From IMG/VR virus record IMGVR_UViG_3300028601_000024: DNA of 64,000 bases; one strand, 5' to 3'. The position numbers and the translations under genes are program-made. Positions 1 to 64,000 of the stretch are shown here, in pieces (position 1 is the stretch's first letter; each line of letters begins with the position of its first letter). The notes under the pieces were generated by a model. That model ran no database searches, was not told where the DNA came from, and saw only the letters and a program-made list of their open reading frames with translations. The stretch comes from an uncultured virus (IMG/VR IMGVR_UViG_3300028601_000024) (taxonomy: Duplodnaviria; Heunggongvirae; Uroviricota; Caudoviricetes).

Positions 1-235
1 GTGATAGTTCCGAGTTAGTATAGGGAATCTATATTACTTTGGAACGATCTTTATCGATAAGGCTAATTGGTGTAAGTAATATAGAAATAGGAAATTCTAA
101 AATTTAAAACTATCACCAGTGATAGTTTTGTAAAAAATAAAATTGTGTATTTCTATATTACTTACAGGTGTTATCTTTATCGATAAGGCTAATTGATGTA
201 AGTAATATAGAAATAGGAAATTCTAAAATTTAAAA
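1..235. repeat. Non-coding modular repeat array with palindromes (copy A, truncated by window edge)
   Basis: Block atctttatcgataaggctaattg(g/a)tgtaagtaatatagaaataggaaattctaaaatttaaaa occurs twice (~47-109, ~173-235). Palindrome aaaactatca-ccag-tgatagtttt at 106-129. The same modules recur at 31411-31745. Confidence 0.9.
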
Positions 236-247
236 TTTGCCACAAGA

Positions 248-273
248 ATAATAGTACCGTAAGGTACTATTAT
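248..273 (-). terminator. Intrinsic terminator-like hairpin after tail tube gene
   Basis: Perfect 11-bp stem ataatagtacc-gtaa-ggtactattat overlapping the stop codon; followed on the minus strand by TCTTGTGGC. Confidence 0.75.
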
Positions 274-1037
274 AAAAGAGCCGAGCTAGGAAGATTAGTA
301 TAAAGATCTGCTGTTGCTTTAAATAATTCTTTATTATTTAAAATCTCAACTGCTTTAGCCATAACTTTTTCATCTGTCTCATCTAGTGGATATCCATCAA
401 ACTTATACTGAACAGTAGGTTTTACAAAACTATTATCTGTAATATTTGAATCATATGCACTTTTTAAATCCGTCATAGGAACAACACCATCAAAATAATC
501 TATTTTAATAATATCTTCACGTGTCCAAATGGTTCCACTATTGGTATTATTAGTTACATTTCGAATAACTGGCTTAGTTTGGATTACCATACAAGCACCT
601 TTGTAACTCTTAGCTGCAAATTGTTTATGAAAACTTCCACCTAGGTAAGGATTAATAAAACCTGTCCAAATTCTATGAATTCTAAAAATTGGAGCTCCCC
701 AGAAATCTTTATATTGAATACTAAACTCGCGGCTAATTGTTTGACCAACTACGAAACTAGCTCCAACTCCTCCTTGACCCTGAACATCTTGCATATTCAT
801 TTGACGATCACCTGGAGGAGTATAGGTTTCAGCACTTACCAATAGAAATCTTTTACTATCTTCTAATGTAGAGTTATCCCCATTAAATAAATCTCCAGGT
901 AATCCAAAGAATGCATAGAAATAACCTTTTACATATGGATGATCACTTTCTTCTCTATGACTTCCACCTATATAACCTGTACCATCAATTGCTCCTGGGT
1001 TAGACCCAAGTGCAATTTTATCTATAAATCCACTCAT
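270..1037 (-). CDS. Tail tube protein (T4 gp19-like)
   Basis: Directly downstream of the tail sheath; suitable size; C-terminal YFDGVVP...YDS...KPTVQYKFD resembles the tube fold. Context-driven call. Confidence 0.65.
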   Translation of the reverse strand: MSGFIDKIALGSNPGAIDGTGYIGGSHREESDHPYVKGYFYAFFGLPGDLFNGDNSTLEDSKRFLLVSAETYTPPGDRQMNMQDVQGQGGVGASFVVGQTISREFSIQYKDFWGAPIFRIHRIWTGFINPYLGGSFHKQFAAKSYKGACMVIQTKPVIRNVTNNTNSGTIWTREDIIKIDYFDGVVPMTDLKSAYDSNITDNSFVKPTVQYKFDGYPLDETDEKVMAKAVEILNNKELFKATADLYTNLPSSALL

Positions 1038-1049
1038 TTTAATCCTTTA

Positions 1050-3158
1050 TTAAACTACGATAATTGGAATTTCTATTTGCTCAAGAGTTCCAATAGGATT
1101 AACAGTGATTGCTAAACGCAATTTGTATGATGCTTCATTGTAACTCGCAACGATACTCACATTGCTGAAGATCCCATCTTTTGAATTTTCAGGAGTTACT
1201 ACCCATTGCTCAAGAACTTTATTAGCACGTCTTATCGCAGTATCAGTGATATCATTAATAGCTTTATTCTGTAATAGATCTTTAAGGACTTTTGGTAAGT
1301 CTTTTCTTAATCTATGAATAACTTTAACAACATTAATTCTGCTTAATTTACTTGCTCTTTTATACATTGTTAATTGATCAATTATATATGTACCATCTGG
1401 TTCAACTATAATACTATTAATTTGCTCACGGCGTAAACTTTCAATCTCTAAACTTGTTGGTTCATATGTTAAATTAATTTCGCTAGAATCTAGTGTCCCT
1501 TTAACAACATTCGCAACTGGTTCAGTAATACTGATTTCACTATCAATTTTTAAATGCGCCATCATAGCATAGTAGCTCATAGGCATATAAATTCTTAAAT
1601 TACCATCTGTGCGATGATTTTTATTTTGCTGTCCACTATATAATGCACTATGATATGAACTATAATGTGCACCCTCTTTACGAACAAGTAAATCTTTTTC
1701 TACCAGATCACGAGTAGTAATTGTTGGATCATACATTAATGGAACACTAAGGATTGGCATCGAAACTCCGATAGAGTCTGCGAGTGAAACAATTGCTTGT
1801 AATGTTCTAGTAGTATTGGCCCAATCTGGAATATAATCAAAATCATATTTTGGATAAAGAATTTCTTTAATTTCTTTATTGTTATTATAAAAATCAGTTA
1901 ATAGATCCATTGCATTTTGTTTACCAACAGCGCTTGTTCCAAACATATTCAATTTACCATTTTTATGAAGATTTAGTCCATCACTACCATTATACATTCT
2001 AAAACTATAATCCATTAAATTTTTATAAATTGTATGACGAAGAGTAACCACTTCAGTGTAAAATGCATTTCCATCACTGTCAATTTTTAAATCATAGAAC
2101 GCACTTGTTCCATCTATTTTATAACTAGCTCTTGGTTCACCAACTTCATTAGCTGGTTTATTAATCAAACTAATTACACCATTTGTAACAGTAATTACTT
2201 TTTCAATAACATCTACACCGTTATCGAATTTGATAATTTGTGGTTCAGGTGTGTTGTTAATCATTCTAGGTTTAGTATTAGTAATAACTGTTGTTAAACG
2301 AGTATCTTCTACACGAATATCAACTCCATTATTATCTTTCTCTACACGAATATAATCTTCAACTTTAATTTCATAGTATTTACCAACAGTAACACTATCT
2401 TGAACAATTAATCTATGATCAGTTAAATCATCAATGTTTCTATTTTGTCTCATCTCTTCAATATAATATGGATTTACATTCAATGTTGCAAATTCATTAT
2501 TATCTTTAAAAATATTATTAACAAAAAGACTTAATCCACTATTTTTACTAATTATTGGCTCATTTGTATCACTATCAACATCAATTAATGAAAATACAAT
2601 TGGATCACCAAGCGATTTAACTCCTGTTGCACTTTCTTCAAAAATTTCACATTGTACAAAGTTAAATTTGTAATTTGGTTCACCAACCATATTACTTTCC
2701 ATCTTCTCTGTTTCATACGCAGGTGAAAAAGTTACAAATAAACTATTGTATCCTTCTCCTCTGTTAGCTGCTAGTGCACTAAGACAAACATCATTCTTAC
2801 CTGCATCTAATGCGTAAAGCATTTCTTTACTTGTTAGTCCAGGGAATGTTGCAAAAGTTCCTGTTGGGCTAATTGTGTTATTTGCATAAGTAGCATCATC
2901 AGGTAAAAGTCTATAAACTAATGCCTTGTTACTACGCAATGCTCCTTCAATATATTCATACGCTAAACCATATTTATTTAAATCTTTCTTACCACAAGCA
3001 TTTCTAAATTCAGTGTTATTGACGAATAATTTAAATCCCTCTTTACCATATTTAAAGAAACCAGGAACGAGAACAACTCTATCGCCACCAACTGTGACAT
3101 CGATTGTACTTCTATCAATTACAGAAGTACTAACCGAAGGAATATCTGGTATATACAT
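1050..3158 (-). CDS. Contractile tail sheath protein (T4 gp18-like)
   Basis: N-terminal PSVSTSVIDRS; C-terminal sheath domain motifs (REQINSI, IIDQLT, LSRINVVKVI, ITVNPIGTLEQIEIPI); 702 aa. Confidence 0.9.
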   Translation of the reverse strand: MYIPDIPSVSTSVIDRSTIDVTVGGDRVVLVPGFFKYGKEGFKLFVNNTEFRNACGKKDLNKYGLAYEYIEGALRSNKALVYRLLPDDATYANNTISPTGTFATFPGLTSKEMLYALDAGKNDVCLSALAANRGEGYNSLFVTFSPAYETEKMESNMVGEPNYKFNFVQCEIFEESATGVKSLGDPIVFSLIDVDSDTNEPIISKNSGLSLFVNNIFKDNNEFATLNVNPYYIEEMRQNRNIDDLTDHRLIVQDSVTVGKYYEIKVEDYIRVEKDNNGVDIRVEDTRLTTVITNTKPRMINNTPEPQIIKFDNGVDVIEKVITVTNGVISLINKPANEVGEPRASYKIDGTSAFYDLKIDSDGNAFYTEVVTLRHTIYKNLMDYSFRMYNGSDGLNLHKNGKLNMFGTSAVGKQNAMDLLTDFYNNNKEIKEILYPKYDFDYIPDWANTTRTLQAIVSLADSIGVSMPILSVPLMYDPTITTRDLVEKDLLVRKEGAHYSSYHSALYSGQQNKNHRTDGNLRIYMPMSYYAMMAHLKIDSEISITEPVANVVKGTLDSSEINLTYEPTSLEIESLRREQINSIIVEPDGTYIIDQLTMYKRASKLSRINVVKVIHRLRKDLPKVLKDLLQNKAINDITDTAIRRANKVLEQWVVTPENSKDGIFSNVSIVASYNEASYKLRLAITVNPIGTLEQIEIPIIVV

Positions 3159-3196
3159 TATTAAATCCTTTATATTATTTTAAATTCCGTTATTTA

Positions 3197-3203
3197 ATTT
3201 GTT
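3197..3203 (-). promoter_or_regulatory. Candidate late promoter motif AACAAAT
   Basis: Motif shared by seven short intergenic regions upstream of structural genes. Confidence 0.45.
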
Positions 3204-3217
3204 TAATAAAACAATTC

Positions 3218-3988
3218 TTAAACTAAAATATACCATTCAATTTTTAATGAATCTTTTACTTCTAACCATTTAGTCATAGTTGTAAATCTTGCAAACATTC
3301 TAAAATTTGGTGTATGTCTACTACTTTCTGTTGCATTTGATTTAGCAGGAATTGCATCATCGAAATCAACTGCATACAATGCTGCTTCATTAAATGCAAA
3401 TGGGCCAGATTCACTAACCTCTTTATATAATTCATCTTTTCTAATAAACATTGTATACTTAATAGTACTAAATGCTTCAACTAATAGACTTTCACCATTA
3501 ATTGATATTTCATGATCTTCATTAACTATTTCAATTGTTCCTCCATCGCTTAGAATACCTTTCATTCTACCATCATGGATATATTGATAGTTTTCACTGT
3601 TGACATCTGCAAATTTACCAGGTTTGATTAAATTAAGTTCATTATCAAATGGTCCAACTTTATTTGGAGTTGCAGCGGTATCTGCTCCACCTTCTCCAAC
3701 ACCAAAATATCTAATTTTGAATTTAGTTAGATCATGTAAATTACCTGATCCACCTGGTGAAAGAAGTGAAGTTCCTGTTACATCACTTAGTTTTTGTGCT
3801 AAAAATTCTCTACCAGAAAGAACTACCAGATTTGGAGTCTCTAGTACATTTCCTTCACTATCACTAACAACTACATGTCCTCTAACTGCTTTATTATAAT
3901 GTCTATTATAATGTTCCTGTGTTTCACTCTTTGCAATATCTACAGGCATCAGACATTTTTCATCGACATGACTAATTACTTTTTCCAT
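3218..3988 (-). CDS. Baseplate / tail-fibre attachment protein (tail-collar-fibre N-terminal-like)
   Basis: Pattern NLVV..GREFLA...YFGVGEGG...FNEAALY...MFAR..K...LKIEW is typical of baseplate fibre-anchoring domains. Confidence 0.55.
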   Translation of the reverse strand: MEKVISHVDEKCLMPVDIAKSETQEHYNRHYNKAVRGHVVVSDSEGNVLETPNLVVLSGREFLAQKLSDVTGTSLLSPGGSGNLHDLTKFKIRYFGVGEGGADTAATPNKVGPFDNELNLIKPGKFADVNSENYQYIHDGRMKGILSDGGTIEIVNEDHEISINGESLLVEAFSTIKYTMFIRKDELYKEVSESGPFAFNEAALYAVDFDDAIPAKSNATESSRHTPNFRMFARFTTMTKWLEVKDSLKIEWYILV

Positions 3989-4001
3989 TGTGGTCCTTTA
4001 T

Positions 4002-6644
4002 TTATCTTTGAAATGAACTATCATTAAGTTCATCAAATTCTATATTTTCATAATCTTCGTTGATAATGGTTACTCGCCAATTATCTTTAATATTGTTACT
4101 ATCTAATTCGTTTGAAGTCATTTCAATTTGATTCATTGAATTGACTTTATATGTAGTATTATATGATTTATAATAATCAATTAAAGTATTATCCTTTGAT
4201 AAAGTATTATCACTTAAACTACTATTTAATAAAAATTGATAATAATCATTATAAAATAATTTACTATCAGGTAATATAGTTAATGCATGATCTGATAAAT
4301 CACTCAATTTTACTTTATATAATTCATTAAAAGTGGTTTCGGTGAATACTATATCATTTGATGAATGCCTACTTGATATTTCATTAGTAACTCTAGACAT
4401 ATGTTCTTCATAATAGGATATTTCACTAAAAGGTTCAAATGTTGTTCTAGAATAATGAATACTCCCACAAGTAACCATTTGCATCTTGTCTTTAACACTA
4501 ACATTATAGGTGCTAATATTTTGTATAGATTGTTCTGCTTTGAAAAAATATTGTTCAAATAAAGCAAGCATAGGATCAAAAAATTCTTCTCTGAATGTGC
4601 TACCTAGCATGTAATTATTAAATAAATCATTAATAAAATAAGTTATTAAGTTATCCATTTTACTTACTTGACTCAACATTCGTTTATAATTTTCTAAGAA
4701 TACTAATATTATTTCTTCTTGATCATTTAGAGCATCTATAGCATTTATTAATCTTGGGAACTTTCCGATGAAGACTTGTTTTAACTCATCATATAATGTA
4801 TTATTTAATCCAAAATATACAGTTTCGTCATTACTTAAAAAATTTAAATATTCATCTACTGTTTTAAATTGATAATTAATATAAATGTTATTTAAATATT
4901 CTTTAATTATTTTGTTTTGATCCTGACCAGCTATGATTCTCTCATTATCAGGAAATACATCATTCAAACTTTCAAAAAATTGATCAATTGTTTCAGGGAT
5001 AGTTCCATATAAATAACTTCTTAAATCATTAACATTAAACATATTACTTTTTGTTAATTGATATTGATCACCTATTAATTTATAATATCTTTTCTTGAAT
5101 TCAATGAATTGAAAATGATCATGTTTCATATCTTTGTAAAATTTTAACAATTCTACGATTTCAGATATCTTATCTAGTGGATAAGTGAATTCAGTATATA
5201 ATGGTCGAGGATTTGTCCAAACCCATCCAGGATTCTTAATACTTAATTCTTTAAATTTCAAATAACTCATAATATAAGTCATGTCTCGAATATTCATCTT
5301 TTGAGAAACACCGTTTACATGAAAAGTAAAAGAATAGTGTTGAAGTGTAGTCATAGCAAATATTCGAACCAGATCAGGTAAAAATTCCATGGCTTCAATT
5401 ACTTCATTATTTGTAAATTGAATATATACAATATTTGTAATAATTGGAAAAACATTTTTTAAATTTTTATTCTTGATATCCTTATCTAAATAATCTAATT
5501 TGGTCATTAAATATTTATTATTATTTAAATCACTTGAATTTAATTCATATATTAATTTTTCTGGATCGTTAATCATAATAGGATCCAACATATATCTCAA
5601 ATCATTAATTGTTCTTTCTTGACGACCATAAACATTCTCAACTGGTACTCTGAAACTGTAACTTATTACATTCTTAGGAATTATAATAGGTTCTAAAACA
5701 TCTAAATGAACTTTAACATCATTTGGAATAACATATTGAAATTCAAATAAGTATGTTACACTGCTATCTTTAACATTTACATCACTTAATATTTTATATT
5801 TAATGCTTGGGTCTTTGTAGTTTTCAAACTCAACAATTCCTAAATCAACATACATACTACTAGGAACCCCCTCTTCTGTATACATAATACTTAAAACATT
5901 AGGATTATCATATTTAGTAGATGAATTAAATGTACTCTCTTCTATAAAAAATTCAGTGGCATCTTTCTCAATAGTGTATTCTTTAGTAGTTGTTAATTTA
6001 AATTTGATACTGTACAATAAAGGGTCGAAGAATTTAATATGATATTTGATAACGTTATTAACAGAATCAATTGTTACAAATGTTTTGAATTCAATTGTTG
6101 AATCAATAAATCCTTGAGCATCTTGTTCCACTAAGTTGTATTGCTTAAGTATTTGATACATGTGATCTAAATAAAATACTCTCTCTACTATAGGATTATC
6201 ATATCTAGATGTAAAATGTCGTTGCTCGATACGAACATTATAATAATTTAATCCTTTATAGAATTCTTTTAATAGATCGTCGAAGATGGCAAATACTTCA
6301 TTACTTCCTTTAATATTAAACAATGTATTTAAATAATATACAATTTTAGTTTTTAAAGAGTTTGGTAACTCTTTATTAATATTATCACTTATTCCATACT
6401 GGCTAAACATATGTGTTACAAGCTTCTTCGAAGGAAATTGATTCATGAAGTTTAATAATTCTTCTGGTTCCTCTATATATAATTTATAAAACATTTCATA
6501 GAGCATATTACTAATATTTTGTTTATTATCATTTAAATTAAATATAGGAGTATTGGCTATTAGATCACTGTATTCTCTAATTCTAGAACGCATCTGTTCT
6601 ATTTTAGCATTACGTGATATATTTGTAACACCTACATCAGTCAT
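4002..6644 (-). CDS. Large baseplate wedge-like structural protein
   Basis: 880 aa in the tail module; YYLNTLFNIKGS resembles the KG[ST] motif of P2 gpI / T4 gp7-type wedge proteins. Confidence 0.45.
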   Translation of the reverse strand: MTDVGVTNISRNAKIEQMRSRIREYSDLIANTPIFNLNDNKQNISNMLYEMFYKLYIEEPEELLNFMNQFPSKKLVTHMFSQYGISDNINKELPNSLKTKIVYYLNTLFNIKGSNEVFAIFDDLLKEFYKGLNYYNVRIEQRHFTSRYDNPIVERVFYLDHMYQILKQYNLVEQDAQGFIDSTIEFKTFVTIDSVNNVIKYHIKFFDPLLYSIKFKLTTTKEYTIEKDATEFFIEESTFNSSTKYDNPNVLSIMYTEEGVPSSMYVDLGIVEFENYKDPSIKYKILSDVNVKDSSVTYLFEFQYVIPNDVKVHLDVLEPIIIPKNVISYSFRVPVENVYGRQERTINDLRYMLDPIMINDPEKLIYELNSSDLNNNKYLMTKLDYLDKDIKNKNLKNVFPIITNIVYIQFTNNEVIEAMEFLPDLVRIFAMTTLQHYSFTFHVNGVSQKMNIRDMTYIMSYLKFKELSIKNPGWVWTNPRPLYTEFTYPLDKISEIVELLKFYKDMKHDHFQFIEFKKRYYKLIGDQYQLTKSNMFNVNDLRSYLYGTIPETIDQFFESLNDVFPDNERIIAGQDQNKIIKEYLNNIYINYQFKTVDEYLNFLSNDETVYFGLNNTLYDELKQVFIGKFPRLINAIDALNDQEEIILVFLENYKRMLSQVSKMDNLITYFINDLFNNYMLGSTFREEFFDPMLALFEQYFFKAEQSIQNISTYNVSVKDKMQMVTCGSIHYSRTTFEPFSEISYYEEHMSRVTNEISSRHSSNDIVFTETTFNELYKVKLSDLSDHALTILPDSKLFYNDYYQFLLNSSLSDNTLSKDNTLIDYYKSYNTTYKVNSMNQIEMTSNELDSNNIKDNWRVTIINEDYENIEFDELNDSSFQR

Positions 6645-7786
6645 TTATTTACTCCTATAATATTTTTATCTAAATCATATATTAGTTGCTCACCATATGT
6701 GCTATTAGCAATAGTGGATCTATGTAATGAACTAGTTCTATCAATTATTTCGATATTATCTTTCACACCTTGTTTTTCACCTTCTGTATCATCTATTGTT
6801 GGTTCATACATAATAAATTCCATGTATTTATCTTGTAAGGTTTTTACTAAATAAACTAAATTACTTTTTTGATAATTACTATACGGGACATATGGTGCAC
6901 CTGAATATAACGAAGTATTCACATCGAGACTAGGGTCTAATACCATCATATCATCTTCTGTTAAGGATTCACAAACATTACTATTAACACCATGGTATAT
7001 TATTTTATGATTTAATATTACTTTTATATTAAGTCTAATCAGTTTATTTAAGTAAAGTAATACGCTGTTTGTTTTATTTATTACTTCAGGTGAAAGATAT
7101 AACAAACTTCCATCACTAGCTTTAAGTGTTTCACGATATTCACATTTTACAACATCATAATATTTATTAATATCCGCTAGAATTTGATTTCTATTTTCTA
7201 TTAAGAAAGAATATGATTCATATATTTGAGAATCAAAGAATTTAAAGAATTCTTTGATGTAGTAATAATGATTTATTATGTCAAAGTGATCCACTGTTTC
7301 GCTTTTAACATTATATGTTTCAAATTCTATTTGATATATTTTAACACTGTTTACACTTTTGATATAATTGACTCTGAGGACTTTAAAATACTCGATATTC
7401 GTTTCATTTTGGTAGAAATGGAACACATCTCCAGGTAAAGGATTTGGAACTCCCATAAGTGTTAATACACCATTTGTACGGCGGATAACTCCTTGATTCT
7501 CATCTAAATCATCACTTGTATAATTCAATGGCTGCATTTCAAGCACAGGAGCAAAATCAAATATATCAAATGATCGTTTATAATCACTTGGACCATAATA
7601 ATCTATTTGGTCAACATATCCTTTACTATATAACACATTATTTTTGTAGTATCTTATACTTAAACTTTGCATATTGCCATTTAAGGCATAATGTTGCACT
7701 TTTGTTATATATTCTTTATATACATCATACATATACATATCTTGGTGTAAAACATCATAGTTCATATTAATCTCCTTGACTTTCAA
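6641..7786 (-). CDS. Neck / head-completion protein (T4 gp14-like)
   Basis: PNPLPGDVFHF...YFKVLRVNY...IYQIEFETY resembles the gp14 core. Confidence 0.5.
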   Translation of the reverse strand: MKVKEINMNYDVLHQDMYMYDVYKEYITKVQHYALNGNMQSLSIRYYKNNVLYSKGYVDQIDYYGPSDYKRSFDIFDFAPVLEMQPLNYTSDDLDENQGVIRRTNGVLTLMGVPNPLPGDVFHFYQNETNIEYFKVLRVNYIKSVNSVKIYQIEFETYNVKSETVDHFDIINHYYYIKEFFKFFDSQIYESYSFLIENRNQILADINKYYDVVKCEYRETLKASDGSLLYLSPEVINKTNSVLLYLNKLIRLNIKVILNHKIIYHGVNSNVCESLTEDDMMVLDPSLDVNTSLYSGAPYVPYSNYQKSNLVYLVKTLQDKYMEFIMYEPTIDDTEGEKQGVKDNIEIIDRTSSLHRSTIANSTYGEQLIYDLDKNIIGVNK

Positions 7787-8594
7787 GTGTAAATGTTACA
7801 GGTTCTTCATTATTTGCTTGAATAGTAATATACACTATAAGTTTCATCCCAATTGTGTGTAGTAATTTATGATCAATATTTAACAACCTGAAATCAGCAT
7901 TATATAATTCACTAAGATCTCTTAAAAAATAAAATAATTCATCTCTAATACTTTCAACTGCTGTATCGGTTGCTTTCATTTGAAGAGATTGTTTTATTGA
8001 TCCACCGAAATCTCCACTAAAAGGAATACTGCCTTTTTGAGTTCTTATATATCTATTAAAGGTAATTGTTAAAAATTCACTAAGGTTTGTAATCTTAGTG
8101 AATTTATTATTATTTATATCAACATCAAATAAATTCTCAGTTTGTTTGATGTTCTTTTCATGATTTCTAAAGTTTCTTTGATGTCTATATAAAAAATTTA
8201 AAACTAAATCATTTAATTGTTTTGTTGGAATAATTTCAATATTTATAGTATTTGTAGGAGATTCTTTTAGAAGAAGTGCTCTTCTAAAATATTCCATTAT
8301 AGTTTCACTCTCTGCAAATAATTGTTTAAATTTTAATTCATTTAAATATCTTATTCCTTCGTGATAAATAATATATCCATAATATTCAAAGAATATTAAT
8401 CCTATATCATTCTGCATACCAATGGGGTAACTATCAAGTCTAGCACTATCTTTGACATGAATTTTATTAAACGTAAAATATTGCATCAATTGTGGCATGT
8501 TTATAATATCTCGACGAGTAATTACTACCTCATTGAATTCAACTTTTTGACCTTTAAAACCTGTCAAGGTGCTTAAACTTACATCTAAAAACAT
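7767..8594 (-). CDS. Baseplate wedge protein with C-terminal gp25-like domain
   Basis: TQKGSIPFSGDFGGSI matches the gp25/GPW TxxGExPxxPxFG-type motif. Confidence 0.65.
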   Translation of the reverse strand: MFLDVSLSTLTGFKGQKVEFNEVVITRRDIINMPQLMQYFTFNKIHVKDSARLDSYPIGMQNDIGLIFFEYYGYIIYHEGIRYLNELKFKQLFAESETIMEYFRRALLLKESPTNTINIEIIPTKQLNDLVLNFLYRHQRNFRNHEKNIKQTENLFDVDINNNKFTKITNLSEFLTITFNRYIRTQKGSIPFSGDFGGSIKQSLQMKATDTAVESIRDELFYFLRDLSELYNADFRLLNIDHKLLHTIGMKLIVYITIQANNEEPVTFTLESQGD

Positions 8595-8623
8595 ATTATT
8601 CCTCTCTTCTACATCGCGTTATC

Positions 8624-8854
8624 TTATTTACTTTTTATTATACTATCAATACTAGTGCTTCTATTTTGTGATATGGTTTTCTGATTTTCAAGCATTATTT
8701 CTCTCATAAAAATCGGCATAGAAAAGTATTCAGTAAAAGTTAATGGTAAATTATCTTGACTACACGCCGTTTGAAAACGAAGTAATTCGTATTCATATAA
8801 GGCATGATGGTCTTCATTAGTTGTAAATAGATAACGCTTTACGAAAAAAGTCAT
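8624..8854 (-). CDS. Small baseplate hub / tail assembly protein (T4 gp51-like); possibly a frameshift extension of the upstream gene
   Basis: FTEYFSMPIFMREIMLE motif. Start uncertain (8854 or 8914); overlaps the end of 8817..9704 in the +1 frame. Confidence 0.5.
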   Translation of the reverse strand: MTFFVKRYLFTTNEDHHALYEYELLRFQTACSQDNLPLTFTEYFSMPIFMREIMLENQKTISQNRSTSIDSIIKSK

Positions 8855-9704
8855 TTTCAGGATTAATATTATCCCATTTAAATTCTTTCGCACATAATCC
8901 ATCTTTACATACAATATTCAAATAATAATTTGGAACATAATCTGTAAATTGACTAATTGTTTCATCTTCGATAATTTTTAATTTTAATTCAAATGGACAA
9001 TCATTAAGTAAAGGAATAATTTCTTCTTTTTTATCAGTTAAAGTAATAACTTCTTTTCCTTTACGAATTTCAATCTTCTTAATATACATTCCTACCACAT
9101 CTACATTATTTAAAATATCATCTTCATCTTCTAAATTTTTTCTTAGTTGACCATTCGATTTACTATCAATAATACTTAGCTTATCCTTTTCAGTTGGCAT
9201 ACCATAGAATAGTGTGACCCCCGGACTAACTTCACTTGAGACAGTATAATCCATTGGATGTGTCCATTCTTTTGTGAATGTGTCACTATGAACTATATCA
9301 CTTGGGTGAAAATGATATGTATCACTTTTTTTACAATGAGGACATGTAATTACCTTTTCAGGTAAAGTCTTAAATGTTGAATCGAGTAACCCAAACACTA
9401 ACATTGATTTATCAGGAGGTGTTAAATTATTTTGAAAGTCTTCGAAGCTTTCAAATTCAATATTTTTGAATTTTGTATGGTCATAAATTAATTTATTAAA
9501 ATTTCGAACGAACGTTGAGCCACTTGCTCTTAATGTCTTCAATGTTAGATCTTCGCTACCAGTTAAAGGAGTTATTTCACATGAAGTTCTAAGTATTGGT
9601 AAATCGACCTCACTTGTTCTAACATCACACATAGTATTTAAAACATTTAAAGCACTTCCTAATTTTGTTTGTTTATTCTCAGGGATTTTGATTTCGTCTA
9701 GCAT
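8817..9704 (-). CDS. Baseplate hub subunit / tail assembly chaperone (T4 gp26-like)
   Basis: ITPLTGSEDLTL, a CPHC zinc knuckle and a C-terminal C..C...DFF end, as seen in gp26-like proteins. Confidence 0.6.
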   Translation of the reverse strand: MLDEIKIPENKQTKLGSALNVLNTMCDVRTSEVDLPILRTSCEITPLTGSEDLTLKTLRASGSTFVRNFNKLIYDHTKFKNIEFESFEDFQNNLTPPDKSMLVFGLLDSTFKTLPEKVITCPHCKKSDTYHFHPSDIVHSDTFTKEWTHPMDYTVSSEVSPGVTLFYGMPTEKDKLSIIDSKSNGQLRKNLEDEDDILNNVDVVGMYIKKIEIRKGKEVITLTDKKEEIIPLLNDCPFELKLKIIEDETISQFTDYVPNYYLNIVCKDGLCAKEFKWDNINPENDFFRKALSIYN

Positions 9705-9729
9705 ATTTTTCCTTTATATATAATTCCTA

Positions 9730-9736
9730 ATTTGTT
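9730..9736 (-). promoter_or_regulatory. Candidate late promoter motif AACAAAT
   Basis: 26 nt upstream of the start at 9704, inside a ttcctaa/ttaggaa inverted repeat. Confidence 0.45.
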
Positions 9737-9776
9737 TTAGGAAATTTATTTTTTGTATTTAATTTTGTATTTAATT

Positions 9777-11411
9777 TTAACATAGATAAGTAAGATTACC
9801 ACAGTCATATAATATTCGATACCCGTTATTTATAATGTTTTGGGTACTATTTAATTCTGGATTATAATGTTCAAGCGTTGTTGGTAGTTTATGCTTTTGA
9901 AAAGATAATCTATTAAGTATTTTATCTTGTTTAATATAATGAGGACTTGGTTGAGACACATTGATTAATTTAAATTGACTATATACTTTTCCTTGACTCC
10001 ATCGCCGATTAGCATAACTTACTAAACTACCTTTGTGATGCATTTTAAAATATTTAATTAATTTTGATGCCCCTCCTACAATATTATAATTGATTAATCC
10101 ACATAATCGAATTAGTTCATAATCGTAAGAATTAAATCTACTTTTAGAGAAGGTTGCAACTTGGACTAGCTTATTATTATAATATAAACCAAATTTATAA
10201 GATGATTGAACATACCCTTGTAAATGATTATTATCAATAAATTCTCTAGCTTCCCTTGTTGGTAGTTCTTTTATTATACATTTTCGTGCATAAATTTTAT
10301 TAGGTGTTTTGTTAAGTGCATTTAATAAAACACTTTTCCAAATTTCTCTCTTTATTGGATCAAATAATTCGTATTCATTTACATGAAATAATCTAATATT
10401 ATTTTGTTCACATATTTGTGTCTTATTGTAATGACGATACTTATTATATTTTAAATCACCTTGTTTATCATTAACATTATTTAATCCATAACTATGCCAA
10501 TATGTTCCATTGTATTCAATTGCTATATTGTGCCCAGGAATCGTTATATCCAATTCGATTCCTAATGATCTATCATTTGAAATATAATTAATATTGTTTT
10601 TGCGCAATATCTGTTTTAGTGTTAGCTCCCCGCTGCTTTTACTTGTATCATATTTTACTTGTAATCGTTTTAATATCTTATGGCATGTGGTTGAATGCAA
10701 TCCAAAATATTCTTGAAATGCTAATCTATCAAAAACATTATCTTGTATAAATGTGTCTTCAATATATTGTTTATTTAAATTCTCTAAATGAATATGTTTT
10801 AATGAGATATTGTGTACTCCGTGATTACTTTGGGTTGTATATCGAATTTTTTGTTGAATTCTTTGCTTCTCTTCATCTGATCGATTACTTCGCATGTGTG
10901 TCATTTCATGTTGAAAATGTTTATTATGGAATATGCTTTTACTTACTGATTGTTCTTTAATAGGAGTGTATTGCATGACATTACTCACGCCATATTTTTC
11001 AAGACATGTTTGTTTAGTCTTTTCTGATTTGATACGTCGTTTCTCAGGAGTCCATGTTTTACTAATTTGTGATCTTAATATTGGACTTTTATTTCTACAT
11101 TTTACACTACAAAATTGTTTGAATATATTTTTATCATTATCTAAATGCACTAGATTACCACAGTAGCATTTTTTATAAGGTACTCCCAAATAATACAAAT
11201 AAGCTTTTTCTTTAAAAGTGTAATCATTAGGATTTTGACTTATTAGGGTTTTTAAATCTTCGCACATGTATTGCAATGCTTTTAACTTTACATATAGTTC
11301 TCGCGAAGCTAAATCCGAATAATAATATTTTATATGTTTTAATAAATAATGAGTCATATGTTTCCAATAATTTTTTATTACTATTTCTATAATACTTTTA
11401 TTATCACACAT
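9777..11411 (-). mobile_element. Free-standing Hef-like homing endonuclease CDS
   Basis: Cys motifs CYCG and FCSVKC; KTKQTCLEKYGV repeat; S.GE...ELDI.IP..NIAIEYNG.YWH Vsr/PD-(D/E)xK-like nuclease motif; C-terminal KIYARKC...FIDNNHLQG domain. Inserted directly downstream of the capsid gene. Confidence 0.8.
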
Positions 11412-11434
11412 GATAGTTTAAAAATTGCCACAAG

Positions 11435-11462
11435 AAAATTAGTACCCGAAGGTACTAATTTT
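11435..11462 (-). terminator. Terminator hairpin after major capsid gene (cUUCGg tetraloop)
   Basis: Minus strand aaaattagtacc-TTCG-ggtactaatttt, followed by CTTGTGGC. Confidence 0.85.
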
Positions 11463-11474
11463 ACTAATTAAAGA

Positions 11475-13019
11475 TTATACAAGCCCAAGAGCTGTTTCAT
11501 AACCTTTGAGTTTGATACAACCTAATGCATCTCCACGAACTATACCAATCCAGTTACGAGATTTGATAAATGAACGTTTAACACTATCAGTAGTTTCAGT
11601 AATGATATAAAGTGGTTTATGACTTACTTCAACGATTGTAGATTGAGCTAAAGACTCAGATTTTGGTACAAGGTGGATGTACTCATCACCTACTGCATGA
11701 CTTGAAATGATTTCAATTTTAGCAATGTCACCAACAGTTCCAGAGAATCCTGTTGCTCCTTCATACTTATCAAATTTTACAGCAAATGCTTGTAAAGATT
11801 TAAGTACGCTAGCACTATCAATACCAGTAACCATATAACGTACTTCCATACGAGTAGTTTTACGGATTTTTTCAATCAATGCAATAAGTACTGGAATGAT
11901 ATTTTTGAAGATATCTTGTACGTTTGCAGGTTTAGTATCAGTTGCAGATGCAACAGATGAAAGATCGATTTCACGGTAATGACCTATTGTTTTAAGATAA
12001 GGAATGTTTGTTTCAAGTAACTCAGCAATTTCGAAATCACGATTCAACTTGATTTGATCTTTTACAAAAGATTTAAGTTGATCAATAATATCAAGATTAT
12101 AAAGAGATTTCCAATCTTGGATAACTTCTTCAATGTTTTCGATTTCAAAAGAATCTTCAACATCACAGTTAATATCTAAGACATCTTGTTTTGGACGAGC
12201 TTTAACAACAGATTTACCATTACCAACACCCATTAATCTTAATTTCAATTTAGCTTTAACAGCAGTCATTGGAGTGCCAGTAAGGTTAATAATTGACCAG
12301 CTTACATCACCAGACTCAAAATTAATTTGACCTTGTAAACGGAATGTACTAACAACAGCTCCTGCACCATCAACGATTGTTACAGTATCTTGTGCGAAAT
12401 TACCACGTGCGTCAGCGACAGCAAGAACATCAGCTTCGATATCACTTGTACCATCATTAACAACTAATTGGATAACTTTGAAATTACGTTTATTTAAACG
12501 GAATTTGCTTTTCTCTGATTCAATTGTTAATTCTTTAAACACGTTACTTGTTTGACCAACCATGATAGGCTCAGTGAAACCAGGACGTACCATTTGAGTT
12601 GCAGTTGGGAATTCAATTTCAGTTACATTACCTTTGTGGTCGATAATTTTACTTACCCATTTTAGTCTTGGAATAGACATAGTAGGTACACTTGAAGGAT
12701 AAACACTAACAACTTTACTTAAGAGTGGATCACTATAGATATCAACTAGCATTGGGAAACTAGCTACAGCATAAGTAATTGCTTCCGGACTAGACATTAA
12801 ACTACTTGATTCCTCAAGTAAAAAACTTCTTTGACGATCAAACATTTCTTGTAAATGTTTAGTGCTGCTTTCCTCTAGACCCTCAAGTAACTTACTTGTG
12901 TAAGACTCGTATGTAATTTCATCAGTAAGTATTGATGCTGCGTTTCCTGCTTCTTCGAAAAGTTCAGTGTTCTCCTCGAGGAATGTTGCAAAGTTTTCTA
13001 AAATCAAATATTCTTTCAT
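11475..13019 (-). CDS. Major capsid protein (T4 gp23-like, HK97 fold)
   Basis: 514 aa; Glu-rich N-terminal propeptide; EEVIQDWKSLYNLD...IKLNRDFEI resembles the gp23 core; follows the prohead protease; ends at a strong terminator. Confidence 0.85.
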   Translation of the reverse strand: MKEYLILENFATFLEENTELFEEAGNAASILTDEITYESYTSKLLEGLEESSTKHLQEMFDRQRSFLLEESSSLMSSPEAITYAVASFPMLVDIYSDPLLSKVVSVYPSSVPTMSIPRLKWVSKIIDHKGNVTEIEFPTATQMVRPGFTEPIMVGQTSNVFKELTIESEKSKFRLNKRNFKVIQLVVNDGTSDIEADVLAVADARGNFAQDTVTIVDGAGAVVSTFRLQGQINFESGDVSWSIINLTGTPMTAVKAKLKLRLMGVGNGKSVVKARPKQDVLDINCDVEDSFEIENIEEVIQDWKSLYNLDIIDQLKSFVKDQIKLNRDFEIAELLETNIPYLKTIGHYREIDLSSVASATDTKPANVQDIFKNIIPVLIALIEKIRKTTRMEVRYMVTGIDSASVLKSLQAFAVKFDKYEGATGFSGTVGDIAKIEIISSHAVGDEYIHLVPKSESLAQSTIVEVSHKPLYIITETTDSVKRSFIKSRNWIGIVRGDALGCIKLKGYETALGLV

Positions 13020-13045
13020 TAATTTTTCCTTTATGTATTATTTTT

Positions 13046-13052
13046 ATTTGTT
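13046..13052 (-). promoter_or_regulatory. Candidate late promoter motif AACAAAT
   Basis: 27 nt upstream of the capsid start codon. Confidence 0.5.
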
Positions 13053-13113
13053 ATTAAAGTTATTTTTGTAATCTAATATAAATTAAATTTTTATCTTATT
13101 GTAAGCATTTTTG

Positions 13114-13560
13114 TTAGACAACTGTGTTTAATAAACTACCTTTGTTATTATTTTTCGCTTGATTATATAATCCAGTCATACGATGATTTTTATAATTGTT
13201 CATTAAACTCCCAGTTGTTTCTGGCTGAATATTTGTTATATCAGTTGATGAATTTGTCTTATTATCTGATTTATTTAATAAACCGGATTTTAAATCATTT
13301 CTTACTTCACCTGCCTTATTTAATTCACTTCGAGTAATTTGTCGACCTGGTTTATCTTTAGTAATGTGCGCAACTAATCCATCTCTGAATTGACTGCGAT
13401 GATCGTCACTTATTTGACGACCCTCTAATGTATTTTTAAATATTTTTTTTCTTCGCCAAAATTCAGTAGCAATTGCACTACGTGCTGCTTCGTTTCCGGG
13501 TTCTTTCTTAATACTTGCACCGTAAATACTTTCAAGTATCGTAGAGTACATACCAATCAT
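13114..13560 (-). CDS. Hypothetical protein, probable prohead core / internal protein
   Basis: Lies between protease and capsid genes; N-terminal TILES resembles a protease site. Confidence 0.45.
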   Translation of the reverse strand: MIGMYSTILESIYGASIKKEPGNEAARSAIATEFWRRKKIFKNTLEGRQISDDHRSQFRDGLVAHITKDKPGRQITRSELNKAGEVRNDLKSGLLNKSDNKTNSSTDITNIQPETTGSLMNNYKNHRMTGLYNQAKNNNKGSLLNTVV

Positions 13561-13569
13561 AATATATCT

Positions 13570-14361
13570 TTAAATGGCGAATGAAAATTTACGAATAGAA
13601 TTCTTTTGTAAACTTAATTCAATTAAATAATCAATACTTTCTTCAATAGTTCCTTGAACACAACTTCCTGATATATCACAAGCACAAACTTGTTCGCCAT
13701 CTAAATTGAAAGCGGTTAGATTACTTCCTTCACTTTCTAAAATAATTTCAGTAATGCTTTGTTTATGATTTTTTAATTCTTTTACTAATTGATAAGGATC
13801 TGTGCTCTCATTTAAGAATTCATAAATAACTGCATTAGCATGACTTGGATTACTAACCACGTCAAATGTTAATGCTTTTAATCCTTCTGGATTAACAATA
13901 GTCACACCTGCTGCGTTAACAGTACTAGATCCGAATGCTCTTAAACTAAATCCAAATGTAACTTTATCTTTCAATAATCTATAAAGATCAATACCTTTTG
14001 AATTAGTAAGTGTTTCACAAGTAGCAGTGATAAATTTTCCATCGTATTCCATATGTGGATAAAGTATACAACTATCTTGTAAACTAATTGTGCTAGATCT
14101 TTTCATCTTAGCAGCTGTATCACCTTGAGGAGACGGATGATCCATTTCACCAAGTAATTTGCGCTCACTCGCTTTTGGAGCAAGTTGTTCAACAATAGTT
14201 CTAAGTGTTAAATCACTATAACTTCTTTTATTATTATTTACAACATCTCGCTCTTGCAATTTTGCTTTAAATTTAATTTTTTGTTCTTGTCCATATGTAC
14301 TTTCTTCAAGAAGTTCTACTTGAGGAAAATATGCACTTTCGCTTATAATATTAAAATTCAT
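13570..14361 (-). CDS. Prohead core protease (T4 gp21-like)
   Basis: NNNKRSY, LGEMDHP, GFSLRAFG and TFDVVSNPSHANA are the gp21 conserved and catalytic motifs. Confidence 0.92.
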   Translation of the reverse strand: MNFNIISESAYFPQVELLEESTYGQEQKIKFKAKLQERDVVNNNKRSYSDLTLRTIVEQLAPKASERKLLGEMDHPSPQGDTAAKMKRSSTISLQDSCILYPHMEYDGKFITATCETLTNSKGIDLYRLLKDKVTFGFSLRAFGSSTVNAAGVTIVNPEGLKALTFDVVSNPSHANAVIYEFLNESTDPYQLVKELKNHKQSITEIILESEGSNLTAFNLDGEQVCACDISGSCVQGTIEESIDYLIELSLQKNSIRKFSFAI

Positions 14362-14391
14362 ATTGTACCTTTAATTAATTTTTAACTAAAG

Positions 14392-14398
14392 ATTTGTT
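14392..14398 (-). promoter_or_regulatory. Candidate late promoter motif AACAAAT
   Basis: 31 nt upstream of the protease start, between taacta/tagtta inverted repeats. Confidence 0.45.
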
Positions 14399-14452
14399 AT
14401 AGTTATCAAATATAGTACCCTATGATTCCATCATATATAATTACCAATTACT

Positions 14453-15400
14453 TTATAATGACACATACTGTCCCTTTTGAAACATAAAACATTCTTCAAT
14501 TATTTGATCTAATGTTTGAGCTTGTGTTAAATCTAAATGAGTAACTTGTAATTTACGCTCAGGAATCAGAGAAGGATATGAATCACTCTCATCAATTATT
14601 TCACCTTGTTGAGCAATTTGTATAACCCTATTTGCTAACTCTAAAGCACTACAATAATTATTAGGATTTCCTAAATTTTGAAATCTTTCATAGGTTGCAT
14701 TATTTACCATTAAAGTAGCTGTTTTAATTAGATGTTTTACAATCGTGTGCACATCACAAAAACTTCGTTTTCCGTTTTCCATAATCGTCAGAGGAATATT
14801 ATTAAGTGCGTTATGTACAAATTTTGAGAGTACCATATTAGTGTCTTGGTTTAGACCAGTTACATTAAAGAATCGAACTATGCACGATTTATAGCTACTA
14901 GAATCATATAATGCTTCTCCGCACATCTTTTGAATACTATATGTCCATCTAACATTTGTATCAGGTATAACTCTCATCGAAGTATCATTTATATTATCAT
15001 TGTTTCCAAATACTTCACTACTACTACTAAAAATAATAGGGAGTTGTAGTGATTCACACACTTCATGCATTGTTAAATTAATCTTTAATGCCTTGTACAT
15101 TGTTTGAGACGGGTTCTCTAAAACATTTTGAACACCTATGGGACTTGCTAAATGAATCACAATATCACAATCTTTTAATATATGAGTTAGCTTATCACTT
15201 GAGACACTACTGAGGTCAACTTTTAACATTTGAATATTCTGTAATTTATAATGCTCATTAGGGTGACTATCTTTATATTGAATCATTAAAGGATTAACAT
15301 CTCTAATATCTAATCCTATTACATCATAACCCTGTTTATATAATTGAAGGACTAAATTGCTCCCGATGAACCCGCTAGCTCCTGTTACACATACTTTCAT
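14453..15400 (-). CDS. NAD-dependent nucleotide-sugar epimerase/dehydratase (extended SDR)
   Basis: TGASGFIG, HLAS, SSSEVFG, YSIQK (YxxxK), RFFNV. Confidence 0.92.
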   Translation of the reverse strand: MKVCVTGASGFIGSNLVLQLYKQGYDVIGLDIRDVNPLMIQYKDSHPNEHYKLQNIQMLKVDLSSVSSDKLTHILKDCDIVIHLASPIGVQNVLENPSQTMYKALKINLTMHEVCESLQLPIIFSSSSEVFGNNDNINDTSMRVIPDTNVRWTYSIQKMCGEALYDSSSYKSCIVRFFNVTGLNQDTNMVLSKFVHNALNNIPLTIMENGKRSFCDVHTIVKHLIKTATLMVNNATYERFQNLGNPNNYCSALELANRVIQIAQQGEIIDESDSYPSLIPERKLQVTHLDLTQAQTLDQIIEECFMFQKGQYVSL

Positions 15401-15401
15401 A

Positions 15402-15719
15402 TCAACCTCTATAAAATAATGGATTATTTACAATAGGTAAATAATTTTTATCAGGGTTACATAATCCGCCTTTTATATTTAAACAATATTTATTACTTTG
15501 TCGCATCAATGGATAAATCCTTTTAATTGAATTTAAATTTATATTACCCTTTAATTCAATAATAAATTCTTTAATCATAGTATAATGTTCTTTGATGCTT
15601 GGGCTATAATCTATTAAAATATCTATATAATTTATAATATCTAAATCACTAAATAATATTGTTAGGTCAGTTTCGGACTCGATCTCGATATGAGTTATAG
15701 GGTTGCCGATAAATTTCAT
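15402..15719 (-). CDS. Hypothetical protein
   Basis: 105 aa; AAAGGA RBS; abuts neighbouring genes. Confidence 0.6.
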   Translation of the reverse strand: MKFIGNPITHIEIESETDLTILFSDLDIINYIDILIDYSPSIKEHYTMIKEFIIELKGNINLNSIKRIYPLMRQSNKYCLNIKGGLCNPDKNYLPIVNNPLFYRG

Positions 15720-15868
15720 AATATTCCTTTTAATTTTCTAATCTGTAACTCATTTGTTGCAATCTTTTCTAAAGCTTTCACACAACAACTACAACACATG
15801 CTAACTCTTTTTATTGTATGTAGTCGACCAATTACTCCGCATAATTCACATTCTTTTAAATTGCTCAT
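15716..15868 (-). CDS. Small Cys-rich protein (50 aa), not in ORF track
   Basis: Manual translation MSNLKECELCGVIGRLHTIKRVSMCCSCCVKALEKIATNELQIRKLKGIL; TGATG and ATGA overlaps with both neighbours. Confidence 0.7.
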   Translation of the reverse strand: MSNLKECELCGVIGRLHTIKRVSMCCSCCVKALEKIATNELQIRKLKGIL

Positions 15869-16641
15869 CACATATTTCCGTTTTGAATTAGTGAATTATT
15901 ATATTCACTCATATATTTTAGAGTTGGGTGTTTAAATTGATCACTTAAAGCTTTTAAATCTTTTGGAAGACAATTGCCTTGTGCTCCCCGTTTACCATCC
16001 ATTCCAATAATCTGCATTTCACCTGTTGGTAAATTATTTAACATTTGACTAATCTTTCTTGAATTATGTGTCATGTCATGTACAAATTCCCAGAAGAGTA
16101 ACTTATAGATATTTTGCATATTTCTAATATATTTGAAATCAATACTTTCTTTAACACTACAATGTTCGAATAATATATCATCGTATTTTAAATCGAAGTG
16201 TTCACAGTATAACATTTCTACTTGTTTAGTATATCTAATATCTCCGCCTAGGACGATATATTGTTGTTCATAAAAATCTTTTTTACTTGATACTTCATTT
16301 AAAAATTCTGGATTCATAACAAGTTTCAACTTTGATTGATAATCATCCATTATTCTATAAAGAACAGTGCTTTTTACAATTACAATTCCTTTATAATTAT
16401 TTAAAACTAAAGTATCTAATACAATTCTAAGATTAGAAGCATCTTGTCCTTTATTATCACTTGGTGTGTCTACACATACAAATACATAATCAGTATCTTT
16501 AATACCACTTGTTTTATAAGATACGTAATTTAATAATTGAGTGGATTTATCAAATACCATAGCATCTTGCTTTAAACAACTGTACACAGCACTACCAACC
16601 ATACCTAGTCCGACAATTGCTATATTAATTTTATTTTTCAT
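15868..16641 (-). CDS. UDP-glucose/GDP-mannose 6-dehydrogenase family (short, lacks C-terminal domain)
   Basis: GLGMVG, FVCVDTP, VKSTV, NPEFL and catalytic GNCLPKD. Confidence 0.88.
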   Translation of the reverse strand: MKNKINIAIVGLGMVGSAVYSCLKQDAMVFDKSTQLLNYVSYKTSGIKDTDYVFVCVDTPSDNKGQDASNLRIVLDTLVLNNYKGIVIVKSTVLYRIMDDYQSKLKLVMNPEFLNEVSSKKDFYEQQYIVLGGDIRYTKQVEMLYCEHFDLKYDDILFEHCSVKESIDFKYIRNMQNIYKLLFWEFVHDMTHNSRKISQMLNNLPTGEMQIIGMDGKRGAQGNCLPKDLKALSDQFKHPTLKYMSEYNNSLIQNGNM

Positions 16642-16715
16642 ATTATTCCTTTAAAATATTATATTAGGTATTATATAAATAAGAATTTATTTATATCTGT
16701 ATTTGATTTAATTTA

Positions 16716-17309
16716 TTAATATTTATCTTCATATATTTTTTTTATTTCAGTGATAGAATTTTGTTTTAGATTTTCATAATAATAGATTTTACATTTTGTA
16801 TTATTTAATGTCTGATTAATAAAATCAGATATGTCTAAATACTCAACAATATTATGCATATCATCTTTATGAATTAAATTTTGGTTAATTTTTTTCATTA
16901 AACCTTTTTTTCGATCTTTTCCATACACTCTAGGAATTTTTAAAATACAGTAATCTATTCCTGAATAGATTATCATTTTTTCAGCTACTTTTTTATATTT
17001 TCCGTAATTGCATATTTGATGTTCAGGTAAATCAGCTGCCAATGAACTTGCAAATATTAATTTAATATTATTTTTTTTACACAATGCAATAATATTTGCT
17101 GTTCCTATAACAATTGATTTAAAAGTATTTAAATCATCCTCGAATTCAATATCTTCAGATGGGGATGCAAAATGCCATATTTCTGAAATATTTACTAGAT
17201 CAAAATTTATATCAATTTCCTCTAAACGATGATTATATGGTATTATCTTTAAATGCTGTTGCAAATGAGACGCTAAAAAACCATCTGAGCCAGTAATTAG
17301 TTTATTCAT
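16716..17309 (-). CDS. NAD-dependent epimerase/dehydratase (short SDR)
   Basis: ITGSDGFLA, HFAS, FASS, YGKYK (YxxxK), PRVYG. Confidence 0.85.
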   Translation of the reverse strand: MNKLITGSDGFLASHLQQHLKIIPYNHRLEEIDINFDLVNISEIWHFASPSEDIEFEDDLNTFKSIVIGTANIIALCKKNNIKLIFASSLAADLPEHQICNYGKYKKVAEKMIIYSGIDYCILKIPRVYGKDRKKGLMKKINQNLIHKDDMHNIVEYLDISDFINQTLNNTKCKIYYYENLKQNSITEIKKIYEDKY

Positions 17310-17755
17310 TCGTCTTTTCCTAATTGTATATAAAAAATTCCTTGTTCAAAATTAGTATTTATATTGTTTAAAATATCTTTAAATTCTTCAACATTATTTG
17401 GACAATAATAAGGAATTTTTAAGATTTTCATCAACTCTAAATCATCATCTAAATTATGACCTGCACCTAAACCATCATATCCAAATTTTCCTGCATTACA
17501 TATAATTATTTTACCTGTTAATGAACCAAAATTTCTTAAAGTGAATTTTAATTGTTCGTATCTATAAATAATAAATCCTGCTACTCCATAAATATATACT
17601 GTTTTATTTTGTGAAGCAATTCCTCCTGCAATATTTAATAAATTGCTCTCACCTAACCCGCAATCTATTTCGATTGCATTCGTTTTAAATCTCCACATAT
17701 CAGCATATATTAAATAATCATCTTTTGTTAAAAATTTAGATAGTGTTTTTCTCAT
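17306..17755 (-). CDS. Transketolase-like, pyrimidine-binding (C-terminal) subunit
   Basis: DCGLGESNLLNIAGGIA, FIIYRYEQLK, GLGAGH. Confidence 0.85.
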   Translation of the reverse strand: MRKTLSKFLTKDDYLIYADMWRFKTNAIEIDCGLGESNLLNIAGGIASQNKTVYIYGVAGFIIYRYEQLKFTLRNFGSLTGKIIICNAGKFGYDGLGAGHNLDDDLELMKILKIPYYCPNNVEEFKDILNNINTNFEQGIFYIQLGKDE

Positions 17756-18434
17756 AATTTCTCACTGTGTAATTTTTTAAATTGTTTGTACCATGATATA
17801 ATACTGGATCATTTTCTAATTCTTTTATAGTGAATCCCTTTATTGTATTGACTATAAAACATGTTGGTTTGTTATTAGTTTCAATATCTTTTAACTTATC
17901 CAGTGAAAAATAATCTAATTCAACAACTATAATATTTAATGACTTAAGAATATCAATGACACTTTTTTTAGATACTTTTAAATCACCCAATAATTGTTGA
18001 TTATTCCAATCCACAATTATTTGAATTGGTATTTGATTTTTTCCTATAAATTGCAAAGCTTCTATTATAGTGCCTATTTGAAATTGGCTATCTGTTAGAA
18101 TATTTATAGTTTTCTTTTTATTTGCTAAATATAAACCTATTGAAACACCTAAACTATTTCCTAATGTTGTATCACAAAAATCAAAATAATTACCATGCAA
18201 TATTTTTGCTGGAAATTCTGAAGGAATATTAAAATATTTCATTGTAAAATACCATGCATTTGATCCAAAAACTTTTCCAATTGATAAATTAAATTTTGAT
18301 CGATTAGTTAATATATTGTTTACTAGATATATTATTATAGGTAATTGAGATAATGCACTTGGAAGATGCTCTGGATATTTTATTAATTCCTCTCTAATTT
18401 TATAAAATATTTGTAAAAAAGTAGATGATTTCAT
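17736..18434 (-). CDS. Transketolase-like, TPP-binding (N-terminal) subunit
   Basis: HLPSALS, TLGNSLGVSIG, TDSQFQIG..IEAL...IVDWNNQQ (degenerate GDG...N), NTIKG. Confidence 0.82.
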   Translation of the reverse strand: MKSSTFLQIFYKIREELIKYPEHLPSALSQLPIIIYLVNNILTNRSKFNLSIGKVFGSNAWYFTMKYFNIPSEFPAKILHGNYFDFCDTTLGNSLGVSIGLYLANKKKTINILTDSQFQIGTIIEALQFIGKNQIPIQIIVDWNNQQLLGDLKVSKKSVIDILKSLNIIVVELDYFSLDKLKDIETNNKPTCFIVNTIKGFTIKELENDPVLYHGTNNLKNYTVRNYEKNTI

Positions 18435-18444
18435 ATATCTATCC

Positions 18445-19125
18445 CTAAAGGTATTTTATTTTATGTATGTTTTCATTTTCAAATGTGCTTTTTATAAATT
18501 TATCTAATAAATTGTATTTATTTAAATAATCAATAGAATTAAAATATTTAGATCGATAAATATATAAAGTGTCATTTATAATTTCAAAAGAATTATACAT
18601 AACAAAGGGGAATATTTCATGACTAATAATTCCTAAGTAATATATAGTATTGCGAAATTCATAAAAATAATTTTTTATATAAACATTGCATAAATTTGTG
18701 TTTTTGTATTGTTCATTTAATTTATTAATTAAATCCGTACTTCTTTTAGTAATGCCTATTTCGTTTAATAAAGGAAATTGAACAATCATTATATTTGTAT
18801 TTTCTAATAATATTTTTCCACCTTGAGTTGTAAAATACCACGGCAGTATATCATATAATTCTTTTACATATTCATCTTTATTTAAAAGAATTCCTTTATT
18901 TGAAATAAACGGGAATGTGTAATTATAAAACATTTTATTTATTTTATATTCTATATCATATTGTTGAATTGTATTAAATAACACATCCTTTAATAAAACA
19001 AAGTATGTATTATTCAAATAATCTATTTTATAATAATGGTCCCATTCAATTGCCTTTACATCACTCCATTTAATATAAATGTTTAATTTTTTTAAAGCAT
19101 TTAAAACTCGAGCCTTATTTTTCAT
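18445..19125 (-). CDS. Hypothetical protein
   Basis: 226-aa ORF coupled to its neighbours; no motif recognised. Confidence 0.6.
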   Translation of the reverse strand: MKNKARVLNALKKLNIYIKWSDVKAIEWDHYYKIDYLNNTYFVLLKDVLFNTIQQYDIEYKINKMFYNYTFPFISNKGILLNKDEYVKELYDILPWYFTTQGGKILLENTNIMIVQFPLLNEIGITKRSTDLINKLNEQYKNTNLCNVYIKNYFYEFRNTIYYLGIISHEIFPFVMYNSFEIINDTLYIYRSKYFNSIDYLNKYNLLDKFIKSTFENENIHKIKYL

Positions 19126-19910
19126 AATATATCCATAAAAATTTTATAAATGGTTAAAAAAATATTTTCTTGAAACTCTAGTGATTTTTCTCGACCCGGA
19201 ATTTTAAAATGTTTAAAACCAAGTTTAATTAATCGTTCAATATGTTTTGAACTTATCAGGTCTATGTCTTTAGTATTTTGGATATTTTTATCTATTAAAT
19301 AACATGAATGTGTATATTTAATATCATCAGGATCTAATATCAATGATTGGTTATTAATATCACTTATCTCATTATGGTGTTCGAAAAATATTGGACATTT
19401 AGAACATTGCTCGTCTAATAATATTTGATATTTTGATTTATTAATATTTTTTAAAAAATAATCATCAAATAATAAATCAATTTTTGGAACTATTAAATCA
19501 TATTTTTTTTCTTTTTTTAAATAATCTTCTAATGTTGTATCATTAGAAGTAAATGATAAAATTCTAGTGATTGATGGATAATTTATTCTGATAAAATCAT
19601 TTAAGTTATCATTATTTAATATAACAAAATGATTCTCAAGTTTGTTTAGTAGTTGATTTCCTATAGGGTCTTGTAAATTAATTTTATAATTTGAAAAAGT
19701 ACTAGCTATTGAAATACCCATTGATTCAAAAAAATCTTTATAATCATCAAGATATATATCCTTATTAATTCTTCCACCATTCCATTTACAGTTATCAAAC
19801 CCGTCATAAACAATAATATTGGTTTTAGATTTAAGTCTAATTATTTTTCCAATATGTTTTTTTGCTATATGTTGAAAACTATCAACTCCGCCAAATTCAA
19901 TACTATACAT
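19122..19910 (-). CDS. Peptidase U32-like (Fe-S, TIM-barrel) protein
   Basis: EQCSKCP...H...C and C-terminal LGFKHFKIPGRE (U32-type KIxGR signature). Confidence 0.55.
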   Translation of the reverse strand: MYSIEFGGVDSFQHIAKKHIGKIIRLKSKTNIIVYDGFDNCKWNGGRINKDIYLDDYKDFFESMGISIASTFSNYKINLQDPIGNQLLNKLENHFVILNNDNLNDFIRINYPSITRILSFTSNDTTLEDYLKKEKKYDLIVPKIDLLFDDYFLKNINKSKYQILLDEQCSKCPIFFEHHNEISDINNQSLILDPDDIKYTHSCYLIDKNIQNTKDIDLISSKHIERLIKLGFKHFKIPGREKSLEFQENIFLTIYKIFMDIL

Positions 19911-20649
19911 TTATTTCCTCACTATATTCTATATCACAAAAACAATATTCATAATTACACATCATATTAAAATCTAAATTCAAACTATCAAGATATGTTA
20001 AACATTTATATAATTTATTATTATATAAATCATATGTTATTTGGTAATCCGATATTTTACAAATTTTGTTTTTTGATATATTCGTTAAGTTTTGCTTAGC
20101 TATCTCTGAATCTAATGTTCTACAATATTTAATATTTTCAATAGATTGTTGGGTAAAACAATTATTTTCTAGATAAAGTAGTGGTTCAACTGTTACTCTA
20201 TCAAAACTATTTTTTAATATAAAATAATTTAATAATGAATAATCTTTATTGATAGGAAGAATTATTTGATAAGATTTATTATATTTTTCTAGTAATTTTA
20301 TTTTTTTTATAAAAATACTTAGATCCATCTGATTATGATATGAGCATTTCCAGTGTACATCATAATCTAAAAATTCTTCAATATTGTGAGTATTTGTGTA
20401 AATAGATGTTGGAATCTTAGTATCTAATATTTCTTTTAAATTCTTACTCAAAGTGGGTTCTCCTCCCAATATGACCATTTCATTTATATTATATTCTCGT
20501 AGAACATTATAAAAATTATCCAATGATATTTTGTTTTCTATTATTTCATTGTTTTTAAATGTACAATAATCACATGTTAAATTACAATTTCTATTTATAA
20601 ATAATTCTAGTTTTTTCATTTGAAACATCCCGTATGCATATACATTCAT
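19903..20649 (-). CDS. Radical SAM protein
   Basis: CNLTCDYC, LGGEPT, YTN; C-terminal Cys cluster. Start probably MKKLELF at ~20620. Confidence 0.92.
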   Translation of the reverse strand: MNVYAYGMFQMKKLELFINRNCNLTCDYCTFKNNEIIENKISLDNFYNVLREYNINEMVILGGEPTLSKNLKEILDTKIPTSIYTNTHNIEEFLDYDVHWKCSYHNQMDLSIFIKKIKLLEKYNKSYQIILPINKDYSLLNYFILKNSFDRVTVEPLLYLENNCFTQQSIENIKYCRTLDSEIAKQNLTNISKNKICKISDYQITYDLYNNKLYKCLTYLDSLNLDFNMMCNYEYCFCDIEYSEEINV

Positions 20650-21436
20650 CTTTTGGGCATATTATTTTTTCCATCTTACATTTCATTTTTTTATTAGTAC
20701 AAAACTGATAAAAATCTGCACTGTTTACAGGAATAGTGTAACTCATCATAGTGCACTCCCAATGTTTAAAAAAATATAATTTTTGTAGATATGCATCAAC
20801 GTCATTTAAAAGAATAGATTCATTATTGTATTTCTTGAATAGTAGTTCACCTACACAATTAATTTTATTATTTAATAAAATTAAATATTCTTTTTCAATT
20901 TCAGATAACTGTACGTATTTATCTTCTTTATATTTTATATTTAAAATAAAATTAAAATCTAAATCTGTTATTTTATTTAACTCATCTATATAATTTATAT
21001 CGAATAATAATAAAATTGTTAAATTATATGATTTGTCCAAAGTTTGTATAAAATCGTCATATTTAATTTGGGAAGGATGGTATGTTACATTTAATTGTAA
21101 TTTTTCAACATTTATTACTTTTTTTGAACCATTTGTAATCAAATATATATTTTTTAAATTAGGAATATCATTTAATTGTTCAAGTATATAATTTATATGT
21201 GGATGTAATGTGGGTTCGCCACCTAGTATAGTAATATTAAAATATTCAGTCATGTTTCTCAAATTATCTAAAACCAATTCTATTATTTTTTTGTTTGAAA
21301 GCTTATTCCAATTTTCTTCATCTTCGCGCGCATAACAATATTCACATTTATAATTACATATAGTGTTTATTATCCAATGTATATTTAAAAATTTATTGTT
21401 ATTACTAATATTAATCTGTTGTGTTATATTTTTCAT
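20591..21436 (-). CDS. Radical SAM protein
   Basis: CNYKCEYC, LGGEPTLH, ITNGS; C-terminal WEC...FC...CPKDECIC. Confidence 0.93.
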   Translation of the reverse strand: MKNITQQINISNNNKFLNIHWIINTICNYKCEYCYAREDEENWNKLSNKKIIELVLDNLRNMTEYFNITILGGEPTLHPHINYILEQLNDIPNLKNIYLITNGSKKVINVEKLQLNVTYHPSQIKYDDFIQTLDKSYNLTILLLFDINYIDELNKITDLDFNFILNIKYKEDKYVQLSEIEKEYLILLNNKINCVGELLFKKYNNESILLNDVDAYLQKLYFFKHWECTMMSYTIPVNSADFYQFCTNKKMKCKMEKIICPKDECICIRDVSNEKTRIIYK

Positions 21437-22292
21437 CTGTTAAATTACCTGCACATAAACAATTATCCATTGGACATATAATTGAATGTTTATTATTTAT
21501 TTCTTCTATTGATATTTTTTCTTCTGTACATAATCGTTTAAATACCGATTCGTTAACAGGAATATAAAAATAATTATGATTACATGTCCATCCTTTAAAA
21601 TGATATTTATCTTTTAAAAAAACTTCGATATCATTTAAATATAAGCCTTCATCTGAATAATACATTTCTCTAGGTGGGTTATATGTTTTATTTAGATATT
21701 CTAATTTTAATAATTGATCTTCATTTAATTCATAATATTTATCTTTTTCAAATAATAAATTAACATAAAACATAAAATTATATTTTGTACAAAATTCTAA
21801 CATTTCAATAATATTTGAATAATGTGTATAATCGAATAATATTGTTATTGTTATTTTATGATTTTCTTTAATAAATAAACAAACTTCTTTGAATTTATCA
21901 ATATCTTTTACCTGGCTTGCATGATATGTAACATTAAATATGGTATTCTCATGTTTAGAAATAAATTCTTTACTAATAGAACCATTTGTAAAAATACTAA
22001 ATTGTATAAGATTCGGTAATTTATTTAATTTATCAAGAATATAAAAATATTTAGGATGTTTTGAAGGTTCTCCTCCTAGGAAAGCTACTTCGATCGGATG
22101 AGTTATTTGAGATAAGTTATCTATTACCTCATCTATAGTTTTTGTACTTGTTATCTTATTCCATTGAGATTCATTTGCTCTAGAGTAACAATATTCACAA
22201 TTATAATTACATATTGTAATTATGTCCCAGTGAAATATTTTTATATTTTTTTGCTTTGGGATTTGGCAAATTCTAGTCTGTGTATTTTTCAC
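21411..22292 (-). CDS. Radical SAM protein
   Basis: CNYNCEYC, LGGEPS, FTNGS; C-terminal WTC...LC...CPMDNCLC. Confidence 0.93.
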   Translation of the reverse strand: MKNTQTRICQIPKQKNIKIFHWDIITICNYNCEYCYSRANESQWNKITSTKTIDEVIDNLSQITHPIEVAFLGGEPSKHPKYFYILDKLNKLPNLIQFSIFTNGSISKEFISKHENTIFNVTYHASQVKDIDKFKEVCLFIKENHKITITILFDYTHYSNIIEMLEFCTKYNFMFYVNLLFEKDKYYELNEDQLLKLEYLNKTYNPPREMYYSDEGLYLNDIEVFLKDKYHFKGWTCNHNYFYIPVNESVFKRLCTEEKISIEEINNKHSIICPMDNCLCAGNLTDEKYNTTD

Positions 22293-23205
22293 TTGTTAAT
22301 TTTCCTTGACAAACACATTGTTTTAATGGACATTTCATAAAAAAATCTGTTTTATTTAATTCATCAATACTAATTTCACTCCAGCCACAAAATTTATTAA
22401 ATGTTGATTTTTCTACAGAGATTTGATAATTATTATTTCTACAATTCCAGTTGTGAAAATCGGATAAATCATTTAGGTAAACATCAATATCGTTTTGAAA
22501 AATTTCTCCATCTGGACCTGAATAAACCAATTCTTTTATTTCACCATATTTAATATTTAAATCATTTAATTTTTGCCTATATTCTTTATCTGTAATTGCA
22601 TATGCTTCAGAGGTATGGTCAAATATGATATTAAAATAGTAGCGAATATTGTGTTCTCTGCAGAATAATATAATTTCTTCTACCCCATAAAAATCATAAG
22701 CTAGCATAACATTAACATTTAATTTAAAATTATTTTGTCTTATGTATTTAATTGTTTCTTTAAATTTTTCAATATCTTTTATTTGACTCGAATGATATGT
22801 AATATTAAAATGAAACTTATCTTTATATTTTTCATGTTTATCTATAAATGAATTATCTTTATAGTCACCATTAGATATATTTCCAAACCCTACCAAATTT
22901 GGCAAATTGTATAATTTATCAAGAATATAAAAATATTTAGGATGTTTTGAGGGTTCTCCTCCTAACACAACTACTTCTATTTCACGTGTTATTTGAGATA
23001 AGTTATATATTACCTCATCTATAGTTTTTGTACTTGTTATCTTATTCCATTGAGATTCATTTGCTCTAGAGTAACAATATTCACAATTGTAATTACATAT
23101 TGTAATTATATCCCAGTGAAATCTACATGCATTGTCTTGACCAAACAAGGAATACTTATTTTCATCATAAAAATGATGATGTTTTTTGATTTGTCTATTA
23201 TACAT
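22273..23205 (-). CDS. Radical SAM protein
   Basis: CNYNCEYC, LGGEPS, ISNG; C-terminal WNC...FC...CPLKQCVC. Confidence 0.93.
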   Translation of the reverse strand: MYNRQIKKHHHFYDENKYSLFGQDNACRFHWDIITICNYNCEYCYSRANESQWNKITSTKTIDEVIYNLSQITREIEVVVLGGEPSKHPKYFYILDKLYNLPNLVGFGNISNGDYKDNSFIDKHEKYKDKFHFNITYHSSQIKDIEKFKETIKYIRQNNFKLNVNVMLAYDFYGVEEIILFCREHNIRYYFNIIFDHTSEAYAITDKEYRQKLNDLNIKYGEIKELVYSGPDGEIFQNDIDVYLNDLSDFHNWNCRNNNYQISVEKSTFNKFCGWSEISIDELNKTDFFMKCPLKQCVCQGKLTSEKYTD

Positions 23206-23854
23206 GTTGATCCTTAAATCTTTTATCTTTACAATATTGTTTATAACTTATATTATCCTTACCATCTGTTGTTTGAATAAATATTGGTTTATTTAACATT
23301 TTTACATTACCTCTTAAATTTTTAAAAAATTTATAATCATTATCTAAATAGTTTCCAGACATATATGTTGACACTGAACTTTTTTTAAAAATTATTTGAG
23401 ATAGTTGAAATTTAAATATTAATTTTTGATCTAGTGTTTTATGTAAATCTATATTATCTATTACTTTATTTGGAAATTTTTTAAAATGTTTCAAATAATT
23501 ATAAAATGAATTATCTGGTATAAAGGGACAATAAACAATATCTTCTGTTAAAAATTCTTCATAATTATTCATATTTGATGTACAATAATCATCATCCTCT
23601 AAAAAATATAAATATTCACCTGAACTTTTAGATATTAAAAAATTATAAATATCTGATAAATCATTTGATGATTTATAAAAATATTTTATATAAGGTAATT
23701 TTATTTCATCGATATCACGCGAATCATTATTTACAAGTATTTCTATATTTGGTAAATTTATTACTGATTCAATTGCTCTTTTAAACAAAAGAGGTCTATT
23801 GTGTGTAAGGATTAATATACTAAGTTTTATATTTTGTGAATTCGAGTCCGTCAT
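23198..23854 (-). CDS. Glycosyltransferase family 2 (GT-A)
   Basis: LSILILTHNRP, ILVNND, GEYLYFLEDDD. Confidence 0.88.
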   Translation of the reverse strand: MTDSNSQNIKLSILILTHNRPLLFKRAIESVINLPNIEILVNNDSRDIDEIKLPYIKYFYKSSNDLSDIYNFLISKSSGEYLYFLEDDDYCTSNMNNYEEFLTEDIVYCPFIPDNSFYNYLKHFKKFPNKVIDNIDLHKTLDQKLIFKFQLSQIIFKKSSVSTYMSGNYLDNDYKFFKNLRGNVKMLNKPIFIQTTDGKDNISYKQYCKDKRFKDQHV

Positions 23855-24785
23855 AACATGCCTTATTTAAACAGAATATGTCAGTTTTTAAAAAATCTTC
23901 AAAATCAATATCTAATTCATATACATTTATATTGTTTGTAAAATCATCATTACAGTGATATACTTTTAAATTATGATCAATTACAATATTTTTTGATCCG
24001 CATTGACATTTCATAAATCTAAATTGTTTATTTATATCTTGATCTAATACGTCTGCAAAATTTAAAACCTTATCATCAATTTGAAAATTAAAACCTTGTT
24101 CTAAATAATTTAACATTTGAGGATATTTTTTGCTAAAATATCTATATTCAAAATGAAGTAAATCACCTAGAGGATATCCTTCTTTATATGTGGAAATTTC
24201 CGTAAATCTCATCTTTACTTTTAATGGAAAATTATTTATCAATTCATAAAATTCTTTTATGAATTGTTCTTCATTTAAATAATCTGTGTTTACAAAAATA
24301 TTTCCTAATATATTATATTTTTCCAATATTTTTAATTTTTTTATAAATTCTTCAATTTTTTGTTTTCCAAAATGATACGATACACATAGTTCGGTGGGTT
24401 TATTTTGGACTTCTTTTGCAAATTGAATCAATCGTTTATATGATAAACTTAAGTTTGTTTGAGTTTGAATATATAAATTAGATTCTTTAAAAATATCAAT
24501 TAATTTATAAACCATATTTTCCCATTGGGAATGTAATGTTGGTTCACCTCCATAAAAATAAATAAATACCTTTTTATTTTTATAGTTATTAGAAATACTT
24601 TTTAATTTTGACATTACTGTGTAAATATCTTGTTGACTCCACTCTGTTGTGTCATTGTCAAATTCTGAACAAAACCAGCATTGCTGATTACATTTAAAGG
24701 TTGGTTTTAATGTAATTTTTAAATCAAAGCTAGGATATTCATCTGTTTCAATAATTTCAAATTTTTTCATATAAATACTTTTCAT
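23820..24785 (-). CDS. Radical SAM protein
   Basis: CNQQCWFC, YGGEPTLH, QTN; C-terminal C..G...VYHC...CLNKAC (twitch-like). Confidence 0.93.
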   Translation of the reverse strand: MKSIYMKKFEIIETDEYPSFDLKITLKPTFKCNQQCWFCSEFDNDTTEWSQQDIYTVMSKLKSISNNYKNKKVFIYFYGGEPTLHSQWENMVYKLIDIFKESNLYIQTQTNLSLSYKRLIQFAKEVQNKPTELCVSYHFGKQKIEEFIKKLKILEKYNILGNIFVNTDYLNEEQFIKEFYELINNFPLKVKMRFTEISTYKEGYPLGDLLHFEYRYFSKKYPQMLNYLEQGFNFQIDDKVLNFADVLDQDINKQFRFMKCQCGSKNIVIDHNLKVYHCNDDFTNNINVYELDIDFEDFLKTDIFCLNKACYDGLEFTKYKT

Positions 24786-25768
24786 CTTCTAAATTCCATA
24801 ATATTTTCAACTGGTTTTCCTGAGTATGGAAATACTTTATTATGTTGATTATTATATTCTAGTCCATCACAAATATATTTTAAACTGCAATTGAGACACT
24901 CTATCGGTTTTGTATAACTCATTTTTCGATTAATATATGCTTGATTAAACATTGACTCAATAGTTGGAACATTTTCTAAATCACCGTACGCGCTTATATT
25001 CCAATCTCTTTGGTCAAATACGTGTTGATATATTCCACATACATATTTCTCATAACCTTTCATGTAACAAAAAGGAATATATCTAACATTAATCTCAAGA
25101 TCTTTATCGTTGATATTATTTATTATTTTCTTTATATGACCACTAATCTTATGATAATCAATACCTTTTAAATTTTTAGCCTGTTCCCAATTATTTAAAG
25201 GTAGAAGATTCAATTGTTTAATATTTAAATTATTGATAGTTATTATAAAATTCTCTGTATCAAAATCTTCATCAATGGTTGTATTAATTCGACAATATAA
25301 ATCATTATTAATAGCTAAATTAATAGCATACATTATCTTTTTAAATGCCCCAGCGTGTCCAACATTCTTATCATGACTAATATGAGTTCCACCATGTAAA
25401 CTAAATAATATTTCTCGTAGTCCAAATAATTTACTTTTTTCTATAAATGGTGGATAACAAAGCATGCTCCCATTACTTAAACAACTTACATATATTCCTA
25501 ACTTTTGACAATATTCTAGAATTTTAAACCAGTCTTGATGAATAGTGCTTTCACCTCCACTCAAGTCTAATTGTCTAAAACCTAAATCATATAATTTATC
25601 GATTCTTTGTTTTATAATATCAAAACTTGTTTTAATGTGGAGTTTATCTAAATAATAACAGAAGTAACATTTGTAATTACAATGAGTGCCTGTATCCAAT
25701 TTCGCTCTAGGACATACTGGATCATATGTCGCTGGAATCTTAGGACGTATAATATTATTTAAATTCAT
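24782..25768 (-). CDS. Radical SAM protein with C-terminal Cys cluster
   Basis: CNYKCYFC, SGGE, LSNG, YIPFC, CLNCSLKYICDG. Confidence 0.93.
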   Translation of the reverse strand: MNLNNIIRPKIPATYDPVCPRAKLDTGTHCNYKCYFCYYLDKLHIKTSFDIIKQRIDKLYDLGFRQLDLSGGESTIHQDWFKILEYCQKLGIYVSCLSNGSMLCYPPFIEKSKLFGLREILFSLHGGTHISHDKNVGHAGAFKKIMYAINLAINNDLYCRINTTIDEDFDTENFIITINNLNIKQLNLLPLNNWEQAKNLKGIDYHKISGHIKKIINNINDKDLEINVRYIPFCYMKGYEKYVCGIYQHVFDQRDWNISAYGDLENVPTIESMFNQAYINRKMSYTKPIECLNCSLKYICDGLEYNNQHNKVFPYSGKPVENIMEFRR

Positions 25769-26640
25769 AATATTCCTTTTAATATTTGTATTATTTGATC
25801 ATCTTGTTTTAAATATAGGCTATCAAAATCATTTTTAATATCATATACTCTATAGTAAAGACCTAAATCTTGTTTAATATCATAATCAATATCAAATATG
25901 ATTTTTTTATTATAGTATTTACATTCTGCTAAGAATCGAGGACTACAATCCCAAACTCTAGGAACACTGGTATAAATATAAGTATCAAATAATTCAAATA
26001 AATTATTTACAGGGGGTCTATATATTTCAACATTTGATGGTGTATCATAATATGAATTGGTTACTAAAATATAATTTTTATCGGTATCTAAATTTTTTAA
26101 ATAACTAGTTGATATCGGTCGACAATTACTAGTACCATACAGTAAAGTATTATTGTATGATTTATCAATTGGTTTAAATTTATCAAAATATATTTTCTTC
26201 TTATAATCTATTGACGTAATATCATTTGAATCATAAAGTCTTTCATCTTGGAGATACATAAATCTTTTATCATAAGGTTGTTGGCAACTAAATGCTAATA
26301 AATTATTCACTAAAAAAGTTACATTATCTAGTAAATTACTACCTCCATCGACCACTAAGATATTTGTGCTTCTAATTAATGTAGGTGTGCTTCCCTTATT
26401 AAAAACGATACGTGATAAAATATGTTGAATTTCATCATATGTTAAATTGTATTTATTTAAGCATTGTTCAATAATATTTGAGTCATATTCACATAAGAAT
26501 ATTCCAACATTGAAATGTTTATTAAGTATCATAAAATATTCTAGTAATTCAAAAGTGTGTCCACACACTCCGTGAGTAGAAACAGGTCCCCAACTCATTG
26601 TTAAATACAGATCATAATCTAATAATGTTTCAATTTTCAT
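25765..26640 (-). CDS. Hypothetical protein, possible GT-B glycosyltransferase-like
   Basis: FDTYIYTS...DCSPRFLAECKYYNKKI resembles the GT-B C-terminal E-x7-E region; paralogue of 26630..27418. Confidence 0.4.
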   Translation of the reverse strand: MKIETLLDYDLYLTMSWGPVSTHGVCGHTFELLEYFMILNKHFNVGIFLCEYDSNIIEQCLNKYNLTYDEIQHILSRIVFNKGSTPTLIRSTNILVVDGGSNLLDNVTFLVNNLLAFSCQQPYDKRFMYLQDERLYDSNDITSIDYKKKIYFDKFKPIDKSYNNTLLYGTSNCRPISTSYLKNLDTDKNYILVTNSYYDTPSNVEIYRPPVNNLFELFDTYIYTSVPRVWDCSPRFLAECKYYNKKIIFDIDYDIKQDLGLYYRVYDIKNDFDSLYLKQDDQIIQILKGIL

Positions 26641-27418
26641 TATTTCCTCTCATAGCTTTTACAATTGAACATGATTCACTTATTTGATACTTATCTAAAT
26701 CACCATTTAATAAATCACGATATCTGCTCATTACACTATCATTTACGTTACAATCTTGAATAATCTGTATCTCTTTATTATAGAAAAAGGATTCAATTAA
26801 TATACGATTATTTGTATCCCTGCTAGTATGCACATACACCAGTTTAGTAAAAATATTAAAAATATTATTAGTTATATTGTTTGAATTTTTGTAAATTATA
26901 GGATGTTCAATATTTAATTTATCTACTAAATATTTTATTTTATTATTATATGAAACATAGCTAACATAAATAGTAGGAGTCGTAGGAGTTGTTAATATTT
27001 TAAAGATTTTTAGATTAAGTTTTAAGTCACATTTTATATCATGAGGTTGATAAGAATAATTTCCAAAATAGGTAACTTCTCTAGAGTCATTATACCTAAA
27101 CATATCATGTTCAATATTACTAAATACAAATATTTTATTTGTCAAAAAATATTTACATTTATTAAAAGAATGTAAATCAAGGACAAGAGTTTTACTCAAC
27201 TGTAATGTATACAGTTGAGTAATTGTTATAAATTTAATATTTAATGTTGGGTTATGATATTTATCATTGAAAGCATCTAATACTTTTTCGTGTTCACTGC
27301 AATTTATTATATATAACGGAATTTTTAAATATTCACTATATTCATAAGCATAATAAAGGGAACCATTTATCTGATTATGATTATTCCAGTAGAATACTAC
27401 TCCCTTATTTTTGACCAT
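26630..27418 (-). CDS. Hypothetical protein, possible GT-B glycosyltransferase-like
   Basis: FTKLVYVHTSRDTNNRILIESFFYNKEI aligns with its neighbour; both have an N-terminal G...EY motif. Confidence 0.4.
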   Translation of the reverse strand: MVKNKGVVFYWNNHNQINGSLYYAYEYSEYLKIPLYIINCSEHEKVLDAFNDKYHNPTLNIKFITITQLYTLQLSKTLVLDLHSFNKCKYFLTNKIFVFSNIEHDMFRYNDSREVTYFGNYSYQPHDIKCDLKLNLKIFKILTTPTTPTIYVSYVSYNNKIKYLVDKLNIEHPIIYKNSNNITNNIFNIFTKLVYVHTSRDTNNRILIESFFYNKEIQIIQDCNVNDSVMSRYRDLLNGDLDKYQISESCSIVKAMRGNNEN

Positions 27419-28064
27419 CTATTACAGCTTCCATAAATTTTGTAAATATTTGCAAAATTTTTGTATTACTATCTGAATTATTTATATCTAAGTATAACTT
27501 TCTATATTTTTGTTCTAATATACTAGCTCGTTCAATTACTTCTCTTGCGCTTAAATACAATTCTAATTTTTCAATTAATAATTCATCACCTGTTTCTAAT
27601 ATTTCTAAATATTTTTCTTCTCTGTTATCATCATGGATAAAAAATCCTTTATCGCATAAATAGTTATTTATCACAATAAACTCATACATTTGCAACCCAC
27701 TCACAACTGCTTGTTGATGATTAACCATTTGTCGAGCTTTTTGTAAATAAAGTAGTTTATAATTTTTCAATTCATCTGTATCAACTACTATTAAATCTTT
27801 AGGAAGTACTTCCGCGTCAAAATCTTTGATAATTCTTACAATTTTATTTTGCTCTAGGGCTTTCAAAATTAAAGTATAAGCAATATTATTTAATTTTACA
27901 TATTTTTCATTATTTATAAAATCTTGCATCATATTACTCAGAACATTCTGTACTTGATAATAATCGCCACAATCCAATACACTTGCAATATAGAAAACAT
28001 TCATTTTATAATGTTGTTCAATTTTATTTTCTAACTCAATTAATTCTTGTTTTTCATTTTCCAT
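27405..28064 (-). CDS. Hypothetical helical protein
   Basis: 219 aa, overlapping the stop of the Cys-rich S74 protein. Confidence 0.6.
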   Translation of the reverse strand: MENEKQELIELENKIEQHYKMNVFYIASVLDCGDYYQVQNVLSNMMQDFINNEKYVKLNNIAYTLILKALEQNKIVRIIKDFDAEVLPKDLIVVDTDELKNYKLLYLQKARQMVNHQQAVVSGLQMYEFIVINNYLCDKGFFIHDDNREEKYLEILETGDELLIEKLELYLSAREVIERASILEQKYRKLYLDINNSDSNTKILQIFTKFMEAVIDGQK

Positions 28065-29022
28065 TATATTTTCCTTCTAATGCATCTAATCTATCCATTA
28101 ATTGATCAATTAATAGTTGTTGTTCATTTAATCTATTGTTTTGATATTGAACTGTTTTAATCAACATGGGTGTAAATTTTGAATAATCAACTGCTAAATA
28201 TTCTTCTTTTTGTATAACTAAATCATATAAACCATCATCCAATAACTCTTGAGCTATAACACCATATTGTAATGTTTTATCAGGTATCGAATCGTTATAA
28301 TAATATCTGTATGTATTAATATTTAATAGTTTATAAACTATTGAATTATCTAATTGCTGAATATCTTTTTTTAATCTAATATCACTATAGTTACATCCAC
28401 AATTGTAATTACAAACACAAACATAGTTGCATCCACAATCAGAATGACATCTACAACTATTAATTATTAAATGATATGCTTGTACTAAATCATTATGAAA
28501 TTCGCTAGTGATCACAGTGCTAGTTGAAACAGTATCAATTGAATCTATACTAGCAATATTAGATTGACCTCTAAATTGCATTATTTTATTTCGAACATCA
28601 TTCCATTCAGTTTGACCAATAACACTTCTTGGTGCTTTACTTGTGTTTGATAACACACTTGTATAGATTTGACCATTCCCACTCTTATTCCAAAAATTAC
28701 TAACACTTCTCATTGAATGACGTAAAGCGTTTATTTCTTTTGCAAATATATATCGACCAGTGCTTGTTGTATTCAATATTTTAAAACTTCCAGTGTTATT
28801 TTGTTGCTTATGTGTTAAACAACCACCTTGTGTAGCAGTTCTATCTGGTGAACCACTTCCTTTATACGCAGATCCTTGACCTGGTATAACTCCTGCAGTA
28901 CTAGGTATAAATGATTGAAATGGTTGGTCCACATAATATGTTATTCCATCATGTGGATTAACTGCGTCTCCCACCTCAACTGTTTTTGGAAAATTATTTG
29001 TGCCAATATTAAGTTGTGCCAT
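28054..29022 (-). CDS. Short fibre/spike-like protein with (CxCxxx)4 Cys-rich motif and C-terminal S74 intramolecular chaperone
   Basis: CRCHSDCGCNYVCVCNYNCGCNY directly followed by SDIRLKKDI...YGVIAQEL...VDYSKFTPMLIKTVQ and a coiled coil (classic S74 ICA motifs). Confidence 0.88.
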   Translation of the reverse strand: MAQLNIGTNNFPKTVEVGDAVNPHDGITYYVDQPFQSFIPSTAGVIPGQGSAYKGSGSPDRTATQGGCLTHKQQNNTGSFKILNTTSTGRYIFAKEINALRHSMRSVSNFWNKSGNGQIYTSVLSNTSKAPRSVIGQTEWNDVRNKIMQFRGQSNIASIDSIDTVSTSTVITSEFHNDLVQAYHLIINSCRCHSDCGCNYVCVCNYNCGCNYSDIRLKKDIQQLDNSIVYKLLNINTYRYYYNDSIPDKTLQYGVIAQELLDDGLYDLVIQKEEYLAVDYSKFTPMLIKTVQYQNNRLNEQQLLIDQLMDRLDALEGKYNGK

Positions 29023-30133
29023 ATTGTTCCTTTATATATTTTTTATAAGTTCTGTGAATTTCACCAAATGTTTGATATACTCTACAAAGATCAGATTTTG
29101 GATCATGATACTTTTCATTATATGTCGATTTGTTGGATACACTATATTGAACAGTCGGGCACTGATAACACACTGTAGCAACACATGATTCGCAGCTTTC
29201 CGGAACATGTAATAATTCTTTATGTAAGTTCTGCATGCTTATTAATTGTTTTAAAAAATCTTCATTGTATATATTTGAATGAACTAAATCTTTCTTATCC
29301 GGGCTATATAAAGCTCCATGGCAAACACTTAGATTTCCATCCAAATCTATATTTGCAATATTTAAACCAGCACTACAAATAGCTTTTTGAGTTGTAGATG
29401 CATTATACCAACTTAAAACATTTCTCTTATATTTAGAATAATGTTCAATTTCTAATTTTGTAATTAATAAAAATTGTTTTCTAATTTTTTGAATAAAATC
29501 GTCGGTTATCTGATAAGTTTGTGTATATTCTAATGTCGGTGCCCAAACCAAATCATGGAATTCATCTTGAATACTTTTAAAATGATGCCATTGATCAATC
29601 ATATTTTGTAAATCGTTTACCATCATAGTGGCTTTAAGACTAATTTGAACAGGATATTTATTTTTTAAATATCTTAAAGTACTTAAGACTCTTTCGCTAG
29701 TGCCTTTACCTTGATGATCTACTCGTTCTTTATCATTATATAACCCATCATAACTTATTTGAAAACTTATTCTATTTAAATCAATATATTGTTTTGCGTA
29801 TAGGATGATTCCCTCAATATTTAAAGTATTTAATCCATTTGTGTAACTGAAAAAATCTACAGGACAATCTTTAAATTCAAATATTAATCTTTTAATCATT
29901 TTAAAATTTAAAGTAGGTTCGCCACCCCAAAATTCTAAAATAATTCCAGAGTATTGTGACATAAATGTTTCATCATTTAACATATCATGAACTCTTTGAA
30001 TAATTTGATCTGTATTATCTTGTCTTTTATTGTTTTGAAGTTCTTCTCCTTCGAAACAATAACTACATGCCATATCACAACGTTGAGTAGTTGTCACTTC
30101 TAAATTAAACTTCATCTGATCCCAAAATCTCAT
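29009..30133 (-). CDS. Radical SAM/SPASM domain protein (peptide-maturase-like)
   Basis: CDMACSYC, FWGGEPT, TNG, ISYDG; SPASM region CSAG...VCH...CESCVATVCYQC...C. Confidence 0.92.
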   Translation of the reverse strand: MRFWDQMKFNLEVTTTQRCDMACSYCFEGEELQNNKRQDNTDQIIQRVHDMLNDETFMSQYSGIILEFWGGEPTLNFKMIKRLIFEFKDCPVDFFSYTNGLNTLNIEGIILYAKQYIDLNRISFQISYDGLYNDKERVDHQGKGTSERVLSTLRYLKNKYPVQISLKATMMVNDLQNMIDQWHHFKSIQDEFHDLVWAPTLEYTQTYQITDDFIQKIRKQFLLITKLEIEHYSKYKRNVLSWYNASTTQKAICSAGLNIANIDLDGNLSVCHGALYSPDKKDLVHSNIYNEDFLKQLISMQNLHKELLHVPESCESCVATVCYQCPTVQYSVSNKSTYNEKYHDPKSDLCRVYQTFGEIHRTYKKYIKEQYGTT

Positions 30134-30359
30134 TCAATATAGTATCATAATCGATATTAAAATCATTCTCGCTCTCATTATTGAATAATTCATCCAATTG
30201 AATTACCATAGCCTCTGCTTGACTGATTATTGTAGTAGCCGTTTTATCGAATTGTGCTTCTTTAAAAAATAATGCACTTTGTACTAAATGATGAATAGCT
30301 GTTTTTAATAATTCCTCATGAGACGGTTGCTCACTATATTCTAACTCTGGGTTTTCCAT
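30105..30359 (-). CDS. Small acidic hypothetical protein
   Basis: 84 aa between the two SPASM genes; AAAGGA RBS. Confidence 0.65.
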   Translation of the reverse strand: MENPELEYSEQPSHEELLKTAIHHLVQSALFFKEAQFDKTATTIISQAEAMVIQLDELFNNESENDFNIDYDTILNEILGSDEV

Positions 30360-30362
30360 AAA

Positions 30363-31397
30363 TTATCCTTTATATTGTTTTATTAGTTTAGGGTGTGTTT
30401 CTTTTAACAATCGCTTTACTATACTATGGACACCTTTGTATATATTACATACTTCTATAACAGGTCCACCATTCTTTATATTTTCATATAAACATCCTTT
30501 GGGGCATACATGTCTTATTTCGCAACTATCACATAAATACCCATATTGAATTACTTCTTTTGTTAAAGTAGGAAGCAAATGAGGTATTCTTTCAAATCTA
30601 ATACAAGGTATTAAATCTGATTTAGAAGTACTTGCATTTATAGTATGCCCTGCCCCGCATGTGCTTCTAGTATTTCCTTGAATTGTAAATTCAAAAATAT
30701 TATTAAGATGTGATCTAATCAAATCAGGCAAGGTTCCAAAATTCATAGTATTATTATTTACTTCATTTATTACAATGCTTGTCCATTCATCTAATTGTTT
30801 TAAAAATTTATCAACTTGTTGATTCGTCCAACTATCAATATCTTTTACTAATCCTATGGATATTGGACAATTAAATGATGTTAAATAATTATAATTCTCT
30901 AATAGGGTTATTGGTGAATCAAAGAAATTTCCTGATAATGTCCAATGCATCGAAAATGATTTATTAATAGAATGAAGATAATCAATGAATTCTTGTTTAA
31001 TTGGTTTTCCTCTATTATGTATTTGATGCAATCCATCATTACTAATAGTTAATTTAATCAATGGATGATTTATTACTTTTACTTTTGGATGAAAAATAGT
31101 CCCGTTAGTAGTGATTCTAATATTTTTACACAAAGGATCCTTCTGTAAAATATTTAATATATATTGTAATTCATCACAAAATAATAATGGTTCTCCTCCA
31201 TGGTAGTCAAAATTATATTCTTCTTTAGGAGCAAATTTAGAATATAACAGATCAAATCTTTCATTGTTTTGAACTACTTTACTTTTAACATCTACGCCGC
31301 AATAGGTGCATGCTAGATTACAATTTTCGCTAATAACATAATGCCAAGTCATATTTCTTTCCTTTATTATTATTTCTATATTAATATATTGTATCAT
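30363..31397 (-). CDS. Radical SAM/SPASM domain protein (peptide-maturase-like)
   Basis: CNLACTYC, HGGEPLL, TTNG, ISNDG; SPASM region CGAG...PC...CDSCEIRHVCPKGC...C. Start more likely MTWHY (~31350) after an AAGGA RBS. Confidence 0.92.
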   Translation of the reverse strand: MIQYINIEIIIKERNMTWHYVISENCNLACTYCGVDVKSKVVQNNERFDLLYSKFAPKEEYNFDYHGGEPLLFCDELQYILNILQKDPLCKNIRITTNGTIFHPKVKVINHPLIKLTISNDGLHQIHNRGKPIKQEFIDYLHSINKSFSMHWTLSGNFFDSPITLLENYNYLTSFNCPISIGLVKDIDSWTNQQVDKFLKQLDEWTSIVINEVNNNTMNFGTLPDLIRSHLNNIFEFTIQGNTRSTCGAGHTINASTSKSDLIPCIRFERIPHLLPTLTKEVIQYGYLCDSCEIRHVCPKGCLYENIKNGGPVIEVCNIYKGVHSIVKRLLKETHPKLIKQYKG

Positions 31398-31410
31398 CGA
31401 TGATATTTAC

Positions 31411-32110
31411 AAAACTATCACTGAAGATCGCAGTGAGTTAGTATAGGATATACTATATTAACTCTGTGCGATCTTTATCGATAAGGCTAATTGGTGTAAG
31501 TAATATAGAAATACACAATTTTATTTTTTACAAAACTATCACTGGTGATAGTTCTGAGTTAGTATAGGATATACTATATTAACTCTGTGCGATCTTTATC
31601 GATAAGGCTAATTGGTGTAAGTAATATAGAAATAGGAAATTCTAACTCATAAAACTATCACTGATGATAGTTTTATGAGTTAATATAGGATACACTATAT
31701 TAACCTTAAGTGATCACAGGTGATAGTTCTAAGTAATATAGAAATTGTCTATTTCTACTGATAACTTGCTTAAATAATATAACTAATTAAATTATTTAAG
31801 AATTGACCTATCACATGCGATCATTAGTTGAAAAACTAATTATATTATTTAAGAATCGTTTAATATTTAGATTATTAAATAATATAATTTAATAGGATTA
31901 GTATAGGATACAAAATCGGTATCATTCTCAAAATTTAGAAATACAAAAAATATTTTCCTGAAACATATATATTTGATTGCTCAAAGACGTGTTATATATT
32001 TCTATATTACTTGGAACTATCAAGTGTGATAGTTTTTGGTGCAACTTACTTCACTTTACAAATTTTTACTCATTTTTTCACAAAAACTATCACTTAAGAT
32101 AGTTTTTATT
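31411..32110. repeat. Non-coding modular repeat array with palindromes (copy B)
   Basis: ~120-bp units start at 31411, 31532 and 31651 (aaaactatcactg...). 18-bp perfect inverted repeat at 31643-31682. Degenerate aactatca/tgatagtt palindromes near 32016 and 32083. Confidence 0.9.
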
Positions 32111-32154
32111 TGATAGTTTATTAAAGATATCTTAAATGAATTTTGACACAAGAA

Positions 32155-32183
32155 TAGTAGAAGCTATATCTTAGCTTCTACTA
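32155..32183 (-). terminator. Terminator-like hairpin after tail fibre gene
   Basis: tagtagaagcta-tatct-tagcttctacta, followed on the minus strand by TTCTTGTGTC. Confidence 0.7.
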
Positions 32184-33909
32184 GTCCGTTACTTGAATCA
32201 CTTATAGCTATACCTATAAGGTCATAAAAACTATAGTTATTACGTTCGCTATATGGTACTCCTATACAATATCCTGCATTAATAGGATCGGGATAAATAC
32301 ACATACCTTTGAATATATATTGCTTTGTTTTAACAGGAATTCTCCCTTTCAAAGCTATATAAAGATAATCATCACCTTTATCATAATTTAATAATAATCC
32401 TGGTTGAGTACTAACTACTCCAGCAAGTGGTAATGTAGGATTATATAAAGTAACTTCTTTATTTCCTCCTAAACTTAGCACCGTCCCAGGGGGATAGTTT
32501 GAATCACTTTGATATTTTTCAGCTAAGTCGGCGTAAAGGGCAGCTGTAGCGGTTCCTACGAATTTATTAGCGTTTACTTCTCCATTGCTCCCAGCTGGTC
32601 CTCTAACATCTAAATGATTATTAATAATCATTTTTCCACCAAACTCACTAGTTCCTCCAACATCTAAAGTGTTATTAACTTCTAAATTAGTAACAGTTAT
32701 AGTATCTGTTACTTCCAGTGTTTTAGTTTTTAACTTATTAGTAAATGTACCGTTTCCTGAACTATCTAATTTCCAATTAAAATTAGTACTACTCGCACCA
32801 TTTACAATATCTCCTTGGCGCATAAGAATATCACCATCAGTAAGAGTTATATCTCCTTTACTCATATAGAGATTACTTGCATTTCCACTAGGTGAATTTA
32901 TATTATCTGCTGTATATCCCATAAAGATATGGCCGTTGCCTAAAACAACATCACCATTCTTTCCGATAAAGTTTCCAGTATCAATTGTTACATGACCATT
33001 TGTAACATCCATACCTGTTTCACTTAATATCTTTTTATTTACTTCAAGTGAATAAGTTGCCGCGGAGGGACTTATAATTTTTACAACACCTTGATTAAAT
33101 AATCCATCACCTTTATTAATGATTAAATTACCTTCTTGGCTGCTGATATCGCCTTTACCTGTTTTAATGTATCCATTAATTGTTTCTAATCCGGTAGTTG
33201 CACGTATAGCTTTATTAACCGTAATGCTATTAGTTGCGCTACTCGGACTAATAATATCTAATGTTCCGTCTAATATTTTAGCATTATTTTGGATATCTAC
33301 TGTTCCTGGAAAAATTGCATGTTTATAAATTGCATTTGTATCATCACTATTTCCAATTAGAATACTTGTTCCAGCGGGGTTAAGTGATAATATTTTTCCA
33401 CCTTTATACATGAGTTTTCGGTTTTCTACCCACATCCAATCTCTATCAGTTGGAACTTTAATATTACTATATTGCCCTTCTATTAGATTTCCTTCACTAT
33501 CATATGTTGGATCACCTACTGGTCCAGTAAAGTAATTAAGAGGTTTACGATGCATTAAATAAAAATCTTCTTCTCTTTTTAAATTGTTTCGACGATATTC
33601 TTTTCGCATCACTCCTAAATTAAACATATTGTTACTTAATTCAGTTAATATAAATTCTTCCATAACAGATAGATTAATTTTATCTTGAATAGTATTTGTA
33701 GTTAAATCACTTAATTTGTCATCTATTGAATTAATTGTTTGCTGATTTATAACCAAATATTGATGCAAATTATCATTTATTAATTGAACACTGTCTTCAT
33801 AATACTTATCAACAGATAATTGGTATTTACTGATTTCACTTGTCTTCTTAGCAGCATTAAATTGTTCAGCATTAAAGGTTGCAATCTCTTGTAATATTGT
33901 TTTACTCAC
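32164..33909 (-). CDS. Tail fibre/spike with C-terminal peptidase G2-type autocleaving chaperone
   Basis: Gly-rich beta repeats (GDI/GNL); YADLAEKY..D..YPPGTVL..GG.KEV...AGVVST.PG...IALKGRIPV. Confidence 0.8.
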   Translation of the reverse strand: MSKTILQEIATFNAEQFNAAKKTSEISKYQLSVDKYYEDSVQLINDNLHQYLVINQQTINSIDDKLSDLTTNTIQDKINLSVMEEFILTELSNNMFNLGVMRKEYRRNNLKREEDFYLMHRKPLNYFTGPVGDPTYDSEGNLIEGQYSNIKVPTDRDWMWVENRKLMYKGGKILSLNPAGTSILIGNSDDTNAIYKHAIFPGTVDIQNNAKILDGTLDIISPSSATNSITVNKAIRATTGLETINGYIKTGKGDISSQEGNLIINKGDGLFNQGVVKIISPSAATYSLEVNKKILSETGMDVTNGHVTIDTGNFIGKNGDVVLGNGHIFMGYTADNINSPSGNASNLYMSKGDITLTDGDILMRQGDIVNGASSTNFNWKLDSSGNGTFTNKLKTKTLEVTDTITVTNLEVNNTLDVGGTSEFGGKMIINNHLDVRGPAGSNGEVNANKFVGTATAALYADLAEKYQSDSNYPPGTVLSLGGNKEVTLYNPTLPLAGVVSTQPGLLLNYDKGDDYLYIALKGRIPVKTKQYIFKGMCIYPDPINAGYCIGVPYSERNNYSFYDLIGIAISDSSNGLVEAKI

Positions 33910-34120
33910 TTGATTCTCCTAATTTTGTTCGTCTAATACCTTGTATAAAAGTATCATTCTTTTCTATTTTATATAATATATCAATTAGATTATATTGTTT
34001 TCTGATTACTTGTAATATCTCATCTTTGGACATATCATCTATATTATTTAATATATTTTCAATATTATCCTCAATAGCATCTACCCAGTTGCATATCATT
34101 CCAAATTTTATATCATTCAT
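33902..34120 (-). CDS. Small hypothetical protein
   Basis: 72 aa, overlapping both neighbours. Confidence 0.55.
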   Translation of the reverse strand: MNDIKFGMICNWVDAIEDNIENILNNIDDMSKDEILQVIRKQYNLIDILYKIEKNDTFIQGIRRTKLGESSE

Positions 34121-34295
34121 TATTTGCTTCTTTTAATATTCTTAATTCACTTCTACTTAAAATATCATGTAAGAAGCTAATATATTTATATCTGATATTA
34201 CTTTCATGTTTAGTATCTTTAATTTTATCAACTGTAACAAAAAATGTTTTAAAATCTTGTTTTAATTGGTCTTTGGTTTGTTGGGATAATTCCAT
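34113..34295 (-). CDS. Small hypothetical protein
   Basis: 60 aa with AAAGGA RBS. Confidence 0.55.
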   Translation of the reverse strand: MELSQQTKDQLKQDFKTFFVTVDKIKDTKHESNIRYKYISFLHDILSRSELRILKEANNE

Positions 34296-34381
34296 AATAA
34301 TCCTTTAATATGTAGATGCATATTATGCACTTTATAAAACATTTGTTAATCCATATCAAATGTTTTAAAAAAGACACAAGA

Positions 34382-34405
34382 AAGAATAGGCATATGCCTA
34401 TTCTT
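34382..34405 (-). terminator. Terminator-like palindrome
   Basis: aagaataggcatatgcctattctt just after the stop of 34417..36180; followed on the minus strand by TCTTGTGTC. Confidence 0.7.
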
Positions 34406-34416
34406 AAATTTAATAA

Positions 34417-36180
34417 TTAGTTGATTTCACTTCTACGAATTGTTGCGCGTACGTTCAAAGCTTCAGTAAGATCAATTGTGACTGTTTCAGCTACTGGATC
34501 AATAGTAACAGCAACAATGCTATTTACCCATTTACCATCTTCACTAATCCATACACTAACATCAAGCATATCTGTAGCAAAACTACTAACATCAATAGTA
34601 TGAGTAGTAGCAGCAACTGTGCTAACATAAACCATAGTTTTAGTTAATTCAACAGTAGCATTACTTGTTGCAAAACTTGTACTTAATGCATCAATATTAC
34701 TATCTACTTCATTAATTGCACTTACTAAATCAGTTTTTACATCAGTAGTTAATTCAGTTAATGTACCAATGTTTCCATTGACTTGACCTTCAACTGTAGT
34801 TACACGAGTATCCAATGCATCTACATTAGCATCAACTTCGTTAACTGCACTAACTAAATCAGTTTTTACTTCAGTAGTCAAGAGTTCTAAATCACCAGTG
34901 TTACCAGATACACTGCTCTCTAATGTAGTAATTCTTGTATCAAGTGCTGTATCAGCATCTGTTAAATCAGATACCTTTGTATTAATTAAACCCACCAATC
35001 TTGCATAATTTGCATCATCTTTGATGCTTAAACGAGTTACTTCGTTTTGGAATTCATTAAATGTAGTAATTTTACCGATTTCTTCTACAACAGTGTCAAC
35101 ACCATTATATGTACCAGCTTTGATAACACCTGTTTGATCAGCTGCTTCATCAACTAGAGAATAATAACCTTTGATAGTACTAGTTGTATAAACTGTAGTT
35201 GATTTATCAGCTTCTTTCCAAACAACAATATCAGTTTCACCAAGGTTACCACGATTTACACCCCAACCAGCATCTTCTGTAGGAGCAATTAATGGATCTG
35301 CATTACTATTTAAATAAATTTTATTGTCTTCGAAAAGTACATTTTCTCCAACAATATTTAACGCCTCTCCCTCTTGAATTAAACGACCAGTAATTCTAAA
35401 ATCACCAGCTGCTGTTAACTCACTACTAAATGTTACACTACCAGCAACTGTTTGTGGATCAAGAGTTGTTTTACTTAATACTTCTGTGCTAATTAAAGAA
35501 CTACTAATATTTCCAACAATATCATACCAGTATTCTGATTCACCATCACTAATACGTTTATAAAGGGTTCCATCAGTAGTGTCTAACCACTCATCACCTA
35601 ATTTAATCTTATCTGTATAAGCTACGTCGAGCACAGGATCTGTTGCACTTTGTAAATAAAGTGTTTCAGTATATGTCTCTAATGCAACTACCCTAGTGTC
35701 TAAATCAGCATCAGCTGCTTCTCTAGCTGATACTTCGGTTGAGATAGCTTCACTTACTGTAGTTTCTAATTCTGTTTGCACATCACCTAATTCAGTATCT
35801 AATGTTAATAATGCATCTTTAATACTAGTTGTAGCAGCAAGATAATTTGACTCCACAGGAGCAACATATGATCCATCCGAAGCAAGTCCTGCACCTGTTT
35901 GTGTATTATCTAATTCTGTTTGAATCACAGTAGTTGTATCACTACCTGAATTAATTGCAGTTATAGCATCAAGTAATTGTTGCTCAGTTGCATAGCTTAT
36001 AACTCCAGCAGCTGTTGTAAATTTATATTTATCATCAGCGACGCTAAACCAAGCTTTACCTAAACCCGCAGTACTTATTACTGCTGCTTCATCAACGCCT
36101 GCAACGTTCTCAATTACGAGATTACGAATTTCTGCTCCACTTGCTAATTCTATCCCATGAAATTTTGGAAATTTACCCAT
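34417..36180 (-). CDS. Fibrous virion protein (tail fibre / whisker-like) with coiled-coil repeats
   Basis: Repeats LTT(E/D)VKTDLVSA(V/I)NEVD and LDTR(V/I).(T/A)(L/V)E; FEDNKIYLN...AGWGVNRG motif. Confidence 0.7.
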   Translation of the reverse strand: MGKFPKFHGIELASGAEIRNLVIENVAGVDEAAVISTAGLGKAWFSVADDKYKFTTAAGVISYATEQQLLDAITAINSGSDTTTVIQTELDNTQTGAGLASDGSYVAPVESNYLAATTSIKDALLTLDTELGDVQTELETTVSEAISTEVSAREAADADLDTRVVALETYTETLYLQSATDPVLDVAYTDKIKLGDEWLDTTDGTLYKRISDGESEYWYDIVGNISSSLISTEVLSKTTLDPQTVAGSVTFSSELTAAGDFRITGRLIQEGEALNIVGENVLFEDNKIYLNSNADPLIAPTEDAGWGVNRGNLGETDIVVWKEADKSTTVYTTSTIKGYYSLVDEAADQTGVIKAGTYNGVDTVVEEIGKITTFNEFQNEVTRLSIKDDANYARLVGLINTKVSDLTDADTALDTRITTLESSVSGNTGDLELLTTEVKTDLVSAVNEVDANVDALDTRVTTVEGQVNGNIGTLTELTTDVKTDLVSAINEVDSNIDALSTSFATSNATVELTKTMVYVSTVAATTHTIDVSSFATDMLDVSVWISEDGKWVNSIVAVTIDPVAETVTIDLTEALNVRATIRRSEIN

Positions 36181-36233
36181 AATAATCCTTATTTGTTTTA
36201 TATTCTATTTGTTTTTAATCATTCATGAACAAT

Positions 36234-36752
36234 TTACATTTTACTGATAAATATAGAAGGTTGCTCGGCTCTAGTGAAATTTATTTGAATATTATTATTA
36301 TCAAGAAATACAACATCAGCATAACATATTCGATAATATTGATCACCTATATCTTTTGTTCTAATTGTTATATTTAAATCCATCGAATTCAAATCATGTG
36401 GAATTACATGACTAACCATATATGCATCCGCAATATATTTTACACTATTGCTTTCGATCACAACTTGCCTAATACCATTATTTGTTATTTTAAAATCTGG
36501 AAATTCTACACTTACTACATCATTGAATTCATTTTTAAAACTATCAATTAATGTTAATAACGGTCGAGACTCTAGCATATCAAGTGTTAATTTATCTTCA
36601 CGAGTCATCAATCCATCATTATCGATAGTGGCTCCAACTAGTAATTCATCTAAGAATTTAGCTAATTGTTCAACATTTTCGATTCCAATTAGATTATTTT
36701 TGAATTGAGGAGTTAATAAAATTAATTTATCTATATATCTTTTAAATTCCAT
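36234..36752 (-). CDS. Hypothetical virion-associated protein
   Basis: GLMTREDKLTLD fibre-type motif; C-terminal H.L...D beta domain resembling the end of the neighbouring fibre. Confidence 0.5.
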   Translation of the reverse strand: MEFKRYIDKLILLTPQFKNNLIGIENVEQLAKFLDELLVGATIDNDGLMTREDKLTLDMLESRPLLTLIDSFKNEFNDVVSVEFPDFKITNNGIRQVVIESNSVKYIADAYMVSHVIPHDLNSMDLNITIRTKDIGDQYYRICYADVVFLDNNNIQINFTRAEQPSIFISKM

Positions 36753-37111
36753 TATAATTCCTTATTGTAAGATAAATATGTTACGATTATACTACCTGTT
36801 GTAGGTAGTATATTTAATGTTTCGGGGGATAAATCAATTGTGTTTGTTTGCAATTCTCCAACATCTTCAAAATAAATATTTAAAATATTACTAGGTAATG
36901 CTTGGTTAAGTACAATCTGGTCATTATTCTTTACATAATTTAATTGTTGACTTTTTACTGTTAAATTGTAAGCATTAGCGAATGTAGTGAATAGTTCACT
37001 AACACTTAAATCTTGAAGCTTTAAAGAATCAACTGCAGTTATTGGTAAACTACGATTCAATAAAGCCTCGATAATAGTTTTTGTTGTTATTTCAAAATTC
37101 TGAATTGACAT
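36752..37111 (-). CDS. Hypothetical protein
   Basis: 119 aa; TAATG coupling on both sides. Confidence 0.6.
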   Translation of the reverse strand: MSIQNFEITTKTIIEALLNRSLPITAVDSLKLQDLSVSELFTTFANAYNLTVKSQQLNYVKNNDQIVLNQALPSNILNIYFEDVGELQTNTIDLSPETLNILPTTGSIIVTYLSYNKEL

Positions 37112-39885
37112 TATTTCTCCAATACTTGGAAGCCAGCGGTTCTAAATACTATTTTACCCTCAGGATCCAATCCATGAACAGTTAATATGTAGCTTCCTAT
37201 ACCTAACTCAGGTGTTTTAAATTCCCAAGTGTGTTCATAAATATCAACTGGATAATCAACATTATTATATGTAACATATAAGTTTTCAATATTACTAACC
37301 GTTCCACTTAATGTTACAATTGACTCATAATTAACTGTTTTATAATCTAATGTGATTACTCCCTGGCTAGCATAATCACATGTTGTAATCACGTTATCAC
37401 TTAACCCATTATAAAAATCATCTGAGTCACAACCATATCTATATTCTTGTAATCTTTGATTACTTCTACCACCATCATCGAAATTAACATCACCTTGAAT
37501 AATAGGATCAATTCCAAACACTTCTGTTCTAATTCGATTATATTCTAAAGTGTATTGATTAATCATTGCATTATTATGATTGATTAATGTTTGAATTCGA
37601 TTAACTTCTTCGGCTGCAGCTAATTGCTGAACAATTGTTGATTCTGGGTGATTGTCAACATTCTCTTTATTTGTAACAGCTTTTGTTAAATCATTATTAT
37701 ATATTGGTACATAATAAAGTCTTCTGCGGAGTCGATCAGTAATATATGTGTAATTAAATACATTTCTTTGATATTCATTCATCATGAATATATCAAGTCT
37801 TAAACTTTCACTAGTGATAATCATTTTACTAGATTCTTGAATAATATTTTGCATTTCAACTATTTGCATTTGGAGAGTATCTATTATATCTAAATTATAA
37901 CTTAACTCATTCTCATGATATGCAATTAACTTATCAACATTTTGTTTCAAATGAATAATAATATGTCGCTCACTTCTTAGTTGGTTTAATTCTTCTGTGC
38001 GAGTTTTAAATGTGCTAATTAATTCTTCATTGGTTGTCATTAACCCGTTTATGTCACTTATAACATTTGCAATCTGAGTAGAATAATTTCCAACAGTATT
38101 GTTATTATCATTCATTAAATAATTTTCAAAGTTTTCTGTAACACTAGGAGAGTCTCCTAATTCGTATCTGTCTACAAGCAATCTCTTATTTATTATACTT
38201 AATCTATTGATATAATATTGTTCATTAAATGAGGTATTCTGAACTGTGCTAGTATTAATAGTTGCTTCATACTTAGTGATTATTGCACTTAATAAATTTC
38301 TAATATCATACACACCAGAATATTCTTGTAATTTAAGAATAATATCTTCTTGTTGAGTAGCACTAAATTTGCCCAATTCATAAGTTTCAGTTGAAATATG
38401 TTGTTCAATTAATTCAATATTTAAATTTTGTAATCGATAGCTTAATACTTTATAAACTGCTTGGATGAAAGCTTTAGGATTTACGGTATAAAATGTATTT
38501 ACAAAATTAAGTACATTATTATAATGATTAACACCGAGTCGTGAATCAATATAATTATTTCGTTCAATGTAGTGATTAATTTTAAAATTGTTATTATCTA
38601 TTGTATTATTAGAATCAATTACTAAATTATTAGCATCATATTCTCTTTTATATTCATCAAAATTTCCAAATAATGCTAGAAGATTTCCAGTACCGATTTC
38701 AACCGAGTGGTCAATATTAATAAGGATTTGATTACATGCAGTTGCATATCCTACTCTAACACTATTAGGATAAAATCTTGTACTAATCTGTCCACTTGAA
38801 TCACTTAATGTATAATTTTCAATAGTCATTGCTGGTTGAGTATCGTCGAATAAACTACAATCATCTCGGAGATAATAATGCTTACCTGGTTGCAGAGTAT
38901 TAAGTGTATGATCATTTGATAAATTATATTTTTGTGGATCAATTGTAATCATCCCACCAAATATAATTAAATGATTTCCTTCACTATATTCATTTAAATA
39001 AAGACCAACAACTTTAGCAAATTTTTGTCGACTAGCAATACTTCTTTCGTAGCATTTACTATCTTCATTATAATAACACATATCGCCACTTCGAAGATTT
39101 TGTCCAATCTTTGATTGATCAACATTAATAAAATTAGACTGTGTGAGTTCCATACTACTGTATACACTCTTAGCCTGTTTTGCAAAATTCTCAAAAAGTA
39201 ATTTATAATTTTGCATAAATAATTTACTTAAATATTGTGGATCAATTCCAGGTAGGCGAGTTCCGTCTTGTTCATTATAACTTCTAACAATTGTTCCTGT
39301 ATCATCTACAAAGAATGTTGCAATTACTAAACCAGGTCTTCCACTGAATTCAACAGTACTATGAATACCATCAAGGGAAACATCTTGAAATTTACAATCA
39401 ACGACATTTAAATCATCTTGTCTAGGAAATCTTAAATCATTGTATTTGTAAAATCTATATGTTGCTATCTCGTCTCTGTATTGTTCAATATAGTCATATT
39501 CGATTACGATCGCATATTTTGTATTTCTTAGAAAATGAGATTTATCAAAATAAAATAAGGTGTCTTCATGCATATCAATTAATTGATTATCGATAATACA
39601 TATACCTTTATTTATATAAAATAGATCATAAGATGTTTCAGTTGGTATATAATCTATTACTTCGTCTACATTTTTAAGATAATGAGTTATATTAAAACCA
39701 TTTACGTAACTAACAACTGTAGAATTTGTAGGTGTTTCTCTAAAGGCACTAAATGTTCTACTAACCATTCGTAAATAATCATTTGGCTTCCGATCAATTG
39801 CTCTCAATCCATGTTTTTGAAAAGTTCCTTGTTCTACCTGGTTTGGATTAATATAAACAATTTTTCCATTTTGTTCTGTTTTCAT
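37111..39885 (-). CDS. Large virion structural protein (coiled coil, Ig-like C-terminus)
   Basis: 924 aa in the structural region; central coiled coil; C-terminal TLSGT...WEF...LGIGSYILTV is Ig-like. Confidence 0.5.
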   Translation of the reverse strand: MKTEQNGKIVYINPNQVEQGTFQKHGLRAIDRKPNDYLRMVSRTFSAFRETPTNSTVVSYVNGFNITHYLKNVDEVIDYIPTETSYDLFYINKGICIIDNQLIDMHEDTLFYFDKSHFLRNTKYAIVIEYDYIEQYRDEIATYRFYKYNDLRFPRQDDLNVVDCKFQDVSLDGIHSTVEFSGRPGLVIATFFVDDTGTIVRSYNEQDGTRLPGIDPQYLSKLFMQNYKLLFENFAKQAKSVYSSMELTQSNFINVDQSKIGQNLRSGDMCYYNEDSKCYERSIASRQKFAKVVGLYLNEYSEGNHLIIFGGMITIDPQKYNLSNDHTLNTLQPGKHYYLRDDCSLFDDTQPAMTIENYTLSDSSGQISTRFYPNSVRVGYATACNQILINIDHSVEIGTGNLLALFGNFDEYKREYDANNLVIDSNNTIDNNNFKINHYIERNNYIDSRLGVNHYNNVLNFVNTFYTVNPKAFIQAVYKVLSYRLQNLNIELIEQHISTETYELGKFSATQQEDIILKLQEYSGVYDIRNLLSAIITKYEATINTSTVQNTSFNEQYYINRLSIINKRLLVDRYELGDSPSVTENFENYLMNDNNNTVGNYSTQIANVISDINGLMTTNEELISTFKTRTEELNQLRSERHIIIHLKQNVDKLIAYHENELSYNLDIIDTLQMQIVEMQNIIQESSKMIITSESLRLDIFMMNEYQRNVFNYTYITDRLRRRLYYVPIYNNDLTKAVTNKENVDNHPESTIVQQLAAAEEVNRIQTLINHNNAMINQYTLEYNRIRTEVFGIDPIIQGDVNFDDGGRSNQRLQEYRYGCDSDDFYNGLSDNVITTCDYASQGVITLDYKTVNYESIVTLSGTVSNIENLYVTYNNVDYPVDIYEHTWEFKTPELGIGSYILTVHGLDPEGKIVFRTAGFQVLEK

Positions 39886-40367
39886 TTATCCTCTTTCTTA
39901 ACTAGTTCATTATTATACGCTGTTAATAAATCAATTAATTCTAATTCAATTTGTCCAATGATTTTATAAACAACTTCTGTATTAATAGTGAAAATTAATT
40001 CATTTAAAACATCAACATATTGTATATACTGATCAATTCTAGATAAAATATTAAATTTTTCATTTAACATGTCATCCTTGATGCTTTCTCTAAGAATTTC
40101 TAATTTGCTACTTAAATCTATAATTTTTTCATAGAGCACAAACTGGACAAATTTATCTTCAGTTCCTATAAACTCAACAGCCATTAATTCCTCTTGAGTC
40201 ATTGGTTCTTCTTGTTCTTGTTCAGGTTGATTATTTTCTTGTTCGCTTGGTTCACCATGATCAGGTTGTTCATCATCACTATTGACCTCTTCTGCTTCAA
40301 GTAAAAGCAGAAGATTTGAATTGCATTCCTCTAGAACACTCCTTTGGTATTGAGTTAATTTTCTCAT
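39882..40367 (-). CDS. Acidic hypothetical protein, possible prohead core protein
   Basis: Directly downstream of portal; VLEE and LLEAEE sites plus a Glu/Gln-rich linker. Confidence 0.4.
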   Translation of the reverse strand: MRKLTQYQRSVLEECNSNLLLLLEAEEVNSDDEQPDHGEPSEQENNQPEQEQEEPMTQEELMAVEFIGTEDKFVQFVLYEKIIDLSSKLEILRESIKDDMLNEKFNILSRIDQYIQYVDVLNELIFTINTEVVYKIIGQIELELIDLLTAYNNELVKKEDK

Positions 40368-40383
40368 TATATCCCTTTATATT

Positions 40384-42501
40384 TTAATAACTTTGTCCAC
40401 CCTGTTGCGAAATTAAAGTATTCTTAGCTTGTTTCTTAATAAATCTTGTTCCGCTCTTAATCAATGCATCCCAATCCATACTAGGAAGATACATTTTATA
40501 AATTTCAAGTGGATCAACAACCACTTCAGCACTTTTTAGCATTCCTATAATATTCGTTATACTATTTATTAATGCTTCGTTCGCTTGAACAGTAAGAACT
40601 AGAGGAGGATTAAGTGATAAATAATAATAGTTACTGATTACAAAATCATTGCTCTCGTATCCATTATTTTTTAGAACTATATTGAATACCGAATTACTTA
40701 ATTGATTCATTGCATCATCAATACCTGATTGGAGACTAGAAATATTATTAGCAAAACTTGTATTTAAATTTACTAGAGTTTCTCTTAAATCTGCTTGATC
40801 CCCAATATTTAAATAAACACTTGGAATTCCAGTTGCAGCAATTAATTCATTTCTAAGATCATTTAAATCATTTAAAGGTAAACTTCTGTCACTCATAGGA
40901 ACTATTTCCATATCAATAAATCTTTGACCATTTACTTGAATAGTTGCTATATCTCTAAAGTCTGTTAAAACATTAGGAATATTTTTAATATTACTTAAAC
41001 TATCAAAACTAATACTTTTATTTTTAATATCAGCTTTTACTTTCTCCACTATTTCCGCATGATTCTTTTTATTACCCGCTTCAATTGTCCATTTTCTTAC
41101 AACACTTGCTCTCGACAATCTACTAACTATACTAGACATCAATGCTAGGTTATACATTTTAACTGGTTGTAAAATAGGATCATAGATACTTGTACCATAA
41201 GGAGCATACTTATCTATATTTGTGCTAAAATTAATAAGTTGATTAGGACTCAAAAATCTAAATTTTAATTTGCTATTTTCTTTAAGTTTATGATATAGAA
41301 TAATTTTAATACTACTCTCTACACTTTCGCTTAAGTCTAAATCTTTTATAGAATCATTATTTTCTCTTAAACGTTCATTAAGTTTATTAATAACACCTTT
41401 TGTCATATTATCAATTATTTCTTTTTGAACATCTTTCCCGCCTTTACTAGATTCTTGTTGAGTAAATCTTTTAAATACATCAATTTCGATACCTTGAAGG
41501 TCTTCATCTTCTTCAACAACTAAATATCCAAATAATATTCCATCTTGCTCAACCATAATCACTTTATTAGGATTAGTAATTTTTAAATATATATCTTTTA
41601 AACATTTAAAATCTAAGTCGCCGATGTCGTCGAATTTATATTCGCTTTGCTCAGATGTAAGATCATTAAACATATCATATTCGTTTTCTTGAATTAATTC
41701 TTTAGAACAGAGTAAGTCTTTGAATTGTTTATCTATTGAATCAACTGTATCAATATCTAATTCCCCTTCCTCTACTAACTCATTATCTTTGCTCTTATAA
41801 CTAGATTCAAAATAACACATACCTATTGGAGTTCTCTGCAATGTTGTTTCAGTAATTAATTCTTTACGAATATTTGTATTAAACATTTTTTCAAGATTAA
41901 CTACTTCAACATAGCTGTTTCCATATTTTAACATTTCTGGAACAATTTTAGATTTTAATTTATGTTGAATACTAAAATAAACTATAAAAGTTTTTAGGAA
42001 TTTTTTATAATTTTCACCTATATCTTGTTTATTGCTATTTAAAAAGTTTAAATTATTTTGATTAGTATTAATATTAATAAATTGTTTATTTTGAACATTT
42101 TTATTTAAAATATTATCAACATATACTTTAAGCATTCTATGAGCAATATAATTAATATTAGGAACTTCTTCATAATGTTGATAACGTTTTCTCCGTTCAT
42201 TCGGAATACTAAGATCATTAGCATTACCTAGTATGTCATTATTTGACGCGTTTAAAACATCTAATGTGTCATCATCAAGGGTAGTCTCTATTTTTTCTTT
42301 CTTGCGCATAGACTTACTTAACTCTTCGATTTCGATAGATTGTATCTTAGCACTATATAAATTATTACCACTTAAATTTGAAATAGTATTACTATAAATA
42401 TCTCCGAATTTCTGATCAATATCACTAAGTGCATTTACGGAATCTAATGTTCCTTTTGCAGTTGGTTCGGTTGACTCTGTTTGTTCTTCATTTCCCCACA
42501 T
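40384..42501 (-). CDS. Portal protein (T4 gp20-like)
   Basis: PYGTSIYD, SRLSRA, DLRNELIAATGIPSVYL and FANNI motifs; 705 aa with an acidic insertion. Confidence 0.88.
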   Translation of the reverse strand: MWGNEEQTESTEPTAKGTLDSVNALSDIDQKFGDIYSNTISNLSGNNLYSAKIQSIEIEELSKSMRKKEKIETTLDDDTLDVLNASNNDILGNANDLSIPNERRKRYQHYEEVPNINYIAHRMLKVYVDNILNKNVQNKQFININTNQNNLNFLNSNKQDIGENYKKFLKTFIVYFSIQHKLKSKIVPEMLKYGNSYVEVVNLEKMFNTNIRKELITETTLQRTPIGMCYFESSYKSKDNELVEEGELDIDTVDSIDKQFKDLLCSKELIQENEYDMFNDLTSEQSEYKFDDIGDLDFKCLKDIYLKITNPNKVIMVEQDGILFGYLVVEEDEDLQGIEIDVFKRFTQQESSKGGKDVQKEIIDNMTKGVINKLNERLRENNDSIKDLDLSESVESSIKIILYHKLKENSKLKFRFLSPNQLINFSTNIDKYAPYGTSIYDPILQPVKMYNLALMSSIVSRLSRASVVRKWTIEAGNKKNHAEIVEKVKADIKNKSISFDSLSNIKNIPNVLTDFRDIATIQVNGQRFIDMEIVPMSDRSLPLNDLNDLRNELIAATGIPSVYLNIGDQADLRETLVNLNTSFANNISSLQSGIDDAMNQLSNSVFNIVLKNNGYESNDFVISNYYYLSLNPPLVLTVQANEALINSITNIIGMLKSAEVVVDPLEIYKMYLPSMDWDALIKSGTRFIKKQAKNTLISQQGGQSY

Positions 42502-42509
42502 TATATCTC

Positions 42510-42956
42510 CTATTGTTTATAAAATGATTCAAGTGATCGAGTATTATATGAATCACTTTTATATTTGATTTCTGCTGCATTGTATGCTTTCAAAAATGAT
42601 TGATGAATATACAAAATAATCCCTTGCTTTGAAAATACTTCAAGTATTCTATCCTGCATATCCTTATTAAGCATCTTTGTTACATCAATATAATATTGCT
42701 CTTTTAATTCATGTAACATTTTATTATCTAAACTTTTACCATTTATCAAATAAGGTAAAATTTGACCACTTAAATAAAATTCAAATTTATCCAATAGTAT
42801 CTTATTTAAAAAATCATATGTGGAGTGAAGAGTCATAATATCAACTTTTTCAATTGGAGGGTTGCTCTTAGGTAGTCCTCGTAGTCCTCGTAGTCGTAAA
42901 ACTATATCAATCATTGTTAATATAATCAAAACAATTATTACAATAATGTATTCCAT
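42510..42956 (-). CDS. Hypothetical membrane-anchored protein
   Basis: N-terminal hydrophobic stretch YIIVIIVLIILTMIDIVL. Confidence 0.6.
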   Translation of the reverse strand: MEYIIVIIVLIILTMIDIVLRLRGLRGLPKSNPPIEKVDIMTLHSTYDFLNKILLDKFEFYLSGQILPYLINGKSLDNKMLHELKEQYYIDVTKMLNKDMQDRILEVFSKQGIILYIHQSFLKAYNAAEIKYKSDSYNTRSLESFYKQ

Positions 42957-42968
42957 GTTATTCCTTTA

Positions 42969-43124
42969 TTATGTGTTTCTAATTGGTTCTTTATTTTTAT
43001 TTTCGTCTTCAATTTTTTTCATAATATATTTTATATCATCTTTTAATTTAACAACGACGCCTTCTTCAAATATTGGCTGATCGATTAATTCATCTTCCGG
43101 CAATATTGGATCATTATTCTCCAT
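42969..43124 (-). CDS. Small hypothetical protein (51 aa), not in ORF track
   Basis: Manual translation MENNDPILPEDELIDQPIFEEGVVVKLKDDIKYIMKKIEDENKNKEPIRNT; AAGGGGG RBS; fills the gap. Confidence 0.6.
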   Translation of the reverse strand: MENNDPILPEDELIDQPIFEEGVVVKLKDDIKYIMKKIEDENKNKEPIRNT

Positions 43125-43138
43125 TTAGTCCCCCTTTT

Positions 43139-44272
43139 TTATAATTTGATACTCAGTAGTTTATTACCATTATTATTTAATAATGATGTATTTATAGTTG
43201 ATGGTGTATTAACCAGCATATTATTGTAATTCTTTTGCCCTGCAGCTGACGTCATACTGATACTTGAGTTGGCACTCGTTGCAAACCCCAAAGCAAGTGG
43301 AGCAATAGTCATTCTTATATCAACATTTAAAGGTTGATTAAATCTATTAAATTGTGTATCTGTCCCACCTCGAGTGATAGTCATAGATTCAATAGCTCCT
43401 AATTTCATACCATTTAAACCACTAGCAGTTATTTCCCAAATAGGAGGGAATCCAAAGTTTATACCATCTAAAGTTATTGGACTCGACATTGCAAATAATG
43501 TACGCAGTGGAGTATTTATATAATTATTTATATCTTGTGGATCACCTGTTGGAGACACTAGTTTTATCAATACTTGCATTGTATTTGTATAATCACTTTT
43601 TACCCATGTTCTAGGTAATGCACTTTGAAAATTTAATACCTTCCCTAATGCAAATAAAGAAGTTGTATTATCTACCTTGCCCCCTTTTTGTGCATTTTGA
43701 ATAGCATTCATATATTCTAGACCTACTTGACTAGATAGGTGTCTGGAAATATTCATTATATTTTGAGTTTTTCCAATAAGTCCTTTACTAAATACATCAT
43801 TAGCTAATGTATTTATATAATTCGAATCAAAATTATTACTAAGAATTTCACTTACAGTTGAATCATTAGTACATATTAATTTAATAACTTTCTCTTGTGG
43901 AAGCATATTGTGTTTTGCAATATTTTCCCACATTAAATTAGCTGTAAGTCCAGTAACTCCTATTTTCCCTCCACCTGTACTATACATGGTTTTTACAATA
44001 TCTGAAGCAGCGTGAATAGTTGACTCTTTCTTTCCTTTAACTGCCTCGATTATATTATCCGCAAAATTAACAACTCCTGTTACAAATCCAGATACTCCAT
44101 CAGTTACTTTCTCCAAATCAGTCATTTTAATTTCATATCCAGTAGGTTTAAATGTTATATCTGTTAAGTTATTTAACAACCTATTTTCATATTTAATTCC
44201 TTGTTCACCCTTCTGTAATTCAATATTACTAATATTTGAATTATACGCTGGTATTTTTCCTATTACAAACAT
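43139..44272 (-). CDS. Baseplate / tail-tube initiator-like protein (gp48/gp54-like)
   Basis: LPRTWVKSD...FPP...GAIESMTITRGG...PLNVDIRMTI; follows the tape-measure-like gene. Confidence 0.55.
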   Translation of the reverse strand: MFVIGKIPAYNSNISNIELQKGEQGIKYENRLLNNLTDITFKPTGYEIKMTDLEKVTDGVSGFVTGVVNFADNIIEAVKGKKESTIHAASDIVKTMYSTGGGKIGVTGLTANLMWENIAKHNMLPQEKVIKLICTNDSTVSEILSNNFDSNYINTLANDVFSKGLIGKTQNIMNISRHLSSQVGLEYMNAIQNAQKGGKVDNTTSLFALGKVLNFQSALPRTWVKSDYTNTMQVLIKLVSPTGDPQDINNYINTPLRTLFAMSSPITLDGINFGFPPIWEITASGLNGMKLGAIESMTITRGGTDTQFNRFNQPLNVDIRMTIAPLALGFATSANSSISMTSAAGQKNYNNMLVNTPSTINTSLLNNNGNKLLSIKL

Positions 44273-44283
44273 TGTATTCCTTT

Positions 44284-47200
44284 TTAATTTGATATATCAG
44301 TTGAACTTCTTAATAACTCATGCAAGTCTACTAATTTAGATGGATCTTTAGTTAATTGTTGAACTTGATTAACAATCGCAGCTGATGTTTGAGTATTAAC
44401 CCCACTTACTTCTATGAAAGTTGCAACCAATTGTTCCATCAGTTCTTTTTGTTTATTAATTGTGTCTTCCAAAGCTTTAGCTTTACGATCATCTCCTTTA
44501 CTAAGAGCTTCTAATCTAGCTAATTCCATCTTATCCATCAACTGTTCTTTTTGATTAATTTGCTGATTCAATTTTGATATATTTTTAAATTCAGTTAATT
44601 CTGCTTGAGTAGATCGATGCATTGAACTACGATTATGTGTCGCATTATATTTTTGTTGCTCATAAGAAGCTTCTCGTGAATTTAAATACTCTTCGGGTGA
44701 ATATTCAGATTGAGGACCTTTAACTCTAACTGTAATTGATTCACCTGTTGCGTATCCGATAATACTACCTTTAGCTACATTAGTTCCAACTTTTAAATCA
44801 CTAGTGATTCCAGAATATATAACTGTTAGATTATTATTTGAATCAAAAATATTCAACGTAGTTGAATTTTCACTAATTGTTCCATTTCCTAAACTTGATA
44901 TTGCTTGTCCGGGATAAGTATCATATGTTACACTTTTTCCTTGAACACTTAAACCGAAATTTGCCCAAGCTAAATTACTTTCTTTCTTTGCAACATTTAA
45001 TGAATTTTTTAATCCACCACTTTGTAAAAATTCTTGTTGTAGTTTAACCCTAGCTTCCCCTGTTATACTAGGATCAATATTTTGTACAAATAATTTAAAG
45101 CTCTCGAGTAATTCTCTATTACCTTTATTTTTCTCACCTTTGAAAGCATCATCTTCGTTTAATAATCTATCAATTACGGAAACATCCTTATAAGCTAGTT
45201 CATCAATAAAGCTCTTTGTCAAATTACGTTTATGTGAAAATGCACTTGGTTTTTTGCTTATATTTTTTGGCGTAAGGCTATTAATACTACCTTTTTCTTT
45301 TAATGCTTGCTTAGCAGCGCTCATTAGTTTAGCTTCATTAGATGATGTGTAAAAATCACTATCTAAGTCCGCTATCATATATTCTAATTGTTCAGCTGTG
45401 TAATTTTGTTTTAGATAATTTACTAACTGTTTCTGATCATTAGAGTATTGGCCAGCTAATAATTCAAGGCGTTGTCTATTAGCATCTACTCTTTCCTTAT
45501 CCTTATCGCTAACTTTACTATCAATTACATCTATATCACTTACTTTATCGTTTGTAACATAATCATATAATTCATATGCCATATAAAGAGCACTTGCTGC
45601 AGCAATAGCAGTACCAATAAATGGAGCCATCGGAGTAGCTAGCCCAGGGAGTAAAAATCCAATTACTCTACCCATCAATCCAGCTGCTTTCCCAAACATT
45701 CCTTTTTTGAAGAATCCTTTGACACTTTCAATTAATTTTCGAGCACCTGCTAATTTACCTTTACCTTTAGTTGGACTTTTACTTCTTTTATTTTTTCCGT
45801 CTCGTCCACCTCCAAGTCCTCCCATCATAGCATATGTATCACCCTCTTGTGATTCTTGCTGATCTTGTTGATCTTGTTGAGGTTTATTAATACGTTTCGA
45901 CTTGCTTTCACATCCGAGACATGTCAGAATCTCTTCTAATAAAAATATTTTTCTTTCTTCTAGACTTATTCGATATTGATAATCCGTTTCTCTTTTAACC
46001 CTATCTTGTATATCTTGAGCGGACACAGAATCATTATCGCTTATATTATCGCTTATATCACTACTTATATCATTTAATCGAGAATAGATATCATATCCAC
46101 CTTTATTCATTAAAAATTGTTGATCTTTTTTAAATTTTCGGCGTTGTCTAGCTTTAACACTATCTTCATCGTAAAATAATTGTTGAAAGAATGATGTAGG
46201 TCCCTTAATAAAATCTAATTGATTTTCTAAATTCTCAAATAAATCGAATAGATGATTTTGATGACCTGCGTCATTCATCATTCTACCTGTAAATTTATTC
46301 ATAGTTAATGTTTCTAATTGTGATCGATGAACTGGGCCTGCCATAGCCTCAAGGCTTTCCATTTGACTTAAATTATATTTTAATAATAATTCAAATCTAT
46401 CTGGGAAATCATATCCTAAATAGGTAGCCATTCTTTGCTGAGCATCCATTTCAGTAGCACCGATTGCTCGTAGTAAACTATTTGGATCATTCAATGCATC
46501 ATTACCCATTGAATCATAAAGGTTATTAAAAAATGCTTTAAATGGATTTATTGTATCGCTTTTACTTAATGAATCAATAGTATCACCTAAGTAATCACTA
46601 GCACTATTAATCATCTTAATAGAACCACTTACCATGTTCCACCCAGGAAGATATCCAAGTAATTCATCAATATTTCTTAACGCTTGTTTACCCATTGTAA
46701 ATGAATTTATTTCAGCTTCTTGTTCTTCAAATTCAATTCTATCTTTAATATCGCGTAATAGTCCATGAGATCCGACATTTGATAAACCGAATCCATTAGT
46801 TCTAATATTAAGTAATTCATGTGCACTAAATTTATTAATTTCAACACCGAGTCCGATTAAGGAAAGTAGTTTTCCTTCATATGTGGCATTTGTATCAATT
46901 ATCTGACTAGGAGTTGTATGTATTGCTTTGACCATACTTGTTGGAATTTTAAATTGACTTCCAAATTCTTGTTCAGCTGCAAATGGATTTTGTAATTTAG
47001 CTTTAGTATTTGCCTCATTATATAATTTAGTACTACTTTTTCCTTGAAGAGTGTTACCAATTTGTCCAAAGATATCAAACGTAGCATTTAAATTACTAGT
47101 TCCAAGTTCTAGTGCGGATAAGAATTGAAAGAATTTTCCAGTTTTCTTTTTATTTTGCTGATCATAGAAATCATTTGCACCATCACTTCCAAATAGTTCA

Positions 47201-48159
47201 TCTAAAGTATTCTGAGCACCGTTTCCACCCTCTTTATTCTTAACACTTTCATTATCTATTATTGTTGATGTAAGCATGGGAAGCACACTGGTGTGTCCTT
47301 CGATCATTCCAAGAATATCTGCAAGTAATGCATCGCCTGGTTGTAAAACATTCATCTCTTGAAGCATTTTGATGCGTCTGCGAATATTATCAGTACTACC
47401 ATAATCTTTTTCAAGTTGATGAGGACTAGTGAATTGAGTAGTTGTGCTTAATTTATCTTTTTTAAGATTAATTGAACTACCTTCTTGGAATTTATTATAT
47501 AATGCTTTACTACCTTTACTAGCCGCAACAAGGGCGCCCAGTCCTGCTACCATAGGATTTATTCCACCCATCATAGCGCTAGCACCCTCTAATCCTAGCA
47601 TATTAAGTCCGCTACCAAGTGCTCCAGTAGTTGCCCCACCTAGTTGCTCTAGTCCACCCGCCATTTTCATAGCAGCTATACCACCACCTGCTGGTCCCAT
47701 AGCAAAACCAGTATTTCCGAATAAACTTCCTATTGGATTACTTACACCTGCGGCATTTAATAAATATCCGGTTTTTAAGAAATTACCCGCATTTTTAATT
47801 GCTCTTGATCCACTTCCTAATGAATCTATTGTTTGATTACCACTGTAACCACTTTGGTGAGCAATCTGTTTATTTAAGGCTGCTTCTTTTTGAGAATTAT
47901 TAACATCTCTAGATTTTTGTGGTGTCATGGTTCCTAGATACGCAGCACTTAACGCTTGAGTAATCTGAGCAGCATTATCAACTCCTAGACTATTTGCTAA
48001 TGCATCACCTGCTGCGATACTTCCTATTTTAGCCATTCCTACAAATGGTTTTACAGGTCGTATAGTATTATCTAGCTTGCCTAATAAATCATCTTTCTTT
48101 TTAGAAGCATCTTCTAAATTAAAAAATTGCTTCAATTTCATTAGTTCCTGATTTGTCAT
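44284..48159 (-). CDS. Tape-measure-like / baseplate hub protein
   Basis: 1291 aa; Gly/Ala-rich helical and hydrophobic segments; coiled coils; degenerate M23-like segment LKVGTNVAKGSIIGY. Confidence 0.55.
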   Translation of the reverse strand: MTNQELMKLKQFFNLEDASKKKDDLLGKLDNTIRPVKPFVGMAKIGSIAAGDALANSLGVDNAAQITQALSAAYLGTMTPQKSRDVNNSQKEAALNKQIAHQSGYSGNQTIDSLGSGSRAIKNAGNFLKTGYLLNAAGVSNPIGSLFGNTGFAMGPAGGGIAAMKMAGGLEQLGGATTGALGSGLNMLGLEGASAMMGGINPMVAGLGALVAASKGSKALYNKFQEGSSINLKKDKLSTTTQFTSPHQLEKDYGSTDNIRRRIKMLQEMNVLQPGDALLADILGMIEGHTSVLPMLTSTIIDNESVKNKEGGNGAQNTLDELFGSDGANDFYDQQNKKKTGKFFQFLSALELGTSNLNATFDIFGQIGNTLQGKSSTKLYNEANTKAKLQNPFAAEQEFGSQFKIPTSMVKAIHTTPSQIIDTNATYEGKLLSLIGLGVEINKFSAHELLNIRTNGFGLSNVGSHGLLRDIKDRIEFEEQEAEINSFTMGKQALRNIDELLGYLPGWNMVSGSIKMINSASDYLGDTIDSLSKSDTINPFKAFFNNLYDSMGNDALNDPNSLLRAIGATEMDAQQRMATYLGYDFPDRFELLLKYNLSQMESLEAMAGPVHRSQLETLTMNKFTGRMMNDAGHQNHLFDLFENLENQLDFIKGPTSFFQQLFYDEDSVKARQRRKFKKDQQFLMNKGGYDIYSRLNDISSDISDNISDNDSVSAQDIQDRVKRETDYQYRISLEERKIFLLEEILTCLGCESKSKRINKPQQDQQDQQESQEGDTYAMMGGLGGGRDGKNKRSKSPTKGKGKLAGARKLIESVKGFFKKGMFGKAAGLMGRVIGFLLPGLATPMAPFIGTAIAAASALYMAYELYDYVTNDKVSDIDVIDSKVSDKDKERVDANRQRLELLAGQYSNDQKQLVNYLKQNYTAEQLEYMIADLDSDFYTSSNEAKLMSAAKQALKEKGSINSLTPKNISKKPSAFSHKRNLTKSFIDELAYKDVSVIDRLLNEDDAFKGEKNKGNRELLESFKLFVQNIDPSITGEARVKLQQEFLQSGGLKNSLNVAKKESNLAWANFGLSVQGKSVTYDTYPGQAISSLGNGTISENSTTLNIFDSNNNLTVIYSGITSDLKVGTNVAKGSIIGYATGESITVRVKGPQSEYSPEEYLNSREASYEQQKYNATHNRSSMHRSTQAELTEFKNISKLNQQINQKEQLMDKMELARLEALSKGDDRKAKALEDTINKQKELMEQLVATFIEVSGVNTQTSAAIVNQVQQLTKDPSKLVDLHELLRSSTDISN

Positions 48160-48177
48160 TTAACACCTTTTTATCTT

Positions 48178-50025
48178 TTACATAATTATATAATCATCAA
48201 GACTCAGCTCTCTTTGAACATTTATTCTATTACCTTGTTTATCATACTTCTCAAAAATTATTTCCTCATCTTGTTGGCGACTTTCAAAATAATTTCCTTC
48301 ACCAAACACTGCTCCTATGAATGAATTCATTGATTCAGCTGTTAATTGGAATGCTGTTATTTCTCCATCAACTATTATTTCACCACTTGTAATCATTAAT
48401 TTTCGAACATATAAACAGAAGTTAAAAGCCATAACCACGTCATCATGATTGCTTTTACTAGCTTCTATTCTACCATTCGTTTTCTGAACTAAATTTCTTA
48501 ATTCACTAATTAATTCATTTGAGTGAATAAATGTAGGATTTTGATTTACATGATTCATCAACTCACTAAACATTTGATCTCTTCTACCATTACCTAGTTT
48601 GCCTGCATTACCTGTCCAGAATCCATAAACTAAATCACCATTAGCCATAGAATCTTGCCACACATAACTTGCATAATCGAAGTCATCAGTCATAGGATCA
48701 TTATAAACTAGTTCTTCAACTACGCCTTTACCGAATGAGTTTCTTTCAATAATAACAATAAGATTATCACTTGTTAAATTATAGTATTGATTTAGTCCTT
48801 TTACAGCGTGTTTTAATAAATGACTAAATTTCTTAACAACACTAAATTTACCCTTCCATACTCCAACTTCTTGACCACTAATAGCATCCATTAAACTTAG
48901 AGAACAGAAGTCACTATTTACTCCAGTACTAGCACTCGTATCTGCCCCGAGCAGGTAAGTCCTAGAAGGATCTATATCACTAAATAATTTAAATTTATTA
49001 CCAAATGGTAAAGTGATTTCACTAAATGGTTTCTTGATAATTAATTCACTAATAATTTCATCACTAAAGATACTATCACTACTACCAAGGAATGCTAAGT
49101 CAAGCTCCTGATTAATTCGTCGCTGATTAAAGTTCAAGTCTTTGCATTGTTGTTTATACCAACTTTCATCTCTATGAGTTTCGCTCCAATGAATTTGAAC
49201 ACTAATAAATGAGTTTGACTCATCTGTAAAATGTTCTTCATAATTTTCATACATTACTTTATTTTCGAAATCATATAAATCATCAATGGATACACTTCGT
49301 TGTAGCATTTGATAGAATGTATTTTCTCCTCCACCATTTGGAGTACTAACAGCAAGTACTAATGTGGGATAACCGTTACGTTTAGCATGCATCCTCGCAG
49401 TAGCAACTGATGGTTGCATTGAACTATAAACCAGATCTGCGTGATTACAGAACGCAAACTCATCGAGGATAATAATTGATTGGCTAAGTCCACGACCAGC
49501 TTTATTCGGATCAACTGCTCCACTGATAAAGCTTGTTTTAAATTTACTATCATTTTTCAAATACATATATGTAGCTTTAGCAGCCTTACTCGCATTCGGA
49601 ACTTGCATCCAATAAGGAAGCGAATCACTAATTCCTGTTAATCTCACAACTGCATCTTTTGCTAGACTACTATCCAACGTAAGGAACATAATTTCTATAC
49701 CAGGAAAAAATATCATTGCCCACATGGCATACATTAAAGCCATTGTTGATTTACCAATTTGCCGACTACTTAGTAATAGTACTGCATCTTCATGTTCAAA
49801 TAATTTAAATAATATTCTAAATTTAGGACTACTCTTCCACTGTTCACTTGTTCCCATATGAACATTACCACCCGTTACAGGCGCATACGCATATGTCTCT
49901 ACCCAATATAAAAGACTCATTCTGCACTTTAGTTTTTCTAAAGCAATTTCTTCTTTACTTAGATTATTATAATAATCCATTCCTTTATATTCTCGACCAT
50001 CTATAAAGGTTAATACTTCTTCCAT
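48178..50025 (-). CDS. terL: Terminase large subunit (T4 gp17-like)
   Basis: Walker A SRQIGKST, Walker B IILDEFAF, STPNG, nuclease motifs GADT and HDDVVMA. Confidence 0.95.
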   Translation of the reverse strand: MEEVLTFIDGREYKGMDYYNNLSKEEIALEKLKCRMSLLYWVETYAYAPVTGGNVHMGTSEQWKSSPKFRILFKLFEHEDAVLLLSSRQIGKSTMALMYAMWAMIFFPGIEIMFLTLDSSLAKDAVVRLTGISDSLPYWMQVPNASKAAKATYMYLKNDSKFKTSFISGAVDPNKAGRGLSQSIIILDEFAFCNHADLVYSSMQPSVATARMHAKRNGYPTLVLAVSTPNGGGENTFYQMLQRSVSIDDLYDFENKVMYENYEEHFTDESNSFISVQIHWSETHRDESWYKQQCKDLNFNQRRINQELDLAFLGSSDSIFSDEIISELIIKKPFSEITLPFGNKFKLFSDIDPSRTYLLGADTSASTGVNSDFCSLSLMDAISGQEVGVWKGKFSVVKKFSHLLKHAVKGLNQYYNLTSDNLIVIIERNSFGKGVVEELVYNDPMTDDFDYASYVWQDSMANGDLVYGFWTGNAGKLGNGRRDQMFSELMNHVNQNPTFIHSNELISELRNLVQKTNGRIEASKSNHDDVVMAFNFCLYVRKLMITSGEIIVDGEITAFQLTAESMNSFIGAVFGEGNYFESRQQDEEIIFEKYDKQGNRINVQRELSLDDYIIM

Positions 50026-50101
50026 AATTTTCCTTTAATAGTTTTTAAATATTTAATTTATTAAACATATAAAAAATATTTGGTTAAAAGATAAATATCT
50101 T

Positions 50102-50359
50102 TTAACCATGTCCTTGGAGTTTCATTTCATTCTTAGCCATAATTGCGTCTTTGCTACTAATTCCCGACTTCGATGCGCGTAATGCATCCAGTTGTTTCTT
50201 TTCACTCATCTCTTGATTAGTTTTAGCATTTAAGCCCTTCATGTTTAAAGCCTGCTCCGCTACAGAATTTGCATCTATAGTTCCTCCAAACTTAGCAGAG
50301 TTAACTGCTAAGTCGTGCAAACTCTCACATAACAATGTTTTATTAATAATAAATTTCAT
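50102..50359 (-). CDS. Small protein with shared MK..NK.LL.E leader (putative internal head protein)
   Basis: N-terminus MKFIINKTLLCES. Confidence 0.55.
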   Translation of the reverse strand: MKFIINKTLLCESLHDLAVNSAKFGGTIDANSVAEQALNMKGLNAKTNQEMSEKKQLDALRASKSGISSKDAIMAKNEMKLQGHG

Positions 50360-50362
50360 TAT

Positions 50363-51355
50363 TTATCCTATTACCAATTCTCTTTTAAAATTAAGTACCA
50401 GTTCTTCTAAACGAAGTTGTTTATCTTTCTCAATATTAATTACATTAAATAATGGGCTTTTATATATAGAGCTGATTAAATAACTGATTAGTTCACTAAA
50501 GGATCCTTGCATCATATCAATTAGTTCTTCACCTCCGACATTTCTATAACTGTTAATAATTACACTTTCGGTAACATTTACAATTTGAGCTTTTGTATAA
50601 ATTTGAGCCAGATGCTTTAATTCATCAAATGCAGCCGGTCGAACATTTACTAAGAATTGAACTTCTTCTTTACCATACATTCTACTTAATTTAGCCAAAA
50701 TAGTTTGACCATTTTGGGTAGTAAATAATCTAGCAAACATATAATCAAGAATAATATTAATTTGAGGAGTGTTTGGAATACTTAAACGATCATTTACTTT
50801 ATAGCTAATGCTTTTAAATATTTCATATGTTGTTTCAAATAATTTATTTTTACCTTTGCCTTGTAATCCTATATCACTAAGTTTATGAATATAAAGAAAA
50901 TAATAAGCATCAATAAGTGAAAAATAATCTATACTATCAATTATATCTTCTTGGATTCTAACAATTTCTCTTTTTAGTCTATTCATTTGCAATTCACTAG
51001 TATCTGTGATAGTTGTTTTTACACGACTTAATTCAGCATTAGCTCGATGCATATCATTGACTTTAGTCATAACATCATTTAGATCACTTATTTTTAATAT
51101 ACTACCTATATCAACTATTAGCCCGCTTAGCTTTTTATCGTTGCCAAAATATGTTCCAAATTTAGCTAATTCTGTTTGTGTTAAATCTTGACTACCCACT
51201 CCAATTAGCAACATCTCTTTTAACATAAGAGGATGCAAAGCTCTTGTCTTATGACTAGTTCCTAATTTTTGTAGAGTTATTTTAATATTATTGTAAAATT
51301 TATTCTTAACCGTCTCATCGGTTAATTTGATTATCTTTATATCTATGATCGCCAT
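50363..51355 (-). CDS. Hypothetical protein
   Basis: 330-aa ORF with AAAAGGA RBS; no motif recognised. Confidence 0.6.
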   Translation of the reverse strand: MAIIDIKIIKLTDETVKNKFYNNIKITLQKLGTSHKTRALHPLMLKEMLLIGVGSQDLTQTELAKFGTYFGNDKKLSGLIVDIGSILKISDLNDVMTKVNDMHRANAELSRVKTTITDTSELQMNRLKREIVRIQEDIIDSIDYFSLIDAYYFLYIHKLSDIGLQGKGKNKLFETTYEIFKSISYKVNDRLSIPNTPQINIILDYMFARLFTTQNGQTILAKLSRMYGKEEVQFLVNVRPAAFDELKHLAQIYTKAQIVNVTESVIINSYRNVGGEELIDMMQGSFSELISYLISSIYKSPLFNVINIEKDKQLRLEELVLNFKRELVIG

Positions 51356-51384
51356 AGGTGTTCCTTTTATGAGAATTTATTTAT

Positions 51385-51699
51385 TTAACGTTGCATCTTC
51401 AATACATCAATTAATTTGGGGTGGATAATTTTAATTTGATTATTAAAATTACTAGGTATAAAATCCATGAGTGTTCCAATATTATTAGCTGCTAATACTA
51501 ATGGAAAATATGAATCATTTCCATAATATTTTAAACTGATTACATCTGGTCTATATTTTAAATTATCTTCGACAAATACAGTAATTAAATTATCTGGATT
51601 TCTAATATAACTTTCATTATCTATAATTAAATTTCCAGTCAAGCTAGGCTCATTGTAATTATCAAGTATTCTTGGATCAACCGTTGTATAATTAATCAT
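51385..51699 (-). CDS. Baseplate wedge protein (T4 gp53-like, LysM-type)
   Basis: YRPDVISLKYYG...LVLAANNI. Confidence 0.75.
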   Translation of the reverse strand: MINYTTVDPRILDNYNEPSLTGNLIIDNESYIRNPDNLITVFVEDNLKYRPDVISLKYYGNDSYFPLVLAANNIGTLMDFIPSNFNNQIKIIHPKLIDVLKMQR

Positions 51700-52253
51700 T
51701 AGTTATTCCTTAATAGAAATTTTTGACCAGGTTTAGGATTCCGGGTAGGATGTGTTTGCTGAATATCATAATGACTACTAAGATCATTCTTTGATTTAGC
51801 AGGAATTGTTGCATCTTTTTTACTTAAAGCTAATTTATCCGCCGCGCTAATAACTTTAGTTCTTTTATCTCTCCAGTTATTAATATTTTCTTCTAGATTC
51901 ATACCTTGAGCATGACGAGCTTGTCCTTTAAAAACTTGTAGATTACCTCGATCAATATTCGCCAACCCTAATTTACTAAGTTCTTTGGTTGTGTCAGTTG
52001 TATGTTTATCTGATTTAATAAATTTCGAAACTATTTTATTTTTTGTATCAGATAAAACACTTTCACTTATTTCCCCCATAGTTAAAGGCTTTTTCTGATC
52101 ATCATATAAATCTTCTAAAGGTTTAGCTTCAATCTTAGTACCTTTTTTATTTAAAATTAAATAATCTCTTTTAGGATTTAGTTTACTATATAACTCTTCA
52201 TTTATATCATCTAATATACTTTCTAATATAATTTTTTTAATTAGAATTTTCAT
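51699..52253 (-). CDS. Protein with shared MK...K.ILE leader (putative internal head protein)
   Basis: N-terminus MKILIKKIILES. Confidence 0.5.
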   Translation of the reverse strand: MKILIKKIILESILDDINEELYSKLNPKRDYLILNKKGTKIEAKPLEDLYDDQKKPLTMGEISESVLSDTKNKIVSKFIKSDKHTTDTTKELSKLGLANIDRGNLQVFKGQARHAQGMNLEENINNWRDKRTKVISAADKLALSKKDATIPAKSKNDLSSHYDIQQTHPTRNPKPGQKFLLRNN

Positions 52254-53725
52254 ATGTTTCCTTTTATCTCATATGTTGTGAATATTGTATTTGTTTCAAC
52301 CACATATATATTTTTTGGCACATATACTTTTAGTTTATATCTAATTGATTTTATATTTGAAACTTTATATTCGATATATAATTTATTATCTATGTATTCC
52401 CAACTCTCTGGTACTTTACGGACTACAATATCATTTAACCCATCATCTAAAACTACTGGCGATTCATCAATATATGTTCTACCATAAATAACATCAATTT
52501 GTATTTCATTTATTATATTTTCTGGAATTTTTTTAATAATATTTGATGGGTAATCAGTAGATGGTAAAGGAATTTCAAATAGTTCAGATAAAGGTGTACT
52601 AAGAATACAATCTGAAATATATAGTTTATTGTTATAATAATAATAATCCCCTCTAAAGAGTTCAACATTAGGTACCAATTTTTCTCCAATTTGAGTAGTA
52701 GGCATTCCATAATTTGTAGTTTTATATAATTTATAATATTTTTCATCAGACTCATTTGCAATCCAAACCAAATAATTACTTGGATTTAAATATTTACCTA
52801 TTCCTGGAAATGTTTGATAATTTGAATTAATATATAAATCATTCATATCATATATTAAAGTGTTAGTGGTAAGATCTCGGTATTCATAAAATAATATTTT
52901 ACTAAGATCATCTGTTATATAAAATGAATCGTTTAACTCTGTTTGAGGCAATACTAAACTCATATATTTTATATAATTTATAGTATTATGTAATTTATCC
53001 CAATGATATACATCTACTGCGGTAAATGTATCGTATGCAAAATAGGAACAAAAAATATAATCACCAACAATATATAACACAGGATAAGTAAATAATGATG
53101 ATTCCAATGCATCAATAAATGTTTGACTACTTTTAAATTCTGTAAAATTGATAGAATTTAAAAGTGTTCCATCTAATTCGCAATGGTTTATTTTTATATA
53201 ATCTACTTCCGGACCATCATTCATTTTATAAAAATAAATATGCCCGGAATTTGTAATTTGATAAGTATTAATTGAACCATGTGTGTTATTTAATAATGCT
53301 AAATCAAAAATACTTTTATCTAATTCTGGATAATCCGTATCAAGTTTTAGATATAAATTATTTTTAAGTTGATTATCAAAATCTTCACCAGATAATGCAA
53401 ATTCTATATTATTACCTGAATTTAATAATGCTAATTGATCAAGGAAAATATTATAATAATCATAATATTTAGTATTTATATTTTCAATATCAAAAAACTT
53501 TTTAGTATTGTTTGCTATAAAATCTAAATTATTTGAACCAGATAAATTGTCTCCGTCTACAACAATATTATTTGTATATAAATATTGTTGATTACTAAAT
53601 GATTTTATATTCAGTAATTCTGGATGTATTACCAACTGTTCTTTTGTTTTAATCCAAGGGTTACTTGGATCCTTAAATTGTTCTTCTGTTGAATACTGGG
53701 CATTCAACCCTAATGCTGTAAACAT
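52250..53725 (-). CDS. Hypothetical beta-rich protein, paralogous ends with 54385..55773
   Basis: Shared N-terminal F...NP(W/F)....E and C-terminal K(V/T)PES..Y....(L/I)Y..Y segments. Confidence 0.55.
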   Translation of the reverse strand: MFTALGLNAQYSTEEQFKDPSNPWIKTKEQLVIHPELLNIKSFSNQQYLYTNNIVVDGDNLSGSNNLDFIANNTKKFFDIENINTKYYDYYNIFLDQLALLNSGNNIEFALSGEDFDNQLKNNLYLKLDTDYPELDKSIFDLALLNNTHGSINTYQITNSGHIYFYKMNDGPEVDYIKINHCELDGTLLNSINFTEFKSSQTFIDALESSLFTYPVLYIVGDYIFCSYFAYDTFTAVDVYHWDKLHNTINYIKYMSLVLPQTELNDSFYITDDLSKILFYEYRDLTTNTLIYDMNDLYINSNYQTFPGIGKYLNPSNYLVWIANESDEKYYKLYKTTNYGMPTTQIGEKLVPNVELFRGDYYYYNNKLYISDCILSTPLSELFEIPLPSTDYPSNIIKKIPENIINEIQIDVIYGRTYIDESPVVLDDGLNDIVVRKVPESWEYIDNKLYIEYKVSNIKSIRYKLKVYVPKNIYVVETNTIFTTYEIKGNI

Positions 53726-53789
53726 ATGAATCCTTTATTTAAACAAGATCACTTGATGATACTTGATCGATAATTGATATAGTAGAATA

Positions 53790-54383
53790 TTATTGTTCAC
53801 CAAGATATTGTTCGCCAAGATCACTTAATGATACGTAAGCTGTGCGATATCCACTCTCTATAATTGATATAGTGGAATATTGTTGTTCGCCAAGATCACT
53901 TAATGATACGTAAGCTGTGCGATATCCACTCTCTATAATTGATATAGTGGAATATTGTTGTTCGCCAAGATCACTTAATGATACGTAAGCTGTGCGATAT
54001 CCACTCTCTATAATTGATATAGTGGAATATTGTTGTTCGCCAAGATCACTCGATGATACTGTTAATAAATAATTTGATGATGTTGAAGGGTAACCTAAAT
54101 CTGAGGATATCGTATTTAAATTATAATCTACGATAGATAGTTTATATCCTAATATTTCATCAACAATTTTGTTATGAAATAATGTTTCAAGTTCCCATGA
54201 AGAAGTAGATACACTAGAAGAAAATAATGTATTCTTTTCTTCTAGTGTATAATCTTTAAAAATATTATCTTTAAAAATAAAAGATTTTCTATTAATATTT
54301 TTTTTAAAAATATCTTTTTCTTTTTCAGTTAAATCCTTAAATTGTTTTATATTGAATCCAGATATTAAACATTCATAACCCAT
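53790..54383 (-). CDS. Hypothetical protein with 25-aa tandem repeats
   Basis: Three copies of SDLGEQQYSTISIIESGYRTAYVSL. Confidence 0.6.
   Translation of the reverse strand: MGYECLISGFNIKQFKDLTEKEKDIFKKNINRKSFIFKDNIFKDYTLEEKNTLFSSSVSTSSWELETLFHNKIVDEILGYKLSIVDYNLNTISSDLGYPSTSSNYLLTVSSSDLGEQQYSTISIIESGYRTAYVSLSDLGEQQYSTISIIESGYRTAYVSLSDLGEQQYSTISIIESGYRTAYVSLSDLGEQYLGEQ
53808..54050. repeat. Perfect 75-bp tandem repeat (~3.2 copies)
   Basis: tcact recurs at 53821, 53896, 53971 and 54046 with identical intervening units. Confidence 0.95.
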
Positions 54384-54384
54384 A

Positions 54385-55773
54385 TTACACTTCTTCTGTG
54401 ATTTGAACCATTTTATCTATTTTGGTCGACAGATTATTAAAAACTTGTTTGTTGCTAATATTTTTTAAAACATAATCTATTTTATTACATGTGTTTTCAG
54501 ATTTAGGATATTTTAAATAGATTCGACCATTTTCATAATGCACTGATTCAGGTGTCTTGGAAACAGTTAATTCATCATCATATGTACATTCAAGTGTTAA
54601 ATCATGATTTTCTTTTTTATAAAGTATTACATCATTTATATTTGTAAAATTCAAAGAAGAGATATCTATAAAATTAGACGTAGAATAATCTATTTTAAAA
54701 AACACATTATTATCACCTTGTTGTTTAATATAAAGATTGTTAATATTATCAGATAATAAAAAATTTCCAGCGATTGGTATTTCCAATATCCCTTTATTTT
54801 TTAAAGCAATATTTGCAAAATCATAGCTATTTGGCATTTCATAAATTTCTAAATAATCTCCTAAAAAGTTTGAAGTAAATGAATTATTTTCAGGCCAATA
54901 ATGTAAAAACAATGCTTTTCCATCTTTTGATATTTGAATATGATTACCATATAGATCTATTGGTTTTTTCGTTAATGATGTAAAAACATTTATTGTTTTT
55001 AGTAATACTAAGTTACTAGCATTTCCTAAAGTAAAATCAAAATCCACTGAATAGATTGATAGTGTGCCAGTGGAAGAATATTTATAAAAATACACTTTAT
55101 TAAATTCTGGGTTTATACCCATTATGCTTAAATACGAGACACTGCAGCCAAAAGAATATGTTGAGCGATAAACAGCACTATCTAATTTTTTAAAAGGAGT
55201 AGATAAATCATAAAAATTAAAATGTACATAACTTGCATCACCATTTATTCCGATATATTTAGTACCATCATTTGAAAAGAATTCTAAATCCATATTATAT
55301 TTTCCGCCTGTGACATATGTTTCGCTAAATGCTAATTGAGTTATATCATTTGGATTTACAACATTAAATGATGTAAGTGTATTATTACCTAAACATTTTA
55401 CAGCAAATATACTATCATTCATCCAATATGATTTATATTCCCTAAGCTGTGTCCATGAAGGATTTATCCAGGGTGTTGTTAAGCCATCAGGTACAATATC
55501 TACTTGTTCTAATGTGTAATTTTCAAGATTTTCACTAGTAGTTATAAGATCACTAGTTACATAAAATTCTTGATTTGGAACACTATGTATTAAAACATCT
55601 CCATCTACTAACTCATCTTTTGTTGCATATGATGTTAAAGTAGTTGATGGAAATCTTTGCAATTGAGGTTTCCACATCTCTACTGTTTCCTGTATTGCAA
55701 GAAATGGATTATCATCGTCATTAAGCATTGATTCAAATGTTATAACGCCATTATCTTTATAACTTGTTAACAT
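54385..55773 (-). CDS. Hypothetical beta-rich (propeller-like) protein
   Basis: FSNDGTK / ISKDGKA and YDLSTPF / YEMPNSYD blade-like repeats. Confidence 0.55.
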   Translation of the reverse strand: MLTSYKDNGVITFESMLNDDDNPFLAIQETVEMWKPQLQRFPSTTLTSYATKDELVDGDVLIHSVPNQEFYVTSDLITTSENLENYTLEQVDIVPDGLTTPWINPSWTQLREYKSYWMNDSIFAVKCLGNNTLTSFNVVNPNDITQLAFSETYVTGGKYNMDLEFFSNDGTKYIGINGDASYVHFNFYDLSTPFKKLDSAVYRSTYSFGCSVSYLSIMGINPEFNKVYFYKYSSTGTLSIYSVDFDFTLGNASNLVLLKTINVFTSLTKKPIDLYGNHIQISKDGKALFLHYWPENNSFTSNFLGDYLEIYEMPNSYDFANIALKNKGILEIPIAGNFLLSDNINNLYIKQQGDNNVFFKIDYSTSNFIDISSLNFTNINDVILYKKENHDLTLECTYDDELTVSKTPESVHYENGRIYLKYPKSENTCNKIDYVLKNISNKQVFNNLSTKIDKMVQITEEV

Positions 55774-56124
55774 TTATTCTCCTTCATTTTCTGTATTTTC
55801 TTTATTAATTTTATCAATTAATAAATTTCTCTTTTTTATCAATTCAAAATTATACTCTGCCCAGATTCGATAATCTGTCCAATTATTCATTAAAATTATA
55901 TATTCACTTTTTGAAATACAAATATATTCATGAGGAAGTAATATTTTAGAATTGACAATATTAGTCTTAGGTTTAGTAATCTCTGGTAATTTATTAAGTG
56001 TTTTATATTTGTGTTCGATTACAATCTCAGATTCTTTACATCCTAAGATAGAGAATAATATAATAATTACAAATAATAATTTAATAACAATATTATTTAC
56101 CAATTTGATTAAAATACGTTTCAT
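55774..56124 (-). CDS. Outer-membrane spanin (o-spanin) lipoprotein
   Basis: Signal peptide ending in lipobox ILGC; Pro-containing linker; overlaps the end of the i-spanin candidate. Confidence 0.65.
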   Translation of the reverse strand: MKRILIKLVNNIVIKLLFVIIILFSILGCKESEIVIEHKYKTLNKLPEITKPKTNIVNSKILLPHEYICISKSEYIILMNNWTDYRIWAEYNFELIKKRNLLIDKINKENTENEGE

Positions 56125-56503
56125 TTGCGTCCTTTAGTATAATATCTCCACAACTATTTAACTCATTATCTAATTTATTTTGTAAATTAGATAATTGATT
56201 TTTTAATTGATGAATAGTAGAATTGCTTGAGTGATTATATTGACTAATCACGTTATTTAAATCCTGAGTAGCTACAGTGCATTGTTCATTTTCAAATTGC
56301 AATTCTTTAATAAATCTTGTATTTTGATCATTTGTATCAGTTAAACTATTTTTATCTATTATGCATTGGTGATAGTTTAATTCTAGATCATTGATTTTAG
56401 ATTCTAAATTATTTATACTAATATAATGATATCCTATTAGTAACAATATTACTCCACTCAACAATAAGTATTTAGTTATCTTCGATTTAAGTAATGTTAA
56501 CAT
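56093..56503 (-). CDS. Inner-membrane spanin (i-spanin)
   Basis: Single N-terminal TM segment followed by a periplasmic coiled coil with Cys residues; overlaps a lipoprotein gene. Confidence 0.65.
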   Translation of the reverse strand: MLTLLKSKITKYLLLSGVILLLIGYHYISINNLESKINDLELNYHQCIIDKNSLTDTNDQNTRFIKELQFENEQCTVATQDLNNVISQYNHSSNSTIHQLKNQLSNLQNKLDNELNSCGDIILKDANETYFNQIGK

Positions 56504-56515
56504 TTGATTCCTTTT

Positions 56516-57748
56516 TTAAAATAACTCTATGTGCTTGGTAGGTTTATTATTTAATTTTTTTCTTATTTTAATATCAGTTGCGTATATTATGTCTCCGTGA
56601 TTATTTACAAAGAATGTTGTCATTCCAGGACGAGAATATGGAAAATTGAAACTTTTACAATATTCGTCATACGGTTTAATACTATTCATAATAATTAATT
56701 CATCACTAACATAATGTTGATGAAAGTGCCCAATAATCATTGTGTCAAACGCTTTATCATTTGCAACGCTTGTTCCTAATTTTTTAGCACGGCTTCTCAT
56801 AATAGGAACATGTATTCCCCCTATCCCGTTTCCACCTTTAATTGTATCACCATGATGTAAATAAAATCTTCTTGAATTGATTTTAAAAAATAATTCATCA
56901 CTTTGATCAGTAATAATATTAATTGATTTATTATCATTAAAATGTTTTTGAATAAAATGATAAACAATAGTCTCTAATGAATTATTTGCGCGATTCTTTG
57001 TTTTAGTATAATGTTTAGGATCATATCTACCGTGATTTCCTGTAACTCCTAGTACACATACATTTTCAAAATTATCATTTAATATTCCAATAACTTTTAT
57101 ATAAAGATTAACTAATTCAACTACCTGCTCGATTGGCGTTTTATCATTTGTATCACTTAGATCATGCAGATTACCAGTGATTCCATCTCCACCAAGTATT
57201 AGAACAATTCCCGGAAAGTCATAACAAGTCATATTCTTTTTACAAATTCCGATAAAGTCATTAATAACTTTTAAACTATAATCATGAGCAATTTGAGTAT
57301 TATAATCTTCACCAAATCCCATATCTTTAGAATTAATAGTCTCTCCAACATGTATATCACTTAAACAACAAACAGGTACTAGATTGGTCTTACTTACATT
57401 ATCCACCCACTCCGGGATAGTATCTGTAAATTCACAATCATTTAATTCAAAAATTAATCTACGGATGTCATCACTAGCTATGACTTCACTTTGAGCATCA
57501 TTAATTACTTTTTTAAGATATTTATTTTCTTCTGTTAATCTAGCAATAGTTTTATTTGAATCACTTAATAAATTTAATTTTTCTTCTTTAATTATTGGAT
57601 CTGGATTCTTCATAAGTTTTGAGCGCCATTTTCTAATAGTTCTAGTAGTTACTCCGAATTTTGTAGATAATGCTCGGTTCATTCCATCTTGGTTAAATGA
57701 GTTTATAATTTCACTTTTATTAGAATCCGTTAATTCATTAAATTGCAT
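56516..57748 (-). CDS. HTH + calcineurin-like metallophosphoesterase
   Basis: N-terminal LSTKFGVTTRTIRKW (HTH); SDIHVG, GGD, GNHG, HHGD and GHFH motifs. Confidence 0.88.
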   Translation of the reverse strand: MQFNELTDSNKSEIINSFNQDGMNRALSTKFGVTTRTIRKWRSKLMKNPDPIIKEEKLNLLSDSNKTIARLTEENKYLKKVINDAQSEVIASDDIRRLIFELNDCEFTDTIPEWVDNVSKTNLVPVCCLSDIHVGETINSKDMGFGEDYNTQIAHDYSLKVINDFIGICKKNMTCYDFPGIVLILGGDGITGNLHDLSDTNDKTPIEQVVELVNLYIKVIGILNDNFENVCVLGVTGNHGRYDPKHYTKTKNRANNSLETIVYHFIQKHFNDNKSINIITDQSDELFFKINSRRFYLHHGDTIKGGNGIGGIHVPIMRSRAKKLGTSVANDKAFDTMIIGHFHQHYVSDELIIMNSIKPYDEYCKSFNFPYSRPGMTTFFVNNHGDIIYATDIKIRKKLNNKPTKHIELF

Positions 57749-57757
57749 AGCATGCCT

Positions 57758-58021
57758 TTATTTAGTTTTATATAGGTTTACTGTTTTACTTACTCCACCT
57801 AGTGGGACAATTGGTGATCCACTTTCAGTTAAATCTCTGGACATCTGTTCCATTTGATTCTTTCTATCACTTAATGCACTAAATAATGATTTTGATTTTG
57901 GTTTTTGCTCAGGTTCCGGTTCTTCTTTAGGTTCGTCTCTTTTTATATAATTACTTAGTTTCCCAACAGTGTCTAATACAAAGCCTTCAATTATTAAATT
58001 TTTATTGATAAAATATTTCAT
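57758..58021 (-). CDS. Putative internal head protein (leader family)
   Basis: MKYFINKNLIIEG. Confidence 0.55.
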   Translation of the reverse strand: MKYFINKNLIIEGFVLDTVGKLSNYIKRDEPKEEPEPEQKPKSKSLFSALSDRKNQMEQMSRDLTESGSPIVPLGGVSKTVNLYKTK

Positions 58022-58073
58022 TTTGTTCCTTATTATCTTTTATGATTTGTTTTTAGTAAAATAAAACACATGA

Positions 58074-58101
58074 AAAATATAAGGCATATGCCTTATATTT
58101 T
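58074..58101 (-). terminator. Terminator-like palindrome
   Basis: aaaatataaggcatatgccttatatttt overlapping the stop of 58093; followed on the minus strand by TCATGTG. Confidence 0.7.
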
Positions 58102-58626
58102 ATTTAATAATCTACTATTTTTTAATAAGTATTGTTTATAATCTTCTTGACTTTTGGTACTACCGAATAACTTACCAAATCCATATTGAATTGCTGGTAT
58201 AAGAGCTGCCTGAAATGTTCCTATAACTGCTCCAATTATTAAACCGAATGGCCCACCAAACATTCCAACACTAGCTCCTCCAGCTGCTCCAAAAGTTAAT
58301 ATTCGTCTAATATCATTATAAGCATCTTTTATTGATATATTGTCAATATTATTACTTGCTGCTCCTATAACACTAGGTTGTCCACCACCGATTCTACCTA
58401 CAATTGCATGAACATTTCCACCAGACTCTATACCAGATAGTATCCCAAAAATAAGTTTTAAAATGGGTAGGGGTATTGATGATATAGCGTTCGAATCTGC
58501 TCCTCTACTTAATAATTCTTTTTTTACATCACTAGCTAATTTACCTTGAATTTTAGGAGCATGATTAAAAACTGATTCTTGATATAAATTTCTAATAATT
58601 GATGTTTTATTTAGCCTGTGTTTCAT
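58093..58626 (-). CDS. Putative internal head protein with glycine-zipper-like segment
   Basis: Likely start MKHRLNKTSIIRNLYQES at 58626; GAAGGASVGMFGGPFGLIIGAVIG. Confidence 0.55.
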   Translation of the reverse strand: MKHRLNKTSIIRNLYQESVFNHAPKIQGKLASDVKKELLSRGADSNAISSIPLPILKLIFGILSGIESGGNVHAIVGRIGGGQPSVIGAASNNIDNISIKDAYNDIRRILTFGAAGGASVGMFGGPFGLIIGAVIGTFQAALIPAIQYGFGKLFGSTKSQEDYKQYLLKNSRLLNKI

Positions 58627-59221
58627 TTTTACTTTTCGAAACATTATCTAAATATTGTTTATGTTCAATTTTTCGTAATTCTTCAATTTTATCTTTTTCT
58701 GATAAATTTAATTGTTTACTATATTTTAACATTGCCTGTTCAAGCTTTTCTCGAGTAGCATGCATTAGCTTAGTCGATAAAGGTCCTTTAACAAGAGGAT
58801 TTAATAACCAATGCATAAAATATTTACTCTTTATGTGTTTAATGGATTGATCTGTTTTATCCATAGCTTTGATCAATGCAAATACTTCTTTCTCCCATGG
58901 AGAATTTTTATAATCTGGATCTTTTAATAAAGTATCCAACTCTTTCTTTAATTGATCCATACTTTCTATAGGTTTACTGTTTTTATTTTTTAAAACTTTA
59001 TAAAGCAGTTCTCCAAATAATCCCCCTACTTCGCTACCTGTGTGAAATAATGGTCCGCGTATAAACGGATTTAGAAAATATTGCAAAGGATTATTTTTAA
59101 AATTCTCCCTGGAAGCAATATTCAATAATTTAGAATTTTCAACAGAGTTTTTAAGATTATCATCCCATGCGCCCTCTTGTAATAATCGAAACATGTTATT
59201 TTTATTAATTGTGATTTTCAT
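58607..59221 (-). CDS. Putative internal head protein (leader family)
   Basis: MKITINKNNMFRLLQEG; internal repeat LNP(F/L)..GPL. Confidence 0.55.
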   Translation of the reverse strand: MKITINKNNMFRLLQEGAWDDNLKNSVENSKLLNIASRENFKNNPLQYFLNPFIRGPLFHTGSEVGGLFGELLYKVLKNKNSKPIESMDQLKKELDTLLKDPDYKNSPWEKEVFALIKAMDKTDQSIKHIKSKYFMHWLLNPLVKGPLSTKLMHATREKLEQAMLKYSKQLNLSEKDKIEELRKIEHKQYLDNVSKSKNETQAK

Positions 59222-59230
59222 GTGTTTCCT

Positions 59231-59488
59231 TTAAAGCCCTAGACTTTTTTTAGCTCTTGCTTCAAAACTTCCTTCAATTGAATTAATAGGAGAATTTACT
59301 AAGTATCCATCTTTCTTTAATTGAATTTTATCATCTAGTACTTTTTGTTTATAGTATCCAGGGAGTGTAATTTTATCACTATATGAATGAGGTTTAGGAT
59401 TTCCTAATGTTTTTAGTGCTTCTTTTTTAAATTTATCAGCTACTTGTGGATGAAGCTGTTCAAGTATTAATTTTTTATTTATTTTCAT
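59231..59488 (-). CDS. Putative internal head protein (leader family)
   Basis: MKINKKLILEQ. Confidence 0.55.
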   Translation of the reverse strand: MKINKKLILEQLHPQVADKFKKEALKTLGNPKPHSYSDKITLPGYYKQKVLDDKIQLKKDGYLVNSPINSIEGSFEARAKKSLGL

Positions 59489-59988
59489 TTATCTAATCCT
59501 ATCCAAGGTTTAATAAAATTACTAGCACTATCATACGCTATCCCGGCTGTATGGGCAGGATTACGAATTATAAAATTTGTATCATCTGGTTCTTTATCCA
59601 AACCTACTAATTTTTTACCTGAATCACCAACTACATTTTTTAAATAAGCGGAATATGTTCCAGGTTGAAAATTCTTTTGATATTCATAATCCTCCGCATT
59701 ACTATCATTATACAATATATTATCTGGTTTACGATAAACATCAATAAATGCATCTTTATTGGCTAATTGTTTATCATATACAGCATCTGCTTTTAAATGA
59801 TCCATTGCTTTACCAACAGTATCTTGTACAAAATCTTGTGGACCCATTCCGAGATGTCCTTGACCAGCAGCATAAGTTGCACCTAATCCAGCACCTAATC
59901 CAGCACCCGCGGAATATTTACCTTTATTACGTTTTAGATGATCAATAAATCCTTCTAGGATTAATTGTTTTTTTAATATATGTTTCAT
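59485..59988 (-). CDS. Putative internal head protein, paralogue of 59988..60458
   Basis: Likely start MKHILKKQLILEG at 59988 (TAATG coupling); HLKRNKGKY..GAG.GA...ATYAAGQG. Confidence 0.6.
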   Translation of the reverse strand: MKHILKKQLILEGFIDHLKRNKGKYSAGAGLGAGLGATYAAGQGHLGMGPQDFVQDTVGKAMDHLKADAVYDKQLANKDAFIDVYRKPDNILYNDSNAEDYEYQKNFQPGTYSAYLKNVVGDSGKKLVGLDKEPDDTNFIIRNPAHTAGIAYDSASNFIKPWIGLDK

Positions 59989-60458
59989 TACATTCCTGCC
60001 CAAGGTTTAATAAAATTTGAAACACCTTTTAATGCCATTTCGCGAACATGTTCAGGATTTCGATCCATAAATGCTTCATTATTTTTATCATCTAAATTTA
60101 CAAATTTTTTACCAGAATCACTAACCGATCTTTTTAAATCTGCTATATAAGTTCTAGGTTGCAAACTTTGTTGTAATTCATAATCATCTTGAGTTTTTCC
60201 ATCTAGTAATACTCCATGCATCAATGCATTTCTATTAGCTACTTGATCATCATAAATTGAACTAACATTTAAATGATCCATTGCTTTACCAACATTATCC
60301 TGAGCAAATTCTTGAGCAGCATTTCCAAGATATCCTTGGCCAGCAGCGTAAGTAGCACCTGCGGTAGCTCCTATTCCTGCTCCAACAGCATACTTACCTT
60401 TATTACGTTTTAGATGATTAAAAAATCCTTCTATAATTAATTGTTTATTTATTTTCAT
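59988..60458 (-). CDS. Putative internal head protein, paralogue of 59485..59988
   Basis: MKINKQLIIEG; shared VGKAMDHL and SNFIKPW. Confidence 0.6.
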   Translation of the reverse strand: MKINKQLIIEGFFNHLKRNKGKYAVGAGIGATAGATYAAGQGYLGNAAQEFAQDNVGKAMDHLNVSSIYDDQVANRNALMHGVLLDGKTQDDYELQQSLQPRTYIADLKRSVSDSGKKFVNLDDKNNEAFMDRNPEHVREMALKGVSNFIKPWAGM

Positions 60459-60496
60459 TATTTATCCTTATTTTATTTTATTAACTGAAAATTTAC

Positions 60497-61210
60497 TTAA
60501 AGATTATAGATGTATTGCTCAGGAGGAGTGCGCTTCAACTCTTCGAGAGTTCTCATCCTTATCTCTTTTGCTTCTTGAATCAATTCATCCGCGTTTAATT
60601 GAATATTCCCAAATGGAGTATTAAAATTGTTATATTTTTTACGTATTCTACCTATTACATTCATTATATAACTTGTTGCCAAATCTCGAAAAGAATCATA
60701 TAATCCTGGGCTTATAGTACTAGGATCATTATGTACACAATCTAATACGAGTATAAATTCATTAGTAATATTTGTGAATCCTGCCTTAGTTAATTGAAAT
60801 TGATTAGGAGGTAGAAACCGCCAAGTATTATCAGCTTTAACCATTCTACTCATATCCACATAGTTTTGTCTTATCAAGAAATCTGTAACATCTCCTACAA
60901 TTGATTGACTAAAAATATGATCTAAGTCAACATATGTTGCATTATGAACAATGTTTTTAACTTCAAATATCTTATAAGGAAAATCTTTAAATTCATATGT
61001 TAATACAGGTTCCCAGCTTATAATATTATCTTCTGTCATTTTATAATATCTATGTAATCCATCCCATGCACTAAATTCAGGTAACACATGGTTTTGAATC
61101 TTCTCTACAATTTGTGTATCACTCAATTCAAGTGACATAACATCATGTCCCATTTCATCTTTAATATAACTTATTATATTATCCCAATTTTGCCAACTTG
61201 TGTATCCCAT
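60497..61210 (-). CDS. Neck protein (T4 gp13-like)
   Basis: YIKDEMG...LELSDTQI N-terminus; IGRIRKKY...GNIQLNADELIQEA C-terminus. Confidence 0.75.
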   Translation of the reverse strand: MGYTSWQNWDNIISYIKDEMGHDVMSLELSDTQIVEKIQNHVLPEFSAWDGLHRYYKMTEDNIISWEPVLTYEFKDFPYKIFEVKNIVHNATYVDLDHIFSQSIVGDVTDFLIRQNYVDMSRMVKADNTWRFLPPNQFQLTKAGFTNITNEFILVLDCVHNDPSTISPGLYDSFRDLATSYIMNVIGRIRKKYNNFNTPFGNIQLNADELIQEAKEIRMRTLEELKRTPPEQYIYNL

Positions 61211-61219
61211 AATTTCCCT

Positions 61220-61561
61220 TTAATCTAATACTTCACTTAAATCACTACCGCTTAAAGCACTATCATTTGAATCACTTAACTGTTTAATTTTTTCATTTAA
61301 TATATTAACTGGATCATCTTTTGGATCTTTGTAATAATCAGCTACTTTTTTTAATCCATCATTTGTGCTATCCATCGCTTTATTGGTTAATTCTTTTAAA
61401 CCTTGACCACCGGATTTAACAGCATTTTGGGCTTTTTCACCAAACGCTCCCGCATTCGCAGCCGCTATAGCTACTCCTCCAACTAATATTTTTCCCCAAT
61501 TATTTTTAATACTATCAAGAATACCCTCTTGAATTAAATATTTTTTAATTTGTATTTTCAT
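61220..61561 (-). CDS. Putative internal head protein (leader family)
   Basis: MKIQIKKYLIQEG; hydrophobic ILVGGVAIAAANAGAFG. Confidence 0.55.
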   Translation of the reverse strand: MKIQIKKYLIQEGILDSIKNNWGKILVGGVAIAAANAGAFGEKAQNAVKSGGQGLKELTNKAMDSTNDGLKKVADYYKDPKDDPVNILNEKIKQLSDSNDSALSGSDLSEVLD

Positions 61562-61569
61562 ACTAAACC

Positions 61570-61619
61570 TTTATATGATATGTTTAATACATTATAATAT
61601 ATTAAACATATCATATAAA
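61570..61619. repeat. 20-bp perfect inverted repeat in intergenic region
   Basis: tttatatgatatgtttaata-N10-tattaaacatatcatataaa. Confidence 0.8.
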
Positions 61620-61651
61620 AAGAAGTTAGTGCTTCTTTTTATATTTTATTA

Positions 61652-62209
61652 TTATTTTTTAACTGCGCCAGGTCTTGGTTGATTAAAAGATTTTTTAAAT
61701 TCACCTATTCCTGCTTTAGTTGCTTGACCTAATTTAGAATTTGCCATTTTAGGTACTGCTTTACTTGCACCGTATAGTCCAGCTGCCCCTAGTCCAGCTG
61801 CAGCTGCAAGTGAACCTAGTCCAAAGGTACTTTCATCATCATTATCTGCATTATCTGTATTTTTATCAATACTGTTTTGCAACTTATGCTCAACATTATT
61901 TTTTACTAAATTTGGTGTTTCATTTACAGTGTCTCCCGGGGCTCTAGCAGTTGGTTTATCATTACCATAATACTCCCCCGCTTGTTTTAATTCACTACCT
62001 ACTCTTTCGCCCGCTGAATTTACCATTCCTTTTGTTGCATCCCATGCCCCACGCGTAGCATTTTGAATACCTGTTCCAAAAGTTCCAGCATTAGCTAAAG
62101 CAGCCCCTGCGCCTAACCCTGCTACAGCCATACCTTTTTTAGCAATCGGAGAAAGTTCTTCTTGTAAAAGACTTTCTAATATTAATTTTTTATCTGTTTT
62201 ATACTTCAT
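61652..62209 (-). CDS. Putative internal head protein (leader family)
   Basis: MKYKTDKKLILESLLQEE; two Gly/Ala-rich hydrophobic segments. Confidence 0.6.
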   Translation of the reverse strand: MKYKTDKKLILESLLQEELSPIAKKGMAVAGLGAGAALANAGTFGTGIQNATRGAWDATKGMVNSAGERVGSELKQAGEYYGNDKPTARAPGDTVNETPNLVKNNVEHKLQNSIDKNTDNADNDDESTFGLGSLAAAAGLGAAGLYGASKAVPKMANSKLGQATKAGIGEFKKSFNQPRPGAVKK

Positions 62210-62248
62210 GTTGTTCCTTTATTATTTTTAAATATTGCTTTAAATAAT

Positions 62249-62839
62249 TTATAATCCTCTAAATAGTCCTGCTTTATAACTTAAAGATTGGTTGTTTGGT
62301 CTAAATATTTTTGGATATCGAGATGCTCCACGACCTTTATTGAAATCCGTTTTCATTGAATTAAATTGATTGCGTATAGTATCACCAACAGCTGAAGTTT
62401 TAATTGAATCAACATGATTAGTCATTGCTTTATTAAAATGATCAGCCTTATTTTTAGCTGAAGTTTTAATTGAATCAACATGATTAGTCATTGTCTTATT
62501 AACATGATCAATATCACTTCTCATTGTGTTTGATGCTTGATTTTTAGCAGCTTTCATTCCAGCATTCATTGTTTCACGAACAGACATATTTGGATTTCTC
62601 AAACCATTTGCTAAAACTGTAGCACCTGTTTTACCACCATATCTGTAACCAACTGCACCAAGACCAGCTGCTCCTAATGCACCTGCTGCACCTAATGCGA
62701 CATCACCTGAAGTAATACCTTCATCTTCTTCACCTGGATAAAAGCTATTCTTAATATCACCAGCATATTCAACGGCATCTTCCCAAGCTTCTTGTAAAAG
62801 ACTTTCAAGAATTAAATTCTTATCCATTTTATACTTCAT
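62249..62839 (-). CDS. Putative internal head protein (leader family)
   Basis: MKYKMDKNLILESLLQEA; GAAGALGAAGLGAVG; 22-aa internal duplication DH.NK.MTNHVDSIKTSA. Confidence 0.6.
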   Translation of the reverse strand: MKYKMDKNLILESLLQEAWEDAVEYAGDIKNSFYPGEEDEGITSGDVALGAAGALGAAGLGAVGYRYGGKTGATVLANGLRNPNMSVRETMNAGMKAAKNQASNTMRSDIDHVNKTMTNHVDSIKTSAKNKADHFNKAMTNHVDSIKTSAVGDTIRNQFNSMKTDFNKGRGASRYPKIFRPNNQSLSYKAGLFRGL

Positions 62840-62851
62840 GTTGTTCCTTTG

Positions 62852-63240
62852 TTATTCTTTAGCACTAGAGATGAATCTGGGTACATTTTCAACAGCTTTA
62901 AGATATTGTGCATGATTAATACCCCTTTCTCTCTTTTGTATCTTGGTCAAATGCTCCTGAAGGACTTGATCTGGTTCTTTGCAAAAATATTATAGAGATT
63001 TGCTATTCCATCCCACCCTTCTTTTCTGTGAGTATCTCTTTTTTCTCTAAAATCTTTAATATCCTTTGCTAGAGTATTACGATTTTTTTGAATTTCCATA
63101 CCATCTTTATAACTTCCGTTATTTCTAGCAGTTTTACTGAGGTATGGATGATTATCATGAGCAGCTTCGAATAATTCTTGTTCCCAAGCTTCTTGTAAAA
63201 GACTTTCTAATATTAATTTTTTATCTGTTTTATACTTCAT
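62852..63240 (-). pseudogene. Frameshifted paralogue of 63253..63789 (ORF 62947..63240 plus out-of-frame tail)
   Basis: Frame 0 stops at 62947, but the -1 frame continues to YLKAVENVPRFISSAKE* (stop at 62852), matching YAKAAQAVPRFVSSAKK of 63253..63789. Confidence 0.6.
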
Positions 63241-63252
63241 GTTGTTCCTTTA

Positions 63253-63789
63253 TTATTTTTTAGCACTACTGACGAATCTAGGTACTGCTTGAGCTGCTTT
63301 AGCATATTTACTGCGACCAAGAAACTCTGCCTCTTTTGAAGTATGAGGACTAAACATTGATGGATAAGGTGCTACTTGAGAGATCCCTCTTGCAAAATTA
63401 TCATCTCTATTTGCTAAATCCTCTCTCCCCTTTTTTCTGACCTCATCTCTATCTTTTCTAACCTCTTTAATATCATTTGCTAAGTTATCACGATTTTTTT
63501 GAATTTGCATACCATCTTTATAACTTCCATTATTTCTAGCAGTTTTACTGAGGTGTGGATGATTATCATGAGCAGCTTCGAATAATTCTTGTTCCCAAGT
63601 CTCTTGTAGCATTGAACGAGTTTCTTCAATAACTTTTTCATCTACAAGAATTTTGCGAATACCCATAGTACTCTCATTAATTAACATTTTACCTTGAAGA
63701 ACATCTTTTTCAGATAGTGTTGATTCCTCAAGTAATCCTAAAGTATATTGATTTCTAACATTTTCTAAAATCATATCTAATTTCAACAT
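63253..63789 (-). CDS. Putative internal head / prohead core protein
   Basis: Several (L/I)xE sites (MILE, LLEE, LINE, MLQE, LFE); C-terminal half duplicated in 62947..63240. Confidence 0.55.
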   Translation of the reverse strand: MLKLDMILENVRNQYTLGLLEESTLSEKDVLQGKMLINESTMGIRKILVDEKVIEETRSMLQETWEQELFEAAHDNHPHLSKTARNNGSYKDGMQIQKNRDNLANDIKEVRKDRDEVRKKGREDLANRDDNFARGISQVAPYPSMFSPHTSKEAEFLGRSKYAKAAQAVPRFVSSAKK

Positions 63790-63826
63790 ATTGTTCCTTT
63801 TTACATTGTTTAAAATAAATTACATG

Positions 63827-63858
63827 AATAAAGTATAAGCTTTCGCTTATACTTTATT
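63827..63858 (-). terminator. Terminator hairpin (GAAA tetraloop)
   Basis: aataaagtataagc-tttc-gcttatactttatt, followed on the minus strand by CATGTA. Confidence 0.8.
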
Positions 63859-64000
63859 ATCCTCTAAATAGTCCAGCTCTGTAACTTAAAGATTGACTTT
63901 TTGGTCTAAATCTTCCTGGATGTTGAGATGCTACACGACCTTTATTGAAATCTGCTTTAACTGATTCAACTTGATCATTTACTGCATTTCTAGCACGAGC
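63857..64000 (-). CDS. 3' end of a paralogue of 62249..62839 (partial, runs off window)
   Basis: Manual translation ...KADFNKGRVASQHPGRFRPKSQSLSYRAGLFRG* versus KTDFNKGRGASRYPKIFRPNNQSLSYKAGLFRGL. Confidence 0.75.
   Translation of the reverse strand, partial: ARARNAVNDQVESVKADFNKGRVASQHPGRFRPKSQSLSYRAGLFRG

Follow-up and report, generated by a model that had tools for sequence, protein, structure and literature searches.

A viral radical SAM/SPASM gene cassette linked to a conserved cysteine array: a candidate for chemical stapling of a trimeric fibre-like phage protein

Introduction

Why does a tailed phage encode two radical SAM (rSAM)/SPASM enzymes directly upstream of a protein whose cysteine array abuts an S74 chaperone? 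The locus lies in a 64,000-nt window, the whole stretch of DNA analysed here, from an uncultured Caudoviricetes virus (IMG/VR IMGVR_UViG_3300028601_000024), in which four minus-strand genes (31397-28054) would form a protein-maturation cassette (Table 1). Because the near-invariant paired-cysteine end is encoded behind two rSAM enzymes of the peptide-stapling type, we propose that chemical stapling of one of the phage's own particle proteins is probable. The overall reading, an rSAM cassette stapling the array of a trimeric fibre-like protein, has in our judgement an even chance of being correct. It would extend rSAM protein cross-linking by a new form carried on a phage genome, and it partly supports the original prediction of RiPP-type modification of a virion fibre.

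In the proposed sequence of events, the 322-aa protein would trimerise via its C-terminal S74 chaperone, self-cleavage between Y212 and S213 would free the (CxCxxx)4 array as the C-terminal end, and rSAM-A and rSAM-B, perhaps aided by the small acidic protein, would modify the array cysteines. The most likely product would be thioether bridges of the ranthionine type that tie the cysteines to neighbouring carbons, those of Asp/Asn or others, like the bridges made by PapB, QhpD and CrpC; if true, a trimeric, fibre-like virion protein would thereby gain a stapled tip or cap that is reduction-proof.

Table 1 Features of the candidate cassette and its flanks in the window.
Feature	Position	Strand	Details
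rSAM-A, 344-aa radical SAM/SPASM	30363..31397	minus	CX3CX2C C26/C30/C33; C-terminal Cys C247, 265, 289, 292, 298, 302, 317
84-aa acidic ORF, Cys-free	30105..30359	minus	between rSAM-A and rSAM-B; pI 4.05
rSAM-B, 374-aa radical SAM/SPASM	29009..30133	minus	CX3CX2C C19/C23/C26; C-terminal Cys C253, 271, 314, 317, 322, 325, 350
322-aa Cys-array/S74 protein	28054..29022	minus	N-terminal part 1-189, Cys array 190-212, S74 chaperone and coiled coil 213-322
C68-x-x-H71 motif, N-terminal part	28810..28821	minus	conserved among relatives
(CxCxxx)4 array CRCHSD-CGCNYV-CVCNYN-CGCNY	28387..28455	minus	aa 190-212; predicted mature C-terminus
Peptidase_S74 intramolecular chaperone and C-terminal coiled coil	28054..28386	minus	aa 213-322, stop codon included; Ser213/Lys218 dyad
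219-aa conserved downstream gene	27405..28064	minus	phrog_25260, function unknown; overlaps Cys-array gene end by 11 nt
ORF-free spacer upstream of cassette	31398..32163		terminator-like hairpins, promoter-like sites, roughly 121-nt tandem repeats

A dense and conserved cysteine array

Translation of the ORF at 28054..29022 bears out the eight-cysteine (CxCxxx)4 motif originally noticed before the S74 domain: its cysteines occupy positions 190, 192, 196, 198, 202, 204, 208 and 210, the array is preceded by INS, and it runs directly into SDIRLKKDI, with zero residues between Y212 and the dyad serine S213. C68 is the sole cysteine of the protein outside the array. Cysteine averages 1.09% over the window's 68 ORFs on the minus strand that reach 80 aa, and every non-rSAM ORF otherwise has at most four cysteines in any 25 aa, leaving the array as the sole dense cysteine cluster of a cysteine-poor phage proteome, which counts in favour of the array as rSAM substrate. 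By our own arithmetic from this frequency, the chance of eight fixed cysteines is about 2e-16; the motif is not due to chance.

Mean column identity across 52 homologues is 21%, and conservation within the family peaks in the array, which holds the only invariant columns of this alignment (C192, C196, C198, C202, C204, C208, C210 and Y212), next to C190, D195, N199, V201 and N211, which are conserved in at least 90% of the sequences. The C-x-x-D formed by C192-H-S-D195, with its conserved aspartate, counts for the thioether reading.

The same alignment bears on a rather doubtful alternative, namely that the cysteines stay unmodified and each hexapeptide points its two cysteines inward in a short triple beta-helix folded by S74, the 24 thiols of the trimer forming a small hydrophobic core, binding metal or making interchain disulfides after lysis, while rSAM-A and rSAM-B serve another substrate and are neighbours via conserved gene order alone. 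Across the 52 sequences, the hexapeptide period keeps positions 1, 3, 4 and 6 and varies 2 and 5, and a C-x-C-[N/H]-x-[D/V/N] unit before S74 fits two inward residues per triple beta-helix strand. Residues 193 and 205 swap between N and H among relatives, which suits a structural or metal role, and a second conserved CxxH motif lies in the N-terminal part (both residues unchanged in all 15 sequences of one comparison, C68 conserved in at least 90% of 52), which could conceivably bind metal or be modified as well. In the tips of T4 gp37, T4 gp12 and P2 gpV, too, a trimeric phage protein ends distally in a short, periodic motif of the x-ligand-x-ligand type, and these HxH motifs bind metal ions; the ligand there is His and no comparably tight rSAM linkage is known, whereas here it is Cys and metal binding is putative. 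Six-thiolate metal sites are, however, unusual, which argues against this use of the array.

S74 domain, predicted cleavage and trimer

Pfam PF13884 (Peptidase_S74) scores 43.3 bits on aa 213-260 (cut-off 22; E 4.6e-11), and S213 and K218 show the Ser-x4-Lys spacing of the ICA/S74 catalytic dyad, N-terminal of whose serine such domains are cleaved (PMC8326128). The Pfam match, the dyad spacing, the C-terminal coiled coil and the modelled trimer resemble Peptidase_S74/ICA domains of endosialidase, T5 pb1 and MyRF (PMC8326128). Unlike in those systems, the domain is often missing or split in this family, and in many relatives that carry the same enzymes S74 is missing altogether or reduced to a stump. 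Because S74-less relatives stop exactly at ...CGCNY, the array is, judged by sequence comparison, the C-terminus of the mature protein, in agreement with the original expectation that it becomes the tip after loss of S74. Since so many same-enzyme relatives lack it, S74 is optional and not a required follower peptide, so that the follower role originally proposed for it is not supported. The S74-less members also speak against an unmodified core, as they would need the same core folded without the chaperone.

The S74 trimer is supported by the model (ipSAE 0.91 versus 0.00 for the best control), as had been predicted. In the predicted structure, pLDDT is 84-97 over most of the S74 part, with a helix at 280-321, and the best fold match of the region is the MyRF ICA domain, a weak one (E 0.24). 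The pLDDT of the array is below 50, which counts against a stapled tip. The modelled confident interface spans residues 204-319 and begins inside the array, which favours the unmodified core, as does the adjacency of array and S74: MyRF and endoNF carry a triple beta-helix upstream of their ICA/S74 domains (PMC8326128).

The word 'fibre' in the original prediction is loose for a predicted mature part in which a helical region is joined by about 75 residues of low confidence, and for an array module found in no cultured phage among the 25 of 160 cultured-phage records listed, whose S74 proteins match in the S74 part alone and never in the array. A short mature part modelled as disordered and helical, not as a beta-rich fibre, together with this distribution and with sugar-metabolism and GT-like genes in the same block, would also suit a non-virion, RiPP-like effector, such as a secreted or released Cys-stapled protein or a metal scavenger, borrowing the S74 trimerisation and self-cleavage module. 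We consider this improbable, since two tail-fibre-like genes (32164-33909 and 34417-36180) directly precede the cassette in a structural region, 15 of the 25 S74 matches listed (25 of 160) fall in proteins annotated as tail fibre, tail or structural, and the same C-terminal module closes longer proteins of 438-833 aa.

Two enzymes closest to thioether-forming maturases

Two SPASM-type rSAM genes, closely coupled with an 84-aa acidic ORF, had been recognised upstream of the array gene, and this is confirmed by the CX3CX2C motifs, the seven C-terminal cysteines of each enzyme (100% conserved in 35 rSAM-A orthologues; rSAM-B cysteines 98-100% in 46) and the gene junctions, which comprise three overlaps (14, 29 and 11 nt) and a single 3-nt gap, the 14-nt overlap joining the rSAM-B 3' end to the array gene start. 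The cassette genes all sit on the minus strand, which had not been stated before.

In NCBIfam, PapB is the best match of rSAM-A (E 5.8e-19, 68.5 bits versus a cut-off of 340) and of rSAM-B (E 9e-26, 90.9 bits versus 340, then QhpD-type at 6e-18). For both enzymes and their orthologues from locus L005, PapB ranks top, followed by QhpD-type, CXXX-repeat-target, TIGR04463 (CrpC family) and SCIFF maturases. QhpD is a SPASM enzyme forming Cys-to-Asp/Glu thioethers, and the cross-links of QhpC, a protein subunit, are retained. By sequence, both enzymes thus score best with thioether-forming peptide maturases (PapB, QhpD), and their clade, acting on Cys-repeat peptides and proteins, argues against an unmodified core. 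All NCBIfam scores are nevertheless far under the equivalog cut-offs, the enzymes lack an RRE, with the rSAM core beginning at residue 26 (A) or 19 (B), and both points count against the stapling reading; rSAM-A also stays under the Pfam Radical_SAM cut-off (22.1 versus 29.5 bits). The best PDB sequence match of rSAM-B is 5wgg (E 1.7e-6), tied to CteB via its partner entry 5WHY in PMC13692751.

A different rSAM chemistry, such as formylglycine formation from Cys (anSME-like), C-methylation or epimerisation of adjacent residues, or assembly or loading of an Fe-S/metal cluster on the 24-Cys scaffold, is quite unlikely in our view. It draws on the anaerobic sulfatase maturase, a SPASM enzyme acting on a folded-size protein, among the rSAM-B matches (E 9.9e-11 in the window, 1.2e-17 for the L005 orthologue); two distinct enzymes are conserved and therefore suggest two chemistries, and at least five to six more rSAM genes lie downstream in the window (19903-25768), where the original prediction had named two in all. 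The best and most numerous matches are, however, thioether-forming maturases, the conserved C-x-x-D fits ranthionine acceptors, and nothing specific indicates another chemistry.

Likeness to known cross-linking systems

The closest validated analogue is CrpC/CrpA of Methanococcus voltae (Dieter et al. 2026, PMC13692751), in which a SPASM rSAM makes ranthionine cross-links on an adjacently encoded 28.8-kDa Cys-repeat protein, with C-X-X-Q/D as the CrpA/CrpB acceptor motif. Shared with the present locus are a SPASM rSAM beside a full-size protein, a C-terminal periodic Cys repeat with C-x-x-D/Q, and a product that remains a protein with no released peptide. The differences are a phage host and a tail-fibre region, two RRE-less enzymes instead of the single CrpC, four copies of a 6-residue CxC unit at the very C-terminus where CrpA has ten copies of a 17-residue unit, and an S74 self-cleaving chaperone capping the array; rSAM-B, moreover, scores far under the TIGR04463 cut-off of 525 bits (E 1.4e-13 in the window, 4.6e-18 for the L005 orthologue), and the chemistry here is predicted only.

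PapB, which makes Cys-to-Asp/Glu thioethers on PapA (freyrasin; PMC12373016), and QhpD/QhpC are similar in that both enzymes match them best, across the entire length with SPASM included, and in having a substrate with Cys followed by Asp. With 90.9 and 68.5 bits against 340, rSAM-B and rSAM-A are not their equivalogs, and PapA is a short, leader-bearing peptide with CX3D repeats, whereas here CxC pairs occur, only some of them followed by D, and no leader is removed.

Linkage of enzymes and array across viral loci

With clustering at 90% protein identity, rSAM-B lies directly upstream of the array gene in 55 of the 56 loci whose upstream DNA reaches 1300 nt or more (32 of 33 clusters), and 42 of 47 loci (24 of 26 clusters) have rSAM-A no further than 3.5 kb away; an rSAM-like ORF occurs in 1 of 124 unrelated viral loci. 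These counts cover members with informative context, the long members of 438-833 aa not being included. In the sole rSAM-B exception (L181), rSAM-A and rSAM-B are followed by one inserted 2327-aa ORF, which itself bears Cys every 9 residues. Loci with a variant motif, kept outside the counts, agree (L196 and L201 with both enzymes, L198 with rSAM-B at the contig edge). The co-occurrence of array proteins with SPASM genes anticipated in the original prediction is found, and an array without rSAM neighbours, which would have told against it, is not: every informative family member has the enzymes.

Because the loci all come from a single phage lineage with shared synteny, the linkage may partly reflect inherited gene order, and the synteny of the entire block of at least ten genes favours the unmodified core. 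So do the Campylobacter phages CP220 and CPt10 (Firehammervirus), which alone among cultured phages have counterparts of rSAM-B (28% identity), the 328-aa rSAM (44%) and the 291-aa and 219-aa proteins: these homologues are scattered across the genome, and the Cys-array protein was undetected in the Campylobacter phage genomes with the rSAM-B homologue, which counts against stapling. Timms et al. 2010 (PMC2853527) report 11-12 rSAM genes of unknown role and intergenic repeat arrays in CP220/CPt10. Against the unmodified core, the rSAM-B/array junction is the most constant of the block and survives rearrangements of other genes; in two rearranged blocks (L140 and L001), rSAM-A, the small ORF, rSAM-B and the Cys-array gene remain together. 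The comparison supports a link between enzymes and motif; that the array is the substrate is our inference, as are bond type, step order and virion membership.

Genes and sequences around the cassette

The 84-aa ORF has no Pfam, PHROG or NCBIfam match, and BLAST alone recovers its homologues in 0 of 13 viral loci; it nevertheless aligns with 38 unique, similarly sized ORFs that occupy the corresponding place in relatives, pointing to a conserved small-ORF family with a putative adaptor or chaperone role. The 219-aa gene is present in 13 of 13 viral loci and next after the Cys-array gene in 32 of 37 informative clusters, and is thus nearly as constant as rSAM-B, in line with a partly inherited gene order; its product could possibly be an assembly partner of the Cys-array protein. 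The spacer upstream of rSAM-A is likely the regulatory start of the rSAM/Cys-array operon.

Cysteine-array protein and its gene cassette

The window is AT-rich (GC 27.9%) and derives from a myovirus-type phage; every gene in it lies on the minus strand. It encodes a protein whose (CxCxxx)4 array stands directly before an S74 domain, and we consider it roughly an even bet that the two radical SAM/SPASM enzymes encoded beside it, rSAM-A and rSAM-B, modify this array, most likely through Cys-to-carbon thioethers, while the S74 domain would trimerise the protein and then cleave itself off, leaving a stapled C-terminal tip as the end product. We infer the type of bond, the order of the steps, the role of the 84-aa acidic protein and the incorporation into the virion. 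The original observation of an ORF with a Cys array abutting S74 next to coupled radical SAM genes is confirmed by the sequence, by a match to PF13884 and by the gene junctions, three of which overlap (by 29, 14 and 11 nt) while the fourth leaves 3 nt between the genes.

Features of the window discussed in the text
Feature	Position	Strand	Remarks
Tail-sheath-like gene	1050-3158	-	
544-aa ORF	9777-11411	-	Strong homing/HNH endonuclease match (phrog_3339, E 3.8e-102); adjoins head-protein-like gene
Further radical SAM genes	19903-25768	-	Five to six (328, 321, 310, 293 and 281 aa; a weak one of 248 aa)
GT2 glycosyltransferase	23198-23854		Amid the further radical SAM genes
Conserved 291-aa protein	25765-26640	-	phrog_24441; in 13/13 viral loci
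219-aa gene	27405-28064	-	Directly downstream of the Cys-array gene
Cys-array/S74 protein	28054-29022	-	322 aa
rSAM-B	29009-30133	-	374 aa; third in order, followed by the Cys-array gene
Acidic ORF	30105-30359	-	84 aa, pI 4.05, Cys-free; second in order
rSAM-A	30363-31397	-	344 aa; first in transcription order of the cassette
Spacer	31398-32163		766 nt, ORF-free; between fibre-like gene and rSAM-A
Tail-fibre-like genes	32164-33909 and 34417-36180	-	
Large terminase	48178-50025	-	

The array and its flanks read INS-CRCHSD-CGCNYV-CVCNYN-CGCNY-SDIRLKKDI, with Cys at positions 190, 192, 196, 198, 202, 204, 208 and 210 and a single further Cys, C68, elsewhere in the protein. Such an array is not there by chance, because Cys makes up only 1.09% of the residues in the average protein of this phage and is nearly absent from the structural ones. 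A second conserved motif, C-x-x-H, is located in the N-terminal part (window 28810-28821, aa 68-71) and recurs in homologues: short relatives begin with MACSGSHC.NHGTGTTTC.GHR, which holds three Cys and three His, and long ones carry ACPYH. This conserved motif could bind a metal or be modified in its turn.

PF13884 (Peptidase_S74) matches aa 213-260 with 43.3 bits against a cut-off of 22, and the Ser-x4-Lys spacing of the catalytic dyad is present (S213-D-I-R-L-K218). In MyRF and endoNF, the cut is reported to fall on the bond N-terminal of the dyad Ser (PMC8326128). An AF2 monomer model built on a 52-row alignment (mean pLDDT 70) placed helices at 94-112, 137-148, 157-161, 173-187 and 202-205, the main ones being 94-112, 137-148 and 173-187, and modelled the S74 part with its helix 280-321 confidently, with residues 1-74 and 192-209 below 50. 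A Foldseek search of this model against the PDB gave nothing at E <=0.001, the best match being the ICA domain of MyRF (E 0.24), and left the N-terminal part unmatched. Three copies of aa 60-322 in ESMFold2 yielded ipSAE values of 0.91, 0.91 and 0.90 against 0.00 for the best control, although resemblance to S74 trimers of solved structure may account for these values. Contacts agreed to at least 56%, with partner pLDDT of at least 65; in the calibration of the tool, 20 of the 30 solved pairs reached this mark, as did 1 of the 23 single chains. The interface was confident from residue 204 on.

The Cys-array family and the dispensability of S74

An initial homologue search found 16 relatives. 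Across 15 aligned sequences, with identity down to 26%, all eight Cys are invariant together with N199, V201, N211, Y212, S213, D214, L217 and K218. In a broader set of 52 non-identical proteins (mean column identity 21%), the only invariant columns are C192, C196, C198, C202, C204, C208, C210 and Y212, while conservation reaches at least 90% at C190, D195, N199, V201, N211 and C68. An unmodified Cys-lined core, which could be a triple beta-helix, metal-bound or disulfide-bonded, with the enzymes acting elsewhere, would also fit the hexapeptide pattern C-x-C-[N/H]-x-[D/V/N] as well as the second conserved CxxH motif; this is the main rival to modification of the array, and we judge it rather unlikely.

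A profile of the N-terminal helical part and the array, from which S74 was left out, retrieved 321 representatives (50% identity) at E <=1e-3 among 1.84 billion, 167 of them at E <=1e-10. Among the 150 matches listed of these 321, 49 end no more than three residues past the array, 25 retain only an S74 stump of 12-25 aa, 29 carry a full S74-like tail, nine have another short tail and one another long tail. The remaining 37 do not match the strict pattern of three CxC and include fragments as well as variants whose second repeat is CGAN; CGC[N/H]Y is again the end of many of these variants. The same C-terminal module closes proteins of 438-833 aa, and no Pfam family covers it. For these long members, a contig search with one of them (P0105) gave no relative, and one with an alignment of the family (A4) gave only contigs that were already in the set (L202 and L203).

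The stops in the S74-less loci are real, because the next gene follows directly, and these relatives terminate at the predicted cleavage point of the window protein. In the stump forms, a frame change follows, and a separate ORF of about 95 aa encodes the remainder of S74. A stump of 12-14 aa (e.g., SDERLKKEIVYC) was seen in the relatives' loci L178 (9974-10845), L184 (1837-2702), L185 (2896-3677), L192 (9758-10532) and L191 (4096-4870); in four of these five the rest of S74 is a separate out-of-frame ORF of 84-98 aa, and in L191 no ORF of at least 80 aa was called. The break recurs at one place across diverged loci and could represent a split gene or a programmed frameshift.

Judged from these sequences, all forms of the mature protein would end with the array, in agreement with the predicted cleavage at Y212|S213. 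S74 itself is dispensable in the family, many relatives being S74-less or stump-only, and this argues against the role of follower peptide that it had originally been given. Furthermore, the array stays joined to the N-terminal part, which is at least about 190 aa long and reaches 833 aa in relatives. Since the array stays on the protein and only the C-terminal domain is predicted to be removed, we regard the system as RiPP-like and not as a RiPP in the strict sense.

The two radical SAM enzymes and the small acidic ORF

The CX3CX2C motif of the SAM-binding [4Fe-4S] cluster is found in rSAM-B at C19/23/26 (98% conserved in 46 sequences) and in rSAM-A at C26/30/33 (94% conserved in 35 sequences), and seven C-terminal Cys, including a CX2CX5CX2-3C block, are 100% conserved in both families. 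Together these residues form, by sequence, the pattern of SPASM enzymes with two putative auxiliary clusters; the Pfam SPASM model itself gave no match at E <=0.01 on either enzyme. The Pfam Radical_SAM model scored 39.7 bits on rSAM-B and 22.1 bits on rSAM-A against a gathering threshold of 29.5, so that rSAM-A falls below it; rSAM-A is backed by phrog_1802 (E 1.6e-21) and by NCBIfam alignments.

The best NCBIfam match of both enzymes is the PapB ranthipeptide maturase (NF047865), aligned over the full length (E 9e-26 for rSAM-B, E 5.8e-19 for rSAM-A). Next follow the QhpD-type, CXXX-repeat-target, TIGR04463 and CcpM families for rSAM-B and, lower down, the QhpD-type, CcpM and SCIFF families for rSAM-A, and the orthologues of both in L005, the locus of a relative, match the same families. 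The scores of 90.9 (rSAM-B) and 68.5 bits (rSAM-A) do not reach the PapB equivalog cut-off of 340 bits and, because scores lie so far below the equivalog cut-offs, the two enzymes are to be seen as relatives of PapB-type families and not as members. The best PDB sequence match of rSAM-B is 5wgg (E 1.7e-6). PapB is described as joining Cys to Asp or Glu, the C-terminal carboxylate being usable as well (PMC12373016). Chemistries on the Cys array other than thioether formation appear improbable to us.

An N-terminal RRE (PqqD-like) was found in neither rSAM-A nor rSAM-B: both begin at the radical SAM core without room for it, their residues 4-16 aligning to profile positions 77-104 of RRE-bearing families. 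The 84-aa ORF gave no family match in Pfam, PHROG or NCBIfam, so no discrete RRE protein was identified by profile. BLAST with the 84-aa ORF of the window found no relatives among the 13 viral loci; as a family the small ORF is conserved and Cys-free, with 38 unique sequences that align.

Linkage of the array gene to the enzymes

Pattern scans provided 75 loci (13 viral, 2 from genome contigs and 60 metagenomic). After exclusion of one locus (L141) and separate examination of three in which the strict pattern was missed (L196, L198 and L201), 71 loci were counted, which group into 45, 20 and 7 clusters at identity levels of 90%, 50% and 40%, respectively. An rSAM-B orthologue lies directly upstream of the array gene in 55 of the 56 loci with at least 1300 nt available upstream (32 of 33 clusters), and rSAM-A is located within 3.5 kb in 42 of the 47 loci with at least 2700 nt (24 of 26 clusters), with the caveat that the counted loci all share a larger syntenic block. 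A radical SAM-like ORF was present in 1 of 124 unrelated viral loci (756 kb). The expected co-occurrence of the Cys-array gene with SPASM neighbours is supported by these counts. The background set consisted of loci found with the generic (CxCxxx)4 DNA pattern, which hit at least 124 loci in viral contigs and was rejected as a source of relatives: in translated ORFs of at least 60 aa these are TG-type simple repeats or low-complexity Cys runs, and no S74 site follows the motif in them.

In the rearranged blocks of the relatives L140 and L001, rSAM-A, the small ORF, rSAM-B and the array gene remain contiguous. In 32 of 37 clusters the array gene is followed by the 219-aa gene, and homologues of the 262-aa, 291-aa and 328-aa genes occur in 12-13 of the 13 viral loci. 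In a group of loci represented by L003, a 393-aa non-radical-SAM ORF takes the place of rSAM-A. Among the variant-motif loci, L196 and L201 encode rSAM-A as well as rSAM-B; in L198, rSAM-B lies where the contig ends.

The single exception for rSAM-B is L181, with the order rSAM-A, rSAM-B, an inserted ORF of 2327 aa (2560-9543) and the array protein. The inserted ORF contains 48 Cys, about 30 of which are spaced exactly nine residues apart over about 300 residues; it has no match in Pfam and may be a second Cys-repeat substrate of the same enzymes. L141, from a Chloroflexia MAG, shows a CxCNxxCxCNxxCxC stretch beside a SPASM radical SAM enzyme and was not counted, since only 21 residues match (E 2e-4), the genome is rich in GC and the ORF call is ambiguous. 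Its enzyme (486 aa; 1664-3964 with the following ORF) has an N-terminal extension of about 100 aa and PapB as best match (E 1.3e-35), and is followed by an ORF with CRCHGVGTCSCNTVCTCNTICTCVPVC; given the uncertain ORF call in high-GC DNA, the pair may be a bacterial counterpart.

Comparison with cultured phages and known systems

Searches of cultured phages at E 1e-5, by megablast with the region and by tblastn with the protein, gave no match. With tblastn at E 1, the best 25 of 160 records match the window protein only from aa 213 on, i.e., in S74, and the Cys-array module is absent among them. In PHROG alignments, the homology to tail fibres seemed to reach aa 63-105, but tblastn did not confirm this, so we accept homology to known fibres for the S74 part alone. 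A non-virion role of the Cys-array protein seems a long shot to us.

The only cultured phages with homologues of the block genes are Campylobacter Firehammerviruses (CP220, CPt10, CP21 and others). They encode homologues of rSAM-B (28% identity), of the 328-aa radical SAM enzyme (44%) and of the 291-aa and 219-aa proteins but, unlike in the block of the window, these are scattered. In CP220, neither a profile of the array family (A1) nor the DNA pattern of three CxC revealed a Cys-array protein, and the genes beside its rSAM-B homologue encode proteins poor in Cys. The published account (PMC2853527) terms the 11-12 radical SAM genes of Firehammervirus 'highly unusual' and leaves them unexplained.

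Thioether stapling by radical SAM enzymes is familiar from small antibiotic-like peptides. On a protein, such stapling is reported as recently demonstrated in a single archaeal case (2026): CrpC, a TIGR04463 SPASM enzyme, installs ranthionine bridges at C-X-X-Q/D in CrpA, which has a mass of 28.8 kDa and carries Cys repeats in its C-terminal part (PMC13692751). This pair is the closest validated analogue: like CrpA, the window protein has a periodic C-terminal Cys repeat encoded beside a SPASM radical SAM enzyme and, as in the CrpA acceptor C-x-x-D/Q, it has C192-H-S-D195 with D195 at least 90% conserved. The third repeat, however, reads C-N-Y-N in the window against a C-[H/N]-x-D consensus, and the acceptor position is occupied by V in repeat 2 and by Y in repeat 4. 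The motif also differs from HxH metal-binding fibre tips, as it is Cys-x-Cys instead of His-x-His and the protein motif contains no HxH. A full-text literature search, which leaves most subscription journals uncovered, returned no description of radical SAM modification of a phage structural protein or of the Cys-array module.

Returning to the proposed modification of the array, we see it as a phage-borne form of the known SPASM radical SAM cross-linking of Cys-repeat proteins. The more general version, in which a widespread group of uncultured phages would have two dedicated SPASM enzymes that act on the invariant C-terminal (CxCNxx)4 array of a trimeric protein, a fibre or a spike, and staple it by thioethers into a tip that withstands reduction, with self-removing caps such as S74 exposing the array as a free C-terminus, is tentative, its chances being somewhat below even. 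If true, this would be the first enzymatic radical SAM cross-link in any virus particle and a new kind of post-translational modification of virions, in a large family (321 representatives at 50% identity). Two or more of the radical SAM genes of the CP220-like lineage, long unexplained, would then have a substrate. It would also be the first concrete substrate hypothesis for the multi-radical-SAM gene sets noted in Campylobacter phages in 2010, and would suggest a route to receptor-binding tips resistant to reduction and proteases.

Surrounding genes

In the spacer upstream of rSAM-A, a repeat unit of about 121 nt occurs three times in tandem (about 31406-31764), and the palindrome AACTATCAC-N4-GTGATAGTT is present six times. 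Hairpins resembling terminators were found at 32183-32155 and 31683-31642; CP220-type phages are likewise known for intergenic repeat arrays. An Rfam search of 17000-37000 gave no match. Most of the further radical SAM genes lack a full SPASM domain, and their best matches are mixed (viperin-like, STM4011, MoaA, StsB, AhbD); instead of the fibre, these enzymes might have nucleotides, sugars or DNA as their targets. For the 219-aa neighbour, a structure search in the ESM Atlas gave no usable match. The same type of search showed the 291-aa protein to resemble GT-B glycosyltransferases over its whole length (TM 0.61-0.70), which we take as a lead only. Relatives have a 245-aa ORF resembling NDP-sugar dehydrogenases at the position of the spacer and, together with the 291-aa protein and the GT2 enzyme, this hints at a glycosylation theme in the block.
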